NCBI GenBank assembly: GCA_963715985.1
Contig: CAVQSP010000014.1
Coordinates: 64,001-128,000 of the forward strand
Source: an uncultured Thermoleophilia bacterium
GTDB lineage: Bacteria; Actinomycetota; Thermoleophilia; UBA2241
Length of the DNA: 64,000 bases
Direction of reading: 5' to 3'
Positions 1 to 64,000 of the stretch are shown here, piece by piece. Both the position numbers and the translations under genes were made by a program. Position 1 is the first letter of the stretch, and each line of letters begins with the position of its first letter. Under the pieces are notes generated by a model, which was given only the letters and a program-made list of their open reading frames with translations, was not told where the DNA came from and did no database searches.

Positions 1-975
1 CCGGCACCTGCAGGACGAAGTGCGCGAGGTCGCTCACGTGGAGCCGCTGCTGGAGATCTTCGAGGCGGTGGCCGGGGGCTCGCTGTGGGACCGGCCCATC
101 TTCAGCACCATCGACTGCACCGTCGCCCCCCTCCAGCACGAGCGCGAGATGACCGAGGCGACCATGGCGCTCGTCAGGTCGGGCGTGCCGGTGCTGATCC
201 TGCCCATGCCGCTCACCGGCACCACCTCGCCGATCACCGTCCTCGGCACCTGCATCATCAACATGGCGGAGCTGCTCAGCGCCGTGGTCCTGTTCCAGCT
301 GGCTCAGCCCGGGTGCGGCCTCATCTCGGGCGTGGGGGCCGCCGTGGCCGACATGCGCACCGGCGGCTATCTGTGCGGTGCCCCCGAGGTCGGGCTCATC
401 AACGTCATCGGCATCGAGATGAGCAAGTACTACGGCCTGCCGGTGACCGGCTGTGCTGACCGGCGACGCCAAGGCGAGCAACCTGCAGGCCGGCGCGGAG
501 GGGATGCTCGCCGGCCTCGCCTGCGGCCTGGCCGGCGCCGACAGCATGCTGGCCTTCGGGCTGATGGACGGCGCGGAGACCGTGAGCCTGGCCAAGACGG
601 TCATGGACCGCGACATCGTCACCATGATCAAGCGCTTCCTGCGCGAGGACCCGATCGATGCGACGCGGGCGCTCACCGCCGACATCCGCGAGGTGGGCGT
701 GGGCGGCCACTACCTGGAGGCGAAGAGCACGCGCACGTTGCTGCACGCCGGCGAGCTGTGGTCGCCGGGCGTCTTCCAGCGGGCGCCGTTCGAGAGCTAC
801 GGCGGCCGCAGCCTCGTGGAAGACGCGGCACGAGCAGGCGCGTGAGCTGCTCAGCACGCATGAGGTCCCCCCGCTCGCCGAGGACGTGGTCGCGGAGATC
901 GACGCCGTGATCGCGCGCTACGCGCGCTCGGTCGGCGCGCCCGACGGCCGGGTACACTGGCGTCCTCGCGTCTGA
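1..975 (+). CDS. Trimethylamine methyltransferase (MttB/MtgB) superfamily protein, non-pyrrolysine; 5'-truncated, frameshifts near 453 and 830
   Basis: Pieces of ORFs 20-910, 453-845 and 658-975 join into one protein paralogous to 1001-2423 (TVAPLQH, AELLSAVVLFQLA, DAK..LQAGAEG, VGVGGHYL); Thr (acc) at the Pyl-equivalent site. Confidence 0.85.
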
Positions 976-1000
976 GCAGCCGGTACGACGAGGAGGAGAC

Positions 1001-2423
1001 GTGGCCCGACCGCGATTGAGCTACCTGAGCGAAGACGACAAGGCCTTCATCCACGAGCAGACGCTGCGCGTGCTCGAGGAGGTGGGCGTGGCCTACAACA
1101 CACCGACGCTCACGGCGCCCTTGCGCGAGGCGGGCGCCGTCGTCGACGAGGCCGCGCTCACGGCAAGGCTGCCGTGGGAGCTCATCGAGCGCTGCCTCGG
1201 CACCGTGCCCCGCCGGGTGCTGCTCGCCGGCCGCGACCCCGCCTACGACTGCGTGGTGGGGGCCGGCGAGGTGCTCTACACGAGCGACGGCGCGGCCACG
1301 TACATGCTCGACGACCTCACCGGGGAGCGGCACGAGGGCACGGCGGCCGACCTGGCGCAGATGATGCGCCTGTACGACGCCGTGCCCGAGATCGACTTCA
1401 CGTGGGCGACCATCACCCCCGGCGACGTGGACTCGCGCGTGGGCAATCTCGAGATGGCGCACATCGCCTACGCCAATTCGCGCAAGCACCTGCAGGACGA
1501 GGTGCGGCATCCGGACCAGGCGCCGGTGTTCATCGAGGTGCTCGAGACCATCGCCGGCGCGTCGCTGGCCGAGCGCCCCATCTGGTCGGCCACCAACTGC
1601 ACGGTGGCGCCGCTGCAGCACGACCCCGAGATGACCGAGGCGCACATCCTCATGGCGCGCGCGGGCTGTCCGGTGTTCGTGCTGCCCATGCCGATGATGG
1701 GGACCACCGGGCCCATGAGCGTGCTCGGCACCAGCATCCTCAACATGGCCGAGCTGCTCAGCGCGGTGGTCCTCTTCCAGCTGGCCGCGCCGGGCTGCGC
1801 CATGGTCTCGGCGGTCGGCTCCGCCGTCGCCGAGATGCGCAGCGGGCTCTACCTCTCGGGCGCGCCCGAGGACGGGCTCATCAACGCGATCTGCATCGAG
1901 ATGAGCAAGCGCTACGGGCTGCTCACCCAGGGTAGTGCCGTGAGCTGCGACGCCAAGGCCTGCGACCTGCAGGCTGGGGCCGAGGGCATGCTCACCGGAC
2001 TCGCGTGCGCGCTGGCCGGGGCCGACGTCCTGCTCGCCTTCGGGCTCATGGACAGCGCCCAGACGGCCAGCCTCGCCAAGACGGTGCTGGACGCCGACAC
2101 CGTGAACGCCATCGAGCGCTTCGTGCGCGACGATCCCATCGACGAGGCCGCGGCCCTGGTTGACGACATCATCGAGGTCGGCATCGGCGGCCACTTCCTG
2201 GCGCGCAAGAGCACGCGGCGCAGGTATCGCGAGGGCGAGCTCTGGCAGCCGAAGCTGTGGCACCGGGCGACCTTCGAGCACTACGAGGGCACGCCGCTGA
2301 TCAAGGACGCCTGGGAGCGTGCCCACGAGCTCATCGACGGCGAGCGACGTGCCGCCGCTGCCCGACGAGGTGGAGCGGCGCGTGAGCGCGCTCATCGCCG
2401 GCTACCTTCGCACGCGCGAGTGA
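1001..2423 (+). CDS. MttB/MtgB superfamily methyltransferase, non-pyrrolysine; frameshift near 2345
   Basis: MttB N-terminus (IHEQTLRVLEEVGV), SCDAKACDLQAG, VGIGGHFL; shifted frame gives the typical C-terminus VPPLPDEVERRVSALIAGYLRTRE ending TGA 2421-2423; GAGGAG RBS. Confidence 0.88.
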
Positions 2424-3112
2424 GCGGTCCGGTCGAGGTTCTCGAGCGCGCCGAGGGACGCAGCGGCGAGCTGGTCCTGCGGCGCAGCGGCGCCGACCTG
2501 GAGGTCATCCTCAACGGCGCCTTTCTCATCTCCACGGCCAACGACGCCTCCAGCAGGGCGATGGTGTCCGCGGCCCTGCCGCACCTCGCCGGCGACCGTC
2601 TGCGGGTGCTCATCGGCGGCCTCGGCCTGGGCTACGCCCTCGACGAGGCGCTGGCCAGCGACCGCGTCGCCCACGTGACGGTGGTCGAGCTCGAGCCGAC
2701 CATCGAGCGCTGGTTCCGCACGCACGGAGGGGCGCGCGCGGCGCGCGCCGCCGAAGGCGAGCGCGCCGGCCGCGCCCACATCGAGTGTGCGCACGTGGCC
2801 GACATCCTGGCTCGCGACCCGGGCCGCTACGATCTCGTGTCGCTCGACACCGACAACGGCCCCGCCTGGCTGGTCCGCGACGACAACGCCGCCCTGTACT
2901 CGCCCGCCGGCGTTCGGCTCGCCGCCGCGGCACTGCGTCCCGGCGGCGCGGCCGTGTTCTGGTCGCCCGACCGCTACCCGGCCTTCGAGACGGTGCTCGC
3001 CGAGGTCTTCCCTCGCGTCGTCCCGGTACCGGCGTTCGACCTCGTCCAGGGCAGCCGTCACGAGTACACCATGTACGTGGGGCTCACGGAGCGGCCGGCG
3101 GCGGTAGAATAG
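2420..3112 (+). CDS. Spermidine synthase-like class I SAM-dependent methyltransferase
   Basis: RVLIGGLGLGY SAM motif, VVELEP, LDTDNGP; GTG start overlaps upstream TGA. Confidence 0.75.
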   Translation: MSGPVEVLERAEGRSGELVLRRSGADLEVILNGAFLISTANDASSRAMVSAALPHLAGDRLRVLIGGLGLGYALDEALASDRVAHVTVVELEPTIERWFRTHGGARAARAAEGERAGRAHIECAHVADILARDPGRYDLVSLDTDNGPAWLVRDDNAALYSPAGVRLAAAALRPGGAAVFWSPDRYPAFETVLAEVFPRVVPVPAFDLVQGSRHEYTMYVGLTERPAAVE

Positions 3113-3134
3113 GAGCGTCCCCGAAGGAGGTCGC

Positions 3135-3332
3135 GTGGCGCTCACCTGGAAGCAGCCGGACGAGGTGGCCTGGGCGCTCATCGACGCCTATCCGGACACC
3201 GACCCTCTCGAGCTCAACTTCGTCGACCTGCACCGCATGGTCGTGGATCTCGACGGCTTCACCGACGACCCGGACGAGGCCAGCGAGATCATCCTTGAGG
3301 CGATCGTGATGGCGTGGCATGAGCAGCGCTGA
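3135..3332 (+). CDS. iscX: Fe-S cluster assembly protein IscX (YfhJ)
   Basis: 65-aa acidic protein LTW...AWALIDAYPDTDP..LNFVDL..MV..L.GF.DDP....E.ILEAI..AW; AAGGAGG RBS. Confidence 0.85.
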   Translation: MALTWKQPDEVAWALIDAYPDTDPLELNFVDLHRMVVDLDGFTDDPDEASEIILEAIVMAWHEQR

Positions 3333-3949
3333 CGACGAGCTCCTCGGTCTCTTCCCTCTGGGCATCGTGCTGCTGCCCGGCGAGGTCGTGCCGCTGCACA
3401 TCTTCGAGGAGCGCTACAAGCTGCTGGTGCAGGAGCGCCTGGACGGCGGCGAGTTCGGCATCATCCTCGCCGACGACGAGGGCGCCCGTGAGTGCGGGTG
3501 CACGGCGCGCGTGGCGGAGCTTCTGGAGGAGCTGGACGACGGCCGCATGAACATCCTCGTGGAGGGCGGCCGGCGCTTTCGCGTCGCGGACCTTCACCAC
3601 TCCGGACGACCCGGCCACCGAGTACCTCCGCGGGCTCGTGGAGTACTTCGACGATGAGGACGTGGAGGCGCCGGAGCAGCTGCGGGCGGCCGTGCTCGAG
3701 GCCTTCCGCAAGATGCTCCTGCTCATGGACGTGGAGGCACCGCGCGAGCCCGTCGGTGGTCAGCTGCTCTCGTTCCGCGTGGCGGCGGCCGTGGATTTCG
3801 GCACGCCCCTCAAGCAGGAGCTGCTCGAGTCCCTCTCCGAATCCCAGCGGCTGGAGACGCTGCTCACGGTCATGGAGACCCTGCTGCCGCGGCTCAAGTT
3901 GCGCAAGGAGCGCGAAGAGGCCATCCGCGGCAACGGCAAGGGCTACTAA
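3319..3949 (+). CDS. LON peptidase N-terminal (substrate-binding) domain protein; frameshift near 3600
   Basis: LFPLGIVLLPGEVVPLHIFEERY motif; C-terminal part in ORF 3638-3949 (KQELLE...RL). Confidence 0.8.
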
Positions 3950-4921
3950 GGCACGAGCACGATCTTGCCGAGGTGCGGCCCGGCGAGCAGTTCGTGGGCG
4001 CGCCGGGCCTCTGCCAGCGGCAGCGTCTCCCCGATCACCGGCCTCACCTTGCCGGCCGCCGCCATGGCGCCGATCTCGGCGGCGATCGCCGCCACACCGG
4101 CGCGGCCGGCGTTGCTGAGGCTCATGAAGAGCAGGCTGGCGTCCTTGGCCAGCGCCTCGCCGATGGGCACGGTCGCCTCCGGCGACGGTCCCTGGCCCGT
4201 GCACACGATGCGCCCGCCCTTGGCCACCAGCCTCACGTCGGCCGGCAGGTTGAGCGCTGATGACGAGCTCGTGGACGAGGTCGAAGCCCTTGCCTTCGGT
4301 CAGCTCCAGGCCGCGGGCCACGACGTCCTCCGCCTTGTAGTCGATCACGTCGGTGGCGCCGAGGCTGCGCACGAGGTCCGCCTCGGCCTCGCCGGCCACG
4401 GTGCCCACCACGCGGGCGCCGAGCGCCGTGGCCAGCTGCACTGAGGCGGACCCGACGCCGCCGGCCGCGCCCTGGACGAGTACGGTCTCTCCGGCCTGCA
4501 CGGCGCCGCGGCGCACGAGGGCATAGTAGGCGGTGGGGAACACCATGCCCAGGGCGGCGGCCTCCGGCATCGAGAGCCCTGCGGGAACAGGGACCGCCGC
4601 GGCCTCGAAGACCACGACGTACTCCGCGTAGCTCCCCTCGCTGCCCACGCCGAGCCCGCTGAAGAACACGGCGTCGCCCGGCTTCAGGCCGGTGACCTCG
4701 TCACCGACTGCTTCGACCACGCCGGCGCCGTCGGAGCCGATGATCTTGGGGGGCTGCTTGGGGGTCGGGAAGCGGTCCTCGCGCACGGCCACGTCGATGG
4801 GGTTCACCGTGGCGGCGGCGACGCGCACCAGCACCTGGCCGGGCTTGGGCTCGGGGGTCGGGACTTCCTCGTAGACCAGCACCTCCGGCCCGCCGTACTC
4901 GTGGATGCGCACCGCCTTCAT
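3946..4921 (-). CDS. NADPH:quinone oxidoreductase (MDR family); frameshift near 4250
   Basis: MKAVRIHEYGGPEVL, VNPID, VLVQGAAGGVG; C-terminus HLGKIVL in ORF 3946-4236. Confidence 0.85.
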
Positions 4922-5003
4922 CTCGTCGCCTCCTCAGCTCCGCTCGTCAGACGTCCGCAGAGACTGTACCCGCGACGCCCGCGTGGCTACCGGGCGGCGG
5001 CGC

Positions 5004-6044
5004 TCAGGCCGGCAGGGACGGCTGCGCCGTCTGCCGGCGCCCGCGCCGCAGCCGCCGGGCGACGTACCAGATCACGAGGGCGACGCCGCCGAACACGATG
5101 ACGAAGGGGAGCACGGCGGTCACTGCGAGCGCCGTGACGCGAGCGCCGTGGACGAGGATCCGGAGGGAGTGCCGCAGGGTCCCGCCGAACGTGGCCGAGG
5201 GACCGGCGGCGACGGCCGCGGCACCCTTCTCGCGCACGAAGACCGACAGGGTGCCGTAGGTGGTCTGCTCGCGCAGCGACTTGAGCTGGGCGCTCAGCTG
5301 CTCGATCTCCAGCTGCACCTTGTCGATGCGGTCCTGCACGGCCAGCATCTCGTTGATGGTGTCGGTCTGGGCGAGGAAGCGCACCAGGCGGGTCTCCACG
5401 GCGCGCTGGTGCTTGAGGCGCGCCTGCAGGTCCACGTACTGCGACGTGACGTCCTCGCTGGCGGTGGACACGCTCTCCACCTCTCCCAGCGCGGCGAAGC
5501 GCTTGATGGTCGCGTCGAAGCTGCGCTCGGGGACGCGGACGGTGAGCGTGGCATACGGGCTTGAGGTGGCGGAGGAGCTGCTCACCGGGGAGTCGGGGGC
5601 GGGAACGACGTCTCCGCCCGTCTCGGCGAGCGGGACCGGCGTGCCGTAGTCGCTGCCCACGGCGCTGGACATCACGTACCCGCCGGACGCGACCGTCATC
5701 GAGGTGAGGCGGTCGACGGTGGACAGCAGCGTGCCGCGCTTGACCAGCAGCGAGAGGTCGCCGGTGCGCAGCAGGTGGTGCGCGGAGTAGGTGGAGGCGG
5801 GTGGCACGGCGAGGGCCACGTCGCCGGACGAGGTGGTGGACATGTTGTCGGCCGCCGGGGCGCCCGCCGAGCCCCCGCCCAGCTCGGCCACCGACGCGGC
5901 GGCGCGTGCGGCGGTCTTCTGGGCGCCGTCTCCGCGGGAGTTCGTCGTGGTCAACGCGCCGACGAGCGCGAACAGGCCTACGAGTCCGGCGAGGCAGGCG
6001 ATGAGGATCGGTACGAGTACTCTGAGTCTGGGCTTGCGTGCCAT
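5004..6044 (-). CDS. DUF4349-like membrane-anchored coiled-coil protein
   Basis: N-terminal TM, ATLTVRVP, EDVTSQYVDLQARL, C-terminal TM. Confidence 0.75.
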   Translation of the reverse strand: MARKPRLRVLVPILIACLAGLVGLFALVGALTTTNSRGDGAQKTAARAAASVAELGGGSAGAPAADNMSTTSSGDVALAVPPASTYSAHHLLRTGDLSLLVKRGTLLSTVDRLTSMTVASGGYVMSSAVGSDYGTPVPLAETGGDVVPAPDSPVSSSSATSSPYATLTVRVPERSFDATIKRFAALGEVESVSTASEDVTSQYVDLQARLKHQRAVETRLVRFLAQTDTINEMLAVQDRIDKVQLEIEQLSAQLKSLREQTTYGTLSVFVREKGAAAVAAGPSATFGGTLRHSLRILVHGARVTALAVTAVLPFVIVFGGVALVIWYVARRLRRGRRQTAQPSLPA

Positions 6045-6260
6045 TGCTACCCTCCCCCTCGGGCCGCGCGGGACGCGGCCGCTTAGCTGTCGGGTGAGAC
6101 GGCATCGCGGTCCGCAGGGTTCGCACGACCCCGTTCCTGCTCGTCAAGGTCGTGGGTCCCCTCCGGACCGCTGGTGAGGCTGTGTCGATCGTACCGCCGC
6201 CTGCTGCGGTCCAATCGAGTCCTCGCCCCCGGTAGAATCGGCACCGGCGAGAGGAGGAAC

Positions 6261-6719
6261 GTGGGCGGCAGTGGCGACATCACCATCGGGGAGTTCACCA
6301 TGGACGACTACCCCGTGGTGTACGTGCTCTGGCAGCGCGGCGGCCTGTGGATGCGACCGTCGGACGGCCCCCGGCCGACGCTGCTCAAGCTGGCGCGCGA
6401 CCCCCAGCTCTTCCTCGTCGCGCGCGACGCCGGCGGCGCCATCGTGGGCACCGTCATGGGCGGCTGGGACGGGCGGCGCGCGTACGTGTACCACCTCGCC
6501 GTCATGCCGGAGCGCACGCGCCAGGGCGTAGCCACGCTGCTCATGGACGAGCTCGAGGAGCGCTTCCGCCGTCTGGGCGCGCTCAAGGCGAAGATGCAGA
6601 TCCTCGTGGACAACGACGTCTCCAAGGCGTTCTTCGCCGCGCGCGGCTACGTGCGTGAGGATGACTGCGAACCGTGGGGCAAGGAGCTCGTCAAAGGCGG
6701 GGCGCCGCCGACGAGGTGA
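6261..6719 (+). CDS. GNAT N-acetyltransferase (YpeA-like)
   Basis: VGTVMGGWDGRRAYVYHLAV..E.TRQGVA; GAGGAGG RBS before GTG 6261. Confidence 0.8.
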   Translation: MGGSGDITIGEFTMDDYPVVYVLWQRGGLWMRPSDGPRPTLLKLARDPQLFLVARDAGGAIVGTVMGGWDGRRAYVYHLAVMPERTRQGVATLLMDELEERFRRLGALKAKMQILVDNDVSKAFFAARGYVREDDCEPWGKELVKGGAPPTR

Positions 6720-6763
6720 TGACCCGCGGCGCCCCCGTGAGGGGCGCAGGGCGAGGGAGAGGA

Positions 6764-6807
6764 TGACGGCGGGCGGCGGTCCCCGAGGGGACCGCCGCCC
6801 GCCGTCA
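6764..6807. terminator. Long perfect hairpin between convergent genes (likely bidirectional terminator)
   Basis: tgacggcgggcggcggtcccc-ga-ggggaccgccgcccgccgtca. Confidence 0.7.
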
Positions 6808-6827
6808 CGCCGCTCTCTGCAACCGGC

Positions 6828-7924
6828 TCAGCCTCTCGGCTGCTGCTGCGTGATGCAGTGTACGTTGCCGCCGCCGAGCACGATCTCGCGGCCGGGCACG
6901 GTGACGACCTCCCGCTGCGGGAAGACGCCGGCGACGATCTCCTTCGCCACGGCGTCGTTGGGGTCGCCGAACGTCGGCAGGATGATGCCGTCGTTCACGA
7001 TGAGGAAGTTGAGGTAGGACGCGGCGGTCTTGTCGCCGGGCCGCCTCGGGATCGAGCCCTCGGCGCTGTCCACGCCCCACGCCTCGTCTGCGGTGATCTC
7101 CATGATCGCCGGCATCGGCACGGTGTGGACCTCGAGCGCCGCGCCCCTTCGCGTCCGTCGTCTCCCGCAGCACGCCGCAGGTTGTCCTGCAGCAGCTCGT
7201 AGCGCCAGTCGTCCTCGTCCTCGGTGATCGCGGCCAGCACGACGCCGGGCCGCACGAAGCAGGCGACGTCGTCGACGTGGCCGTTGGTCTCGTCGGGGTC
7301 GATGCCCCGGCCCAGCCAGATGACCTTCTCCACGTTCAGGTAGTCGCGCAGGTGCTGCTCGATCTGCTCACGGCTCAGGTCCGGGTTGCGGCCGGGGCTG
7401 AGGAGGCACTCCTCGGTGGTGATGACGGTGCCCTCGCCGTCCACGTGGATCGAGCCGCCCTCCATGACGAGGTCGGCCTTGTAGCGGTCGACGCCCTCGA
7501 TCTGAGCCACCTTCTGCGGGACCAGCTGGTCCTTCTCCCAGGGGAAGTAGAGGCCGTCGTAGAGCCCGCCCCAGGCGTTGAAGTCCCAGTCGACGAGACG
7601 CACGTCACCCTCGTCGTTGACGACGAAGGTCGGGCCGCAGTCGCGCATCCAGGCGTCGTTGCTCGAGATCTCGACGACGCGCACGGAGTCGGGAAGCAGG
7701 TCGACGGCGTTCTCGTACTGGTCGTTGTTGACGCCCACCGTGACGGGCTCGAACTGCGCGATGGCCGTCGCCACCTCCACCCAGGATCGCTGCGCGGGCT
7801 TGGCGCCGAGACGCCAGTTGTCGGGGCGCTGCGGCCAGAGCATCCAGACCTGCTTGTGGGGTTCGAACTCCCCGGGCATGCGGTAGCCGTCTGCGCGCGG
7901 AGTGCTGTCGATGAGCTTGGTCAT
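6828..7924 (-). CDS. aguA: Agmatine deiminase; frameshifts near 7140-7175
   Basis: [45 protein letters not shown], catalytic [11 protein letters not shown]. Confidence 0.92.
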
Positions 7925-7953
7925 GCGGACCTCCCGACGGCCGTTGCGGGCCG

Positions 7954-9135
7954 TCACCTCTCGGCGGCTCGCCGCCGCGTGCTGATGTCGATGACGTCTG
8001 CGCCGTCGGCCGGAGGCGTGCCCCGCCGCGGCTTCCTCGCCGGCGCCTTGGCGACCTTCGCCTTCGGGGCCGGCGTGCGGTCGGCCTTCACGGCCGCCGG
8101 CTTCTTGGCCGGGGCGGCCGCCTTGGCCGGCGCCTCACCGGCCGGAGAGGCGGCCGAGGAGCGCCGCCGGGCCGGCTTGTCCGGCACGATGTGCGTCCCC
8201 GCCCTGCCGGCCAGCGCCGGGCCGACCTCGGTCAGCGAGGCGATCACGGATTCGCCGCCGGCGTCGACGAAGCGCAGGCAGGCCTCGACCTTGGGGCCCA
8301 TCGAGCCGGCCTTGAAGTGGCCCTCGGCGGCGTAGGTGCGCATCTGGGCGGCGCTCACCCGCGAGAGCGCCGTCTGCTCCGGCGTGCCGTAGGCCACGTA
8401 GGCCTGGGGCACGTCGGTGAGGATGAGGAGGGCGTCGGCGCCGAGCTCCCTGGCCAGCAGCGCCGCGGCGAGGTCCTTGTCGATGACCGCGTCGATGCCG
8501 GAGAGGGCGCCGCGGCTGCGGACCACGGGCACGCCGCCGCCGCCCGCGCAGATCACGAGGGCGCCGCCCTCGACGAGGTCGCGCACGGCCTCGATCTCGA
8601 CGATCTCGCACGGTTCGGGGCTGGGCACGACGCGGCGCCAGCCGCGTCCTGCGTCCTCGCGCATCGCGAGGCCCTCCTCGAGCATCATCTTCCGCGCCTG
8701 GGCCTCGGAGTAGAACGGGCCCACCGGCTTGGAGGGCGCCGCGAAGGCCTTGTCTCTGGGGTCGACGGCGACCTGGGTCACGAGGGTGACGACCGGCACC
8801 TCGAGCTTGCGCTTGCGCAGGTGGTTGGCCAGGGCCTGGGCGGCCATGTAGCCGATCTGGCCCTGGCTCTCGGCGCCGCAGACGTCCATCGGCATCGGCG
8901 CCACCGTCTTCGCCGCGAGCGCGTTCTGGATGAGGAGGTTGCCGACCTGGGGGCCGTTGCCGTGGGTGAGCACCACGCGCCAGCCGTCCTCGACGAGGGC
9001 GGCGATGCGGCGCATGGCGCCGTCGATGTTGAAGAGCTGCTCCTCGAAGGTGCCGACCTGGCCGGGCTGGAGGATGGCGTTGCCGCCGAGGGCGACGACG
9101 ACGGTCCCGCCGGTCTTCTTGCGCGTTGCTGCCAT
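7954..9135 (-). CDS. arcC: Carbamate kinase with Ala/Lys/Pro-rich C-terminal tail
   Basis: [43 protein letters not shown]. Confidence 0.92.
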
Positions 9136-9145
9136 CGTTGTGCCT

Positions 9146-10600
9146 CTATCCTCGCGCGTCGCCCGCCGTGGCCGCCGGTGCGCCGCGGCCCTTGCGGCTG
9201 GAGTGCCAGTAGAGCCACCAGCCTATGAGCAGCGAGACGATCGTGCCACCACCGGTGATCACCCAGAACGTGCCCTTCGAGACGCCCTCCGCCGGGAAGT
9301 AGAAGAAGAGGAAGAGCGTGAGCACGATCCCGGCTTCACAGAGAAGCGTTGCGATCCAGGCCCCCGCCTTGCCGCCCGGGATGGTGTACGGGCGAGGCTG
9401 GTCTGGATGCTTGTGCCGCAGTACGAGCAGCGCCGGGAACATGAGCAGGTACGGGAACAGGAAGACGATGGACGAGAGGGCGAACAGCGTCCAGAACACG
9501 CTCGCCTGGTTCGGGTCGAGCACGTAGGCGAGCACAGTGATGCCTGTCGCGATGAGGCCCATCAGCACGAACGCGTAGTCGGGCGTGCCGAAGCGCTTGT
9601 TCTCGTGGCCGAACACGCCGGGGGCAGTCTCGTCGAGGCCGGTGGCGCTGATCGTCTGGTTGGCACCGATCGACCAGGTCACCATGTTGCCGAAGAACGT
9701 GAACAGCAGGGCGACGACGGCGATGTCGAACAGCCACGTCGCGCCGCCGAGGATGTCGTCGAACATGAGCTTGAGGGCGTCGACGATGCCGGTGACGATG
9801 CTGACGTCGGCGGTCTTGGTGGCGGCCAGGATCCCGAACGTCGCGAACATGTAGACGGCGAGGATCGCCGCGCCCGCCATGATGATCATCTTGGGCACGT
9901 CGCGCTTGGGGTCCTTGATGGCCCCGCCGGCCGAGCTCATGAGCTCGAAGCCCATGTACGAGTAGATGATGATCGGCAGGAACGACAGGCTGTCGGTGTT
10001 CCAGGCCGGCACCCACTCGCTGAGCGCGAAAGAGTTGGCGGTGCCGTGCTTGATCGCGTAGACCACGCCGAGCACGCCCAGACCGACGAGCACGATGACC
10101 TTGAGCGCGGCGCTCAGGTTGGGCACGAACTTGCTCCACTCGAGCGGCAGGATGCCGACGATCACGATGGCCCACACCATCGCGATCACGATCACGGCCT
10201 CCCAGAAGGGCGGCACGTCCACGCCGAAGGCGACCTCGATGGCGCCGATGAAGAGCACGAACACGGAGGGCGCCCAGAGGGCGACGTTGACCCAGTACAT
10301 CCACGAGGTCACCGTTCCCCAGCCGGGGCCGAAGGCGGTCTTGACCCACACGTAGATGCCGCCCTCGTCCGGCCAGGCGCTGCCCAGCTCGGCGGTGACG
10401 AACCCGTAGGGGATGAAGAAGAGCAGGCCGAGGATGATCCAGAAGCCGAGGCCCTGGACGCCCATCGCCGCCGAGCTGGCGACGGTGTCGGCGACGAGGA
10501 TCGCCGACACGCTGAACAGCACCATGCTGAACAGGCCGAACACCTTGGGTTTGTCTGCGAGCGCTCCCCCGGGCGCTCCTGGCTGGAGATCGGTCGCCAT
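9146..10600 (-). CDS. APC-family permease, probable agmatine/putrescine antiporter
   Basis: About 12 TM, AELGSAWPDEGGIYVWV, MGFEL, RPYTIPGG; lies in agu cluster. Confidence 0.8.
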   Translation of the reverse strand: MATDLQPGAPGGALADKPKVFGLFSMVLFSVSAILVADTVASSAAMGVQGLGFWIILGLLFFIPYGFVTAELGSAWPDEGGIYVWVKTAFGPGWGTVTSWMYWVNVALWAPSVFVLFIGAIEVAFGVDVPPFWEAVIVIAMVWAIVIVGILPLEWSKFVPNLSAALKVIVLVGLGVLGVVYAIKHGTANSFALSEWVPAWNTDSLSFLPIIIYSYMGFELMSSAGGAIKDPKRDVPKMIIMAGAAILAVYMFATFGILAATKTADVSIVTGIVDALKLMFDDILGGATWLFDIAVVALLFTFFGNMVTWSIGANQTISATGLDETAPGVFGHENKRFGTPDYAFVLMGLIATGITVLAYVLDPNQASVFWTLFALSSIVFLFPYLLMFPALLVLRHKHPDQPRPYTIPGGKAGAWIATLLCEAGIVLTLFLFFYFPAEGVSKGTFWVITGGGTIVSLLIGWWLYWHSSRKGRGAPAATAGDARG

Positions 10601-10643
10601 GGCCGTGCGTTCCTTTCGCTGCCGCGAGTGCTGCGGGCGCCGC

Positions 10644-11654
10644 TCAGCTGAGCAGGGCTTTGCCGATGGGCTGCAGGTCCGGGTCGGCGGGCAGCTCGTC
10701 GATGCCGATGAGGGCCAGCATCAGGGCCTTCTGGAAGTGCATCCGGTTCTGGGCCTGGGGGAAGATCAGCGACATCGGGCCGTCCGCGATCTCGTCCACG
10801 ACCTCTTCGCCACGCATGGCCGGCAGGCAGTGCATGAACTTCGTCTCCGGCTTGGCGTGGCTCCACAGCTCAGGGTTGACCTGGAAGGCCTTGAAGGCCT
10901 CGATGCGGTCCTTGTACTCGTCCTCCTGGCCGGTCCACCACCAGCAGTCGGTGTAGATGAAGTCGGCGCCGGCGATGGCCTCGAGCGGGTCGTTGGTGAG
11001 GAGGAACGAGCCGCCGCTCTCGGCGGCGAACCCGGCCGCGAGCTCGGCGAGCTCAGGCGCCATCTCGTACCCGGCGGCGTTGCCGACGCGCACGTTGAGG
11101 CCGAGCTTGGTGAGTGTGGTGGAGAGGGAGTTGCAGGGGTGGGCGGCGTCACCGACGTAGGCGAACGTGACGCCGCTCAGCGTGCCGGCCTGCTCGAGGA
11201 TGGTGAGCGCGTCGCTCATGCTCTGGCAGGGGTGCCGGTCGTGGTCCATGCCGTTGATGACCGGCACGGGCGACCAGGCGGCGAGCTCGTTGACGGTCTC
11301 GTTGGCCTTGCTGCGGATCTCGATGGCCGAGTTGTACTGCGCCAGGGTGCGGGCCGTGTCGGCGATGCTCTCGCGGCCGGGCAGATGGATCTCGCCGGGG
11401 CGCAGATACAGGGCGTTGCCGCCGAGCTCGGCGAAGCCGTTCTCGAAGCTGACGCGCGTGCGCGTGGAGGCGGCCTCGAAGATCATGGCCAGGTGCTTGC
11501 CGGGGAGGAAGGGGGTGAGAGGGCGCTTCTTCCACAGTGCCTTGAGGTTCACGGCGAGCTTGAGCAGGTCCTCGAGCTCCTCGCGGGTGTAGTCGAGGTC
11601 GGTGAGGAAGTGGCGACCGCGGAACTTCTTGAGGGCGGGGAGCGTGGTGTCCAT
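10644..11654 (-). CDS. Putrescine (ornithine-type) carbamoyltransferase
   Basis: STRTRVSFE, HPCQ, YTDCW, FMHCLPA, QAQNR; agu context favours putrescine. Confidence 0.85.
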   Translation of the reverse strand: MDTTLPALKKFRGRHFLTDLDYTREELEDLLKLAVNLKALWKKRPLTPFLPGKHLAMIFEAASTRTRVSFENGFAELGGNALYLRPGEIHLPGRESIADTARTLAQYNSAIEIRSKANETVNELAAWSPVPVINGMDHDRHPCQSMSDALTILEQAGTLSGVTFAYVGDAAHPCNSLSTTLTKLGLNVRVGNAAGYEMAPELAELAAGFAAESGGSFLLTNDPLEAIAGADFIYTDCWWWTGQEDEYKDRIEAFKAFQVNPELWSHAKPETKFMHCLPAMRGEEVVDEIADGPMSLIFPQAQNRMHFQKALMLALIGIDELPADPDLQPIGKALLS

Positions 11655-11706
11655 CTCAGGTACCTCCTGCAATGCGTCGCGAGCGACGCAGGTGTTGGTC
11701 CGGGTG

Positions 11707-11760
11707 TTTGTTCGTCCGGACGGACAAATGGATACTAGCAACCACTGCGCAGACTGGCAA
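11707..11760 (-). promoter_or_regulatory. Promoter (TTGCCA-17-TAGTAT) with 22-bp palindromic operator
   Basis: tttgttcgtccggacggacaaa at 11707-11728; near copy at 12993-13014. Confidence 0.75.
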
Positions 11761-11947
11761 GCGCTGATGACGACCCGATGACACGGCGGTGAGGAACCGA
11801 TGATCCAGGTGGATCACTGGCGAGGAGTCGCGACCAGGGAGGACCGATGGCTCGCACACGCCGCTCCTGCCGGCCGCTCGCGCTGCGCGACGCGGCCGTC
11901 GTGAGGCGGCGGGCGTCTCGCAGCCGGGTCGCTCCAGCGGCCTGTGT

Positions 11948-12889
11948 TCAGTCCCGCGCGATCTGCGTGCCGGCTCTGCCCTCCACGATCTGCTCGATAT
12001 CGGCCAGGGAGCCGATGGCCGCCCGTTTGCCGGTGCGTTCCACGAAGCGGGCGGCGGCTTCGACCTTGGGCCCCATCGACCCGCCGGGGAACGCGTAGGC
12101 ACGCAGCTCCTGGAGTGTCACCTGTTCCAGCCTGCGCTGCTCGGGCGTGCTCCAGTCCGCGTACACCCCGTCCACGTCGGTCGCCATCACGAGCAGGTCG
12201 GCGCCGAGCTCCCGTGCCAGGAGCTCGCTGGCGAGGTCCTTGTCGATCACCGCCTCCACGCCCGTGAGCCAACGCTCCTTGGCCCGGTCGTACATGGTGG
12301 GCACGCCTCCGCCCCCGGCGCAGATGACGATGGTCTTCTTCTCAAGCAGCCAGCGGATCGGGTCGAGCTCGAAGATCTGCTTGGGCTCCGGCGACGGCAC
12401 CACACGACGCCAGAAGTCGCCGTCCTGCTTGAAGGTCCACCCCTTCTCCGCGCGAAGGGCGCTCGCCCTGTCTTCGGTGTAGACAGGGCCCACGAACTTG
12501 GTCGGATCGGCGAACGCAGGGTCCCCGGGATCGACCTCGATCATCGTGAGGACCGTGGCCAGCGGCACTTCGAAGGGCAGCAGATTACCGAGCTCCTGCT
12601 CGATCATGTAGCCGATCATGCCTTCGGTCTGGGCGCCCAGCACGTCCAGGGGGTATGCCTCGACCTCCTCGAACGCGGCCGCCTGCAGGGCAAGAAGCCC
12701 GACCTGTGGGCCGTTGCCGTGAGAGAGGACAAGCTCGTGCTTCATGGCGACGGGCGCGAGCTGCTGCGCGGCCGTTCGCACATTGGCGCGCTGCACGTCG
12801 GCGGTCATCGGCTCGCCGCGCTTCAGGAGCGCGTTGCCGCCCAGAGCGACCACCACTCTCATCGGGTCGGCGGGGACGGGGATGGTCAA
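11948..12889 (-). CDS. arcC: Second carbamate kinase
   Basis: [44 protein letters not shown]. Confidence 0.92.
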
Positions 12890-12992
12890 CTCGGGACCTC
12901 CTGTCGAGCGAACGGGCGTTTGCCCACTACGGCACCGTCCGGAGAGTGGTGGCGCCGGCCGTCGAGATCGGGTGCTGCGACCGCCGACAAGG

Positions 12993-13046
12993 TTTGTCTG
13001 TCCGGACGGATAAATGTATGCTAGCAACCAGGCGGCGCGTTGACAA
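12993..13046 (-). promoter_or_regulatory. Promoter (TTGTCA-17-TAGCAT) with second copy of the 22-bp operator, divergent from tetR
   Basis: tttgtctgtccggacggataaa, followed by shared ctagcaacca. Confidence 0.75.
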
Positions 13047-13080
13047 GTGCCTGTCGTTGGGCCCGTGAAAGGAGGGTGAC

Positions 13081-13755
13081 ATGACCGTGACCGACGAGAA
13101 GCGCCTGAGCCTGGCTCGCGGGGAAGGCCTGCCTCAGCCGCTCCTGCTCGAGGACCCCATGGAGTCGCTTGCTCCCACCGCGCAGCGCCTCCTCGCCGCG
13201 GCCCAGCGCCTGCTCGCCGGCGGCGGGTTCGAGGCGCTGAAGCTCTCCGCCATCGCCCGCGAGGCGGGGGAGAGCAAGGCCAGCATCGGCTATCACTTCG
13301 GCAACAAGGCCGGCCTCGTCACGGCGCTCGTGGACGCGCTTGCTCACGACTCCAACCGCGGCCTGATCGCCGAGACGTCGTCGCTGCCGCACGGCGAGGC
13401 GCGTATCCGCGCCCTCATCGACGGCGAGACCCGCATCATCGATGACGCCGAGAGCTTCCAGTCCTTCTTCGAGGTGCTGCCGCACGCGCTGCGCGACCCG
13501 GACCTGCGCGAGCGGGTCGCCGCCCTCTACGACGGGTACCGGGAGACGGTGCTGCGTTGTCTCGATGCGGAGGATGAGAGCTCGCGGAGGCGCCTGCGGC
13601 CGTTCGCGATGCTCATGATCGCCATCGTCGACGGGCTGGCCCTGCAGCACGGTCTCGACCCCGACGGCGCCGACGTGGCCGCCGCCACGGCCCTGTGGGA
13701 GCAGCTGGCGCGACCGTTCCTCAGTGACGGGGGCTCGTCCACACAGGTATCCTAG
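13081..13755 (+). CDS. TetR-family transcriptional regulator
   Basis: [25 protein letters not shown]; C-terminal IVDGLALQ. Confidence 0.9.
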
Positions 13756-13759
13756 GGGC

Positions 13760-14776
13760 GTGGACACCGCCATCATCTGGGACGAGGCCTACGCCGAGCA
13801 CGACACGGCCGATCACCCCGAGGGGCCAGACCGCGTCGCCGCCGTGGTCGCGTACCTGCAAGGCACCGACCTGTGGCCGCGCCTCACCGTGGTCAAGCCC
13901 GAGCCGGCCACCGAAGACGACGTCCTCCTGGTGCACACGCCCACCCATCTTGCGGTGGTCAGGCGCGCGGCGCAGAACCCGCGCGGGCAGTACCTGGACC
14001 CCGACACCTTCGTCTCGCCGCGCAGCTACGAGATCGCGCTGCTCGCGGTGGGAGGCGTCGTGGAGGCCACGAAGCTCTGGGACAGGGGGCTCGTCGCTTT
14101 CGCCCTCATCCGCCCGCCGGGGCATCACGCCACGCCGGACCGCGCCATGGGCTTCTGCCTCTTCGACAACATCGCCATCGCCGCCGCGCGCCTGCTCGCC
14201 CAAGGGTACGAGCGCATCGCGATCCTGGATTGGGACGTGCACCACGGCAACGGCACACAGGCGGCGTTCTATCGTGAGCCGCGCGTGCTCTTCGTCAGCC
14301 TGCACGAGTGGCCGCACTACCCGGGCAGCGGCTTCTTCACGGAGTGCGGCGAGGGCGCCGCGGAAGGTCGCACCGTCAACCTCCCGCTGCCCGCCGGCTG
14401 CACGGACGGCGACTACGCGCACGCGTTCGAGGCCGTCGTGGAACCCATCGTGCGGCAGTACGCGCCGCAGGCCATCCTCGTCTCCGCCGGCATGGACATC
14501 CACCGCGACGACCCGCTCGGCGACATGGACGTCACCGAGGCCGGCTTCGCGGACATGGCGCTGCGCTGTCTCCGCCTGGCCCAGGAGCTCTGCGAGGGGC
14601 GCCTGGCGTTCGTGCTCGAGGGCGGGTACGACCGCAGGGCCACGGCCAGGTCGGTGGAGGCCGTCCTCAGAGCTGTCGCGGACGAGACCGCGCCGCCGGT
14701 CGGGCCGACCACCGCGAGGGCGTCCCAGGCGATCGAGCGGGCGCGGGAGACGCAGGCCGCGTACTGGCAGGTCTGA
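13760..14776 (+). CDS. Histone deacetylase family / acetylpolyamine amidohydrolase-like protein
   Basis: HPE, RPPGHHA, GFCLFDN, DWDVHHGNGTQ, SAGMD, LEGGY. Confidence 0.9.
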   Translation: MDTAIIWDEAYAEHDTADHPEGPDRVAAVVAYLQGTDLWPRLTVVKPEPATEDDVLLVHTPTHLAVVRRAAQNPRGQYLDPDTFVSPRSYEIALLAVGGVVEATKLWDRGLVAFALIRPPGHHATPDRAMGFCLFDNIAIAAARLLAQGYERIAILDWDVHHGNGTQAAFYREPRVLFVSLHEWPHYPGSGFFTECGEGAAEGRTVNLPLPAGCTDGDYAHAFEAVVEPIVRQYAPQAILVSAGMDIHRDDPLGDMDVTEAGFADMALRCLRLAQELCEGRLAFVLEGGYDRRATARSVEAVLRAVADETAPPVGPTTARASQAIERARETQAAYWQV

Positions 14777-14783
14777 GGCCGGC

Positions 14784-15988
14784 TCAGCTTCGCCGGCCGG
14801 CCGGGTCGGCCTCGGCGGCTGCAGATCCCCGTCACCACCTGCGTGAGCTCGTCGATGTGCGCCTCGATGAACTCCATGCAGCCCACGTTGCCCAGGAAGT
14901 ACTGCATGTACTCGTCCACGTCCGAGTCCGGCGAGCCGTAGAAGTACGTGACGTCCCAGTTGAGGATGTAGAGGTTGGCGTTGGCGATCATGCGCGGCAG
15001 CACGGCGAGCTCGCGGGCGCCCATGCGGCCCGGCTCGCTCCAGCGCGCGGCCTCGTCCTGGTAACCGCGAAGGAAGACGGCCGCCTTGTCGAGGCGCAGC
15101 TGGCCCTTGTCCGGCCCTTCCCACGAGGTGCAGAAGTAGGCGATGCCCTGGGCCACGTCGAACACGCGGTAGTCCAGTTTGGCCCAGTCGAAGTCGAAGA
15201 GGCCGACGCCCTGCTCGTCCACCCACTTGAGGTTGCCCGGGTGGTAGTCGCAGTGCACCGGGCACACCGGCAGGCCGTCGAGCTGGGACCGTATCTCCAG
15301 ACCCTTGGCGACGACCTCGAGGATCGTCGGCATCTTCTCGCGCAGGTACCTGTCGCAGGCCGTGTCGCCGCCTCCGGCCACGAGCCCTGTCCACGAGTCC
15401 ACCCAAGTCGGCACGAAGTCCATGATGGGCGGCTGTTCGCGCGCCAGGTCCTCGGGCCGGAACTCGTTGGCGGCGTGGTGGAACCCCGCCAGCACGCGGG
15501 CCCCACTCTCGAACTCCTTGTCGGTGAGGCGGTTCTGTATCCAGCTGTATTTGTCCTCACCCTCGAGCATGGTGAAGACGGCGAAGAAGAACGTCCTGGG
15601 CACGCCGTCCACGACCTCGTCACGGGTCACGAAGGTGGGCCCGGAGCGCGTTGCGAAGACGTTGGCGGCGAGGCGGAAGCCGTGCATCGTACAACTGCGT
15701 GAGGAGCGCGTGCTCGAAGAGCACCTCGCGCTCCGTGACCGCCGGGTTGTACTTGCGCACGAAGTACTTGTGCTCGCCGTCCTCCCGGCGCGTCCACACG
15801 GCGAAGCTCGCGTTGCAGTAGCCGCCGAAGATCTGCTCGGCACGGATCACCGGCCCCAGGTCGTAGTCTGCGTTGACGACCTGCGAGATCTGGGTCAGGA
15901 GGGCGGCCTTGCTCTGGTCGGACGTGTCGCAGGTGGCTCCCTGCGTCTCACCGACCGCTGCCTGCGTATCGTCTGCGTTCGCGCTCAC
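14784..15988 (-). CDS. APH / homoserine kinase type II-like phosphotransferase; frameshift near 15690, 3' end uncertain
   Basis: IFGGYCNASF, YFVRKY, VHCDYHPGN, LFDFDW, FDVA. Confidence 0.8.
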
Positions 15989-16046
15989 TGCGCCACCTCA
16001 CGTTCTGGGACTCGAGCGGCGGCGCCGGAGCGGCCCGCCGCGCTGT

Positions 16047-16841
16047 TCACACGACGATGAGCTGGAGTCCGAGGAGCTCCATCTCGTCGCGGACGTCTTG
16101 GCCCACGCCGTCGTCCACGATGACGATGTTGACCATGTCGAGGGCGCAGATCACCACGTCGCCCACGGCGCCCACCTTGCTGCTGTCCGCGAGAACGACG
16201 ATCTCGCCGCGCGTCTGGCGGATCATGGCGCGCTCGACGCCCGCCAGGCTGAGGCTGGGCGTGGTGACGCCCTCGTCGAGAGACAGGCCGTCCGCGCCGA
16301 GGATGAACCGCGAGGCGTGAAAGCCGCCCACCGACTCGATGGCGAGGGCGCCGGCCAGCGTGTTGGAGCGCGGCCTGTACGAGCCGCCCAGCAGCACGAC
16401 GTCCAGGCTGGTGCCCTGCGCCGCGGACACGGCGCCGAGGTTGTGCGTGACCACGCGCGCTTCGAGATCAGGAGGCACGTGGCTGAGCACCTGCGTGGCC
16501 GTGGTGCCGGAGCTGAGAAAGACGGTCTCGCCGGGCTTGATCATGGCCGCGGCGGCCTGCGCGATGCGGCGCTTCTCCTCGGAGTGCTCGCGCTCGCTGG
16601 CCACGTAGAACGGCTCCTCCGCCATGCGCCGCTTGAGGATGGCGCCTCCGTGCATGCGCGAAAGCAGACCCTCCTGCTCGAGGCGCTCGAGGTCGCGGCG
16701 GATCGTCATCTCCGAGACGCCGAGCTCTTCGCTCAACACGGAGACGCGCACCGAGCGCCGCTGCTCCAGCGATTCGACGATGCGGGCGCGGCGCTCGGCC
16801 GGGATCATCTCGTGTACTTCGGGCGCTTCATCACTCGGCAT
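16047..16841 (-). CDS. DeoR/GlpR-family regulator (paralog 1)
   Basis: LGVSEMTIRRDL..L, RMHGGA, EKRRIA, SSGTT, LADSSK. Confidence 0.92.
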   Translation of the reverse strand: MPSDEAPEVHEMIPAERRARIVESLEQRRSVRVSVLSEELGVSEMTIRRDLERLEQEGLLSRMHGGAILKRRMAEEPFYVASEREHSEEKRRIAQAAAAMIKPGETVFLSSGTTATQVLSHVPPDLEARVVTHNLGAVSAAQGTSLDVVLLGGSYRPRSNTLAGALAIESVGGFHASRFILGADGLSLDEGVTTPSLSLAGVERAMIRQTRGEIVVLADSSKVGAVGDVVICALDMVNIVIVDDGVGQDVRDEMELLGLQLIVV

Positions 16842-16880
16842 CGGGCCCCCCGGCGCAGGTCGCTCAGGATTCGACAACTC

Positions 16881-16925
16881 CGAACATAGTCGAACACATC
16901 ATAGGATGGGGCGCGGTGCTGTCAA
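16881..16925 (-). promoter_or_regulatory. Promoter TTGACA-16-TATGAT with TGTTCG direct repeat downstream
   Basis: Reverse strand: ttgaca gcaccgcgccccatcc tatgat gtgttcgactatgttcg. Confidence 0.7.
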
Positions 16926-16955
16926 GCGCCCGCCCGGCAGGTCGGCGTCGCCGTA

Positions 16956-16993
16956 CGCGGAAACGCCGGGCCTTGCGGCCCGGCGTTTCCGCG
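16956..16993. terminator. Hairpin downstream of permease
   Basis: cgcggaaacgccgggcc-ttgc-ggcccggcgtttccgcg. Confidence 0.65.
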
Positions 16994-17021
16994 ACTCGGT
17001 CTTCAGATGTGCGGCCTGCGA

Positions 17022-18658
17022 TCACTCCGGCGGCACCTCGAGGAAGGCGTACCCGACGTCGATGCCCTTGCTCTTGTTGACGGCGGCGCCGATGAAGTAC
17101 CAGACCAGGCAGATCACGAAGATGCTGCCCACGATGATGTACGGGGTGGTGCCCTTGAGTCCGTAGCCCGCGTTCGTGAGGAACGCGATCTCGGCCGCCA
17201 CGCCGAAGACGAAGCCGATGATGCCGAAGATCGTCACCAGCGGGAAGCCCCCGAGCGTGTACTTGGCGCCCGGCGACGCTTCATAGAGAGCTTTCGCCCG
17301 GAAGGGAAGCAGAGCTGCCGCGAGGCAGCTGATGACGAAGACGTAGCCACACGCGAAGGTGACGCCCAGGCTGAGACTGATGAACCTCCCCCAGTAGCTG
17401 TAGCAGGATGATGACCGGCACGCTGCAGGCCGAAGTAGAGCCAGTGGGCGACCGCCGGCGAGCGGAACCGCGGGCTGATCTTGGAGATGAAGGCCGGCAA
17501 GGTGCGGTCGAGCGACATGCCGACCATGACGCGCGTCATGCCGATGTAGCAGTTGCAGGTGATCTGCAGCGACGCGAGCATGAAGCTGACCGCCACGAGG
17601 ATCGTGATGATCGGATTGGGCGAGATCACGATGGCCATCATCCCGGGGAAAGGCCGCACACTGCCGATGCCTTCGCCGGAGGCGCTCACCAAGTAGTAGT
17701 ACGAGTGCGACACGGCGTTGAAGAAGGCCGTGCCGACAGCCCTCTCCTGGCTCCAGGCGATGAGCGCGAGGACGATAGCCACGGAGATCATGGACCCCAC
17801 GATGATGAACATCTGGTTCTTGAAGACGCGGGCGCCCTTGATCTCGCCGCCCTGCTGCACGCTGTAGGTGGCCCACTGCAGGCTCGTCCACACGATGGGC
17901 ATGGCCAGCAGTGTCGCGCCGAGCGCGAACTTGGGCAGGAGGTTCACGCCGGCGTCGGCGACGTCCTTCTGGATCCAGTGTGTAGTAGTCCGTGCGGCCG
18001 TCGACCACGTTGGAGAAGTGGTTCATGGCCGTCGCGAACTCCGCCGGCGTGGTGCGGAGGAACTGCACGATCAGGATGACGACGAGGATGCCGGTGGCCG
18101 GCGAACATGAAGTACTGCAGGCGCACGTAGTTCTTGAAGCCGGTCACCAGCAGGAGGGCGATGGCAGCCGCTCCGACGATGCTGGTCACGACGACGCCCT
18201 GCGCACGACTGCACCCACACGGCGGCGTCGATGAGGCTGGTGTTCTCGTAGTACACGCCGAGGCCCATGAAGAGGGGCGCCAGGCCGAGGCACGCGAGGA
18301 GCCAGCCGGCGAGCGCGACCCACATGAGGATGAAGATGACGAAGCCGCTCATCACGATCGGGAAGCCGACGGCGCCGCCGAGCACGCGGCTCTGGAACAC
18401 GTAGTCGCCGCCCGAACGCGGCATGGCCGTGGCCATCCACACGTAGGCGAGCGCGATCGGAAGCTCGAGCAGGATCGCGTACAGGCACGCCTGCCACACG
18501 GCCACGCCGGGGAACGCCGCCGGCGCCCAGATGAACGTCCACGGGAAGATCACGCCCATGGTCAGGAAGTTGTACATGTACGCCGACCAGGGCGACATCA
18601 CCCTGGACAGCCCTGAAGCCTTTCTGCTGAAGACTTCGGGTCTTGCTGTTGTTGCCAT
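17022..18658 (-). CDS. APC-family amino acid/amine permease; several frameshifts
   Basis: FSRKASGL, AMPRSGGDYVFQSR, GGEIKGA, SLDRTLP, C-terminal AFLEVPPE, spread over four ORF pieces. Confidence 0.8.
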
Positions 18659-18722
18659 CTCGACCCCCCTGTTCAGGTTCTCGTGCGGACCGCCCGCCGG
18701 CCCTCCGTCCTGGCCGCCGCGG

Positions 18723-19726
18723 TCACCCCGACGTCATCTGGTAGCCGATCGACCTTGCCCGGCTCCAGGGTGAAGATGCAGCCCCTCAGGATGCCCTCCC
18801 CGTACTCGCTGCCCGGGTTGATCACGGTCGTGCGCCCGACCTTGACGAGGCCGCGCGACTCGTGGATGTGCCCGCACAGCTGGAGGAGAGGCTGGTACTT
18901 CTCCACGACCTTGCGCACCGCCGTGCTGCCGGCCGGCGCCGACTGCGGCACGCCCGCCACGTATGATCGGCGACGGCGGGTCTGTCGACCAGTCCAGCTT
19001 GGGGCAATCGTCCAGCGTGCAGTCGTAGGGAGGGACGTGGAAGTTGAAGATCGCGCTCTCGAACTCCTCGATCCCCTCGACCGCGTGTTCCAGATGTTGC
19101 TCGAGCACCTCCTCTGTCACCTCACGCGGGGTGTCCCACGGAGTCGGGTTGCTGTAGCCACAGTTGGCCATCGGGTACTTGTCGTCGACGTAGATGACCT
19201 TCTCTTCGCAGTTGACGACGTGCTCGCTCTGGATGCCCTCGAGCACGGTGAGCACCTCGGCTGGGTCGTCGTTGCCGCCGGTCACGTACCACTTGACCGG
19301 AGTGCCGGCGAGGCGCTCGTCGGCCATGGCGATCCAGCGCTCGAGGCGCTCGCGACCAAGCTGCCGGAAGACGCGGTCGATCGAAGACTCGTCCTCTTGC
19401 ATGGCTCGGAGCTCGTCTTCCTCCAGAGTGATGTGATAGAAGCCGAGCGTCTCGATGCGGTCCTTGACGGCGGCCAGGGCGTCGCCGCCCTCGAGCGACT
19501 CGGTGGCGCCCTGCAGCGTCACGCGGTAGTGGGCGTCGTGCTCGTGCACGATGGGCACGAGGAACTTGCCCGTGATGTCGCCGCCCATGATGATGTGGTC
19601 CACCTTGTAGAACGCCGCTCCGTTGATGAACTTGCGGAAGGTGCGCTCGGAGCCGTGGACGTCGGTCGCGTAGAACAGGCGGGTGCGTTTCGAGTCCCCG
19701 CCGCCCTTCTTCTTGAAGAATGCCAT
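18723..19726 (-). CDS. Icc-like metallophosphoesterase (paralog 1); frameshifts near 3' end
   Basis: [38 protein letters not shown]. Confidence 0.85.
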
Positions 19727-19746
19727 GCTGCGCTCTCCTCGTCGCC

Positions 19747-20550
19747 TCAGTCGATCGCCTTGTACCACTTGACCTTGTCGCCCACCCTGGCGCGCAGCTT
19801 CCACTTGGTGCCCTTGGGGATGTCGTCCACGGCCGTGCGCAACTCGGCGAGTCGGCGCGTCACCACATCCTTGTCCTCGTCCGTGAGGTCGAGGTGCGGC
19901 AGGTAGTCGCGCGTCTTGTCCATGTTCATGGTGGTGGTGCGCCACAGCCCCCACTCGCCGGCGCACAGGGTGGCCACGCGGTTGGAGTTGATGCAGTCCT
20001 CGTCGCTGGCGGCGATCTTGTGCTCGCGCAGCAGCATGATGGTGTCGATGATGTCCTTCTCGTTGATCTGCACGATCTGCATCTTCTCGAGGAACAGCTC
20101 CGCGAGGGGGATGGTGACGTCATCCACTTCGAGGCGGTTCTTCCAGGGGATGGGGTGGCAGAAGTCCAGGCGGTCCATGAAGACGTCGATGTGCAGGTGC
20201 GTCTGCGGGTGGTTGAAGATCAGGCGGCCACCCTCGGCGTGGAAGGCGTTGATCTCCATGTCTTCGTCGTAGCCGAGGGCCACGAAGAGCTCGCGGATCT
20301 GCATGTTCTGCTTGCCGTAGCCGGCGAAGTCGATGTCGGTGTACACGCGGTTCAGCTGCGCCTGGATGTAGCCGAACTCGGGGCAGTGGTGGTGGAAGGC
20401 GAGGGCGCCGATGATCCGCAGCGTCACGCCCTTGGCCTCGCCGGCCTCGACGATGCGGATGGCCTCATCCTCAAAACGCTTCGCCATGTCGGCGTCCACA
20501 GTGCCCATGCCGACCTCTTCGTTGATGGGCTGCGTCTCCTCTTCGGTCAT
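19747..20550 (-). CDS. Nucleotidyltransferase-fold protein of unknown function
   Basis: IIGALAF (hG[GS]-like), TDIDF (DxD), IDVF, EKDIID. Confidence 0.65.
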   Translation of the reverse strand: MTEEETQPINEEVGMGTVDADMAKRFEDEAIRIVEAGEAKGVTLRIIGALAFHHHCPEFGYIQAQLNRVYTDIDFAGYGKQNMQIRELFVALGYDEDMEINAFHAEGGRLIFNHPQTHLHIDVFMDRLDFCHPIPWKNRLEVDDVTIPLAELFLEKMQIVQINEKDIIDTIMLLREHKIAASDEDCINSNRVATLCAGEWGLWRTTTMNMDKTRDYLPHLDLTDEDKDVVTRRLAELRTAVDDIPKGTKWKLRARVGDKVKWYKAID

Positions 20551-20599
20551 GAGCCGCTCCTGTGTCGTCGGTTGCTTGTCTCGTTTGGCCGCATGCGGT

Positions 20600-21385
20600 T
20601 CACACTGCTTCACAGCGCGGTCCGGATCGCTGGATCCTCGTGCGCACCTCGGGGGGGACCCCGTCGTCTACGAGCACGACGTCGATCTGGTCCATGGGGC
20701 AGATGACCACCTGGCAGACGAGACCGATCTTGTCGCTGTCGGCGAGCACGACCACCTCGCCGCGCGTGCGGCGGATCATGGCCAGCTCGATGCCGGCCAC
20801 GGCCATGCTCGGGGTGGTGAGGCCGGCCGCGGCGTCCAGGCCGTCCGCGCCCAGAAACGCCTTGTCGGCGTGGAAGTTGGCGATCATGTCGATGGGCCAG
20901 CTGCCCTCGACGGCATTGATCTGCGGCCGGTAGAGGCCGCCGAGGAAGATGATCTCGAGACTGAGGCCCTGCGCCTCCGCGGCCGCCGCCAGGCTGTGCG
21001 TGACGACGCGGGCCTCGAGGGCCGGGTCCACGAAGCGCAGGATCCCGGCCACCGTGGAGCCCGAGCCCAGAAAGACGGTGTCCCGCGGCTCGATCATGGC
21101 TGCTGCCGCCCGGGCGATGCGCGCCTTCTCGGGCGCGTGAGACTCAGCGGCGGCGTCCAGCATCTGCTCGTCGGTGGGCCGGCGCTTGAGCACGGCGCCG
21201 CCGTGGGTGCGCCGCAGAACGCCCTCGCGGTCGAGGAGCTTGAGGTCGCGGCGGATGGTGATCTCGGAGACGCCGAGGGCTTCGCTGAGGGCTGAGACCT
21301 TGACGACGCGCTGCTCCTCGAGCTCGTCGACGATGCGCGCGCGCCTCTCGGCAGGGATCATCTCTGGAGCGTCAGAAACGGTCAC
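20600..21385 (-). CDS. DeoR/GlpR-family regulator (paralog 2)
   Basis: GVSEITIRRDL, RTHGGA, EKARIA, GSGST, LADSDK. Confidence 0.92.
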   Translation of the reverse strand: MTVSDAPEMIPAERRARIVDELEEQRVVKVSALSEALGVSEITIRRDLKLLDREGVLRRTHGGAVLKRRPTDEQMLDAAAESHAPEKARIARAAAAMIEPRDTVFLGSGSTVAGILRFVDPALEARVVTHSLAAAAEAQGLSLEIIFLGGLYRPQINAVEGSWPIDMIANFHADKAFLGADGLDAAAGLTTPSMAVAGIELAMIRRTRGEVVVLADSDKIGLVCQVVICPMDQIDVVLVDDGVPPEVRTRIQRSGPRCEAV

Positions 21386-21460
21386 CCGGCGATCCTTACG
21401 GTCGTGGCCCCCCAGCTACTGACCGGTCATGAATGAGCAGAACCGTTCAGTAATGGTCAC

Positions 21461-21488
21461 ATCATATGAGCGCTTTGCCGACTGTCAA
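21461..21488 (-). promoter_or_regulatory. Promoter TTGACA-16-TATGAT
   Basis: atcata at 21461-21466 and tgtcaa at 21483-21488 on + strand. Confidence 0.7.
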
Positions 21489-21634
21489 GGGGTTCCTCGC
21501 GGCCTTCTCGCAGGCCGGCGCAGCAGCCTCAAGCAGGGGCGCCACGCCGTACGCGAACGAGCCGGGGAGCCGCACTGCGGCTCCCCGGCTCGTGAGCTCG
21601 GAGCAGGCGTGGCGCGAGCCTCGCCCGCGCCCTC

Positions 21635-23653
21635 TCAGAGCAGCGACTTGGCGCGCGCGACCACGTTGTCCGCGGTGAAGCCGAACTCCTTGAACAGGGT
21701 GCCGGCCGGGGCGGACGCGCCGTAGTGATCGAGACCGATCACGATGCCGCCGTCGCCCACCCAGCGGTCCCAGCCGAAGGTGACGCCGGCCTCTATGCCC
21801 ACGCGGCTGCTGCAGGCGAGCGGCAGGACGCTCTCGCGGTAGTCGGCGTCCTGCTTGCCGAACAGCGCCATGGACGCCATGTTCACGACGCGCGAGCGTA
21901 CGCCGTCGGCCACGAGGCGCTCGTGCGCCTCGAGCGCCACGGCGACCTCGCTGCCGCTGGCGATGAGGATCACGTCGGGAGCGCCGCCCTCGGCGGCGTC
22001 GGCCAGGACGTAGGCGCCGCGGGCGATGCCGCTCGCGGAGGGGTGCGTGCTGCGGTCGATGGTCGGCAGGTTCTGGCGCGTGAGCATCAGGCCGACCGGG
22101 CCGTCGCGGTGGGTGAGGGCGATCTTCCAGGCCTCCACCGTCTCGTTGGCGTCGGCGGGCCTGAGGTCGGTCCAGTTGGGCGTGGCCCGCATCATCGCCA
22201 GGTGCTCGATGGGCTGGTGGGTGGGGCCGTCCTCCCCGACGCCGATGCTGTCGTGGGTGAGGATGTAGGTGACCGGCAGCCCCATGATCGAGGCCAGACG
22301 CATCGACGGGCGCATGTAGTCGGTGAACACGAAGAAGGTGGCCACGTAGGGATGGACGCCGCCGTGCAGCGCGAGGCCGTTGCCGATGCCGGCCATGCCG
22401 AGCTCGCGCACGCCGAAGTGGAAGTTGCGGCCCTCGGGCGTGGCGGCCTGCTGGTCGGCGGCGTCCTTGATCAGCGTGTTGTTGGACGGCGCCAGGTCGG
22501 CGGAGCCGCCGATGAGCGTGGGGAGGTGCGGCGCCACGGCGTTGATGACCTTGCCCGACGCCGAGCGCGTGGCGACGGCGCCGTCGGCCGGGTCGAACAC
22601 GGGCAGGTCGGCGTCCCAGCCGTCCGGCAGGGCGCCGCTCCAGGCGGCGTCCCAGGCGGCGGCGCGGGAGGCGTCGGCCGCGCTCCAGGCGGCGTGGCGC
22701 TCCGTCCACGCCGCGTGCGCGGCCGCACCCTTGGCGGCGACATCGCCGTAGCAGGCGCGGACCTCGTCCGGCACGAGGAACTCAGGCTCCAGCGGCCAGC
22801 CGAGGTTCTCCTTGGTCAGCTTGACCTCGTCGGCTCCCAGGGGCGCCCCGTGGGCACCGGCGCTGTCCTGCTTGTGCGGCGACCCGAAGCCGATGTGGGT
22901 GCGTACGGCGATGATCGAGGGCTTGCCGGTCTCGGCCTTGGCCGCCGTGATCGCCTTGTCGATGGCGTCCAGGTCGGTGCCGTCGGCCACGCGCTGCGTG
23001 TGCCAGCCGTAGGCGGCGAAGCGTGCCACCACGTCCTCGGTGAACGCCAGGTCGGTGGACCCGTCGATGGTGATGTGGTTGTCGTCGTACATGACGATGA
23101 GCTTGCCGAGCTTCTGGTGGCCGGCGAACGAGGCCGCCTCGCTGGAGATGCCCTCCATCATGTCGCCGTCGCCGGCCAACACGTAGGTGTAGTGGTCCAT
23201 GACGGACGGGCCGTCGCCGTTGAACGTGGCGGCCAGGAAGCGCTCCGCGACGGCCATGCCGACGGCGTTGCTGAAGCCCTGGCCGAGCGGCCCGGTGGTG
23301 GTCTCCACGCCGGCCGTGTGCTTGTACTCGGGGTGACCCGGCGTCTTGCTGCCCCACTGGCGGAAGGCCTTGAGGTCGTCGAGCGAGAGGTCGTAGCCGG
23401 TCAGGTGGAGCAGGGAGTAGAGCAGCATGCTGGCGTGCCCGGCGGAGAGCACGAAGCGGTCGCGGTCCGGCCACGCCGGGTCGGCGGGGTCGAAGCGCAG
23501 GTGCCGCGTGAACAGCACGTGCGCGACGGGCGCCGCCCCCATGGGCATGCCGGGATGGCCGGAGTTGGCCTTCTGCACGCCGTCCACGGCCAGAAAGCGG
23601 ATGGTGTCGATGCAGCGCTCGTCGAGGGTCTGTGCGCTCGCCACGGGGCTCAC
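21635..23653 (-). CDS. tkt: Transketolase
   Basis: [32 protein letters not shown]...[15 protein letters not shown]. Confidence 0.96.
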
Positions 23654-23684
23654 CTCGGTCCTTTCGGTTGGGAGTGAAAGCCCG

Positions 23685-23725
23685 TCAGCCTCCGCCCTCC
23701 CGCGGGGCGGGAGGGCGGAGGCTGA
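23685..23725. terminator. Long intergenic hairpin between aminotransferase and tkt
   Basis: tcagcctccgccctcccgc-ggg-gcgggagggcggaggctga. Confidence 0.55.
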
Positions 23726-23754
23726 AGACGGGCGTCATGCGGTGTGTTGACGGC

Positions 23755-24839
23755 TCAGAAGTACTCGCGCACGAAGGTGACGAAGCGCTCGCACTCCGCG
23801 GGCGTGCCGGGGGTGACGCGGAAGTAGCCTTCCTTGCCGTTGATGGGCTTGATGGTCTTGATGAACAGCTTCTGCATGTCGGCGCCCGCCTGGACGATCT
23901 CGGCGCTGGTCTTGCCGCTCGACGAGGCGTCGATGAGCATGTAGTTGCCGTGCGGCGGGAACGGCTTGAGGCCCTTGGCCTCGAGCTCCTTGACGAACGT
24001 GGCCATCCACGTCGTTGTTGTACTCGACCTTCTCCTTGACCTCGCCCGTATCGAGGATGGCCTCGGCCGCGGCGATCGCCATCAGGCTGAGGTTCCAGGG
24101 CAGGTACATGAGGTTGAAGGCGTCCACCACGGTCGGCGAACCGACCACGTAGCCGAAGCGGCACGCCGGCCAGGCCGAAGGCCTTGGAGAACGTGTGCGA
24201 GAGGAAGACGTGGTCGTACTTCTTGACGAAGTCGATCTTGGCGTCGACGTCCGGGTGATAGTCCAGGTAGGCCTCGTCGACGCACATCGGGATGCCGAGC
24301 TCGGCGAACTTGGTGAGGTCGGCGTCGTCGATGAAGATGCCCGTCGGGTTGTTGGGGTTGATGATGAGGATGAGCTTGGTCTTGTCGGTGACGGCGGCGA
24401 GCATGGCGGGGACGTCGTACTGCAGGTCGGGCTCGCGAAGGTTGACCTGCACGGTCGTGGCGTTGCAGAGGCCGGCGCGCGAAGGGAACATCTCGAAGGT
24501 CGGGTTGGAGCAGAGGAACTCGTCGCCCGGCTGCAGGAAGATGCGCATCATCGCGTCGATGGTCTCGGAGGAGCCGTTGGCGAGGGCGATGTTCTCCGCC
24601 GCCAGGCCGTGGAGCTTGCCGAGCTTCTCACGCAGGCGGTAGGCGCGGTCCGGGTAGCGGTTGCCCTTCTCGGCCATGTCGGTGATCGCCTTGACGACTG
24701 CGTCCGACGGCGGCACCGGGTTCTCGTTCAGCATCATGCGGCCCATCTCGGGCTGCGCCCAGGCCTTGTCGAGGATGGCCGTGTTGTACTCGGGGGCCGT
24801 CCACACGTACGGGTTGATCTTGTCCTTGATGTCCGTCAT
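23755..24839 (-). CDS. PLP aminotransferase, HisC-like class I/II; frameshifts near 24160 and 24010
   Basis: LNENP, NRYPD, NGSSE, NPNNPTG, VDEAY, HTFSKAFGLAG, GNY, RVTPG. Confidence 0.88.
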
Positions 24840-24892
24840 GCCGGAGATCCTTTCGTCAGTCACTGACCGTCGGGGAGAAGCAGAGTCCGCGC

Positions 24893-26094
24893 TCAGCTGC
24901 CTGTGAGGCAGCTGCCGGCGAACGCGACCATCTCGTTGGTGGCCTTGGAGAACGCCTCGGCCGTCTTCATGAGCGCCGGATGCGTGTTGTACTCCTCGCG
25001 CGTGTAGCCGTCCTCGTCGTAGGCGCGTGAGAAGTACGGGATCTTCATCAGCTTCTCCATGACCTCCGCCGGCGGGTCGACGTCGATCTGGCCGGGCTTG
25101 AACGTGATCTCGCCGGCACGCGGGAAGTTGATGACCTCGTCGATGAGCGACGGCGGGCAGGTGACGACGATGTCGGCGCCGGCCTTCTCCTCGAGATGCC
25201 ACAGGTGCGTCACGCCGTCGATGGTGGGGCCGAGGCGCAGCGAGCAGGAGAGCATCTTGCTCTCGTAGGCGCGCTCCTTGACGGTGCGGTACGCCTTCTT
25301 GAAGATGGCGAGCTCGGCGTAACGCACGTCGCTCTCGGTGATGTCCACGCCCACCTCGGCGCCGGCATCCTTGACGCCGCCGAGGTCGCCGTAGCGGGCC
25401 TCCATGTGCGTGATGACCGAGCGCCACTTGCTGAGGTCCACGCCGTTGGCCCTGGCCTTCTCGAGGCCGCGCTTCACGGACTTGGCGCAGTCGAGCAGCT
25501 GCGAGAGCACGAAAGTGAGGGTGTTGTTGGTGGCGATGCCGCGCGAGGTGAGCTCCTCGATGACGTCGTAGCCCTGGGCCGTGCCCGGCACCTTGATCAT
25601 GACGTTGGGGTTCACGGTGTGGATGTCGAGGGCCTGGGCCAGCATGGCCTCGCCGTCGAAGGCGCTGCGCGGGTCGACCTGGCCGGAGAGGAAGCCCTCC
25701 TTGTAGCCGGAGGCCTCGAACAGCGGCAGGAACATGTCCGAGCCCTGCCGCACGACCTCTTTGTACATCAGCCAGAACAGACCCTCGGTGTCGAGGTCCT
25801 TGTTGTCGGCGAGGATCTTGCTGCGCGACCTTCTCCCAGCGGCTCGGGGTCGTCCTTGATGGCGGCCAGAGAGAGGGGCGGGTTGGTGGTGACGCCGCGG
25901 AAGAGCTGGTCCATGGGGTGACCGACGTCGTACATGCGCGCGAACTGGCACTCCAGATTGGCGCGGTCCTTCTCGTCGGCCTTGGCGAGCATCTTGCGGC
26001 ACCAGTTGCTGAAGATGACCGGCGAGGAATCCCACCAGATCTCCATACCGGGGCTGACGGCGACGAGGTCTTCGAAGAGGCTGTGGTCCTTCAT
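24893..26094 (-). CDS. Transaldolase / fructose-6-phosphate aldolase family protein, divergent; compensating frameshifts near 25830 and elsewhere
   Basis: WWDS, GVTTNPPL, SGQVDP, Schiff-base lysine in VMIKVPGT, TNNTLTF. Confidence 0.8.
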
Positions 26095-26308
26095 GTGTCC
26101 CCCTAGACGGTCAGGTTCCGTGGGATGAGCAACGCGGCGCGGCTGCTGCCGCGCGCCCGGTGCTCGGGTACAGGTGCTCCGGGAAAAGCGCACAATCCGT
26201 CACTGAAACGCACACTTTCACACCACTGCGCATACTAGTTCAGGTTCGCACACGTGTCTAGCGGCGTGTGTGCGTTTGTGCCGCCGGCGCACACCGGGAC
26301 GCACGAGA

Positions 26309-26342
26309 AAGACGCGGCGGGCCTTTCGGCCCGCCGCGTCTT
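26309..26342. terminator. Hairpin terminator after permease (same core as 44056-44089)
   Basis: aagacgcggcgggcc-tttc-ggcccgccgcgtctt. Confidence 0.7.
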
Positions 26343-26370
26343 CAGACACAGCGCAGCGCGGTAGAGCGAC

Positions 26371-27995
26371 TCAGATCGCGTCGAACTGCGTGAGGTCGGC
26401 TTCGATCGCGGCTAGCTCCTCGGGCGTACCCTGGATCTTCGGGCCCTTGAACCACTTGCGAGCACCGGCGATCCACCAGATGAAGGCGAAGCCGATGACG
26501 GCCAGCACCACGATGATCGAGTAGTTGAAGTTCTGCCTCGTGATGGGACTGTAAGGCGGCAGCAGGAACACGATGCAGATGAAGATCACGTAGATGATGG
26601 CGATCCAGCCGATCACCATGCTCACCGTCTTGTTCAACACGTAGGGGCCCGGCACGAACGCCTTCGGGTTGATGCGGCGCAGGAACACCGGCGTCAGGTA
26701 GGCGATGTAGAGGCCGATGACGGCGGTGGCCACCACGGCGTTGTAGGCGGTGTAGTTGAACATGTACGGGACGGAGATGATGAACGCGCCGACGGCGCCG
26801 AACCAGGCCGAGCGCACAGGCACGCGACGCTTCTTGCTGACGTGGTGCCAGAACTTGGAGCCCGGCACCGCGCCGTCACGCGAGAACGCGTAGATCATGC
26901 GCGAGTTGGCCGTCACCGACGACATGCCGCAGAAGAACTGCGCCACGATGACGATCACGATGAGCAGCAGGGCGGTGGATCTGCCTGCCGCCGAGATGAA
27001 GGTCACCGCCCAGTTGGGGTACAGCACGGCGAGTTCCGCATAGCTCGTGACCTGGGTCCCCGCGAAGGAGATGGGGTGCGAGAAGTCCGGGATCGCGTAG
27101 CTGATCGCCGACGAGCAGGATGAAGCCGGCGATGAGCGAGACCCAGATGGACCGGACGATGCCCTTGGCCGCCTGGACGTTGGCCGAGATCGTCTCCTCG
27201 GACACGTGGGCCGAGGCGTCGTAGCCGGTGAACGTGTACTGGGCGTTCAGCATGCCGAGAGCGATGACGTAGAGGGGCGCCGTCCACCCCGAGAGCCCCT
27301 TGAACGCGTTCCACCCCTCGCTGCCGAACATGAACGAGGCCGAGTTGTGGGTCGAGCCGCTGGCGGGCGCCCCAGTACAGAAGGACGACGATGATGGCCA
27401 CGCCGATGAGGTGCCAGTAGACCGAGACGTCGTTGAGCAAGGCCACCAGGCGGACGTTGAAGGTGTTCAGCAGGCCCTGCAGGAACAGGATGACGGCGAG
27501 GATGCCGATGATGTGCCCCGGCGAAAGCCAGTACGCCTCGCCGGTGATCTCGCCCAGGAAGGCCGCGACCGAGAACGCGCAGCCGAAGCTGATGCCGGCC
27601 GTGACGGCGACCTGCCCCAGCAGGTTGAACCAGCCGGTGAACCAGGACCACCAGGGCCCGCTCTTGCCCGGCGCCAGCTTGGCCGACCAGTAGTAGAGGC
27701 CGCCGGCCGTCGGGTAGGCCGAGCAGATCTCGGCCATCGACAGGCCGGCGAAGATGACCATCAAGCCGACGAACAGCCAGCCCCAGTTCATGACCGGCGG
27801 GCCGCCGTGGAGCAGGCCGTAGGAGTAGACGGTCAGGCAGCCCGACAGGATGGAGATGATGGTGAAGGAGATGGCGAAGTTGGAGAACCCGCTCATCTTC
27901 CTGTCGAGCTCCTGCGCGTAGCCCATCTCGTGCAATCGTTGTGTGTCTTCGTCCAGCTGCTGGACCGCTGGCGCTACGGACGGTTCATCTGCCAC
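26371..27995 (-). CDS. APC-superfamily (GABA/choline ACT-like) permease; frameshifts
   Basis: MGYAQELDRKMSGFSNFAISF, AEICSAYPTAGGLYYWS, GYDASAHVSEET, SRMIYAFSRDGAVP, WFKGP. Confidence 0.85.
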
Positions 27996-28226
27996 GTCAA
28001 CCCCCCCTGTTCGAGCTACGTCGTGACGACGCGTTCCTTGAGGGCCATTTAGTACGCTGGCCGTGCCTGCTGTCAATAGTCGTGCGAGTCTGTGTGCGAC
28101 TGTGAGTGAAAGTGAACGGAAACCCCCATCCCAGCGGCCTCAGGGGCTCGCCGGGCGGTGCCACCGCAAGAGTACGGCCGCCCGCGCGTAGCGCAGGCGG
28201 CCGCATGCACAAGCGGTCTGGCGGGC

Positions 28227-30590
28227 TCAGCTCGCGCGCCGGCGCGCCTCCGCGTAGCGCACGATGGCGCGCGCCTGGCTGGCGCCGTCCAGGCCGGCCT
28301 CGGCGAGGACCACCTCGCCCTGGCCGCTGCCGAGGTAGTGGCCTTTGAGATACGGGTGCAGGGTGGCGGCGCGCCCCTCCGCTGAGGTGACCCAGCGCAT
28401 CATGGTCGGTAGCGTGAAGCCGGTGATGCCCATCGCCTCGCGCGCGTGCACGTCGGGGAACAGGTCCGCCTGCTCGGCCTCGCTGAGGCCGTCGAAGAGC
28501 TCGGCGCTGGCCACGTAGTAGACGCGCGCGTCGACGCCTTGCTCGAGGAGCAGCGGCAGCGCCTCCTCCACGAAGGCGTAGGCGACGGCGCTCTCCTGCA
28601 GCACCACGGTGACGTCGGCTTCGCCGGCCGGCGCCCTGAGCAGATACACGCCGGTGACGGCGGCTGCGGCCGGAGCAAGCCCCAGGGCCACGCGGTCGAG
28701 CACCGTCTCGCTCGGCCGTGTGACGAACGGCGCGATGAGCGCCGGCCGTCCGGCGAGCGCCGTGGCCAGCAGCGGCCATACCTCCTGCGGCTCCCACGGC
28801 GTCAGCGTCACGGCAGTGCCGCGAGGGAAGTCCTCCTGGAGCAGCTGCAGTGCCTGCGGGTCGGCGTGAGTGGGGCCGTCCTCACCGGTCTTGAGGCCGG
28901 CGTGAGCACAGACAAGGATCATCGAGTTGTACGGCTCGCCGGTGACGGCCTTACGGGCCTGTGCGCCGATGCAGTGCAGACGCCCGGCGATGTGGCCGAG
29001 CGGTGCCATGAAGGCGCCGTAGGAGCTGCCGACGCCGATCGCGTGGCCGAAGGCCGAGATGCCGGAGAGCACCCCGGCGATGCCGTCCTCGCAGATGCCC
29101 CCGATGGAGAGGAGCCGCGCCTCCGGGTCGCCGACGGCGTTGTAGAAGCCGGGCGGGAAGTCGGCCGCCACCACGTTGACGCTGGTGGATCCGTAGAGGT
29201 CGGCCGAGGCCGTGAGCAGCGCGCCGTTCGAGGCCCTGTTGAGGTAGCGCAGTGCATCGCCGAGAGCACCGCGGATGGTGGTGGACGAGCCGGGCGTCAG
29301 CCGCAGCTCGTCCGGGATCGACCGCTGCGCGGCCGTCGCCGTCTCGTACGCGGCCTGGACGCGCGGCGCGTGCGCACGGGGGTTGCGGCCGCGGGTGTCC
29401 AGATGATCGCCCGCGGCGCGCAGGCGCTCGGCCAGCGCCGCCGCCGCGTCGCCCTCCTGCTGGAGGCGCGCGCGCACGACGCCCAGCGCGGCCCAGAAGC
29501 ACTCCTCACGCACATCAGGGCCGTCGCTCCCGGCACAGCGGAGGTCACCTGTCCCGCAGCTGGGCAGGACAGCGTCGTCGCCTCCGGTGAGGTCCGCCAA
29601 GGCCTCGTAGTAGCCGGGCGAGCAGAGCTTGTGGCCGGCGCCGTGGGAGGCCTTGCCCTCCACCCCGTAGCGCCAGCCCTTGAGCGTGCGGTACACGATG
29701 GCCGTCGGCTGGCTGGTGTCCAGGCTCAAGGCCAGGCGCTGGGCCGCGACGATCTGCTGCAGGTCGAAGCCGTCCGCCACCTCGATGACGTTCCAGTCGT
29801 GCAGGTAGAAGAGCTCGGCCGGCGTCCACTGCACGTAGTCGCCGGGGAGCTCGCCCTCGCGACAGACCCGGTTGCTGTCGATGGACGCCTGGTTCCAGTC
29901 CAGGTGCATGAAGACGTTGCCCAGCGAGGCGGTGCCGGCCGCGGCCAGTGACTCGGCCACGCGGCCGGGCGTAAGGCCGCCCTCGCCCTCCACGATGTGC
30001 ACGCGCGGAGCGTCCGCGCCGTAGCGGTCGCGGGCCCCGAAGGCGAGGCCGATGGAGCTGGCGTCGCCCACGCCGGAGGCTCCCGTCGAGAGTCGCACGA
30101 ACGGCGTGGCCGGCGTGGGGTGCCCGTCCAGCGCCTTGGCGTTGAAACGGCGGAAGAGCGGTGTGGCCGTGATGGGGTTGCGGCGGAAGCCCAGCAGGTC
30201 CTCGAATCGCAGGCGCCGAGCGTCGGCACGGGGCAGCAGCTCGGGTGCGGCCACGCGGGCCACTTCGTCACGCAGGGCCCACATGGCGTACAGGCCCATG
30301 GCTTTGTGGCCGGCCCCGTAGCTCACGAGGTCCGCGTCCTGCCGCTCGGGGTCGTCAAGGCGGTACTCGAGCGCGTCGAACAGGAGGGCGGCCACGAACC
30401 GTCCGGAGGAGATCGACCCGCCGGGGTGCCCCGACGTGGGTACGTAGTTGAAGAGGACGGCGCAGAGGGAGCGGTACAGCAGGTCAAGCGTCTCGAAGGC
30501 AGCGACGTCCGCCGGGGACAGCGGCGCGCCCGCCGTCGAGGCGTCGATCTCGATGGAGACGGCGCGCCTGGGGCCGAAGGGGAGAGTCAC
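28227..30590 (-). CDS. Divergent transketolase-like ThDP enzyme (787 aa)
   Basis: SGHPGGS, GAGHKA, LDGHP, STGASGVG, GEGG..(x)..DWN, SADL, GEDGPTH. Confidence 0.82.
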   Translation of the reverse strand: MTLPFGPRRAVSIEIDASTAGAPLSPADVAAFETLDLLYRSLCAVLFNYVPTSGHPGGSISSGRFVAALLFDALEYRLDDPERQDADLVSYGAGHKAMGLYAMWALRDEVARVAAPELLPRADARRLRFEDLLGFRRNPITATPLFRRFNAKALDGHPTPATPFVRLSTGASGVGDASSIGLAFGARDRYGADAPRVHIVEGEGGLTPGRVAESLAAAGTASLGNVFMHLDWNQASIDSNRVCREGELPGDYVQWTPAELFYLHDWNVIEVADGFDLQQIVAAQRLALSLDTSQPTAIVYRTLKGWRYGVEGKASHGAGHKLCSPGYYEALADLTGGDDAVLPSCGTGDLRCAGSDGPDVREECFWAALGVVRARLQQEGDAAAALAERLRAAGDHLDTRGRNPRAHAPRVQAAYETATAAQRSIPDELRLTPGSSTTIRGALGDALRYLNRASNGALLTASADLYGSTSVNVVAADFPPGFYNAVGDPEARLLSIGGICEDGIAGVLSGISAFGHAIGVGSSYGAFMAPLGHIAGRLHCIGAQARKAVTGEPYNSMILVCAHAGLKTGEDGPTHADPQALQLLQEDFPRGTAVTLTPWEPQEVWPLLATALAGRPALIAPFVTRPSETVLDRVALGLAPAAAAVTGVYLLRAPAGEADVTVVLQESAVAYAFVEEALPLLLEQGVDARVYYVASAELFDGLSEAEQADLFPDVHAREAMGITGFTLPTMMRWVTSAEGRAATLHPYLKGHYLGSGQGEVVLAEAGLDGASQARAIVRYAEARRRAS

Positions 30591-30813
30591 GGTATCCGCT
30601 CCTTCCTCGCGATCCGCGAAGTGCTTGCTCGCAGGCGGGCCGCCCGCGACGGGCGGCCCGCTGCGGCGATTCTATAGAGACGCGCCCGCGTTCGTCATCA
30701 GAGCCGGCGGTCGCCTGCACCGGCGGGGGCGGACCGGAGACAGAAGCGGGGCGGGGGCGCTCTGCGGGCGTGCCCCCGCCTCCAGGGTCAGGCCGGTCGG
30801 GTCGGCGCGCTCG

Positions 30814-31446
30814 TCACTTCCCCAGCAGCTCGTTGATCTTCTTGACCCCGTCGTTGGCGTCCTCGGCGTAGGCGTCGGCGCCGATCTGGTCGGCCCAGCG
30901 CTGCGTGGCGGGGGCGCCGCCGACGACGCACTTGTAGGGCAGGCCCTCCTCCTTGACGCGCTTGATGACCTTCTTCTGCTCCTCCATCGTCGTCGTGAGC
31001 AGGGCGCTCATGCCGATCACGTCGGCGCCGGTCTCGGCGGCCTTGGTAAGGAAGGCCTCGGCGGGCACGTCGCGCCCCAAGTCGTGGACCTCGTAGCCGT
31101 TGGCCTTCAGGTAGGCGATCACGATCGCCTTGCCGATGTCGTGCACGTCGCCCTGCACGGTGCCGATGACGATCACGCCCTTGGCCTCGGCGGCCTCCCC
31201 TTCGAGGGCGGCGTTGGTGACCTCGGTGGCGCCGGCCATGGCGTCGGCGCTCATCATCAGCTCGGGGAGGAAGACCTCGCCGCTCTCGAAGAGCTCGCCG
31301 ACCTCCTGGATGCCCATGACGAAGCCGTTCTGCATGATGTCGGCGGGGCTGATGCCCTCGGCGAGGGCGCGAGCTGCGACCGCTTCGGCCCCGGCGCGGT
31401 CGGCGTCGATGATGGTCTGGGCTGCTTCTTCGTAGATGGTGGCCAT
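30814..31446 (-). CDS. Corrinoid (B12-binding) protein of a methyltransferase system, MtbC/MttC-like
   Basis: Cap domain GELFESGEVFLPELMMSA; GTVQGDVHDIGK (DxHxxG); SALLTTT; VGGA. Confidence 0.93.
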   Translation of the reverse strand: MATIYEEAAQTIIDADRAGAEAVAARALAEGISPADIMQNGFVMGIQEVGELFESGEVFLPELMMSADAMAGATEVTNAALEGEAAEAKGVIVIGTVQGDVHDIGKAIVIAYLKANGYEVHDLGRDVPAEAFLTKAAETGADVIGMSALLTTTMEEQKKVIKRVKEEGLPYKCVVGGAPATQRWADQIGADAYAEDANDGVKKINELLGK

Positions 31447-31552
31447 GCGTGGGGCTCCTTCCTCTCCCATGTCGCGCTCTGATCCCCTCGTCCGTCGACC
31501 GGTGATGGCTGCCGTGGCGCTGATCCGGGGTGCGTGCGTGCGAGTGCAAAAC

Positions 31553-31610
31553 TAGCACGTTCGCGAACGTTATCAAACACACTCGCACTTGACGCGGCGC
31601 CGGTCGAGCC
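31553..31610 (+). promoter_or_regulatory. Copy 1 of a duplicated ~58-bp promoter/operator block
   Basis: tagcacgttcgcgaacgttatcaaacacactcgcacttgacgcggcgccggtcgagcc; near copy at 33102-33159. Confidence 0.7.
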
Positions 31611-31755
31611 CGCGCTGGGTGTTGCTCTTGTTCGCTTCTGTCTGTCACGCAGGCCGCGACCGTCTGAATGGACACTGATAGACTCGAACCGCCGAGTCCC
31701 GCACGACCGGCGGTTCGCGAGCCGCTCAGCTGACCGCTTCATGAAGGAGAGGAAC

Positions 31756-32937
31756 ATGGGTAGTCACGACTGGATGGGCCTGCAGAAGAGCTTCCCCTTC
31801 GTCCTTCCGGGGCGTATCCAATTCGGCCCCGGGGTGTCCCAGACCGTCGGCCAAGAGGCGGCAGCGCTTGGCCACAGGGCGTTGCTCGTGACCGATCCGG
31901 GGGTCGCCGGTGCAGGGCTCGTCGAGCCGATCCAGGGCGAGTTGGAGCGCGCCGGTCTGGAGTGCGCCGTGTTCGCCGAAGTCGAAGCCAATCCGCGCAT
32001 CGCCACCGTCGAGCGGGCGGCCGCCTTCGCCAAGGAGCAGGGCGCGGAGATCGTGGTCGCGCTGGGCGGCGGCAGCGTCATCGACACGGCCAAGATCGTC
32101 TGCGCGATCGCGACGCACGGCGGCGGCGTCCTCGACTACGAGGGGTATGACCTGATCCCCGGCCCTGTCACCCCGCTCATCGCACTGCCGACCACGTCCG
32201 GTACCGGCAGCGAGGTCACGTTCTGGGCCGTCGCCACGGACGTCTCCCGCAACTACAAGCTTGCGGTGAGCAGCGTGCTGCTGGCTCCGAGTCTGGCCCT
32301 GGTCGATCCGTTGCTGACCGTGAGCCTGCCGCCTGCGGTGACCGCGGGCACCGGGTTCGATGCGCTGAGTCACGCCGTCGAGGCGTATACGGCGCGGTGC
32401 AGCAACCCGGTCAGCGATGCGCTGGCACTCTACGCGATCGAGCTCGTGGGGCTGAACCTCGAGCAGGCGGTGCGCGATGGAGCGGACGTGGAGGCGCGAT
32501 GCGGCATGTCTCTGGCCAGCCTGACGGCCGGCATCTCTTTCGGGAATGCCGACACGTCCGCGGCTCACGCGATGGGTGAGGCGCTCGGCGGTCTCTTCGA
32601 CACGCCTCACGGCTTGGCGTGCGCGGCCAGCCTGCCCTACATGACGCGCTTCAACCTGCCGGCGGTCCCTGAGAAGACCGCGCGGATCGGGCAGGCGCTG
32701 GGCCTTCCGACCGCCGGCCTTCCAGTCCAGGAGGCGGCAGAGGCGACCGTAGAAGGTCTCATCGAGCTCGGGAAGCGAGTCGGTGTACCCAGCATACGAA
32801 GCTTCGGCGCCACGGAAGGGGACATCCCGAAGCTGGTCAGCATCGCGATGCTGAACGTCGGCAACGCGGACAACCCGGTCGACGTCGACGAGGCAGTGTT
32901 CACGGAGCTCTTCAAGGAAGCCCTCGCACAGGACTAG
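31756..32937 (+). CDS. Iron-containing alcohol dehydrogenase
   Basis: VEANP, ALGGGSVID, PTTSGTGSEVT, DALSHAVEAY, AHAMG, PHGLA. Confidence 0.93.
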   Translation: MGSHDWMGLQKSFPFVLPGRIQFGPGVSQTVGQEAAALGHRALLVTDPGVAGAGLVEPIQGELERAGLECAVFAEVEANPRIATVERAAAFAKEQGAEIVVALGGGSVIDTAKIVCAIATHGGGVLDYEGYDLIPGPVTPLIALPTTSGTGSEVTFWAVATDVSRNYKLAVSSVLLAPSLALVDPLLTVSLPPAVTAGTGFDALSHAVEAYTARCSNPVSDALALYAIELVGLNLEQAVRDGADVEARCGMSLASLTAGISFGNADTSAAHAMGEALGGLFDTPHGLACAASLPYMTRFNLPAVPEKTARIGQALGLPTAGLPVQEAAEATVEGLIELGKRVGVPSIRSFGATEGDIPKLVSIAMLNVGNADNPVDVDEAVFTELFKEALAQD

Positions 32938-33101
32938 TTCGCGAGCACAGGCGTGCCTCGCGCCTGCACAGTCCCCTCCCGCCGAGACCTACCCGCGGTC
33001 GGCGGTTCGGCGTATAGTCGTTTTGCGCCGCTCAAAGCGGGTGCTCTGCGTCCCGGCTGGGCCGCCGGACCGTCAAGCGTTGCGGCTCAGACGTGCGAGA
33101 T

Positions 33102-33165
33102 TAGCACGTTCTCGCACGATTTCAAACACAGTCGCACTTGACGCCGCGTCCGTCGAGCCTATGAT
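33102..33165 (+). promoter_or_regulatory. Copy 2 of duplicated block with promoter TTGACG-16-TATGAT
   Basis: ttgacg 33138-33143, tatgat 33160-33165. Confidence 0.72.
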
Positions 33166-33496
33166 GACCTTTGTTCACGTGCGATTCTGCGAAACGAGGA
33201 TCGTGTAGGGGGAGAGTGCTCGGACCACGTCCATCGTGTGGCGTTCGTCGCCGGCAGTCGTCTGCGTGCCTGGGAGGCCGGATCCGGGCCTCGCGTGCCG
33301 GGGTGAGCGTTTTGGCGCGCGGCTGCTCGCGATTTACCGTCCCGATGCGAAGCCCCTGTGCGGCTCGGCCGTACGTTCGCGGCGTCGACCCGGCCACTCC
33401 CCGGCCGCGGGACCTCGGTAGGCGCCCCCAGGTGTCGAAAGGAGCGAGGCGACAGATGGAGAGAACGGTGATGAGTGTGGGCGAGGGGAGGCCGAC

Positions 33497-34441
33497 GTGA
33501 GCGTCCGGCTCTTCTTCGCCACGGACGTCCATGGCTCGGAGGTCTGCTGGCGCAAGTTCATCAACTCCGCCAAGCACTACGGCGCCAACGTCCTGATCCT
33601 GGGCGGCGACATGACCGGCAAGGCGGTCATCCCCATCATCGACAACGGGGGCGGCACCTACACGTTCCACATGCAGGACATCCGCCACGATCTCCAGGGC
33701 GCCGAGGCGCTGGCGGCCAATCGCGCGCGATCAGGATCACGGCTACTACCCCGTGGTCATGACGGCCGAGGAGGGGACCGAGTTCACCAGCGACCCCGAC
33801 AAGCTCGAGGAGCTCTTCCACGATCGATGCGCCAGCACTGTCAAGGACTGGGTCGCGTGGGCCGACGAGCGTCTCGAGGGCAGCGGCATGCGTGCATCGT
33901 CTGCCCCGGCAACGACGACCGACCCGACATCGACGGGCTGCTCGCCACGTCATCGCAGATCGAGGTGGGCGAGGGCAACATCGTCGACCTGCCGGACGGG
34001 ATACCAGCTGGCCTCCAGCGGCTACACGAACCTCACGCCCTGGGACACCCGCGGGAAGAGGACGACGGACAAGCTCAAGGCGCGCATCAGGGCATCGTCG
34101 CGCAGGCCACGGCGAGTCCCGAGCATCTGGTGATGGGCCTGCACGCGCCGCCGTACGACACGCAGCTCGACGTGGCGCCGAAGATCGACTGGGAGACGCT
34201 CACGGTGCAGGGCCAGGACTCCGCCCACGTGGGCTCCACCGCCGTCAAGGAGGTGATCGAGCAGGTCCAGCCCATCCTCTCGCTGCACGGGCACATCCAC
34301 GAGAGTCGCGCCGCCATCCGCATCGGGCGCACGCTGGCCGTCAATCCGGGGAGCTCGTACGTCGAGGGCACGCTCTCCGGGTGCGTCATCGAACTCGACG
34401 GCAAGAAGAAGATCAAGCGCTACAGGCTGACCAGCGGGTGA
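33497..34441 (+). CDS. Icc-like metallophosphoesterase (paralog 2); several compensating frameshifts
   Basis: ATDVHGS, GGDMTGK, PGNDD, HAPPYDT, LHGHIHES, NPGSSY. Confidence 0.85.
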   Translation: MSVRLFFATDVHGSEVCWRKFINSAKHYGANVLILGGDMTGKAVIPIIDNGGGTYTFHMQDIRHDLQGAEALAANRARSGSRLLPRGHDGRGGDRVHQRPRQARGALPRSMRQHCQGLGRVGRRASRGQRHACIVCPGNDDRPDIDGLLATSSQIEVGEGNIVDLPDGIPAGLQRLHEPHALGHPREEDDGQAQGAHQGIVAQATASPEHLVMGLHAPPYDTQLDVAPKIDWETLTVQGQDSAHVGSTAVKEVIEQVQPILSLHGHIHESRAAIRIGRTLAVNPGSSYVEGTLSGCVIELDGKKKIKRYRLTSG

Positions 34442-34519
34442 GAGCCGCGGCGCCTGAAGAGCAGGGGGGACGGCGCTGGCGGGCCGTCCGAGGAGTCGGT
34501 ACTGGAGGAGGTTGGGCAT

Positions 34520-36159
34520 ATGGCGACAAATAAGCCCGCCGAACAGACGCTGTTCGTGCGAAAGGCCAGTGGTCTGGTCAAGGGCTGGTCGACTGGGGAC
34601 GGGTTCCGCTACTCGTTCTTCTCGACGAACATGTTCTTGGGGATCTGGGGCTTCCCTACGCCGTGTTCATCCCCGGCGGCAGCGTGTTCTGGCTGCCATC
34701 ATGATCTGTACCTTCGTGATTTCGAATTGTGGTGTACCGGGCCTGATCTCGGCGATGCCACGAGCAGGCGGTGACTACGTGTGGCAGTCACGCATGTTCC
34801 ACAGCTCGGTCGGCTTCGTGTTGGGGCCACCGGCTGGTGGTTCATCCTCTGGCTGTGGATCCCGATCTACGCCGCCCTGGGCGTGAACTCGTTCATCGAG
34901 CCCGATCCTGCGCATCGTCGGCGCGGACGGCGCCGCCGATTGGCTCGCTCACCAAGAACGGCGTCTTCGTCGCCTCGCTGGCGACGATCGCCCTTGCCGA
35001 CCTACCTCGTCGCCATCGGCATGAAGGCCTACGCCAAGTTCCAGAAGTGGGCCCTCTGGATCGGCCTTGGCGGGCTGCGCGGTGGCGGCCATCCTGCTGC
35101 TCGTGACCTCGAAGGCCAGCTTCATCGAGTCGTTCAACCGCGAGATGCTCGACCTGTACGGCGCCAAGGACGCGTACAGGCCACGCGTCGAGAGCGCCGG
35201 CGAGGGCATGCCGTCGTCCATGTTCGCCGGCAACGTCTGAGGACACGTTCAAGCTCATCCCGTTCATGGCCTTCTGGCTCCTGTGGCCGGTGTGGGGCGC
35301 CACGCTGTACGGCGAGGTCCGCGGCGCCAAGGACTTCCGCAAGAACATCTACCAGATGGCCGGCGGCCTCCTGGCGGCTGGTCGCCATCGTCATCGTCTT
35401 CCTGATCCTCGTGACGAAGACGATGGGCTGGACACTTCTTCGAGGCCACCGCCAACGGCTACATGGGTTCCCTGTACGCGTACATCGACCCCGCGACGCT
35501 GCCGGCCGGCAGCGACTACCTCTCGCCGACGGCGATGATCTCCTGGATCGTCGAGCAACAACGCCTTCCAGGTCGTCCTCATCGCGGTGATATCGCTGCT
35601 GGTGTTCGGCTGGTGGGGCACCGTGTTCCTCTCGTCGACGCGCATGATCTTCGCCTCGGCCTTCGACCGCATCCTGCCGGAGCGCGTCGCGAGGGTGACG
35701 TCGGGCGGCGTGCCGGTCAACGCGCTGCTGCTCATGGCGATCCCGTCGGTCATCGTCTCCGCCTTCTACGCCTACCAGCCCTCGTTCGTGCAGCTCACCT
35801 ACGACGCCACGCTGGTGATCGCCGTCATGTTCTTCGTCACAGGTCTCGCCTTCATGGTGATGCCGTGGCGCGCCAAGTCGATCTGGGACAACTCGGCGAT
35901 TCCCAAGATGAAGATCGCCGGCATCCCGATCCTGGCGATCGCAGCGCTCATCTACGCGATCTTCATGGGGTTCAACCTCTGGCTCTGGTTCTACGACAAG
36001 ACCAACACCTACGGCATCGGCTACAAGAACAAGAACTCCATGATCTTCATGGGCATCCTGTACGTCGCCGCCATCGTGATCTGGATCGTCGCCTGGGCCG
36101 TGCGCAAGCGCCAGGGCATGGAGCTCGAGGCTGTGGCCAAGGAGATCCCGGTCGAGTGA
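34520..36159 (+). CDS. APC-family amine permease, paralog of 17022-18658; many frameshifts
   Basis: FVRKASGLVK, AMPRAGGDYVWQSR, YGEVRGA, AFDRILP, C-terminal KEIPVE. Confidence 0.8.
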
Positions 36160-36262
36160 TCGCCGCAGGCGGATCACCGTCGCGAGGTGACGGAGTCGCT
36201 GAGCGACAATGACTCGTCGAACAGGGGAACGATCGCGAGATTGATTCAGCAGACGCAGGCGC

Positions 36263-36297
36263 CGGCGGCGGCCCGGTGATCTTCCGGGCCGCCGCCG
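36263..36297 (+). terminator. Strong hairpin between permease and mtbB
   Basis: cggcggcggcccgg-tgatctt-ccgggccgccgccg. Confidence 0.55.
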
Positions 36298-36405
36298 TCT
36301 CTGCTCCCGAGTGGGCGTCGCGAAGATGCAGGCGCTCCGCATGAGATCCTCGTGGAGAGGAGCGTTCTACGTGACAACGCCGACGGCAGAGGAGGCCGCG
36401 CTTTC

Positions 36406-37806
36406 ATGAAGATCCTCACAAGAATGGGTGACAGCTCGAACGTCGAGCTGACACGCGACGAGCTGCGCCAGGAGTTCATCGAGGGCTCCGAGCTCGCCGC
36501 GAAGAAGGCCAAGATCCCCGTCCTCACCGAGAACGAGATCGACTACCTCGTCGACATGTTCGCGGCGCCCACGCGTATCTGGGGCGTGCAGCGCGGTAAC
36601 GAGGTCGTCATGACCAAGGACGGCTGCGTCAACGCCCTCAACTCCTCGCGCATGTCGAGCGGCGTGGTCGCTCCTGTCAACCGCGAGGTGGGCGTGCGCC
36701 TCTTCGAGTCGATGCTCGGCTTCGACTCCATGGAGGTCGCGCACAACGACTACTCCGTGAAGCCGCAGCGCTTCCTCAAGGCGCTCGAGCAGCTCCACAT
36801 GGAGATCCTCCAGGAAGTCACCATCTTCCCGCTGTTCTACGGCTTCATGCCCAACCTGGGCCTGTACTACCGGCCGGACGGCTCGTTCGAGAACCCATCG
36901 GACCTCATGCCGCTGGGCAAGATCCCGGAGGCGCGCCGCACGCAGGAAGAAGCGCTCGAGAAGTGCATGGAAGACTGCATGGAGATGAGCGACTGCATGC
37001 TCGAGATGGGCGCCGACGGCATCGACTACGACACCACCGCATCCACCGGCGACGCCGAGTTCCTGGCCGTGCTCAAGACCACCGAGCACGTGGCCGGCGA
37101 GACGGGTCTGCCCGTCGAGGTCGGCATGTCGGCCGAGATGGTGCTCGGCTTCCACGGCGAGCTGGAGTACAACGGCAAGCGGCTCGCCGGCATGTGGCCG
37201 CACCAGCAGCTGCAGGTCTGCGAGGAGGCCGGCGTCGCCATCTTCGGCCCGGTCAGCAACACCAACACCAGGAAGACCGTGCCGTGGAACCTCGCCCGCG
37301 CCCTCACCTTCGTGAAGGCCTGCACCGAGATCGCCAAGATCCCGGTGCACCCCAACGTCGGCATGGGCGTCGGCGGCGTGCCGATGTTCGAGACCCCCGC
37401 CGTCGACGTCGTGACCCGCTGCAGCGCGGCCATGATCGAGATCGGCCACGCCGACGGGTTGTAGGTCGGTACGGGCGACCCAGCCGGCATGCACATGGCG
37501 CATCTGCTGGCCTCGTCGATGGGTGGCATCCGGGCTACCGGAGATCTGGTGGCCCGCATGCAGCTCCAGAAGATGAGGATCCACGAAGCCAAGAAGTACG
37601 TGGCCGACAAGTTGCACGTGACGCCGCTCGACCTGTCCGATCCGACGATGATGCGAGGGCTCAGGGAAGAGCTCGACATCGGCGTTGTGACCGGCGTCCC
37701 GGGCGTCGCCAAGGGCATGGCCGCCAAGGTGCGCATCGCCGAGCTCCTCGACATCGAGATCAACAGCGTGGAGCAGTTCAAGAAGAAGACCGGTCTGCAC
37801 ATGTGA
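36406..37806 (+). CDS. mtbB: Dimethylamine:corrinoid methyltransferase MtbB with in-frame amber (pyrrolysine) codon 353 at 37462-37464; 466 aa
   Basis: [49 protein letters not shown], then ADGL-TAG-VGTGDP (Methanosarcina VDGI-O-IGVGDP), continuing in frame through [12 protein letters not shown] and LREELDIG to TGA; AGAGGAGG RBS. Confidence 0.93.
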
Positions 37807-37818
37807 GCCGGCGGCTGG

Positions 37819-37892
37819 CGGCCGCGGCCTTCGGGTCGCGGCCGTCCGGCTCCAGCAGATCACGAGCCCCGGCCGCCTGAGGCGGTCGGGGC
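37819..37892 (+). terminator. Two hairpins after mtbB (first with cUUCGg loop)
   Basis: cggccgcggcc-ttcg-ggtcgcggccg; gccccggccgcc-tga-ggcggtcggggc. Confidence 0.6.
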
Positions 37893-37909
37893 CCGTTGGC
37901 TTCTGACGC

Positions 37910-38031
37910 GCGCCCCTTGGGCGCGGGGCTTCCGCCGGGTGCGTGCGCCCCTTGGGCGCGGGGCCTCCGCCGGGTGCGTGCGCCCCTTGGGCGCGGGGCC
38001 TCTCGCCGGGTGCATGCGCCCCTTGGGCGCG
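37910..38031. repeat. About 3.5 tandem copies of a 35-36 nt palindrome-containing unit
   Basis: gcgccccttgggcgcggggcYtccgccgggtgcRt at 37910, 37945, 37980, partial at 38016. Confidence 0.9.
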
Positions 38032-38171
38032 CAGCGCGCCTCGACCGCCTCGCCTGCCCCGACCGCCGCCGCTCAGTCTCGCGCCCGTGTGTCCGCGGGC
38101 ATGTTCCGATCCGCGCTTTCAACTGGGCGTACGTTTGGACGTGTGGTTGCCTGAAACCGTCGTCGGGAACA

Positions 38172-38210
38172 TGCCGGCGCCTGCCGGCGCCTGCCGGCGC
38201 CTGCCGGCGG
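38172..38210. repeat. 10-nt tandem repeat, about 4 copies
   Basis: (tgccggcgcc)x3 + tgccggcgg. Confidence 0.85.
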
Positions 38211-38290
38211 CATCTCGCGCTGAGCGTGCCGTCGGCTGCCAGGGGCGGCCGCGAACGGCGTGCGCCTGCCGGCGCCGAGGCGTGGAAGCC

Positions 38291-39217
38291 TCACACGGCC
38301 TTGAGCCACTCCTCGTAGTCGCGGTGGGCGGCGTTGGCCTGCATGCGGTGGATGCGGTCCATGCCGTACCCGTAGAAGTCGAAGTCGAGCTTGGAGAGCG
38401 TGGCCTGGATCATCGCCCAGATGCTCCACCAGAGGTCGGCGACCAGCTTGTGGAGCATCATGCGCGCGTAGCGGTGCTCGTCCATGCCGCCGCAGTAGGC
38501 GGTGAGCACGGCCGTCTCCTCGTCCTCGGTGAGCGGGGTCTCCACGCAGAAGTCGCCGAGGTCGAAGTACGGGTCGCACATGCCGCCGTACTCCCAGTCG
38601 ATGATCCACATCTTGCCGTCCGGGGCGAGGATGAAGTTCTCGCTGAGCAGGTCGTTGTGACACGCCGTGAAGGCCGGCTGGTCGCGCTTCATCGCTTCTT
38701 CGATGCGCGCGCCCTGCTCGAGCATCCAGTCGGTCTCCTCGGGCCGCGGGGCGCCCACGTCCTGCGCCATGCTCAGGTACTGGCGGATCATGTCGAAGAC
38801 GTGGATCTCGTTGTCGAACACCGCCTTGTCGTGATACGTGCGCATGGCGGCGACGATCTTCTCCAGGCGGTCGGGGTGGCCGGCGATGCTCTCGGGGTGC
38901 ATGGTCTCGCCGGCGATGAACGGGACCACCGTGCAGTCGCCGGGCTGGATGACGTGCAGGAGCGGCGGCGTGACGCCGGCCGCCGCCGCCGCCCGGTGGT
39001 TGTTGAGCTCGCGGGTGCGGTCGATGAAGGTCTCGGTGCCCTCGCCGGGGATGCGCAGCACGAACTTGCCGGCGCCCGGGCTGCCGTCGGCGCCGTCGAC
39101 GGTCACCACGTAGTTGCGGTTGGTGATCCCGCCGCCGAGCTCCTCACAGACGATCTCCCTGCCCTGCCACTCGCCGATCCTCGCGATGACGTCATCGACG
39201 CTGATGCGCTCTGCCAT
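38291..39217 (-). CDS. Choline/ethanolamine kinase-family phosphotransferase
   Basis: LGGGITNRNY, VLRIPG, IDR..E, CHNDLLSENF, IIDWEY, DPYFDLG. Confidence 0.88.
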   Translation of the reverse strand: MAERISVDDVIARIGEWQGREIVCEELGGGITNRNYVVTVDGADGSPGAGKFVLRIPGEGTETFIDRTRELNNHRAAAAAGVTPPLLHVIQPGDCTVVPFIAGETMHPESIAGHPDRLEKIVAAMRTYHDKAVFDNEIHVFDMIRQYLSMAQDVGAPRPEETDWMLEQGARIEEAMKRDQPAFTACHNDLLSENFILAPDGKMWIIDWEYGGMCDPYFDLGDFCVETPLTEDEETAVLTAYCGGMDEHRYARMMLHKLVADLWWSIWAMIQATLSKLDFDFYGYGMDRIHRMQANAAHRDYEEWLKAV

Positions 39218-39338
39218 GTGTCTTCCTCACTCTGGTGTGTACGACTGCGACGAAACGGCCGGGGCCCTCGCGCTCTGGGGGGAGCATACGCGAGGGGCCC
39301 CGGCCGCGTCAGGGGGGACTGCGATCAGTGGACCCGTG

Positions 39339-40721
39339 TCAGAGGGCCGGGACCTCGAAGCCCATCCCGGCGAGGTCGGCGCGGACGTCGTCCATCGCCT
39401 TCTGGTACTCGCTGTTCACGATGGCCTTCGTCTTGGGGTCGTAGACCTCCTGGAAGGTCATGCCCTTGTCCGGGTCCTTCAGCTTGTCGCCGAAGAGCGG
39501 GAAGATCTTCTGGGCGATCGGCTCCGCCTCGGCGCGCGTGAGCTTGGCCGCCGCGAGGCCCATCTCGGCGTGGAACTTGTGGTCGTCCGGCACCAGCGAG
39601 TCGGACTGCACGGCCATGGCCGGGTGCCCGGAGAAGACGTTGCCGCCGGAGGTGACGATGGCGAGCAGGTAGCAGGCCATCTCGTAGTGGTACTGCTTGG
39701 TGCCCGAGCCGCCGCCCAGGTACGGCAGGTTGACCATCGGGTAGCCCATGTTGCGGCCGATGGCGGCGTTGCTCATGGCGATGGCCCAGATGAGCGGCTT
39801 GGTGGACGAGAGGTGCAGCTTGCTGTGCAGCGGCGCGTTGTAGTGGTAGGTGCCGCGGAAGACCAGGTTGCCCATGATCATGTAGGCCGTGGCGGTGACG
39901 GCCACGCCCTCGGCGCCGCCCGCGTACCCGCCGAAGAGCGGGGTGGAGGTGGAGCCGATGTTGGCGCTGATGCTGTTGTAGAAGGCCACCTTCTGCAGCG
40001 CCTCGTACCCGACGACCATCTCGGAGAGGAAGTCGATGAGGAAGCCGTCGCTCGGGCGCAGGCCGAAGTCCGGGTAGCTGGCCGCGAACATCGAGGCCGG
40101 CTGAGAGGCGGCGGAGATGCCGTTGATGATCGGGAGGCCTGAGCGGCCGGAGCGGCGGATGCCCTCACGCGCGAGACGCACCGTCTTGCAGGCGGCGAGG
40201 ATCTCCTGCGGCGAGCGCACGCGGGAGTCCTTGCCGCGCAGGTGCAGGATGCTGGGCACGCTCACCGAGTCGACGATGTTGAAGGACGCCATCTTCTCGA
40301 CGGTGTCCATGAACACTTGTTCGTCGGTGGTGTAGATGCCGCCGCCCACGTGCACCCACGGGCGGTCGTCAGTGGTGTCCGGGCGCCGCCCGTACATGGT
40401 CTTGCGCTCGCGGCCCTCGCCGAAGGTGGCGCCGTTGGGGGCCTGCGAGCAGGCGAGCAGGATCTCGTCGCGCGTGAACTGCATCACGCGGTTGGTCTCC
40501 GGGCAATACGCCCCGGCCTCGGCGATGAGGTCCACGGCCGCCTGGAAGACGCGGTCGGTGAGGTCGTCGTCGGTGTTGATGATGGTCGCCTTGTCCCACT
40601 TGACCGCGTGGCGCGCGATCACCTCGGCGAGGGTGGGCACGTAGCGCTTCATGTAGTAGTCGGTCTCGGACGTGAGCGGACCGGTCTCTGCGCGGTCGAA
40701 CACCTCGATCAGGTCGATCAT
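39339..40721 (-). CDS. Monomethylamine methyltransferase (MtmB) family protein, non-pyrrolysine
   Basis: FDRAETGP, DDDLTDRVFQAA, YCPETNRV, SP.EILA, FGGYAGGAEG, GMTFQEVYD; 460 aa with no amber. Confidence 0.88.
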   Translation of the reverse strand: MIDLIEVFDRAETGPLTSETDYYMKRYVPTLAEVIARHAVKWDKATIINTDDDLTDRVFQAAVDLIAEAGAYCPETNRVMQFTRDEILLACSQAPNGATFGEGRERKTMYGRRPDTTDDRPWVHVGGGIYTTDEQVFMDTVEKMASFNIVDSVSVPSILHLRGKDSRVRSPQEILAACKTVRLAREGIRRSGRSGLPIINGISAASQPASMFAASYPDFGLRPSDGFLIDFLSEMVVGYEALQKVAFYNSISANIGSTSTPLFGGYAGGAEGVAVTATAYMIMGNLVFRGTYHYNAPLHSKLHLSSTKPLIWAIAMSNAAIGRNMGYPMVNLPYLGGGSGTKQYHYEMACYLLAIVTSGGNVFSGHPAMAVQSDSLVPDDHKFHAEMGLAAAKLTRAEAEPIAQKIFPLFGDKLKDPDKGMTFQEVYDPKTKAIVNSEYQKAMDDVRADLAGMGFEVPAL

Positions 40722-40769
40722 TGTCTGGCTCCTGTGCTGGCGGGTTCGCGGGTCGGCTGACGGTCGCGG

Positions 40770-41417
40770 TCAGGAGACCAGCTTGCTGGCGAGGGTGACC
40801 GCATCGTAGGCGTTGGCGGCCCAGCCGTCGGCGCCGATGGATGCGGCCCACTCCTCGGTCGTGGCACCGCCACCGACCATGACCTTGTACTTGTCGCGCG
40901 TGCCCTGGTCCTTGAGTGCGTCGATGACGTCACGCTGACCGATGAGCGTGGTGGTGAGCAGCGCCGACATGGCGATGATGTCGGCGCCGACCTCGTTGGC
41001 CTTGTCGACGAACTTGAACAGGTCCACGTCGATGCCGAGATCGTGGACCTCGTAGCCCGACGTCTCGAAGAGCAGCTTGAGGATGTTCTTGCCGATCGAG
41101 TGCAGGTCGCCCTTGACGGTGCCCAGCACCACGATGCCCTTCTTGGGGCCGCTGCCGCCGGCTTCCTTGATCAGCGGCTCGAGAACGCCCATCGCCGCCT
41201 GGAAGGCGAGCGCCGACTGCATCAGCTCGGGCAGGAAGATCTCCTCGTCCTCGAACTGCTGGCCGATGACGTTCAGGCCGGGCAGCAGGCCCTGGTCGAT
41301 GATCTCCTGCGCGCTCATGCCGTCGGCGAGCGCCTTGTCGACGGACTCGAGCACGGCGTCCTGGTCCTGGTCGACGACGGCCTGCTTCAGCTGGTCATGC
41401 ATCGCTTCGTTTCCCAT
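40770..41417 (-). CDS. Corrinoid protein (MtmC/MttC-like)
   Basis: EIFLPELMQSA, GTVKGDLHSIGK, SALLTTT, MVGGG. Confidence 0.93.
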   Translation of the reverse strand: MGNEAMHDQLKQAVVDQDQDAVLESVDKALADGMSAQEIIDQGLLPGLNVIGQQFEDEEIFLPELMQSALAFQAAMGVLEPLIKEAGGSGPKKGIVVLGTVKGDLHSIGKNILKLLFETSGYEVHDLGIDVDLFKFVDKANEVGADIIAMSALLTTTLIGQRDVIDALKDQGTRDKYKVMVGGGATTEEWAASIGADGWAANAYDAVTLASKLVS

Positions 41418-41477
41418 GAGTGACTCCCCTCGTCTGCTTGCGTGTCTGTGAGTTCGTGCGTGCGCGTGCCCGCGGGC

Positions 41478-42932
41478 CTACGCAGTGACCTCGGTGTCGG
41501 TCCACACGGCGTCGCCGGCCACGAGGCCGGGGAACTCCGCGCGGATGCGCTCGTCCAGTTCGGCCTCCCACACGGCCGGGTTGGGCTGGGACAGGATGCC
41601 GCGGGCCACGGCGCGCGCGCGGCTCTGGGCGTCCGGCTTGCCGGCCGCCTCCCACTGCGCGCGCATGCCGCGGTCGGCGACCTTGGGGAAGAGCGCCGTG
41701 GTCTTCATCAGCGACTTGGTGTGGCGGCTCTTCATGTAGTCGCCGCCGGGGCCCACTTCGGCGATGACATCCAGGGCGAGGTTCTCCTCGCTGTAGTCCA
41801 GGCCGCGGACGACGCGCTTGTTCATCAGCGCGATCTCGTCGTCCACCACGGCCTTGCCGAAGTCGAAGGCCATGAGAGAGCTGAACAGGCCGCCCATGTT
41901 GAGCAGCGTCGCGCCGGCCAGCACCGAGGCCATCGTGTTCATGCCGGTCTCGTAGCCGGACTGGGCGTCGTTGCTGTGCGCGTTGGTGAGGCCGATGTAG
42001 CCACCCGTGGGCACGTGGTAGAAGTGCCCGAGCTGGGCCTGCGCCATGAAGAGGACGCCGCTCTCGATGGCGCCGGGCGCGTAGGCGCCGCTGCGCATAT
42101 CGGCGACGGTGGGCAGGCTGGCGTAGATCAGCGGCGTGCCCTCCTTGACCATCTGCTGGAACACGGAGATGGCGAGGAACTCGGCGTTGCCGACCACAAG
42201 GGTGCCCATGAGGGTCATCGGCGAGGTGAGGCCGGCGTTGGGCACCACGGTGGTGTACACCGGCAGGCCCTCGCCGGTGAGGTACATGACGGCCTCGGTG
42301 GAGTCCACGTCCATCGTGAGCGGGCTCACCATCGGGCAGTAGTGATGGTTGATGCAGGGGCGCTCGCGGTAGGCGTCCTTGCCGCCGGCGATGAGCTCGC
42401 CGAGCTTGAGGACCTGGTGCAGGTCGTCCATGTTGGGCGTGTTGCTGCGTACCGGCTTCAGGCAGTTCTTGAGAGCCGGGTAGAAGCGGCTCAGGCTGAA
42501 CTGCCCGACGGGGGCGTCGTCGGCCAGCGTGGAGATGGAGAAGATGTCGAAGCCCTTGAGCTCGTTGATGAGGTGGGCGATGTTGGCGATGTCGGTGGAC
42601 GTGGCGCGCCGTTCGACGCCGGTGACCGGGTCCACCACGTTGGGCGCGGAGCTGCCGGTGACGACCACGGGGCCGCCGTCGGGGATGGTGCGGTCGAACT
42701 GCGGGTCGCGGCCGCGGAACGTGAAGCGCGGCGGCACGGCCCGCATGTAGCGGTCGACGATCTCCGGCGAGAACTTGACGAGGCCCTCGTCCGATACGGT
42801 GCAGCCGTGGGCCTTGAAGACGTCGCGTGCCTTTGGGTGGTGCGCGAGAATGCCCACGTTCTCGAGCACCCAGAGCGACGCCTCGTGGACGCGTGCCACC
42901 TGCTCTGTGGTGAGCAACTCTGCGTACTTCAT
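41478..42932 (-). CDS. MttB/MtgB superfamily methyltransferase, non-pyrrolysine
   Basis: VHEASLWVLENVG, VSPL, AGLTSPMTLMGT, DMRSG, GLTNAHSNDAQSGYE (Leu at Pyl site), VGPGGDY. Confidence 0.9.
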   Translation of the reverse strand: MKYAELLTTEQVARVHEASLWVLENVGILAHHPKARDVFKAHGCTVSDEGLVKFSPEIVDRYMRAVPPRFTFRGRDPQFDRTIPDGGPVVVTGSSAPNVVDPVTGVERRATSTDIANIAHLINELKGFDIFSISTLADDAPVGQFSLSRFYPALKNCLKPVRSNTPNMDDLHQVLKLGELIAGGKDAYRERPCINHHYCPMVSPLTMDVDSTEAVMYLTGEGLPVYTTVVPNAGLTSPMTLMGTLVVGNAEFLAISVFQQMVKEGTPLIYASLPTVADMRSGAYAPGAIESGVLFMAQAQLGHFYHVPTGGYIGLTNAHSNDAQSGYETGMNTMASVLAGATLLNMGGLFSSLMAFDFGKAVVDDEIALMNKRVVRGLDYSEENLALDVIAEVGPGGDYMKSRHTKSLMKTTALFPKVADRGMRAQWEAAGKPDAQSRARAVARGILSQPNPAVWEAELDERIRAEFPGLVAGDAVWTDTEVTA

Positions 42933-43119
42933 GCGGACCCGGTCCTCCCTTGAGGGCGCCGGCGGGCGAGCGACCCACTCGCCAGAGTGCCGGCGGCTTG
43001 TGGCCGGCGCCCGGGGGTCCTGTGCGGACCTCTCCGGCTCACGCCGAGCCCCATCTCTGACGGCATATCGCGATCCGGCCTCGCACGGCCGGCTTGTGGT
43101 CCGTGTGAGCGGGTCACGG

Positions 43120-43902
43120 TCATGCGGAGACCACCCGCAGGCCGCGGCGCAGCATCTCGTCGCGCACGTCCTCGTCCACGTCGTCGACGACGACCGTCTG
43201 CACGTCGTCGAGGCCGCAGATGACGAAGTCGCCCACGGCGCCGAGCTTGCTGCGGTCGGCGAGCACGATGACCTCGCCGCGCGTCTGGCGGATCATGGCG
43301 CGCTCCACGCCGGCGAGGCCGATGCTCGCCGTGGTCACGCCCTCCTCGAGGCTGAGGCCGTCCGCTCCGAGGATGAACCGCGAGGCGTGGAAGCTGCCCA
43401 CGGCCTCGATGGCCATGGGCCCCTCGAGGGTGTTGCTGTGCGGCCGGAAGACGCCGCCGAGCAGGATGACCTCGAGCGCCGAGTCCTGCGCGGACGTGAG
43501 CGCGCCCACGTTGTGGGTGACGATGCGCGCGTGGACCTGCGTGTCGACGTGCGCGAGCACCTGGGTCGCGGTGGTGCCGGACCCCAGGAACACGGTCTCG
43601 CCGGGGAGGATCATGGCCGCGGCGGCGCGGGCGATGCGGTCCTTCTCGGCCGTGTGGGTGCGCACGTTGGTCACGTAGCGGGGCTCCTCCACGATGTGCT
43701 GCTTCAGGATAGCGCCGCCGTGGGTGCGCGAGAGGAGTCCGTCGTTTTCGAGCCGCTCGAGGTCGCGGCGGATGGTCATCTCCGAGACGCCGAGGACCTC
43801 GCTGAGGGACGAGACGCGCACGCCGCGTTGCTGGGCGAGGATCTCAAGGATCCGCCCCTGGCGCTCGGCGGGAAACATCTCGCGCGTGTCGGGCGCTGAC
43901 AC
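43120..43902 (-). CDS. DeoR/GlpR-family regulator (paralog 3)
   Basis: GVSEMTIRRDL, RTHGGA, EKDRIA, GSGTT, LADRSK; closely similar to 16047-16841. Confidence 0.92.
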   Translation of the reverse strand: MSAPDTREMFPAERQGRILEILAQQRGVRVSSLSEVLGVSEMTIRRDLERLENDGLLSRTHGGAILKQHIVEEPRYVTNVRTHTAEKDRIARAAAAMILPGETVFLGSGTTATQVLAHVDTQVHARIVTHNVGALTSAQDSALEVILLGGVFRPHSNTLEGPMAIEAVGSFHASRFILGADGLSLEEGVTTASIGLAGVERAMIRQTRGEVIVLADRSKLGAVGDFVICGLDDVQTVVVDDVDEDVRDEMLRRGLRVVSA

Positions 43903-43962
43903 CGCTCCCCCATGGCTGTGAAGTGTTGCCAGAATCGCTCAGATTCGAACGTAGTCTCTCGC

Positions 43963-43990
43963 ATCTTAGGCGCGCATGCACGAAAGTCAA
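43963..43990 (-). promoter_or_regulatory. Promoter TTGACT-16-TAAGAT
   Basis: atctta 43963-43968 and agtcaa 43985-43990 on + strand. Confidence 0.65.
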
Positions 43991-44055
43991 GCGTGAAGAA
44001 GTGTTCGAGTGTGTGTCCGGGTGGGAGAGCGCTTCCGCTCCGGACGGGGACGAGC

Positions 44056-44089
44056 GACGGGCGGCGGGCCTTTCGGCCCGCCGCCCGTC
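44056..44089. terminator. Hairpin terminator after cydB
   Basis: gacgggcggcgggcc-tttc-ggcccgccgcccgtc. Confidence 0.7.
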
Positions 44090-44171
44090 TCAGGAGGTCT
44101 GCTTGTGCTGCGGCGGCGGCCTGGTGAGTGGTGCACCTACGGCGCCCCACTCGTTGACCCGGCTGCGCCGG

Positions 44172-45191
44172 TCAATAGTCCGCGTCGGCCGCCTTTGTCT
44201 TGCCCCAGAACGTCTTGTACACGAGCGCCGTGTACACGAGCACGATGGGGCAGAAGATGAGCGCCACGATGAGCATCACCAGCAGCGTCAGGTGACCCGA
44301 CGAAGCGTTGGTCACCGTGAGGCTGGTCTCTGGCGGCGTGCCGCGCGCCGGCACCATGTCGGGGAAGTTGCCCACGGCGGCGATGCCGGCCAGCCCGATG
44401 ATGATGACGGCCGAGCCGAGGAACGACTTGAGCTCGCCGCCTTCCTTCATCATCTGCCAGGCCGTGTACAGCACGCCGAGGAGGAAGATGACGAGGAACA
44501 GCCAGCCGGCCGGCCGGCCGAACACGTTGTCCGACGCGCGCGAGACCCAGAGGATCGTCGCCAGGGACGTGGCCACGGCCAGCACGGCGCACACCACGAA
44601 GCTCAGGCGCCGCCACTTGAGGGCGCGCTCGTGCAGCTCGCCCTCCGACTTGACGGCCAGCCAGGCCGCGCCGTGCTGTGCGATGAGACACAGCCCGGTC
44701 ACGCCGACCAGTAGCGAGTACGGGTTCAGCAGCTCCCAGAAGGTGCCGATGTAGTTGCCCTGCGCGTCCATGGGCACGCCGCGGATGACGTTGCCGAGGG
44801 CGACGCCGACCAGGAGAGCAGGCACCAGGCTGCCGAGGAAGAAGGCGCCGTCCCACACTCTGGCCCAGCTCGAGTCGCGGTGGCGGAACTCGAGCGACAC
44901 CGCGCGCAGGATCAGGCCGAAGAGCACGAGCATGATGGCCAGGTAGAACCCACTGAAGGTCATGGCATAGATCATGGGGAAGGCGGCGAAGATGGCGCCG
45001 GCGCCGGTGATGAGCCACACCTCGTTGCCGTCCCAGATGGGGCCGATCGAAGCACGGATGACGGAGCGGTCGGCTTCGCTGCGCCCGAGGAAGGGGTACA
45101 GCACGCCGGCGCCCAGGTCGAAGCCGTCGAGGATCACGTAGCCGGTGAGCAGGAACGCGACGAGGAAGAACCAGATGTTGGCCAGGGTCAT
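44172..45191 (-). CDS. cydB: Cytochrome bd ubiquinol oxidase subunit II
   Basis: YVILDGFDLGAG, PIWDGNEVWLI, FAAFP, LILRAVSLEFR. Confidence 0.95.
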   Translation of the reverse strand: MTLANIWFFLVAFLLTGYVILDGFDLGAGVLYPFLGRSEADRSVIRASIGPIWDGNEVWLITGAGAIFAAFPMIYAMTFSGFYLAIMLVLFGLILRAVSLEFRHRDSSWARVWDGAFFLGSLVPALLVGVALGNVIRGVPMDAQGNYIGTFWELLNPYSLLVGVTGLCLIAQHGAAWLAVKSEGELHERALKWRRLSFVVCAVLAVATSLATILWVSRASDNVFGRPAGWLFLVIFLLGVLYTAWQMMKEGGELKSFLGSAVIIIGLAGIAAVGNFPDMVPARGTPPETSLTVTNASSGHLTLLVMLIVALIFCPIVLVYTALVYKTFWGKTKAADADY

Positions 45192-45195
45192 CTCG

Positions 45196-46569
45196 TCACC
45201 TCCCCGCACCGGCGGGAGCGGGCGCCACGCCCTTCTCCGCCTTGAGCATCTCGGCGACGTCCTCGGGACCCTTGCGGATGATGCCGACGAAGATCCGCAG
45301 CCAGGCGACGAAGAGCACCAGGTAGATCAGGCCGAAGAGGCCCAGCGTCGTCCAGATCTCACCCGTGGAGACGAGTGGCGAGACGGCGTCCGTGGTGCGC
45401 ATGAGACCCTGGACGACCCAGGGCTGGCGTCCGACCTCCGCCGCCATCCAGCCCATGTTGATGGCGAACTCAGCCAGCGGGATGCAGATGATCAACAGCC
45501 ACAGCAGCCAGCGCGCGTTCTCCAGCTTCTTGAAGATGTACATGAGCACGGAGACCAGGAAGACCAGCCCGAAGAAGATGCCCAGGGCGATCATGATGTG
45601 GTAGCTCTGGAAGACGGCCGGGATGGGTGGCCGGTCGGCGGCCGGCACTTCCGTGTAGCCCTGGACCGTAGCGTCGGGGTTGAGATGCAGGATCATGCTG
45701 AGGCCGTTGGGGATGCCGACGCCGTGCGTGTCGTAGGTGCCGTCGGCCTCTTTCGAGAGCCAGCCGAACAGCCACAGCGTGGCGCCGTCCTCGGTGTCGG
45801 TGACGTTCTCGAAGGCGGCCATCTTGACCGGCTGCTTCTCGGCCACCACCAGCGCGCCCCAGTGGCCGAGCAGAGGCATGGCGATGGAGATCACGAGACC
45901 CACGCCGAGCGCCCAGATGATGGTCTTCCGGGCGAAGTCAACGTGCTTCTTCTTGAGCAGGTAGTAGGCGCACACACCGGCGGCCACGAAGCAGCCCGTG
46001 ATGAGGGCCGCGGCGATGGTGTGGAAGTAGCGCGGCCCGATGGACGGGTTGAGCGCCGCTCCCCAGAAGCTCGTGAGGATGGCCTTGCCGTTCTCCACCT
46101 TGTAGCCGGCCGGCGTCTGCATCCAGGAGTTGGCGATGAGGATCCAGAGGGCGGAGAGGAGGGAGCCGATCCACACCAGCCACGCGGAGATGTAGTAGAA
46201 GCGCTTGGAGACCTTCCTGCGACCGAAGAGCAACACGCCGAGGAAGGTGGACTCGAGGAAGAAGGCGATGAGGCCTTCGGCCGCGAGCGGCGCTCCGAAG
46301 ATGTTGCCGACGAAGCGCGAGTAGTTGGCCCAGTTCGTGCCGAAGGCGAACTCCATGGTCAGGCCGGTGGCGACGCCGATGGCGAAGGTCGCCGTGAACA
46401 GCTTGATCCAGAAGTTCGAAGCTGCCTTGTCGGCGGGGATGCCGCTCTTGTAGTAGCGGCGCTCCGCGAGGACCACCATCATCCCGACCCCGATGCTGAT
46501 GGGCACGAAGATGAAGTGGTAGCCGACGGTGAACGCGAACTGGATGCGGGCGAGCATTACGGCATCCAT
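45196..46569 (-). CDS. cydA: Cytochrome bd ubiquinol oxidase subunit I (short Q-loop)
   Basis: RIQFAFTVGYHFIF, EFAFGTNW, AFFLES, ANSWMQTP, QPVKMAAFE, EVGRQPW. Confidence 0.96.
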   Translation of the reverse strand: MDAVMLARIQFAFTVGYHFIFVPISIGVGMMVVLAERRYYKSGIPADKAASNFWIKLFTATFAIGVATGLTMEFAFGTNWANYSRFVGNIFGAPLAAEGLIAFFLESTFLGVLLFGRRKVSKRFYYISAWLVWIGSLLSALWILIANSWMQTPAGYKVENGKAILTSFWGAALNPSIGPRYFHTIAAALITGCFVAAGVCAYYLLKKKHVDFARKTIIWALGVGLVISIAMPLLGHWGALVVAEKQPVKMAAFENVTDTEDGATLWLFGWLSKEADGTYDTHGVGIPNGLSMILHLNPDATVQGYTEVPAADRPPIPAVFQSYHIMIALGIFFGLVFLVSVLMYIFKKLENARWLLWLLIICIPLAEFAINMGWMAAEVGRQPWVVQGLMRTTDAVSPLVSTGEIWTTLGLFGLIYLVLFVAWLRIFVGIIRKGPEDVAEMLKAEKGVAPAPAGAGR

Positions 46570-46653
46570 GCCTCTCCGACACCTCCTTGATACGCGACCT
46601 CCCGCGGCGGGTCTCGATCCCCGTGCACTCGCCGCGGCACTGCGCGGCTATTT

Positions 46654-46679
46654 TCACTGTCTGGACAGTGAGATGTCAA
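46654..46679 (-). promoter_or_regulatory. cydAB promoter (-35 TTGACA) with 8-2-8 palindrome in the spacer
   Basis: tcactgtc-tg-gacagtga 46654-46671; tgtcaa 46674-46679. Confidence 0.6.
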
Positions 46680-46850
46680 CGACAATTCGTGCCGGGTGGC
46701 ACAAAGGACGCAAGCGCGACAGGTCGTATGGATGAATGAGAAGTATTAAGCGCAGGTTAAGCGGCCTTCTCAGGCTCGGGTGCCCTGTGCTACCATGCCC
46801 GAGGGCCGGCACCGAACGCCGGCCGTTCTGCTGCAGGGAGGCTGATTCGT

Positions 46851-47213
46851 TTGTCTGAACGTTTGTCTGAAGAATCGCTCGAATGTACTGAGTGCTCGGC
46901 GCAGTGCGAGAAGGTCGTCTATCCGGCGGCTTGTCTCAGCATGAACTGCCGCTTCCTCTACGCGTTCAAAGAAGACGGCGACACGTTCTTCGGCTGCATC
47001 GAGAAGGTGTTCCCGCATGAGATCGACCTCAAGATGTTCGAGGACATCGAGCGCGGCAAGGGCGGGTTCGGCGTGGTCAAGGTCGCGCGCACCCCGTTGC
47101 CGCAGTGCTCCGTGGCCGTGCAGAGCTGCTACGCCGCCGGCGAAGGGCCGCTGTGCCGCAACATGTACTTCCGCCGTCGCGACCGCAAAGAGGTCCAGAC
47201 GGTAGAGGATTGA
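46851..47213 (+). CDS. Small cysteine-rich hypothetical protein (9 Cys)
   Basis: GGAGG RBS, genome-typical codons, CTECSAQC and CLSMNC motifs. Confidence 0.7.
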   Translation: MSERLSEESLECTECSAQCEKVVYPAACLSMNCRFLYAFKEDGDTFFGCIEKVFPHEIDLKMFEDIERGKGGFGVVKVARTPLPQCSVAVQSCYAAGEGPLCRNMYFRRRDRKEVQTVED

Positions 47214-47215
47214 GC

Positions 47216-47332
47216 GGCGAAGCCGACTCAGCGTCGGGTGGTGCGTAGCGACACCCGACACTAGTCGCCGCAGGCGGGTCAACGTCGGGTGCGGCGTAGC
47301 GGCACTCGACACTGATCGGCGAAGCCGGTCAA
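47216..47332. repeat. About 2.3 copies of a ~52-nt REP-like multi-hairpin unit
   Basis: ggcgaagcc / gccgcaggc mini-hairpins alternating with gtcgggtg..gcgtagc..cacYcgac. Confidence 0.75.
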
Positions 47333-47347
47333 GATAGGTGATGTGCA

Positions 47348-47399
47348 GGCGAAACCGCGGCAGTGCCGCGGTTTCGCCGTCTCCGGGGGCTGGTATACT
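47348..47399 (+). promoter_or_regulatory. Terminator-like hairpin followed by extended -10 (TGgTATACT) of ssrA
   Basis: ggcgaaaccgcggca-g-tgccgcggtttcgcc 47348-47378; tggtatact 47391-47399. Confidence 0.65.
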
Positions 47400-47431
47400 C
47401 CGGAGTGCGGCCACCACCAGGCCGTCCAGTT

Positions 47432-47791
47432 GGGGGCGAACAGGTCTCGACATGGGCTGTACCGCGGTGGGAGCAGCAGGCCGAGGTCCGGTGGCCTCGT
47501 TAAACTGCCGGAACACACTACTTGCCGAGAATAACTCTCTCGCACTCGCTGCCTAATTAGTTAGGCAACGCATCGCGCCCGGCTCGCCCATGGCCGGGAT
47601 CCGCGGTGTCATCTAGTGGGCTGGGGTGCGGTCGCTCTGCTCCGGGCGAGCGCATCCGAGACTGATCGGGGCTGGCGACCGGCACCCCTGCCGACGCGGG
47701 GGCCGCGAGCGAGACTAATGCGACGGCTAAGCCTGTAGAGACTCCGCCGAGGCGTCCGTGGACGCGGGTTCGATTCCCGCCGCCTCCACCA
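47432..47791 (+). ncRNA. ssrA: tmRNA, tag peptide (A)ENNSLALAA
   Basis: 5' GGGGGCG pairs with CGCCUCC-ACCA including G3:U; T-arm GCGGGTTCGATTCCCGC; tag ORF 47524-47556 ends ALAA-TAA. Confidence 0.96.
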
Positions 47792-47838
47792 TCTTCTGCT
47801 CGTCTCCCGCGCCTGCGGGCGTGGACTATACTGCGGGC

Positions 47839-49065
47839 GTGGACCAGCCGGCCGACATCCTCTCTCCTCCGCCCGGCGGCGTGCAGGCGCCGGCGGGCGG
47901 GCAGGGCCGGCGCCTCCTCGACGCGGTGCCCGTCAGCATCGGTCTCGCCCTCATCTTCACCGTCTTCGGTCTCGTGGAGCTTCTCTCCCGCGGTCCCGCC
48001 CCGGCGGGCTACCGCGCCGACGGCGCCGCTCTCACCGCCCTCACCGTGGCCAGCGCCCTGTGCCTGGCGATCCTCTGGTGGTCGCCGCTCGCGGGGCTGT
48101 GCGCCGCCCTCGTACTCCTGTGCGCGCAGTCGATCGCGGGGTACGAGCTCACGCAGGCGGCGGTGTTTGCGGTGGTCGTGGCCTCGTTCGCCACGGTGAC
48201 CTTCGACACGCCGCGGCGAGCGGTGGCCGCGGGGTTCGTGGTGGCCGTCGGGATGATCGTGGTGATGGCCACCATCGGGCAGGTGACCTGGGAGGTGGTG
48301 GCAAGCACCTGGGTCGCGCTCTCCGTGGTCTGGGTGGTGGCCGTGGTGATCCGCGTGTATCGCGGCAGCGCCGAGCGCGCCGAGCGGCGGGCCGCGCTCT
48401 TCGCGGCCGACCGCGAGGCGCGCGCCCGCGAGGCGGTGTACGAGGAGCGTGCCCGCCTCGCGCGCGAGCTCCACGACAGCGTGGGGCACGCGCTCAACGT
48501 GGTGGTGCTGCACGCGGGCGCCGCCCAGCGCGTCATCGAGACCAAGCCCGAGCTCGCGCGCGAAGCCCTCTCGTCCATCGAGACCGCCAGCCGCCAGGCC
48601 CTGGGCGACATCGAGCGCATGCTCGGCATCCTCCGCGCCCCCGACGAGGAGACGCGCTACGACGTGGCCCCCGGAATGGGGCAGGTGGAGGCGCTGTGCG
48701 CCCAGGTCCGCGAGGCGGGACTGCCGGTCACCCTGTCCGTGGAAGGCGAGCCGCGACCGCTGCCGGCGAGCCTCGACCTCACCGCGTTCCGTATCATCCA
48801 GGAGGCGCTGACCAACACGCTCAAGCATGCCGGCAAGGCGCACGCATGGGTGAGCGTACGCTGGGAGCCTGCAGCGCTGGCGCTGGACGTGCTGGACGAC
48901 GGTCGCGGAGTAGCCCCCGGTGTCACCGGCGGCGGCCGCGGCCTGCTCGGCATGCGCGAACGGGTGGCCACCTTCAGAGGGGAGTTGGAAGCGGGTCCGC
49001 GCGCCGAGGGCGGCTTCGCCGTGCACGCGCGCCTCCCGTTGGCCGGCGCCGACGGGACATGGTGA
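47839..49065 (+). CDS. Sensor histidine kinase (HisKA_3), probably leaderless
   Basis: ERARLARELHDSVGH, RIIQEALTNTLKHA, DDGRG, GLLGMRER; TATACT 6 nt before GTG. Confidence 0.92.
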   Translation: MDQPADILSPPPGGVQAPAGGQGRRLLDAVPVSIGLALIFTVFGLVELLSRGPAPAGYRADGAALTALTVASALCLAILWWSPLAGLCAALVLLCAQSIAGYELTQAAVFAVVVASFATVTFDTPRRAVAAGFVVAVGMIVVMATIGQVTWEVVASTWVALSVVWVVAVVIRVYRGSAERAERRAALFAADREARAREAVYEERARLARELHDSVGHALNVVVLHAGAAQRVIETKPELAREALSSIETASRQALGDIERMLGILRAPDEETRYDVAPGMGQVEALCAQVREAGLPVTLSVEGEPRPLPASLDLTAFRIIQEALTNTLKHAGKAHAWVSVRWEPAALALDVLDDGRGVAPGVTGGGRGLLGMRERVATFRGELEAGPRAEGGFAVHARLPLAGADGTW

Positions 49066-49156
49066 GGGACGGAGCAGCAGCGCTTCGCGCCGGCCGATCG
49101 GGATCGACCGAGGTGGGGGGCACGGCGTCGCGCCTCCCAGGGGAAACGGAGGGGAC

Positions 49157-49840
49157 ATGAGCATCACCGTGGTGCTTGCCGACGACGAGCAGATGGTGCG
49201 CTCGGGGCTGCGCCTGATCCTCGAGGGCGAGGACGACATCGAGGTCGTGGCAGAGGCCGGGGACGGCGCCGAGGCGGTGGAGCTGGCGCGGCGTCTGGAC
49301 CCCGACGTCGTGCTCATGGACGTGCAGATGCCGAAGATGAACGGCATCGAGGCCACGCGCGCGATCACCGCCCTGGGCCGCGACGAGAGCTCGCGCGTGC
49401 TCATCCTCACGACGTTCGACCTCGACGAGTACGTGTACGAAGGGTTCAAGGCCGGGGCCAGCGGCTTTCTGCTGAAGCGCACACCCGCCGCCGACCTGGT
49501 GGCCGGCATCCGCGTGGTGGCGGCGGGCGACGGCATGATCGCACCGTCGGTGACCACGCGGCTCATCGCCACCTTCCGCGCCAAGGACGGCCGCGCCGGC
49601 GTGCTGCGGGACCCGGCGCTGCTCGACGACCTCACTGAGCGCGAGCGTGAGGTGCTCGTGCTCGTGGCCCGCGGCATGACGAACGGCGATATCGCCGGGC
49701 ACCTGTTCCTCAGCGAGGGGACGGTCAAGACGCATGTGAAGCGCATCTTCGCCAAGCTCGGCCTCCACGACCGCACGCAGGCCGTGATCATCGCTTACGA
49801 GGTCGGGCTCGTGCGCCCGGGCGAGGACCCGCTCGAGTAA
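49157..49840 (+). CDS. NarL/LuxR-family response regulator
   Basis: LADD, LMDVQMP, LTTFD, GFLLK, LTEREREVL, TVKTHV. Confidence 0.95.
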   Translation: MSITVVLADDEQMVRSGLRLILEGEDDIEVVAEAGDGAEAVELARRLDPDVVLMDVQMPKMNGIEATRAITALGRDESSRVLILTTFDLDEYVYEGFKAGASGFLLKRTPAADLVAGIRVVAAGDGMIAPSVTTRLIATFRAKDGRAGVLRDPALLDDLTEREREVLVLVARGMTNGDIAGHLFLSEGTVKTHVKRIFAKLGLHDRTQAVIIAYEVGLVRPGEDPLE

Positions 49841-49864
49841 GGCGCGCTCTCCGGGCGCGACGAC

Positions 49865-49886
49865 GCGTACCCCGCTGGGGGTACGC
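49865..49886. promoter_or_regulatory. NarL-type 7-2-7 inverted repeat upstream of membrane/ABC operon
   Basis: gcg-taccccg-ct-gggggta-cgc. Confidence 0.55.
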
Positions 49887-50007
49887 AGGCCGCGCCGCGA
49901 ATCCCTCCGCCGGCGACGGCAGGTTCCCGCTCTGGGGTGACGACCCGCCGCCTCCTCGTCGCTACGCTTGTCTCGCAAGCTGAACGATGATCCGTGGAGG
50001 TGCGCTC

Positions 50008-50901
50008 GTGAACGACTCGCCGCTGGGCCGGTTCTTCGGCGTGGTGACGCGCGCACGCACGTGGCTCAACCTGCTGTTCCACGTGTTCGCGTTCCCGCTC
50101 GGACTGTTCTACTTCGTCTTCCTCGTGGTCGGGCTCTCTGTGGGCCTCGGCACCGTGATCATCTGGGTGGGCATCCCCATCCTGCTCGTGGTGGCCGGCG
50201 CGTGGTGGCTGTTCGGCACCTTCGAGCGCCTGCAGGCACGCCACCTGCTGTGCGCGAACGTGCCGGACGCACCTCGCTCGTGGGAGAGGGCCGAGGGCAT
50301 CTGGGGCAAGTTCAAGGCGCACTTCGGCAACGCGGCCACCTGGAAGGACCTGCTGTACCTGCTGGCCAAGCTCGCCTTCGGCGTCGTCTCCTTCTCGCTG
50401 CTCGTCACCCTCGCCGCATTCGTGGCCTGGCTGTTCGCCCTGCCTTTCGCCGCCGGCTGGCACGTGGCCATGTTCGACTGGGGCAACGGCCAGTCTTGGA
50501 CGCCCCCGTTGTGGCTCGGGATCCTCGGCGTTCCCGCAGGCATCGTCTTCGCCTTCGTGAGCCTGCACGTGATGAACGCCTGGGGCTGGGTGTGCGCTCG
50601 CTGGGCAGAGTTGATGTTCCGCGTCGCCGCTCCGCCGGCGTTGCCGGCCGGGGCGGCTCCGCCCGCACCGCTCGTGTCCACGTCACCACAGCCGCCGGCC
50701 CCCTCGGCTCCCCCGGCGCCTGCGGCACCGCCGGCCCCGCCGGCCCCGGTCGCGCCCCCAGCTGCCAGCGCACCGAGCGCCCCGGCACCGCCCGCGGTCC
50801 CGACACCGCCCGCGTCCGGCACGCCAGAAACGACGGGCCTATCACCTGGCGCATCGCCCGTGGCACCGCCGCCGGCACGCACAGATATCGGATCGGACTG
50901 A
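50008..50901 (+). CDS. Membrane 'sensor domain' protein with Pro/Ala-rich tail
   Basis: Four TM; FPLGLFYFV...IWVGIPIL...FERL, TWKDLLYL. Confidence 0.75.
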   Translation: MNDSPLGRFFGVVTRARTWLNLLFHVFAFPLGLFYFVFLVVGLSVGLGTVIIWVGIPILLVVAGAWWLFGTFERLQARHLLCANVPDAPRSWERAEGIWGKFKAHFGNAATWKDLLYLLAKLAFGVVSFSLLVTLAAFVAWLFALPFAAGWHVAMFDWGNGQSWTPPLWLGILGVPAGIVFAFVSLHVMNAWGWVCARWAELMFRVAAPPALPAGAAPPAPLVSTSPQPPAPSAPPAPAAPPAPPAPVAPPAASAPSAPAPPAVPTPPASGTPETTGLSPGASPVAPPPARTDIGSD

Positions 50902-50926
50902 CCCCCGCGGTCACGGAGGAAGCGAG

Positions 50927-52403
50927 ATGAACACGCAACGAGTATTCAGGGTCCTGCGACCGTCGCTGGCGCTCGTGGCCATCGCCGCCGCGCTCGTCAT
51001 CCTGGGGGCCGCGCTCACCGGGCCCGCCGGCGCTGCGAGCGCCCCGACGCCGACGCCGACGCTGTATTCAGCGCCGACCGAGGTCAGGGATTCGATCGTG
51101 CAGGCGGGAGAGGACGTGGTCGTCTCCGTCGGGCAGCAGGTGGGGACCGTCGTCGCGGCCGGCGGCGACGTCACCGTGGACGGCACAGTGACGGACGCCG
51201 TCGTCGCCTTTGGCGGCGATGTCACTGTCAGCGGCTCGGTGGGCTCCAGTATCGTCGCCTTCGGCGGCGATGTGACTCTCAGCGGATCCGTGGGCTCCAC
51301 CGTCGTCGCGTTCGGAGGGGATGTCCATCTGCTCCCGACCGCCGTTGTCGGCTCGAACATGACAGCGCAGGATCACTCCGTCGTCCTCTTCGGCGGGGCG
51401 CTGACCCGGGACGCCGGCGCCCAGGTGACCGGGACGACGCAGATCTACGACAATGCCAACTGGGGCGGCGCCATCAGCTGGCTCACGAATCGCACGGTGA
51501 TCCGCCCCTGGTGGGGGTTCAGCCTCCTCGGCTGGATCGTGCAGACGGCCATCTTCCTGGTGCTCGCGCTCGTGGCGGCGGCACTGATGCCGCGGCAACT
51601 GCGTGCCGTGCAGCGCAAGCTCGCGGAGAAGCCCGCCGCATCGCTGGGCTGGGGCGCGCTCACGTTCTTCATCATCGTCCCGGCCGTGCTCGTCGTGCTC
51701 ATCATCAGCATCGTGGGCCTGCTGCTGGTGCTGCCATACGTGGTCGTCGTGCCGCTGTTCTACTTCTTCGTCATCACGGCCGTGGCGGCGTTCATCGCCG
51801 ACAAGGTCCTCGCGGGCTCGCGGCAGAAGAACAACCTCATGCTCGCCGTGACGCTCGGCGTGGTGGGCACGACGATCATCTCCCGCGTGCCGGTGGCGGG
51901 CGGGCTCGTGCTGATGGTCATGGCCATCTTCGGCGCCGGCGCCGCGGCGATGGCGCTCATGGACTGGCGCCGTGCCCGCAGGCCGGCGACCGCGCCGGCG
52001 CCGGTCCCGCCCGGCACGCCCGGCTGGCCGGCGGGCGCTCCGCCGGCCGTGCCCGCGACCGCGCCTGCCGGCATGACTGCGGCTGTGACGACCGCGCCGG
52101 CGATGGAGATCCCTGCGGCGGTGCCGCCGGCGCAGGGACCCGGCCAGGCGGCACCCGCGGTCGTCGAGTCGACCGCGCCGACGGCAGCGCCTGCGACGAC
52201 GGCCGGCGCGGACGAGCGCGACGGCGGCGACCGGCCTCCTCTCCGACGGAGCCTCGGAGGCCGGTGCGGCTCAGGCCGATATCGCGGCTGCCGGGCCGGA
52301 GGTGACTGCGGCCACGGAGGCCCAGTCCGGGCAGGTGGCGCCGGCCGGAGAGCAGCCGGTGGACGACCAGCCGGCCGGCGAAGCTCCGCCGGCCGTGACC
52401 TGA
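50927..52403 (+). CDS. Membrane protein with bactofilin-like beta-helix repeats and Pro/Ala tail; tail probably frameshifted, end uncertain
   Basis: Signal peptide, four 17-aa VVAFGGDVTVSGSVGS-like repeats, five to six TM. Confidence 0.72.
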
Positions 52404-52551
52404 GGCCGCGGCAGCGCGGCAGACAAGATCACGCCGGCTTGGTGCCTGAACCGGCCGCGCGGGAATACAGTGGATTGGTGAACGTGGCGGGCCGCGTGGA
52501 GACGCGGCCCGCCACCGGCCGCATCGAGCGGCCGCAGGCAAGGGGGTCGAC

Positions 52552-53357
<806 letters not shown>

Positions 53358-53361
<4 letters not shown>

Positions 53362-55904
53362 TCCGCATCGCCTGGCGCAGCCTCACGGCGCACAAGCTGC
53401 GGACCTTCCTCACCACGCTCGCCATCCTTCTGGGCGTGGCCATGATCGTCGGCACCTACGTGCTCAGCGACCAGATCGACCGCGGCTTCAAGAACATCTT
53501 CACCGACGCCTACAAGGGCATCGACGTCACGGTGACGCGCAAGGCCAAGTTCACCAGCCAGATGTCCGGCTCCACCGAGGGCCTGCCGGAGTCACTGGAG
53601 CAGACGGTCAGAGGCGTGGACGGCGTCGCCGAGGCGTACGGGTACGTGACCGGGGCGGGAGCCATCGCCGTGCGCGGCAAGGTCGTCTCGACCGGCGGCG
53701 CGCCGACGCTGTTCTTCTCGGCGGTGCCCGCCGATATCAGCAACACGAACTACATCACGGGCGGCATTCCCGAGCAGCCCGGCGAGGTCGCCATCATCCA
53801 GAAGCTGGCGCAGGATGAGAAGCTGGACGTCGGGTCCACGCTCACCGTGGTGACGCCCGGCGGCAGCGAGCAGGTCCGCGTCAGCGGCGTGTTCACCTTC
53901 GCCTCACAGTCATCGCTGGGCGGCTCGACCATCATCGACGGGACGTTGTCCGACCTGCAGCGCTGGTTCGGCATGCAGGGGAGCTTCTCGGAGATCGACG
54001 CCAAGGCTGACGCCGGTGTCTCAGCCGACACCCTGGCGCAGCGCGTGAAGGCTGTCGTCCCGGCCTTCGCGGAGGTCAAGACGGGCACGCAGGCCGCCGC
54101 CGACCAGACCAAGCAGCTCAGCGACGCCATCGGCATGTTCCTGAGGCCCATGCTGCTGTCGTTCGGCGGCATCGCCGTGCTGGTGGGCGCCTTCATCATC
54201 TTCAACGCCTTCTCCATGACCGTGGCGCAGCGGCGCCGCGAGTTCGCCATGCTGCGGGCCCTCGGCGCCTCGCGCCGCCAGGTGCTGTCCACGCTCACCA
54301 CGGAGGCCGTCGTCATGGGCCTTCTGGCCTCCATCCTGGGCATCCTCGCCGGCCTCGGCATCGCCGCCGGCATCATCCAGCTCTTCCAGGCCGCCAACAT
54401 CGACATCCCGCACAGCGGCCTGGTGCTGGCGCCGCGCACCGTGGTCATAGCGCTCGCCGTGGGCGTGCTCGTCACCCTGCTGTCGGCGGTCGTGCCGGCG
54501 GCGCGCGCTACGCGCGTGCCGCCCATGGCGGCCCTTCAAGAAGGGTCGACGCTCCCGCCGACCCGGTTCGCGCGTTTCATGCCCGTCGTGGCCGTCGTGG
54601 TGGCGGTGCTGGGCGTGCTCGGCATCGTCGGCGGCATGTACGGCCCCGGCACGACCACCTCGCGCCTCGCCACCATCGCGTCCGGAGCCGTACTCGTCTT
54701 CTTGGCGGTGGCCATCGGCAGCAAGTACCTGATCCGGCCCCTCGCGGGAGCCTTGGGATGGCCTCTGCAGAAGCTGGCGCCGGTGAGCGGGCGGCTCGCC
54801 CGCGACAACACGGTGCGGAACCCTGCGCGCACCGCCGCCACCGCCTCCGCGCTCATGATCGGGCTGGGCGTGGTCGTCTTCGTGGCCGTCTTCGCGCAGG
54901 GGCTCAAGAGCTCGTTCGTGGACGCGTTCGACAAGGTCTCGCGCGCCGACTTCGTCGTGCAGAGCCAGGGCTTCGTGCCGTTGCCCAACGACACGGCGAC
55001 ACGCCTCCAATCGTTGTCCGGCGTGCAGACGGCAACGGGTCTCGACATGCAGCAGGTGCAGGTCGGCGGGAAGTCGAGCGCCATCATGGGGATCGACCCC
55101 GGGCTGTTCAAGCAGCTGTGGAGGTTCGACTGGCTGAACGGCGGGAGTGACACGCTGCTCGACCAGCTGGGGTCGTCCAGCGCGGTCGTGGAGGAGCAGA
55201 CGGCGTCATCGCTCGGCGCCAGGATCGGCGAGACGATCACCGTGACCACCATGGACGGCAAGCGCAAAGGGCTCAAAGTGATCGGTCTGTACCGCGACCC
55301 GATGATGCTGGACGGCATCGTGGTGGGTAACGCCGGCTACCAGGCACTCTTCCCGACGTCGCAGCAGTACATGGTGTTCGTGAAGGCCGCTCCGGGGACC
55401 GACCTCACACAGGCGGCGCAGCAGCTCACGACGGCGCTCGCCGCCGTGCCCACGGCGGAGGTCAAGACGGCGCAGCAGTACAAGGACAGCCTCGTGGGGC
55501 AGGTCAATTCGCTCCTCAATCTGGTGTACGGCCTGCTTGCCATGAGCGTGATCATCTCGCTGTTCGGCATCGTCAACACGCTGGTGCTGGCGGTGTACGA
55601 GCGCACCCGCGAGATCGGCCTGCTGCGCGCCATCGGTTCGTCCCGCGCTCAGGTCCGTGCCACCGTGCGCTACGAGAGCGTCATCACGTCCGTCATCGGG
55701 GCGCTGATGGGGATCGTCGTCGGCGTCGCCTTCGCCTGGGTCATCACGGCCAGGTTCTCCGGGCAGGGGGTCACGTTCTCGATCCCGGGCGGGCAGCTCG
55801 TGGTGTTCCTCGTCGTCGGCGTGATCGTGGGCGTCATCGCCGCGATCCTGCCGGCGCGGCGGGCGGCGCGGATCGACATCCTGGAGGCCATCCAGTACGA
55901 GTGA
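53358..55904 (+). CDS. FtsX/MacB-like ABC permease (duplicated domains)
   Basis: QRRREFAMLRALGAS and ERTREIGLLRAIGSS; 848 aa. Confidence 0.92.
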
Positions 55905-55943
55905 GCGGCGGTGCGGCCGGCTCTGTGACGATGGGAGCGTGTG

Positions 55944-56477
55944 ATGCAGCGGAGTGAGGGCGCGGCGGGCGGCGCACCGCCCGGGGCGCCCGGCAAGCCT
56001 TCGAGGCGCGACGACGCGGCGCTCACCTGGGGCGCCGTCCTCGTGACGGTCGGCGCCCTGCTGCTGGCCGGCCGCCTCAGCCCTCTGGTGTCGGCCGGCG
56101 GCGCGCCGCTCATCATCGGCGCCGGCTGTCTGGTGTGGTGGCTGCTCGACGGCAACTACGCCCTGCTGGTGCCGGCCGGCGTGCTCACGGGCATCGGCGC
56201 CGGCCTGATGGTCGGCACGACCGCCTTCTACGGCAACCCGGTGGCCCTGGGTCTCGGCGCCGGGTTCCTCGCCATCTACGCTCTGGACGCGGTGCGTTGC
56301 CGCGGCCGCACCGCGTGGTGGCCGCTGGTGCCCGGCGCGGTCCTCGTCATCGTCGGTCTTCTGGAGAACACGTCGGGCTGGGAGAGCCTCGGCTCGCTTG
56401 GATGGCCGCTGTTCCTTATCATCATCGGACTCATCATCGTCGCGGTCGCCCTCTGGCGTCGCGGCGCCGGCAGGTAA
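55944..56477 (+). CDS. Small multi-TM membrane protein (LiaF/DUF5668-like C-terminus)
   Basis: About six TM; WWPLVPG, WPLFLIIIG. Confidence 0.65.
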   Translation: MQRSEGAAGGAPPGAPGKPSRRDDAALTWGAVLVTVGALLLAGRLSPLVSAGGAPLIIGAGCLVWWLLDGNYALLVPAGVLTGIGAGLMVGTTAFYGNPVALGLGAGFLAIYALDAVRCRGRTAWWPLVPGAVLVIVGLLENTSGWESLGSLGWPLFLIIIGLIIVAVALWRRGAGR

Positions 56478-56519
56478 GCCGGCGGGGACGCCGGCGGCAA
56501 CGCGAAGGAGCGCGGCGGC

Positions 56520-59198
56520 ATCCTCACCCTGGACGACCAGCACTGGCACGCCCTGCCGGGGGATGAGGTCGCAGACCTCCTGGAGACCGACGCCGAGCAG
56601 GGCCTCGACCTCTTCGCCGTAGAGCATCGCCGCGCCCAGTTCGGCGCCAATGCGCTCACCCCTCCCAAGGGGCCGAGCGCGCTGCGGCGCCTGCTTCAGC
56701 AGTTCCTCGATCCGCTCGTGCTCATCCTCGTCGCCGCGGGAGTCGTCACGTGCGTGCTCGGTGACTGGGTCGACGCGGGCGTCATCTTCGGGGTCGTGGC
56801 GCTCAACGCTCTCGTCGGGTACCTGCAGGAGTCACGTGCAGTGGCAGCGATCGACGCCCTGACCAAGTCGATGACGACCGAAGCCATGGTGGTGCGCGGC
56901 GGCGAGCAGCTGCGCCTGCCGGCCGCGGACATCGTGCCCGGCGATCTCGTGCTGCTGCAGGCCGGCGACAAGGTGCCGGCCGACCTGCGCCTGACGCGGG
57001 CCCGCGAGCTGCGTGTGGACGAATCGGCGCTCACCGGGGAGTCGCTGCCGGTGGAGAAGCCGGCCGAACTGGTCGCCAGGGACTGCCCCCTGGCCGAGCG
57101 CGGCGACATGGCGTACGCCTCTTCGCTGGTCTCCTACGGCACTGCGGCGGGCCTGGTGGTGGCCACGGGCGACGCCACGGAGGTCGGCCAGATCTCGCAG
57201 CTCATCGCCGAGGCCCGCGACCTCAAGACGCCGCTCACGCGCAAGATCGACCAGTTCTCCACCGTGCTGCTCATCGTGATCGTGGCCCTGGCCCTGGTGA
57301 CGTTCGCCATCGGCCTGCTGCGTGGCGAGCACTTCGTGGAGATGTTCAAGGCCTCCATCGCGCTGGCCGTGGCCGCCATCCCGGAAGGTCTGCCGGCGGC
57401 CGTCACCATCACGCTGGCCATCGGTGTGAACCGCATGGCCAGGCGGCGGGCCGTCATCCGCAAGCTGCCCGCCGTGGAGACGCTCGGCTCTACGATGGTC
57501 ATCTGCACCGACAAGACCGGCACGCTCACGCAGAACGAGATGACGGTGCAGCGCGTCTCCGCCGGCGGTCAGCTGCTCGCCGTGAGCGGGGTGGGGTACG
57601 GGCCGGCGGGAGAGATCACGCCCGGCCCGGGTCCGGCGGCGCTCGAGGTACTGCGCGCCGGCCTGCTGTGCAACGACACCGCGCTCGCCGAGGACGAGGG
57701 TCGCTGGCAGGTGGCCGGCGACCCCACCGAGGCGGCGCTGCTGGCGGCGGCGAGCAAGGGCGGCCTCATACGGCAGGCTGAGGAGGCCGCCCTGCCGCGC
57801 CTGGACGCGATCCCCTTTGAGAGCCAGCACCAGTACATGGCCACGCTGCACGACGCCGGTGACGGTCGCCGCGTGGTGTACCTCAAGGGCGCCGTGGAGA
57901 AGGTGCTGGCGCGCTGCTCGGGGGCGCTGGGCGCGGACGGCGAGCCCTCTGCGCTCGACGCCGCCGGTGTGCACGCGCGGGTGGACGCCCTGGCCGCCGT
58001 GGGCCTGCGCGTTCTTGCCTTCGCACGGGGCGGACTCCCGGGCGGCGGCGATGACCTCGGCCACGACGACGTGGACGCCGGTCTCACCTTTCTCGGCCTG
58101 CAGGCGATGATGGACCCGCCGCGGCCGGAAGCGATCGCGGCGGTCGCCGCCTGTCACACGGCCGGCATCACCGTGAAGATGATCACCGGCGACCACGCCG
58201 CCACGGCGGCCGCGATCGCGCGGCAGATCGGCATCGCCGGACCGGACGACGCTGCCGCTGTCACCGGCGCCGAGATGGCCGCTCTCAAAGACAAGGAGTT
58301 CATCGAGCTGGCGCAGCGCGTCAACGTCTTCGCGCGCGTGACGCCGGAGCAGAAGCTGCGCCTGGTCGAGGCGCTGCAGGCGCGCGGGCTGGTGGTCGCG
58401 ATGACCGGCGACGGTGTGAACGACGCGCCGGCGCTCAAGCAGTCCGACATCGGCGTGGCCATGGGCATCACCGGCACCGACGTGGCCAAGGACGCCGCCG
58501 ACATGGTGCTGACCGACGACGACTTCGCCACCATCGAGGCCGCCGTGGAGGAAGGGCGCGGCGTCTTCGACAACCTGATCAAGTTCATGATGTTCGCGCT
58601 GCCGACCAATGTCGGGCAGGGCCTCGTGCTCATGGCCGGCATCGTCCTCGGCACGGCGCTGCCGATCCTGCCGCTGCAGATCCTGTGGATCAACATGATC
58701 ACCGCGGTGCTGCTCGGGCTCGGGCTTGCCTTCGAGCTCAAGGAGCCCGGCATCATGACGCGCCCGCCGCGCCGACCCGGCACGCCGCTCGTCTCCCGGG
58801 GCGTGATCACGCGCATCATCATCGCCGGTGTCATCCTGCTGATCTGCGCGTTCGCGCTGTTCGAATGGGCCGAGGCCCGCGGACTCGGCGAGGCGGTGGC
58901 CCGCACCGCCGCCGTCAACGTGTTCATGTCGGTGCAGCTCTTCTACCTCTTCGCCTGCCGCTCGCTGCGCCGCTCGCTGTTCCGCTTCAGCCCCTTCGGC
59001 AACCGCATGATCGTGCTCGGCGTGGCCGTGGTGGTCGTGCTGCAGCTCCTCTTCACGTACGCTCCGTTCATGAACGTCGCCTTCGACACGGCGCCGCTGA
59101 CGCTCAACGAGTGGATCGTGATCCTCCTCTTCGGGTTCGGGGCCATGGTCCTCATGGACTTCGTCGGCTTCCTGCTCCGCCGCCTCCACATCGACTGA
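56520..59198 (+). CDS. Cation-transporting P-type ATPase (P2A-like); start probably upstream of the called ORF
   Basis: DESALTGES, IPEGLP, DKTGTLT, KGAVE, MITGD, TGDGVNDAPAL; in-frame N-domain WHAL...GL...FGANAL from about 56520. Confidence 0.93.
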   Translation: MLTLDDQHWHALPGDEVADLLETDAEQGLDLFAVEHRRAQFGANALTPPKGPSALRRLLQQFLDPLVLILVAAGVVTCVLGDWVDAGVIFGVVALNALVGYLQESRAVAAIDALTKSMTTEAMVVRGGEQLRLPAADIVPGDLVLLQAGDKVPADLRLTRARELRVDESALTGESLPVEKPAELVARDCPLAERGDMAYASSLVSYGTAAGLVVATGDATEVGQISQLIAEARDLKTPLTRKIDQFSTVLLIVIVALALVTFAIGLLRGEHFVEMFKASIALAVAAIPEGLPAAVTITLAIGVNRMARRRAVIRKLPAVETLGSTMVICTDKTGTLTQNEMTVQRVSAGGQLLAVSGVGYGPAGEITPGPGPAALEVLRAGLLCNDTALAEDEGRWQVAGDPTEAALLAAASKGGLIRQAEEAALPRLDAIPFESQHQYMATLHDAGDGRRVVYLKGAVEKVLARCSGALGADGEPSALDAAGVHARVDALAAVGLRVLAFARGGLPGGGDDLGHDDVDAGLTFLGLQAMMDPPRPEAIAAVAACHTAGITVKMITGDHAATAAAIARQIGIAGPDDAAAVTGAEMAALKDKEFIELAQRVNVFARVTPEQKLRLVEALQARGLVVAMTGDGVNDAPALKQSDIGVAMGITGTDVAKDAADMVLTDDDFATIEAAVEEGRGVFDNLIKFMMFALPTNVGQGLVLMAGIVLGTALPILPLQILWINMITAVLLGLGLAFELKEPGIMTRPPRRPGTPLVSRGVITRIIIAGVILLICAFALFEWAEARGLGEAVARTAAVNVFMSVQLFYLFACRSLRRSLFRFSPFGNRMIVLGVAVVVVLQLLFTYAPFMNVAFDTAPLTLNEWIVILLFGFGAMVLMDFVGFLLRRLHID

Positions 59199-60328
59199 TG
59201 CCGCAGACGCCGCCGTTCGAACAGGGTCCTATCCGCCCGCCCAGCGAGGCGCAGAGCCTGCTGGTGCGCGTGATCCGCAACTGCACGTGGAACCGCTGCA
59301 CGTTCTGCCCTGTCTACAAGGGGACCTCGTCGTCGCTGCGCTCGCTGGAGGACGTCCTGGCCGATGTGGACGCCATGGCCGCCGCGGCGGAGGCGATCCG
59401 CACGGCCGGCATCGATGCGATCCGCGACGGACGTGTGCCTCGCGAGGCCTACCAGGTGGCGCTCTTCGTGCGCGCCGGCATGCGCACGGTCTTCCTGCAG
59501 GACGCGGACCCGTGCGCGGTGAAGCCCGATAAGCTGGCGGCCGTGATCGGCCGCGTGAGAGAGCGCTTCCCGACGGTGGACCGCGTGACCACGTACGGCC
59601 GCGCCTCGACGCTGGCACGGCGCACGCCGGAGCAGCTGGGGCTGCTCGCGGAGGCGGGCCTCACGCGCGTGCACCTGGGCCTGGAGTCGGGCGCCGACGA
59701 GGTACTCATGGCCGTCGACAAGGGCTGCTCGAGCGGCGACCTCATCGGGGCCGGCGAGAACGTGGTGCGTGCCGGCCTGGAGCTGTGCTTCTACCTGATG
59801 CCCGGGCTGGGCGGGCGCGCGGCGTCCGCCGCGCACGTCGCGGGCTCCGCCCGCGTGATTCGCGCGGTGGCCGCGGCCGCGCCCGCCGAGCGGCCGCTCG
59901 TGGTGCGCCTGCGCACCGCTGCGGTGCCGCCGGGCACGCCGCTGGCCGAGCGCGAGGCGGCGGGCGAATTCGTGCTGCCCGACGACGTGGAGGTCGCGGA
60001 GGAGCTCCGCGACCTCCTCGGGCAGCTCGGCGACGCCCGCCTGGAGCTGCGTTCGGACCACGTGCTCAACCTGATGCAGGGGCTGGAGGGCTCGCTGCCG
60101 GCCGACCGCGAGCGCCTGCTGACCATGCTGGGCGAGTTCCTGGCGCTGCCGCGCGAGGAGCAGGGCCGCTTCGCGATCGGCGTGCGGCTCGGTCTCTTCC
60201 GGACCCTCGCCGACCTGCACGACCCCGGCCGCGCGGCTGCGCTCGAGCGCCAGTTCGAGGGCTACCGACAGCCCTCGGCTGACGAACTGCTGGACACTGC
60301 GGCCGCCCTGCGGGCGCGGTTCATCTAG
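59198..60328 (+). CDS. Radical SAM protein
   Basis: PIRPPSEAQSLL, CTWNRCTFC (CxxxCxxC), FLQDAD, HLGLESG, RSDH. Confidence 0.9.
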   Translation: MPQTPPFEQGPIRPPSEAQSLLVRVIRNCTWNRCTFCPVYKGTSSSLRSLEDVLADVDAMAAAAEAIRTAGIDAIRDGRVPREAYQVALFVRAGMRTVFLQDADPCAVKPDKLAAVIGRVRERFPTVDRVTTYGRASTLARRTPEQLGLLAEAGLTRVHLGLESGADEVLMAVDKGCSSGDLIGAGENVVRAGLELCFYLMPGLGGRAASAAHVAGSARVIRAVAAAAPAERPLVVRLRTAAVPPGTPLAEREAAGEFVLPDDVEVAEELRDLLGQLGDARLELRSDHVLNLMQGLEGSLPADRERLLTMLGEFLALPREEQGRFAIGVRLGLFRTLADLHDPGRAAALERQFEGYRQPSADELLDTAAALRARFI

Positions 60329-60429
60329 TGAGCGGTGTGCCTGCGGCGCCCCGCTCGCTGTTGTGCCTGCGGCAGCTCGTGAGCGGTGTGCCTGCGGCGC
60401 CCCGCTCGCTGTTGTGCCTGCGGCAGCTA
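60328..60429. repeat. Two tandem 51-nt REP-like units filling a convergent intergenic gap
   Basis: gtgagcggtgtgcctgcggcgccccgctcgctgttgtgcctgcggcagct(c/a) x2. Confidence 0.9.
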
Positions 60430-61068
60430 GTCCGCAGGCCCGAGCTCACCAGTGAGGTACCGCTGCAGCGTGGGCCCCAGGGCCGCGACGACCTGCTCCT
60501 GCGTCGCCGACGCCAGGGGTTCGATGCGCGCGACGTACCGCACCATGGCCAGCCCGATGAGCTGCGAGCCCACGAGCGCGGCACGCAATTCGGCGTCCGG
60601 CAGCCCGAGGGCCTGCGTGATGGGCCCGAAGATCCGCCGCCCGAGATACTCGCGCACGAGGCCCATGGCGACCTCGTTGGTCATCGCCGAGCGGATCATG
60701 GCGAGCAGCGGCGCGCGGCTCTCCTGCGGCTCCCAGGCGGCGAGGAACGTGCGGACCACGGTGGCGCCCATGTGCGCGGCGTCCTCGCGCATCACGCGCC
60801 GCACCACCTCGCCGGGCTCCGCCGGGATCTGCAGCGCCGCCGTGAAGAGCTGCTCCTTGGCGCCGAAGTAGTGCAGGACGAGCGACGGGTCTACCTCCGC
60901 GCGCGCGCCGATGCCGCGGATGGTGGCGCGGTCGTAGCCGAGCTCGGCGAACTCCAGCCTGGCGGCCTCCAGGATGGCCTCGCGCGTGAGGCTCTCCCCG
61001 GGCCGTCGACCGCTGCGCCCGCCGCCGCGTCGCGCCTCGGCCGGCGTCCCGTGCGCGTCGCCGCTCAC
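60427..61068 (-). CDS. TetR-family regulator (actinobacterial type)
   Basis: TREAILEAA..F...GYDRATIRGI..RAEVDPSLVLHYFGAKEQLF. Confidence 0.92.
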   Translation of the reverse strand: MSGDAHGTPAEARRGGGRSGRRPGESLTREAILEAARLEFAELGYDRATIRGIGARAEVDPSLVLHYFGAKEQLFTAALQIPAEPGEVVRRVMREDAAHMGATVVRTFLAAWEPQESRAPLLAMIRSAMTNEVAMGLVREYLGRRIFGPITQALGLPDAELRAALVGSQLIGLAMVRYVARIEPLASATQEQVVAALGPTLQRYLTGELGPAD

Positions 61069-62798
61069 AGCTCGATCAGCGGCGCGCCGGCCTCGGCCGC
61101 CTCGGCCTCACCGGCGGCCTTCATGCGCTCCTCGCGCGACATCTCCTGGTGCCCCTCGTGCTCGCCCAGGCGCCGCCCGGTGAACAGGGCGGGGATGATG
61201 GCGATGAGCGCCGCCAGCGCGGCCGCGTAGAAGGGCCAGCTGAACGAGCGCGCGATGTCGCGCTTGTAGATGGCCGCGACCCCGGCGTTGACCTTGCTCC
61301 ACTGCAGCGCCTCCGGCGTCCCGGCCGGCGGCCGGGGGGCGCCCTTCAGCGGGTAGGTGGTGAGGCCTGACCCGCCGCCTCCGCTCTTCGCGGCGGCCTT
61401 GGCGTTCTTGATGATGGTCGCCGAGTACAAGCCTTTCTCGGCGGCGCTGAGCTGCTGCTGCGTGGCCACGAAGCCCATGGCCTGCTTGGTCGCTTGCTGG
61501 GCGTTCTGCGCCACCGTGTGCGTGAAGATCGCCACCACCAGCGCGACGCCGATGGTGAAGCCCACCTGGCGCATCGTGTTGAGCGAGCCGGAGCCGACGC
61601 CGCGGACCTCGGTCGGCAGGGAGGCCATCGACGCCGCGGACAGGGTCGGCATGGCGAGGCCCATGCCCACGCCCAGGAAGACGACCCGCCACATCACGTC
61701 CAGCAGCGTGGTGCCCCCGCCGAGCTGGGCCAGCAAGATGAGGCCGATACCGAAGCACGCCGCCCCGACGGCGGCGGGCAGCCGCGGACCGATGCGGTCG
61801 TTGAGGCGGCCGGCGTTGGGGGCCACGATCAGGGCGATCACCGGCATCACCGTGAGCGCCATCGCGGCGCGGAGCTCTGAGTAGCCCAGCACCGAGACGA
61901 GGAAGATGACGACCATGAGGAAGGTGCCGCCCATGGCGAGGCCGATGAACATGATCGACGAGTTGGCGGCCGTGAACGAGCGGATGCGCAACAGCTTGAC
62001 CGGGAACATCGGCGACGGCGTGCGCATCTCCCACCAGATGAACAGCGGGAAGGTGGCGGCGGCCGCCACGAGCAGCCCGATGACCGCGGCCGAGGTCCAG
62101 CCCCAGGTGTTGCCCTGCACCAGCCCCAGCGTGAGCATGAAGAGACCCGCGCCCGAGATGAGGATGCCGGGGATGTCGATGCCGCCCTGGGAGCGGGCCT
62201 TCTTGACCGAGACGGGGAGGACGATGCCGCAGACGACGAGGGCGGCGATGCCGATGGGGACGTTGACGAAGAAGATCCACGACCAGTGCCCGTAGGTCAC
62301 GAGCACGCCACCCAGCACCGGCCCGACGGCCGCCGCCGCCGTACCCAGCGCCCCCCACAAGCCGACTGCCATGCCCTGCTGGCGCTTCGGGAACGCGCCC
62401 AGCACGATCGGCAGCGAGATGGTCAGCAGCGCGGCGCCGCCGATGCCCTGGGCGGCGCGGAAGGCGATCAGCCAATCGATGGTGGGGGCGAAGCCGCAGG
62501 CCATCGATGCCAGCGTGAAGGTGACGAGGCCGAACATGAAGACACGCTTGAGGCCGTAGCGGTCGGCGATGCGCCCCATGGAGAGGAAGCACACGGCGAG
62601 CACCAGGCTGTAGGCGTTGAGCACCCACGAGGCATGCGTCACCGTGGTGTGCAGGTCGGTGATGATGGCCGGCATCGCGATGTTGACGATGGTCACGTCG
62701 AGCAACCCCATGAACATGCCGATGGAGACGGCCGCGAGGATCCACCACTTGCGCGGGTGGCCCCGGTCGAGGGTGGGGTCGAGTGAGGGGTCGCTCAC
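61065..62798 (-). CDS. MFS DHA2 (EmrB/QacA) efflux transporter
   Basis: FMGLLDVTIVNIAMP, WVLNAYSL, GRIADRYGLKR, WSWIFFVNVPIG. Confidence 0.93.
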   Translation of the reverse strand: MSDPSLDPTLDRGHPRKWWILAAVSIGMFMGLLDVTIVNIAMPAIITDLHTTVTHASWVLNAYSLVLAVCFLSMGRIADRYGLKRVFMFGLVTFTLASMACGFAPTIDWLIAFRAAQGIGGAALLTISLPIVLGAFPKRQQGMAVGLWGALGTAAAAVGPVLGGVLVTYGHWSWIFFVNVPIGIAALVVCGIVLPVSVKKARSQGGIDIPGILISGAGLFMLTLGLVQGNTWGWTSAAVIGLLVAAAATFPLFIWWEMRTPSPMFPVKLLRIRSFTAANSSIMFIGLAMGGTFLMVVIFLVSVLGYSELRAAMALTVMPVIALIVAPNAGRLNDRIGPRLPAAVGAACFGIGLILLAQLGGGTTLLDVMWRVVFLGVGMGLAMPTLSAASMASLPTEVRGVGSGSLNTMRQVGFTIGVALVVAIFTHTVAQNAQQATKQAMGFVATQQQLSAAEKGLYSATIIKNAKAAAKSGGGGSGLTTYPLKGAPRPPAGTPEALQWSKVNAGVAAIYKRDIARSFSWPFYAAALAALIAIIPALFTGRRLGEHEGHQEMSREERMKAAGEAEAAEAGAPLIEL

Positions 62799-64000
62799 GG
62801 TGAGGTCCTTCCGGTGCGGGAGTGGTCTGTGGCTGATGCGCGTCGCTCGTCGTGCGCGCCGGCGAGCGCGACGAAGGTCTCTTCCAGGGTGGCGGGGACG
62901 GTGGTGAGGGCGGCGGCGACGCCGCCCGCGTCGAGCGCAGCCTGTACGCGGGCGGCGTCGCCGCCCGGCACGCGCAGCGTGCGCCCGACGAGTGCGGCCT
63001 TGAGACCGGCCCCGTCGAGGGCGGTGAAAGCGGCCTCCCAACGCGGCGCCTCGACGGCCACGGCCAGGCGCCGCCCGACGATCTCGGCGAGGGTGCCCTG
63101 CGCGACCACGCGGCCGGCGGCCATCACGACCAGGCGGTCGCAGTAGCCCGCCTCGTCGAGGTGGTGCGTGGTCACGAGCACGCCGGCGCCGCCGGCGGCC
63201 GCGTCGCGGATGGACGCCCAGAGGCGCGCACGCGCGGCAGGGTCCACGCCGGAGGTGGGCTCGTCGAGCACGAGCAGCTCCGGCGCGTGCGAGAGCGCCG
63301 CCGCGAAGGCGAGGCGGCGGCGCAGGCCCTGCGACAGGCTCCGCACCACGGAGTCGCGGCGGGCCTCGAGCTCGGGGTCGAGGGCCGGGGCGGTGCCGCC
63401 GAAGGCGCGCGCCGCGAACTCGAGGTTCTCGCGCACGGTGAGGTCCTCCCAGAGGCCGAGGCCCTGCGGTACGTAGCCGAGGCGCAGTCGCGCCTGCCGG
63501 GACGGCGGCCGCCCGAAGAGCCGCACGGCGCCGGACGTCGGGTGGAGCAGCCCCAGAAGGAGCCGGATAAGGGTCGTCTTGCCGGCGCCGTTGGCGCCCA
63601 GCAGCCCGACGACCTCGCCGGCGCGCACCTGCAGGTCCACGCCGTCCACCGCCGCGGTGTGGCCGAAGCGGCGCACCACGGCGGTCGTCGAGGCCTGACT
63701 CGGGGCCGAGGCCGACGGCGTCCGCGCGGCGCGGGCGGATGACGCGGCGGCGCCCGTGGGAAGTGCCGACGCGACCGCGTCCGGCGGCCCGGCCGCCAGC
63801 GCGCGCCCTTCGTCGAGCAGCAGGACCCAGGCGGCGCGCCCGGCCTCGTCGAGGTAGGTGGTGGACACGACGACGCCGGCGCCCGCCGCCGCCGCGCCGG
63901 CGATGAGGCGCCACAACTCGGCCCGGCTCACGGGGTCCACGCCGGTGGTGGGCTCGTCGAGGATCAGCAGGTCGGGCTCGTGCAGCATGGCCAGGGCGAA
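62795..64000 (-). CDS. ABC transporter with two ATPase domains, 5'-truncated by window
   Basis: LDEPTTGVDP, GANGAGKTT, LSQG, LDEPTSGVDP. Confidence 0.88.
   Translation of the reverse strand, partial: FALAMLHEPDLLILDEPTTGVDPVSRAELWRLIAGAAAAGAGVVVSTTYLDEAGRAAWVLLLDEGRALAAGPPDAVASALPTGAAASSARAARTPSASAPSQASTTAVVRRFGHTAAVDGVDLQVRAGEVVGLLGANGAGKTTLIRLLLGLLHPTSGAVRLFGRPPSRQARLRLGYVPQGLGLWEDLTVRENLEFAARAFGGTAPALDPELEARRDSVVRSLSQGLRRRLAFAAALSHAPELLVLDEPTSGVDPAARARLWASIRDAAAGGAGVLVTTHHLDEAGYCDRLVVMAAGRVVAQGTLAEIVGRRLAVAVEAPRWEAAFTALDGAGLKAALVGRTLRVPGGDAARVQAALDAGGVAAALTTVPATLEETFVALAGAHDERRASATDHSRTGRTSP

Follow-up and report, generated by a model that had tools for sequence, protein, structure and literature searches.

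A conserved gene cluster of an uncultured Thermoleophilia bacterium may encode the stepwise anaerobic demethylation of choline. Five genes spanning 30814-42932 (12.1 kb) of the window, by which we mean the whole 64,000-nucleotide stretch of DNA analysed, encode a pyrrolysine (Pyl)-type MtbB, an amber-free MtmB, an amber-free MttB and the corrinoid proteins CorA and CorB. On the reading that we put forward, with confidence just short of even, choline would be phosphorylated and demethylated three times, Pyl being needed at the last, secondary-amine step, and the remainder would pass via glycolaldehyde phosphate to an aldolase and a transketolase. A preliminary description had listed the same gene set, including two DxHxxG corrinoid proteins, and all of it was found in place. 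Its boundaries were less apt: they include an accessory Fe-alcohol dehydrogenase but omit an MthK-like kinase, an aminotransferase, a transaldolase-like gene and a transketolase at 14.8-27.9 kb. Overlooked were the kinases and the aminotransferase, aldolase and transketolase genes, which point to a choline-type amino alcohol. The co-conserved set is larger than the five genes. The methyltransferase region comprises:

30814..31470, minus strand: CorA, corrinoid protein (B12-binding domain, DxHxxG motif DVHDIG, TIGR02370 above cut-off)
31756..32937, plus strand: Fe-containing alcohol dehydrogenase, accessory (best NCBIfam match GbsB, 368 bits, cut-off 550)
33497..34441, plus strand: calcineurin-like metallophosphoesterase (weak PF14582), conserved beside permease and MtbB
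34520..36159, plus strand: APC-family permease (tblastn to an intact relative, PF13520 in the relative), frameshifted in the assembly
36406..37806, plus strand: Pyl-MtbB (466 aa), its TAG at 37462-37464 presumably translated as pyrrolysine
37462..37561, plus strand: match to PYLIS_2, the mtbB pyrrolysine insertion sequence (Rfam RF02509)
38291..39217, minus strand: LicA-like choline/ethanolamine kinase (PF01633 110 bits, alignment to 4R77)
39339..40721, minus strand: non-Pyl MtmB-family methyltransferase (460 aa; PF05369 225 bits, full length)
40770..41417, minus strand: CorB, corrinoid protein (PF02607 and PF02310, DxHxxG motif DLHSIG)
41478..42932, minus strand: non-Pyl MttB-family methyltransferase (484 aa; PF06253 288 bits)
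43120..43902, minus strand: DeoR-family regulator heading MttB-CorB-MtmB-kinase

MtbB scored 497.9 bits on TIGR02368 (cut-off 369.1) and 608 bits on PF09505. Its single in-frame TAG lies at the Pyl column, where 47 of 47 orthologue matches also carry a stop, and the PYLIS_2 match reached 63.2 bits against a gathering threshold of 36. A complete pylTSBCD set is present in the genome, outside the window; PylC, PylD, PylSc and PylSn scored above their cut-offs, while PylB (304.8 bits, cut-off 348.2) fell below because its gene is split. In family score, TAG position, PYLIS_2 and complete pyl genes the enzyme agrees with the Pyl-MtbB/MtbC systems covered by TIGR02368 and PF09505, from which it differs in being bacterial, one of 11 paralogues in its genome, and surrounded by genes for kinases, a permease and a phosphoesterase. 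Instead of a simple methylamine it may act on a substituted secondary amine; to our knowledge, pyrrolysine enzymes have been assigned to mono-, di- and trimethylamine. The structure search returned no solved MtbB. CorA has a 97.9% DNA copy beside tRNA-Pyl (C13:558297-558950), and the paralogues nearest to it after that copy are located behind Pyl-MtbB and Pyl-MtmB genes; judged by sequence, it is likely the partner of Pyl-MtbB. For wetland Actinobacteriota of Stordalen Mire, expression of Pyl-mttB/mtbB has been briefly reported (bioRxiv 10.1101/2023.07.09.548291), the enzymes being assigned there to tri- and dimethylamine and, in the passages concerned, presented without a gene cluster or a choline route.

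The amber-free MtmB has Asn at the Pyl202 column (alignment to 1L2Q), as do all 140 aligned orthologue matches. Structural comparison of its model gave a TM of 0.84 to MtmB; the model is unreliable at 203-265, and pocket geometry was therefore not read from it. In two trees its clade lies far from Pyl-MtmB, and 0 of 300 other Actinomycetota genomes matched it at 1e-100. CorB adjoins MtmB in 48 of 49 loci with 4 kb of upstream sequence, as does MttB, and CorB does so again in 30 of 32 distant loci; encoded between MttB and MtmB, it is the likely partner of both. The sole characterised non-Pyl MtmB, MtqB, demethylates choline (PMC13044021). The MtqB/MtqC system of Methanococcoides methylutens Q3c (tetramethylammonium/choline) likewise joins a full-length non-Pyl MtmB to an adjacent corrinoid gene in a cell that also holds Pyl enzymes for later steps. 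Unlike the window system, however, it is archaeal, linked to CoM and needs no kinase, and the MtqB clade, placed here by its published description, lies near the Pyl-MtmBs whereas the window clade lies far from them.

MttB carries Leu at the Pyl column (alignment to 7XCL), has the family fold (Z 35 to 7XCL, 2QNE and 9YCE) and, in sequence comparison, is a subfamily of its own. Its best match among solved structures is MtgB of Desulfitobacterium hafniense (9YCE; PMC13080624), which has the same fold (Z 34.8). In contrast, Y97, R312, H348 and F356 of MtgB are replaced by S94, G310, N345 and L353 (9YCE/7XCL alignment). These replacements are common to 94-102 MttB orthologue matches, with Gly310 in 99 of 100, and as all four betaine-binding residues are missing, the window MttB is no MtgB. 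According to published work, MthB and every other non-Pyl MttB so far characterised keep Arg312; the window enzyme lacks an equivalent and differs in this from MthB, whose residue is known from that published statement rather than from its sequence. Identity as MthB is thus not clearly indicated. The earlier premise that non-Pyl MttB members act on quaternary amines may consequently fail here, given the four missing residues. Members of the MttB clade occur in Desulfitibacter alkalitolerans and Sporomusa sp., both named as mthK/mthB carriers. We also considered an MttB-CorB fusion formed by read-through of the terminal TAG, for which the frame is open in the window. It was rejected, as spacers vary, in-frame cases come mostly from one clade and near-identical contigs have TAA.

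The second part of the cluster lies at lower window coordinates:

14800..15997 (lower end approximate), minus strand: MthK-like kinase (APH family), frameshifted in the assembly
16047..16811, minus strand: DeoR-family regulator (PF00455 and PF08220)
17022..18658, minus strand: third APC-family permease, frameshifted
18734..19735, minus strand: second metallophosphoesterase, frameshifted
19747..20565, minus strand: nucleotidyltransferase-like protein (ESM Atlas 0.98 to nucleotidyltransferase clusters; no Pfam match)
20600..21364, minus strand: DeoR-family regulator (similarity to the two other DeoR genes)
21635..23653, minus strand: transketolase (TIGR00232 894 bits, above cut-off)
23755..24842, minus strand: HisC-like PLP aminotransferase, additional to the true hisC at C4:41194, frameshifted in the assembly
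24893..26094, minus strand: atypical transaldolase-family aldolase (PF00923, alignment to 3R5E), frameshifted in the assembly
26371..27947, minus strand: APC-family permease, TIGR00907-like, frameshifted in the assembly
28227..30590, minus strand: divergent transketolase-like ThDP enzyme, accessory here (weak PF00456/PF02779), in relatives usually beside a GcvT-SHMT fusion

Indels of one or two bases account for the frameshifts in the genes of the MthK-like kinase, the HisC-like and transaldolase-like enzymes and the permeases. Because near-identical short-read contigs are free of these indels (those covering the 34520..36159 permease differ from the assembly by single-base indels) and relatives hold intact versions, we took the frameshifts as assembly errors and rejected a pseudogene reading.

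Both kinases resemble choline kinases. Seven of eight choline-site residues of LicA (PMC4364537) are identical in the LicA-like kinase (T29, D176, V178, Y197, E213, W251, W254 and Y268 corresponding to T32, D189, L191, Y210, E226, W264, W267 and Y284). These residues may be family-wide rather than choline-specific; the best NCBIfam match is GntI, under its cut-off. The MthK-like kinase shares nine short motifs, in order and judged by eye from a published figure, with Eubacterium limosum MthK, a proven choline kinase (PMC12155760), and its best NCBIfam match, a weak one, is homoserine kinase. Most relatives have its gene directly upstream of MttB, and 43 of 49 loci contain it, compared with a distance of 25 kb from MttB in the window. 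The E. limosum MthK/MthB/MthC/MthA choline:THF system likewise combines a kinase of the MthK family with a neighbouring non-Pyl MttB and corrinoid protein, and its methyl groups go to THF and the Wood-Ljungdahl pathway, as they would here. That system removes one methyl group and releases dimethylethanolamine (PMC12155760). The window, by comparison, adds two methyltransferase families together with a second kinase, an aminotransferase, a transketolase and the atypical transaldolase, all co-conserved, has its MT2 encoded elsewhere and an MttB without Arg312.

The aldolase retains the Schiff-base Lys and has Gln for the catalytic Glu and Met for Phe, the columns being named after TalB; both substitutions are invariant in 120 of 120 homologues. 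It lacks the transaldolase acid-base pair, so that of Lys, Glu and Phe only the first is found. Nor does it have the pair of fructose-6-phosphate aldolase (FSA), Gln59 with Tyr131: sequence alignment places Gln at the former and Met at the Tyr-equivalent column. In Shinella, relatives of the aldolase (44%) occur in a suggestive setting, next to genes for a ThDP dehydrogenase complex and one annotated as phosphoglycolate phosphatase.

As the preliminary description had noted, the window holds no MT2 or RamA-type gene: PF00809 has four and PF14574 two matches in the genome, 0 of them in the window. The wider search that it proposed found MT2, RamA-like activators and Wood-Ljungdahl genes outside the window, with AcsE-like genes at C11:151 kb and C13:415 kb; PF02007 and MtrH/MtgA-type MT2 were without a match in the genome. 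Neither EutB nor CutC was found above cut-off in the genome, which is 88.8% complete. An MT2 gene is present in 7 of 32 distant loci. Promoter and terminator scans gave results near chance. One metatranscriptome yielded short contigs (about 80-115 letters) over the transketolase, HisC-like and transaldolase-like genes, from which organism and co-transcription are not assignable; matches in a sequencing-run search were DNA runs, with RNA runs contributing small shares only.

The genome contains 60 MttB, 11 MtbB and 7 MtmB loci (78 MtxB loci in 4.35 Mb), so that neighbours from two families are common. Only one further genomic site (C14:690-698 kb) brings the three families together within 12 kb, and each gene there has a stop at the Pyl column. 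It is through its conservation in relatives that the window cluster stands above chance. Among 53 congeneric genomes, which are kin and not independent tests, MtmB and the MthK-like kinase occur in the same 42, the transaldolase-like gene in 40, and MttB, the MtbB orthologue and the HisC-like gene in 39 each. The same 10 genomes lack all six genes, 8 of them being at least 87% complete; since pylSn occurs in 6 of these 10 and further MtbB paralogues in 6, the MtbB orthologue tracks the cluster and not Pyl as such. A DeoR gene is present in 48 of 49 loci. Gene order in the window is rearranged relative to most relatives, and MtbB on the opposite strand can share no transcript with MttB-CorB-MtmB. 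Many relatives, in contrast, have one co-directional run that includes the LicA-like choline kinase and permeases; genome G353 reads DeoR-kinase-MttB-Cor-MtmB-kinase, then further genes and MtbB-transaldolase-HisC-transketolase, and G336 is the same without MtbB. The 32 distant loci, collected by MtmB, partly redundant and mostly short, include low-GC, Desulfobacterota-like loci that retain the core at 54-72% identity; transaldolase-like, HisC-like and alanine dehydrogenase genes occur in 5 of the 32. A dimethylglycine (DMG)-dehydrogenase-like flavoenzyme is encoded in 16 of them and MtbB in none, so that in place of the absent Pyl-MtbB there is an enzyme class whose substrates must be non-quaternary amines. 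The lack of co-conservation by which the earlier proposal was to be refuted did not appear. A chance meeting of neighbours in a genome so crowded with methyltransferases, which the rearranged order might suggest, is largely refuted by this synteny (MttB and CorB beside MtmB, joint presence and absence across the genus, the core kept in low-GC loci) and is highly improbable.

In the route that we propose, whose substrate, order, partners and individual reactions we infer, choline would be taken up and phosphorylated by the choline-type kinases. Amber-free MtmB with CorB would take the first methyl group from the quaternary amine. The second would be removed by amber-free MttB from dimethylethanolamine phosphate, a tertiary amine, and the third would fall to Pyl-MtbB with CorA, acting on secondary N-methylethanolamine phosphate, an analogue of dimethylamine. 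The AcsE-like MT2 encoded elsewhere would hand the methyl groups on to tetrahydrofolate and into the Wood-Ljungdahl pathway. Transamination of phosphoethanolamine by the HisC-like enzyme would give glycolaldehyde phosphate, from which pentose or hexose phosphates would be built by the atypical transaldolase and the transketolase. The stepwise relay with one Pyl step on a substrate beyond trimethylamine, as first suggested, fits both the co-conservation and the MT2, activator and Wood-Ljungdahl genes found elsewhere. Several observations weigh against the choline route: the missing Arg312 of MttB, the remoteness of the MtmB clade from Pyl-MtmB when MtqB is reported close to it, choline-site residues that may be family-wide, kinase family matches to GntI and homoserine kinase, the incomplete occurrence of MtbB and its opposite strand in the window, and an aldolase with neither known acid-base pair. 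The route also gives no part to the phosphoesterases and nucleotidyltransferase-like genes.

The same logic could apply to an N-methylated amino-polyol or amino-sugar of greater length, one example being a lipid head group of methylated aminopentanetetrol. Once phosphorylated and demethylated, such a compound would be transaminated to a ketose or aldose phosphate on which aldolase and transketolase could act directly. Three DeoR regulators, the transketolase, the atypical transaldolase and the HisC-like enzyme suit sugar phosphates, the MttB pocket is unlike that of all characterised members, and a PhnS2-like binding protein, under its cut-off, is encoded in distant loci. As both kinases resemble proven choline kinases, however, and no polyol dehydrogenase or epimerase is a constant member, we regard this substrate as unlikely. 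Equally hard to favour is a one- or two-step demethylation of choline or phosphocholine (MthK/MthB- or MtqB-like) with a separate, co-inherited dimethylamine methyltransferase and sugar-phosphate genes and no three-step relay. It would agree with the single methyl removed by E. limosum, with an MtbB that scores as an ordinary dimethylamine enzyme beside 10 paralogues, with the presence of MtbB in only 27 of 38 loci having 6.5 kb of downstream sequence (absent from 11) and its lack in all distant loci, and with the distance of 25-35 kb to the transaldolase-HisC-transketolase genes in many relatives. Against it, the MtbB orthologue follows the cluster, and in distant low-GC loci the three sugar-phosphate genes stay beside Cor-MtmB.

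Oxidation of choline to glycine betaine, followed by a relay through dimethylglycine and sarcosine to glycine, appears more remote still. The choline dehydrogenase GbsB as best, sub-threshold match of the Fe-alcohol dehydrogenase, the DMG-dehydrogenase-like genes, the GcvT-SHMT fusion near some relatives and the stepwise betaine demethylation proposed for strain DCMF speak for it. However, the betaine-binding residues of MtgB are all replaced, the kinases, aldolase and transketolase would be left unexplained, and the Fe-alcohol dehydrogenase occurs in 2 of 144 loci (0 of 64 from GTDB, a locus search in whose low-identity matches the query is likewise absent, and 2 of 80 from metagenomes).

In its fullest form the choline reading would describe a complete anaerobic pathway common in wetland Thermoleophilia, with three corrinoid methyltransferase families acting in turn, a Pyl enzyme on N-methylethanolamine phosphate, a non-Pyl MttB whose new His-His-Cys pocket takes a tertiary amine, a phosphoethanolamine transaminase, a third type of transaldolase-family aldolase and no release of trimethylamine; this we hold as a tentative and somewhat doubtful possibility. 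Our literature search found neither the cluster nor a phosphoethanolamine-transaminase route described, and the corrinoid routes for choline that we know of end after one methyl group. The cluster offers named candidates for whether Pyl enzymes accept substituted amines, for the roles of two clades, a widespread one of non-Pyl MtmB and an Arg-less one of MttB, and for the final, oxygen-independent breakdown of demethylated choline. Roughly three in four of the genomes searched from this wetland genus carry it and, if the reading is true, it would constitute a choline sink that bypasses trimethylamine and hence methylotrophic methanogens.

Profile matches and motifs bore out the existence and positions of all five genes of the preliminary description, which had placed a pyrrolysine (Pyl)-dependent MtbB, amber-free MtmB and MttB homologues and two corrinoid proteins (CorA, CorB) at 30814–42932. 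The features on which the following relies are (window positions throughout, unless a contig of the source genome G000 is named):

14800–15997, − strand, first kinase, MthK-like
23755–24842, − strand, HisC-like PLP aminotransferase
24893–26094, − strand, aldolase (atypical transaldolase-family gene)
36406–37806, + strand, Pyl-MtbB, single in-frame TAG at 37462
38291–39217, − strand, second kinase, LicA-like
44172–46569, − strand, cytochrome bd-like genes bordering the cluster
47432–47791, + strand, tmRNA (tag AENNSLALAA) bordering the cluster

Pyl-MtbB passes TIGR02368 and has a PYLIS_2 match, and the genome carries pylSn and, around tRNA-Pyl (C13:555126), pylB, pylC, pylD and pylSc. Alignment to 1L2Q placed Asn at the Pyl column of MtmB and alignment to 7XCL placed Leu there in MttB, and structure comparison confirmed both folds. 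CorA (30814–31470) has a 97.9% identical DNA copy at C13:558297–558950, inside the pyl gene region beside tRNA-Pyl, and its next paralogues stand after Pyl genes, which suggests that CorA is probably the partner of the Pyl enzyme; the near-identical copy reflects a recent duplication or gene conversion. MttB (41478–42932, − strand) terminates in TAG, in frame with CorB (40770–41417, − strand) over an open 60-nt spacer, and Pyl read-through would therefore yield an MttB–CorB fusion. The spacer is in frame in 27 of 42 distinct TAG cases versus 8 of 37 for TGA, but a single clade dominates and near-identical contigs end MttB with TAA, not TAG.

The window is C14:64001–128000 of G000 (4.35 Mb, ~70% GC, 88.8% complete, 7.3% contaminated), whose assembly contains scattered frameshifts; near-identical short-read contigs are free of them in the genes for the kinase, the aminotransferase, the aldolase and the permease, and DNA near-identical to the window occurs in wetland metagenomes. 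The whole genome holds 78 loci of the three methyltransferase families, namely 60 of MttB, 11 of MtbB and seven of MtmB, of which 10, all 11 and two, respectively, carry a stop in the Pyl column. One other place unites all three families inside 12 kb, where all carry the stop, leaving the window as the sole mixed set in G000. The genome encodes both tRNA-Pyl and tRNA-Sec, TAG is still the terminal stop of 521 of ~2680 well-scored genes, and, of the 54 genomes examined from the genus, 48 have pylSn. As stated previously, the window has neither a methylcorrinoid:THF methyltransferase (MT2) nor a RamA-type activator; both are present elsewhere, RACo domains being encoded at C11:149 kb and C7:11 kb and AcsE-like proteins at C11:151 kb and C13:415 kb. 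The Wood–Ljungdahl genes sought comprise Fhs (C13:521 kb) and a cluster at C11:141–152 kb, whose genes, named from their translations, we read as acs/CODH.

Synteny in other genomes revealed that the mixed set is kept together. Among 64 GTDB loci retrieved by MtmB, some genomes being represented twice, the commonest order, on the same strand, was DeoR–kinase–MttB–CorB–MtmB–kinase–phosphoesterase–permease–MtbB. Where the locus extended 4 kb upstream (n = 49), MttB, CorB and DeoR were each present in 48 cases and the first kinase in 43; where it extended 6.5 kb downstream (n = 38), MtbB was present in 27, second kinase and phosphoesterase in 31 each and the aldolase in nine. One relative (G353) has the complete set, extending as far as MtbB and the aldolase, HisC-like and transketolase genes, all co-directional, and another (G336) a compact arrangement lacking MtbB, whose gene is on a separate contig. 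The window is a rearranged version of this common order, with phosphoesterase–permease–MtbB in opposite orientation and the first kinase displaced to 14.8–16.0 kb; Fe-ADH and the transketolase-like gene, inside or beside the span first described, are accessory in GTDB and metagenome loci. In 53 congeneric genomes, for which no statistic is given because they are kin, we found MtmB and the first kinase in the same 42, the aldolase in 40, MttB and HisC-like in 39 each, and an MtbB orthologue (at least 81% identity) in 39 among the matches listed, besides 111 weaker ones. All six are missing from the same ten genomes, eight of them at least 87% complete, six with pylSn and six with other MtbB paralogues. 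Close relatives of the window MtmB come from MAGs labelled Thermoleophilia or Actinomycetota; its clade had no member in 300 other Actinomycetota genomes drawn, and its profile search gave two tight 50% clusters at 838–909 bits, the next scoring 464.

Several neighbours deserve mention. A permease–metallophosphoesterase–(nucleotidyltransferase-like) module occurs three times in G000 (17022–20565, 33497–36159 and C13:530146–533660); the nucleotidyltransferase-like protein has no Pfam match and mainly Chloroflexota relatives in the Atlas. In several relatives the cluster keeps its linkage to agmatine-deiminase-like, carbamate-kinase-like, antiporter, carbamoyltransferase-like and HDAC-family genes (6995–14776, named from translations). 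The divergent transketolase-like protein (28227–30590) stands, in relatives, next to a GcvT–SHMT fusion together with a glyoxylate/hydroxypyruvate reductase and a glycerate kinase of the MOFRL type (L071:11874–16960).

As to the substrate, the HisC-like gene is additional to a true hisC in G000. HisC works on the O-phosphate of an amino alcohol, and the smallest compound of that kind is phosphoethanolamine. In the aldolase the Schiff-base Lys and the residues that bind phosphate are retained, with Gln and Met at the acid–base positions in 120 of 120 homologues; FSA relies on Gln59 and Tyr131 (PMC13259622). The aldolase has neither the TAL nor the FSA pair; 3322 homologues were found at 1e-30, and relatives on Shinella plasmids lie within an operon for a ThDP dehydrogenase complex. 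Nine motifs follow the same order in the first kinase and in MthK (Fig. S5, PMC12155760), about a quarter of positions being identical as estimated by eye; MthK has been proven to phosphorylate choline, and MthB takes one methyl from phosphocholine (PMC12155760). Aligned to LicA, the second kinase keeps seven of eight choline-site residues named in PMC4364537, conserved across 79 matches, in which the last position is either Tyr or Trp. The non-Pyl MtmB known as MtqB removes methyl groups from choline and tetramethylammonium (PMC13044021). However, where MtgB has Y97, R312, H348 and F356, the window MttB has S, G, N and L, thus lacking the Arg312 equivalent reported as conserved in MthB (PMC13080624), and carries instead H196, H197 and C199, near-invariant among orthologues; trees place the clade of the window MtmB far from Pyl-MtmB, whereas MtqB is reported near Pyl-MtmB (PMC13044021). 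These differences count against simple transfer from known choline enzymes. Neither EutB nor CutC was found above cut-off in G000 (88.8% complete).

More distant orthologues are found among proteins labelled as Deltaproteobacteria, Syntrophales and Desulfobacteraceae (65–72% identity) and in Spirochaetota (~56%). This distant kind makes up 32 of 80 metagenome loci, partly redundant and often short, among which MtbB occurs in none, CorB in 30, a GcvT/FAD dimethylglycine-dehydrogenase-like gene in 16, the window's MttB clade, a divergent MttB, a PhnS2-like binding protein and MT2 (a cluster gene in the MthK/MthB system) in nine, seven, seven and seven, aldolase, HisC-like and alanine dehydrogenase in five each, transketolase in four and the first kinase in two. 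Dimethylglycine-dehydrogenase-type flavoenzymes use tertiary or secondary amines, the class served by Pyl enzymes; G000 has no close copy (best 24.7%). This swap where MtbB is missing is the main argument that Pyl-MtbB would act at a late step. Three distant loci (L140:13986–17078, L189) carry a kinase–M23–class III aminotransferase fusion (PRK06148) after transketolase, a type known as amino-alcohol kinase/phospho-lyases.

A substrate of the choline series in some form, fully or partially demethylated, is reasonably probable. Partial demethylation beside an independent dimethylamine enzyme is in itself unlikely, as is, to the same degree, a longer amino-polyol as substrate. A betaine route is improbable, although stepwise betaine demethylation has been proposed for DCMF (PMC9768040), and chance neighbourhood is very improbable for a set so kept together.

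Pyl-mttB/mtbB in wetland Actinobacteriota were already the subject of a short report (bioRxiv 10.1101/2023.07.09.548291), and kinase-primed choline demethylation and choline-active non-Pyl MtmB are each known, but separately; the literature searched, with most subscription papers outside its scope, held no description of the cluster or its downstream arm. As predicted from its genes, the cluster resembles an extended form of the MthK/MthB system, in which, on our tentatively favored reading, choline would be fully demethylated, first by MtmB, second by MttB and last by Pyl-MtbB, and its backbone assimilated; the MtmB/MttB order could be reversed, since the kinase–MttB adjacency parallels mthK–mthB.

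Follow-up and report, generated by a model that had tools for sequence, protein, structure and literature searches.

A dimethylamine-type methyltransferase gene with an in-frame amber codon, very probably read as pyrrolysine, in an uncultured Thermoleophilia bacterium

In a 64,000-nucleotide stretch of DNA from an uncultured Thermoleophilia bacterium (hereafter the window), a reading frame resembling that of the dimethylamine methyltransferases halts at a TAG codon and remains open in the same frame behind it. Is the gene split or broken at an ordinary stop, or is it a single gene whose amber codon is read as pyrrolysine (Pyl)? An earlier note, made from the letters of the window alone, had proposed the latter. 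Our analysis gives a probability of roughly nine in ten that positions 36406-37806 are one functional mtbB gene in which UAG codon 353 is read as Pyl, yielding an MtbB methyltransferase. The integrity of the gene, its family membership, the conservation of its TAG, the selection acting on it, the presence of pyl genes in the genome and the taxon are established. The insertion of Pyl is inferred, as are the amine used, the protein that accepts the methyl group and the onward path of that group.

One frame across the amber codon, its family and its substrate

The frame extends on the forward strand from ATG 36406 to TGA 37806 and comprises 466 codons, the 353rd of which is its only TAG (37462-37464). 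The start codon lies 10 bases 3' of a Shine-Dalgarno stretch, AGGAGG (36390-36395, forward strand), and is common to the orthologues, which likewise begin MKILTRMGD; the ORF listed by the gene-finding program, 36352-37464, opens with a GTG and encodes 370 residues. The earlier note had followed the frame from this ORF through the TAG for 113 more codons to the in-frame TGA 37804-37806, and had counted 466 residues in the joined product with the amber at codon 353. Its coordinates are confirmed, translation from ATG 36406 agrees with its counts, and the peptides quoted in it, including ...LREELDIG, are present in the translation. A scan of 36100-38300 for promoter and terminator consensus sequences returned no sites.

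An open frame behind a TAG is, taken alone, no more than chance in this genome of 70% GC. Among its coding-like ORFs, at least 60 open codons follow the stop in 219 of the 443 that end in TAG and in 830 of the 1689 that end in TGA; as a genome-wide detector of Pyl genes the criterion fails, about half of the ORFs being open whatever their stop. The readthrough owes its significance to the profile matches across the TAG, to the continued GC pattern and to the conservation of the TAG in every relative examined. The GC pattern remains of the coding type after the TAG (GC1/2/3 of 0.65/0.38/0.88 3' of it vs 0.63/0.42/0.92 5' of it). Both family profiles run through the codon: residues 5-461 match positions 5-463 of the 463 in PF09505 (608.2 bits), and the same residues match positions 7-465 of the 466 in TIGR02368 (498.4 bits vs a cut-off of 369.1), a score above the limit that NCBIfam sets for equivalogs of the dimethylamine enzyme. 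With these end-to-end matches and an Rfam match that opens at the TAG (RF02509, see below), the identity proposed at the outset holds, and the predicted readthrough product is by its profiles a full-length member of the MtbB family.

An AlphaFold model of this product (pLDDT 91.2, pTM 0.92) places residue 353 in a strand formed by residues 351-354. Its best structural matches (VIA) are the homocysteine and folate barrels of methionine synthase, a Methanosarcina corrinoid methyltransferase and BHMT, with Z of 17-18.3; nearest to the TIM barrel of the model are the barrels of cobalamin-dependent methyltransferases (Z 16-18), followed by other TIM barrels (Z 14-15). A sequence search of the PDB with the protein gave no match, leaving no MtbB structure for comparison. 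Foldseek against the PDB, also tried, returned generic TIM barrels only (TM 0.3-0.38), and the absence of MtmB and MttB from the Foldseek and VIA match lists is uninformative either way. The product would be a TIM-barrel enzyme carrying Pyl on a barrel strand. It would demethylate dimethylamine or a near analogue, with a corrinoid protein in its Co(I) form as the acceptor, and from there the methyl group would probably pass to tetrahydrofolate via a pterin-binding methyltransferase, the corrinoid being kept reduced by a RamA-type activase. Two RamA-type activases are encoded in the genome, one of them adjoined by a gene for a pterin-binding protein; the MtrH family (PF02007) was not found at E 1e-10 in the bin, which is 88.8% complete with 7.3% contamination.

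Dimethylamine as the substrate is an assumption drawn from the family name, since the genome has 11 mtbB paralogues that have diverged deeply, and this one lies in a conserved kinase-phosphoesterase-permease cluster. Directly upstream on the forward strand is an APC-type permease gene (34520-36156) that is frame-shifted in this assembly: Pfam AA_permease detects its C-terminal half only, and tblastn with the intact 547-aa orthologue of a related locus, L056, finds it in two frames. Contigs from public runs differ from the assembly here by one-base indels at 34824-35553. It is preceded on the same strand by a metallophosphoesterase-like gene (33497-34441; a weak Metallophos_3 match of 23.5 bits) whose product is 61% identical to that of its L056 counterpart, in the same gene order. 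Downstream, all on the reverse strand, lie genes for a phosphotransferase of the choline/ethanolamine-kinase family (38294-39226; PF01633 at 110 bits, PF01636 at 68.5 bits; best NCBIfam match GntI, below cut-off), an MtmB-family homologue with neither an in-frame TAG nor any other internal stop (39339-40721; PF05369 at 225 bits over its full length) and a corrinoid, B12-binding protein (40770-41417; PF02310 and PF02607). The last of these, a candidate methyl acceptor, is the nearest corrinoid protein, 3 kb from mtbB on the other strand, and scores below cut-off with both the MtgC (230.6 bits vs 310) and MtbC (207.1 vs 350) models. Beyond it are an MttB-superfamily homologue, again lacking an in-frame TAG (41481-43292; PF06253 at 288.8 bits; free of internal stops over C14:105541-106941), and a DeoR-family regulator (43123-43938; PF00455 and PF08220; NCBIfam matches of the GlpR/AgaR type below their cut-offs).

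The alternative that survives best, although we consider it somewhat unlikely, accepts a true Pyl enzyme but has this paralogue demethylate another secondary or tertiary amine, such as an N-methylated compound of the ethanolamine type. Just as tentatively, the permease would take up this amine, and the kinase, the phosphoesterase, the MtmB-like enzyme lacking Pyl and the corrinoid protein would handle it. The eleven paralogues point this way, falling in separate deep clades with 45-64% identity to the window copy, as does the retention of the neighbours: in the 23 closest loci the mtbB orthologue is linked to a permease homologue upstream in 14, to a kinase-family homologue in 14, to a homologue of the MtmB-like gene (89-94% identical) in nine and to one of the corrinoid protein in nine, and in L056 kinase, phosphoesterase, permease and mtbB follow one another on one strand. 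Against it, the TIGR02368 score of the protein lies above the equivalog cut-off, the kinase reaches the cut-off of no family model, the permease is absent from 4 of the 18 loci that have an upstream flank, and a neighbourhood alone names no substrate.

Pyrrolysine genes and the use of UAG in the genome

Codon 353 would be translated by a pyrrolysyl-tRNA whose anticodon is CUA and which the split synthetase of bacteria, PylSn + PylSc, charges with Pyl made by PylB, PylC and PylD. The earlier note had proposed a search of the rest of the genome for these genes, and they are found about 555 kb into contig C13, with pylB in two pieces. ARAGORN calls a tRNA-Pyl gene (anticodon cta) at positions 10126-10198 of locus L008 (C13:555126-555198), and the tRNA takes a cloverleaf fold in which the D loop has 5 bases and a single base separates the acceptor stem from the D stem; Rfam, run on the pyl cluster, did not detect it. 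PylSc (TIGR02367, 316 bits vs a cut-off of 178), PylSn (TIGR03912, 124.6 vs 51), PylC (TIGR03909, 317.9 vs 248.3) and PylD (TIGR03911, 199.5 vs 150.05) all exceed their cut-offs, pylSn and pylSc being separate genes. The order is pylB-pylC-pylD-pylT with pylSn about 1 kb on, and pylSc lies about 3 kb beyond pylSn on the opposite strand, behind a B12/radical-SAM gene. Beside the 11 mtbB genes, ten mttB and two mtmB genes carry a TAG, each at its own conserved site, giving 23 TAG-bearing methyltransferase genes in the genome.

The proposal that the organism decodes UAG as the 22nd amino acid is therefore to be taken with a restriction. The Pyl genes and the conserved TAG speak for decoding, but the genome encodes release factor 1, and 443 of its 2202 coding-like ORFs (about 20%), pylD among them, terminate in TAG; UAG is thus ambiguous rather than reassigned. 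At codon 353 the insertion of Pyl would compete with termination, given the release factor and the fifth or so of genes that end in TAG, and the mRNA element PYLIS_2 behind the UAG may help insertion.

The one flaw in this set of genes is pylB, whose two pieces score 304.8 and 126.4 bits vs a cut-off of 348.2. They are separated by one inserted base near position 7671 of L008, and a shift of this kind, if real, would mean that the strain could not make Pyl. The Pyl system might in that case be broken, with the TAG-bearing genes as recent relics that end at their TAG, a reading that would also accommodate the frame shifts in 3 of the 11 mtbB loci and in the permease gene adjoining the window mtbB. 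We judge it very improbable. The inserted base is absent from three congeners, pylB is intact in four of five congeners, with the break in the remaining one at another position, and of 37 metagenome loci 35 have an unbroken pylB frame, one of the others running off its contig and one being shifted. As the extra base is seen in none of the relatives examined, it is probably an assembly error. The shifts are single bases in different places in different assemblies, and in the permease region the public-run contigs lack the extra bases of the assembly, which is the pattern of assembly indels. Moreover, the 23 TAG-bearing methyltransferase genes are otherwise intact or conserved, and dN/dS in mtbB is low after the TAG.

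Conservation of the amber codon and the RNA element behind it

A working Pyl gene has next to be set against the view that routine annotation takes, in which translation ends at the TAG, be it a normal stop or the result of a nonsense mutation, and the locus is a split gene or pseudogene, encoding 352 residues with or without a second product of 105 residues from ATG 37489. Gene callers do stop there, as the earlier note had expected: the best 120 database proteins are all 270-356 aa long, cover 54-76% of the query and end at the TAG, which is moreover a common stop in this genome. The column itself tells otherwise. The TAG occupies the same site in all 79 rows of an alignment of the window with 78 public loci (75 rows in frame with the match, the other four behind an upstream indel), in every one of the 11 mtbB loci that the genome has and in a separate alignment of 31 sequences. 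In none of the 79 rows is it replaced by TGA or TAA, although TGA makes up 77% of the stops in the genome, and the frame is kept across it. Across 21 orthologues dN/dS has a median of 0.187 in the 3' part vs 0.218 in the 5' part, so that purifying selection acts alike on both; the relaxation that the earlier note had named as a refutation is not seen. Inspection of the sequence 5' of ATG 37489 revealed no purine-rich Shine-Dalgarno stretch, in line with the note's statement that the second half has no evident ribosome-binding site of its own, and only the two parts together fill the family profiles. A split gene or pseudogene is accordingly barely credible, and the in-frame TAG almost certainly encodes Pyl, a judgement that draws on comparison of sequences.

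An error of sequencing or assembly that turned a sense codon into TAG is a negligible possibility: the assembly does contain errors but these are indels, as the earlier note had pointed out, the same TAG stands in 78 of 78 independent public assemblies and in the ten other loci of the genome, and two other runs yielded contigs across the site for which no listed difference falls on it. These contigs, from two wetland DNA runs, differ from the window by C>G at 37467, at least 34 letters from the contig ends and hence within contigs that span the TAG; among the differences listed, none falls at 37462-37464. They lend the TAG slight support. The best DNA runs contain only 0.33-0.46 of the sampled words and so represent relatives, not the same strain. 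Contigs from an RNA library of one wetland run match 36406-36529, 36606-36938 and 37120-37270 with 90-95% likeness, none of them over the TAG, and presence in such a library does not show transcription. Run contigs gave no cover over 37850-38117.

The region that opens with the TAG also matches the Rfam model RF02509 (PYLIS_2, 'Pyrrolysine insertion sequence mtbB') at 37462-37561 on the forward strand, with 63.2 bits (gathering score 36, E 1.9e-14) over model positions 1-100 of 100. The match aligns without gaps from the UAG onward, where the consensus, UAG AUA GGU GUC GGC GAC CC, reads O-I-G-V-G-D-P, the very string that the earlier note had given for the methanogen enzyme. Since the model was built on coding sequence, the match does not count as evidence separate from protein homology. 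In the window helix 1 contains six non-standard pairs and helix 2 is intact, the latter being a 7-bp stem with a 4-base loop at 37535-37552 (forward strand) over the codons A-T-G-D-L-V-A, 24-30 codons behind the UAG. The consensus folding energy along the gene had pointed to the stretch behind the TAG, which is also the most conserved region, and served only as a lead to a covariation test.

In that test, on 57 sequences, 99.5% of the cells of helix 2 are paired vs 87.7 +/- 1.0 in shuffles (0/500), and the covariation score is 0.355 vs 0.105 (0/500 shuffles); partners slid along the sequence pair in 20-56%. The compensatory changes lie at synonymous third positions and are seen inside a single shallow group of orthologues as well as between several phyla. 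The loop does not vary and forces a rare codon: glycine is encoded there by GGA in 85 of 85 mtbB genes vs 4.7% of glycine codons genome-wide. These features speak for selection acting on the RNA as such. It is conceivable, though we rate it as distinctly unlikely, that helix 2 is a working cis signal favouring Pyl at this UAG in bacteria whose genes still end in UAG about one time in five, and that the 11 paralogues, this one tied to its permease-kinase-phosphoesterase cluster, may split methylated amines among them. A role of PYLIS elements in decoding is described as unproven and is doubted in reviews, going by the accessible part of PMC8211752, and a cis signal in helix 2 would, if true, run counter to the prevailing opinion that insertion requires nothing of the surrounding mRNA. 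Through this conserved helix it could be tested how bacteria distinguish a UAG for Pyl from one for termination.

Lineage, significance and comparison with known systems

The actinobacterial origin that the earlier note had suspected is borne out by RpoB and the nearest orthologues, which place the genome among MAGs titled Thermoleophilia. The MAG 'Actinomycetota bacterium isolate bog_752' (L057) holds an mtbB orthologue with TAG, 86% identical, and RpoB pieces 83-93% identical; farther off, a Thermincola MAG (L095) encodes an MtbB 54% identical, likewise with TAG. PylSc occurs in 33 of 36 genomes of the same genus, making the full Pyl system almost universal in it. The suggestion that Pyl in actinobacteria would be new was overstated: Pyl-encoding mtbB is already known there. 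According to the accessible portion of PMC10805028, on a thawing permafrost mire, mttB and mtbB genes that encode Pyl are expressed by some of its Actinobacteriota MAGs, and the available text of PMC9630628 gives PylRS genes in two Actinobacteria, PylSn and PylSc always being separate genes in bacteria. With these reports in print the novelty of the locus is low; its value is that of a clean, checkable case, from an actinobacterial lineage of soils and wetlands, of an expanded genetic code. Since the best 120 database proteins end at the TAG, this mtbB and its 22 sister genes are hidden from routine inference of methylamine turnover, a process that competes with methylotrophic methanogenesis in wetlands.

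The methanogen MtbB isozymes are near-identical. Like MtbB1-3 of Methanosarcina barkeri, the window protein matches the family profile over its full length, is of about the same length and has a single in-frame UAG, and, as in the Rfam mtbB consensus, the UAG stands before G-x-G-D-P. Unlike them, it belongs to a bacterial host of 70% GC with 11 deeply diverged paralogues, a very high number for one genome, and its methyl group would probably go to a pterin, not to coenzyme M. For the methanogen enzymes, excerpts of PMC2933860 report a conserved amber codon with the mass of Pyl at that position, a position to which the one studied here is tied through the Rfam model and the family profiles only. 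Compared with the RF02509 model, the window element is full-length with helix 2 intact and helix 1 poorly paired.

The permafrost-mire MAGs are of the same phylum and hold the same kind of genes; what is accessible of PMC10805028 states expression only, unlike the present analysis, which covers the pyl genes, the expansion of paralogues and the gene neighbourhood. As in Desulfitobacterium, Acetohalobium, Thermincola and the Olavius delta1 symbiont, the synthetase is split into PylSn and PylSc and UAG is still a frequent stop, and, as in the bacterial pyl systems treated in PMC1976440 and in the available part of PMC2933860, Pyl is confined to methylamine methyltransferases. The gene order differs from pylScBCDSn, given as typical of Gram-positives in that same part of PMC2933860, being pylB-pylC-pylD-pylT and pylSn followed by pylSc on the opposite strand. 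Finally, the 23 TAG-bearing methyltransferase genes of this genome compare with eight in the delta1 symbiont (PMC1976440).

Reading frame and in-frame TAG of mtbB

The dimethylamine-type corrinoid methyltransferase gene mtbB (36406..37806, forward strand) is interrupted by a TAG at 37462-37464, behind which the same frame stays open to a TGA at 37804-37806, just as the earlier note had described it from the sequence. A mechanical ORF list of the window contains the first part as ORF 36352..37464; the start is likely to be the ATG at 36406, which has an AGGAGG 10 bases upstream and is common to the orthologues. With the TAG counted as a residue, the frame comprises 466 residues and the TAG is codon 353. 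At 70% GC, an open frame past a stop is common in the source genome, with at least 60 open codons following 219 of the 443 TAG-ended and 830 of the 1689 TGA-ended coding-like ORFs, and the case for readthrough therefore stands on other evidence. The identification of the readthrough product as MtbB is confirmed by two profiles whose matches span the TAG: Pfam PF09505 (Dimeth_Pyl; 608 bits, profile positions 5-463 of 463) and the NCBIfam equivalog TIGR02368 (498 bits, cut-off 369). A confident AlphaFold model (31-sequence alignment, pLDDT 91.2, pTM 0.92) places residue 353 in a beta strand, and in structure comparison the modelled barrel is nearest to those of cobalamin-dependent methyltransferases (Z 17-18), with unrelated TIM barrels ranking next (Z 14-15). 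A PDB sequence search recovered no solved MtbB structure.

The source genome has 11 mtbB loci, eight whole and three frame-shifted (C9:155858-157215, C10:580-1930 and C14:693414-694782, by contig), of which those other than the window copy are just 45-64% identical to it. Each of the 11 carries a single TAG, in the same alignment column, within the motif D-G-[LF]-TAG-[VAM]-G-x-G-D. Among 605 relatives found by scanning species-representative genomes, the TAG column was examined in the best 78 loci: 74 have TAG there in the frame of the match, and in the remaining four an upstream indel shifts the frame, which still reads D-G-L-TAG-V-G-T-G-D-P once the shift is followed. Neither TGA nor TAA occurs at the column of pyrrolysine (Pyl, or O in peptide strings) in any row of the window and these best 78 of 605 loci; TGA makes up 77% of stops in the source genome. 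Relaxed selection on the 3' segment, which the earlier note would have counted against readthrough, was not seen, the median dN/dS against 21 orthologues (84-90% identity) being 0.187 after the TAG and 0.218 before it; GC3 after the TAG is still 0.88. In two public runs of wetland DNA, contigs extend across the TAG, with no difference at the site among the differences listed. We conclude that the Pyl-type mtbB with its in-frame TAG is real and well supported.

The RNA element behind the UAG

From the TAG onward, 100 bases (37462-37561) match the Rfam model RF02509 (PYLIS_2, 'Pyrrolysine insertion sequence mtbB') over its full length and ungapped, scoring 63.2 bits (gathering score 36); because the RNA model was built from coding sequence, the match is not independent of protein homology. 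The peptide at the UAG, O-I-G-V-G-D-P in the consensus and O-V-G-T-G-D-P in the window, ties the window TAG to the Pyl codon of the family. Helix 2 of the element (37535-37552, forward strand), whose 7-bp stem and 4-base loop span the codons A-T-G-D-L-V-A, has 99.5% of its cells paired in 57 sequences, versus 87.7 +/- 1.0 when shuffled (0 of 500) and 20-56% with slid partners, controls that somewhat overstate the case, the sequences being related and the structure having come from the same alignment. At two pairs on synonymous third positions, further pair types occur, four at one and three at the other. The Gly codon of the helix is GGA in all 85 of 85 mtbB genes examined and its Asp codon is GAT in 73 of 85; these represent 4.7% and 7.9% of the respective codons in the source genome. 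In print, the region behind the mtbB UAG has been credited with a 'relatively canonical' structure (PMC3639795), in PMC1976440 no single structure is shared by all the bacterial Pyl genes, and a review holds that a cis element is not required for Pyl (PMC8211752).

Pyl machinery and the ambiguity of UAG

A search of the source genome for the pyl genes, by which the earlier note had thought its proposal could be checked, recovered tRNA-Pyl (CUA), pylSn, pylSc, pylC and pylD, along with pylB in two pieces. Their order on contig C13 (stretch L008) is pylB, pylC, pylD, tRNA-Pyl and pylSn, followed by pylSc on the opposite strand. ARAGORN calls the tRNA with anticodon CUA as tRNA-Pyl, with a compact cloverleaf fold, and PylSc, PylSn, PylC and PylD all score above curated cut-offs. 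A TACAAT at L008 10110-10115 lies 11 bases before the first base of pylT, which, behind pylD, may have its own promoter.

Alignment with three congeners indicates one base inserted in pylB near L008 7671. The gene is whole in four of five congeners, the fifth being broken elsewhere in it, and 35 of 37 metagenome loci sharing the start residue keep its frame uninterrupted (of the other two, one runs off the contig end and one is shifted). As other single-base shifts dot the assembly, in three mtbB loci and in the permease adjoining the window mtbB, the pylB frame shift is likely to be an assembly error. In the permease region, bases at 35379 and 35434 are absent from contigs of other runs. Such scattered shifts in otherwise conserved genes (the permease at 34520-36156, pylB and the three mtbB) form an assembly indel-error pattern, which will also lower the completeness estimate of the genome.

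TAG also occupies its own conserved column in ten mttB and two mtmB genes, giving 23 TAG-bearing methyltransferase genes. RF1 is present, and TAG terminates 443 of 2202 coding-like ORFs, including pylD; therefore UAG is ambiguous and not reassigned. Thus, the proposal that the organism decodes UAG as Pyl stands as regards the pyl genes, with the qualification that UAG also serves as a stop. Because the stop codon of pylD (L008 9249-10055) is a TAG, readthrough would have the Pyl system lengthen one of the enzymes that make Pyl. Two RamA-type activases, one adjoined by a pterin-binding protein, fit a putative bacterial route for passing the methyl group to a pterin.

Neighbourhood, distribution and known systems

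Upstream of mtbB on the same strand are a phosphoesterase-like gene and the APC-type permease that is broken in the assembly. Downstream on the opposite strand lie a choline/ethanolamine-kinase-family gene, an MtmB homologue without TAG (39339-40721), a corrinoid protein (40770-41417), an MttB homologue without TAG inside (41481-43292) and a DeoR regulator. The permease and the kinase each occur in 14 of the 23 closest loci (five of the nine without a permease have no upstream flank); for the MtmB-like gene the number is nine, as it is for the corrinoid protein. In several of these loci these neighbours sit upstream of mtbB on the same strand. This conserved neighbourhood hints that the window paralogue serves a particular compound, which it does not itself name.

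The MttB-like gene stops at a TAG (41478-41480) behind which the frame is open into the corrinoid gene (start 41417), so that readthrough by Pyl-tRNA would yield an MttB-corrinoid fusion; with one frame in three and a short GC-rich spacer, this shared frame could be chance. Five MtmB-family loci of the genome, the window copy and four others, are without in-frame TAG and two have one. The window homologue is 89-94% identical in relatives, better conserved than the adjoining mtbB; to our knowledge, what MtmB homologues without Pyl do has not been described. The MttB family has 89 matches, mostly without TAG and many fragmentary, a very large expansion of the superfamily for a 4.35-Mb bin. Cytochrome bd oxidase subunits I and II (44175-46647, reverse strand), 300 bases past the methyltransferase cluster, hint that the organism may tolerate or use low-tension oxygen while running corrinoid methyl transfer. 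A tmRNA gene (47432-47791, forward strand) encodes the tag peptide AENNSLALAA.

The actinobacterial host suspected earlier is upheld by RpoB, the closest orthologues and the MtbB tree. All 22 contigs of the genome are at 69-71% GC, and the 23 closest mtbB orthologues (82-90% identity) come from MAGs titled Thermoleophilia, Actinomycetota or Actinomycetes. RpoB shares 94% and 93% identity with its counterparts in two of these MAGs, 83-93% with the pieces in isolate bog_752, 74% with a further Thermoleophilia MAG, and 70% and 50% with two pieces from a Thermincola MAG. A quick maximum-likelihood tree with 81 rows (five left out, one partial and four frame-shifted) puts the window MtbB in a 22-row group with 21 Actinomycetota (support 100), nested in a 52-row group with 48. 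Two short contigs (L073 and L084) of a record titled Deltaproteobacteria bacterium isolate MAG248 carry MtbB genes whose branches, nested among Thermoleophilia, are very short; the contigs are more likely mis-binned than recently transferred. Within the genus, 33 of 36 further genomes have PylSc; of 24 genomes sampled from the rest of the class, one does. The Pyl trait is characteristic of the genus.

The papers found on pyrrolysine with Thermoleophilia, Actinobacteria or Actinobacteriota, supplements aside, contain no detailed treatment of the system in this class; expression of Pyl-encoding mttB and mtbB has been reported for some Actinobacteriota MAGs (PMC10805028), and PylRS genes have been counted in two Actinobacteria (PMC9630628). 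The Pyl-type mtbB is thus a known kind of gene in a lineage with a prior report, and ambiguous, non-reassigned UAG has been described for other bacteria (PMC1976440; PMC2933860).
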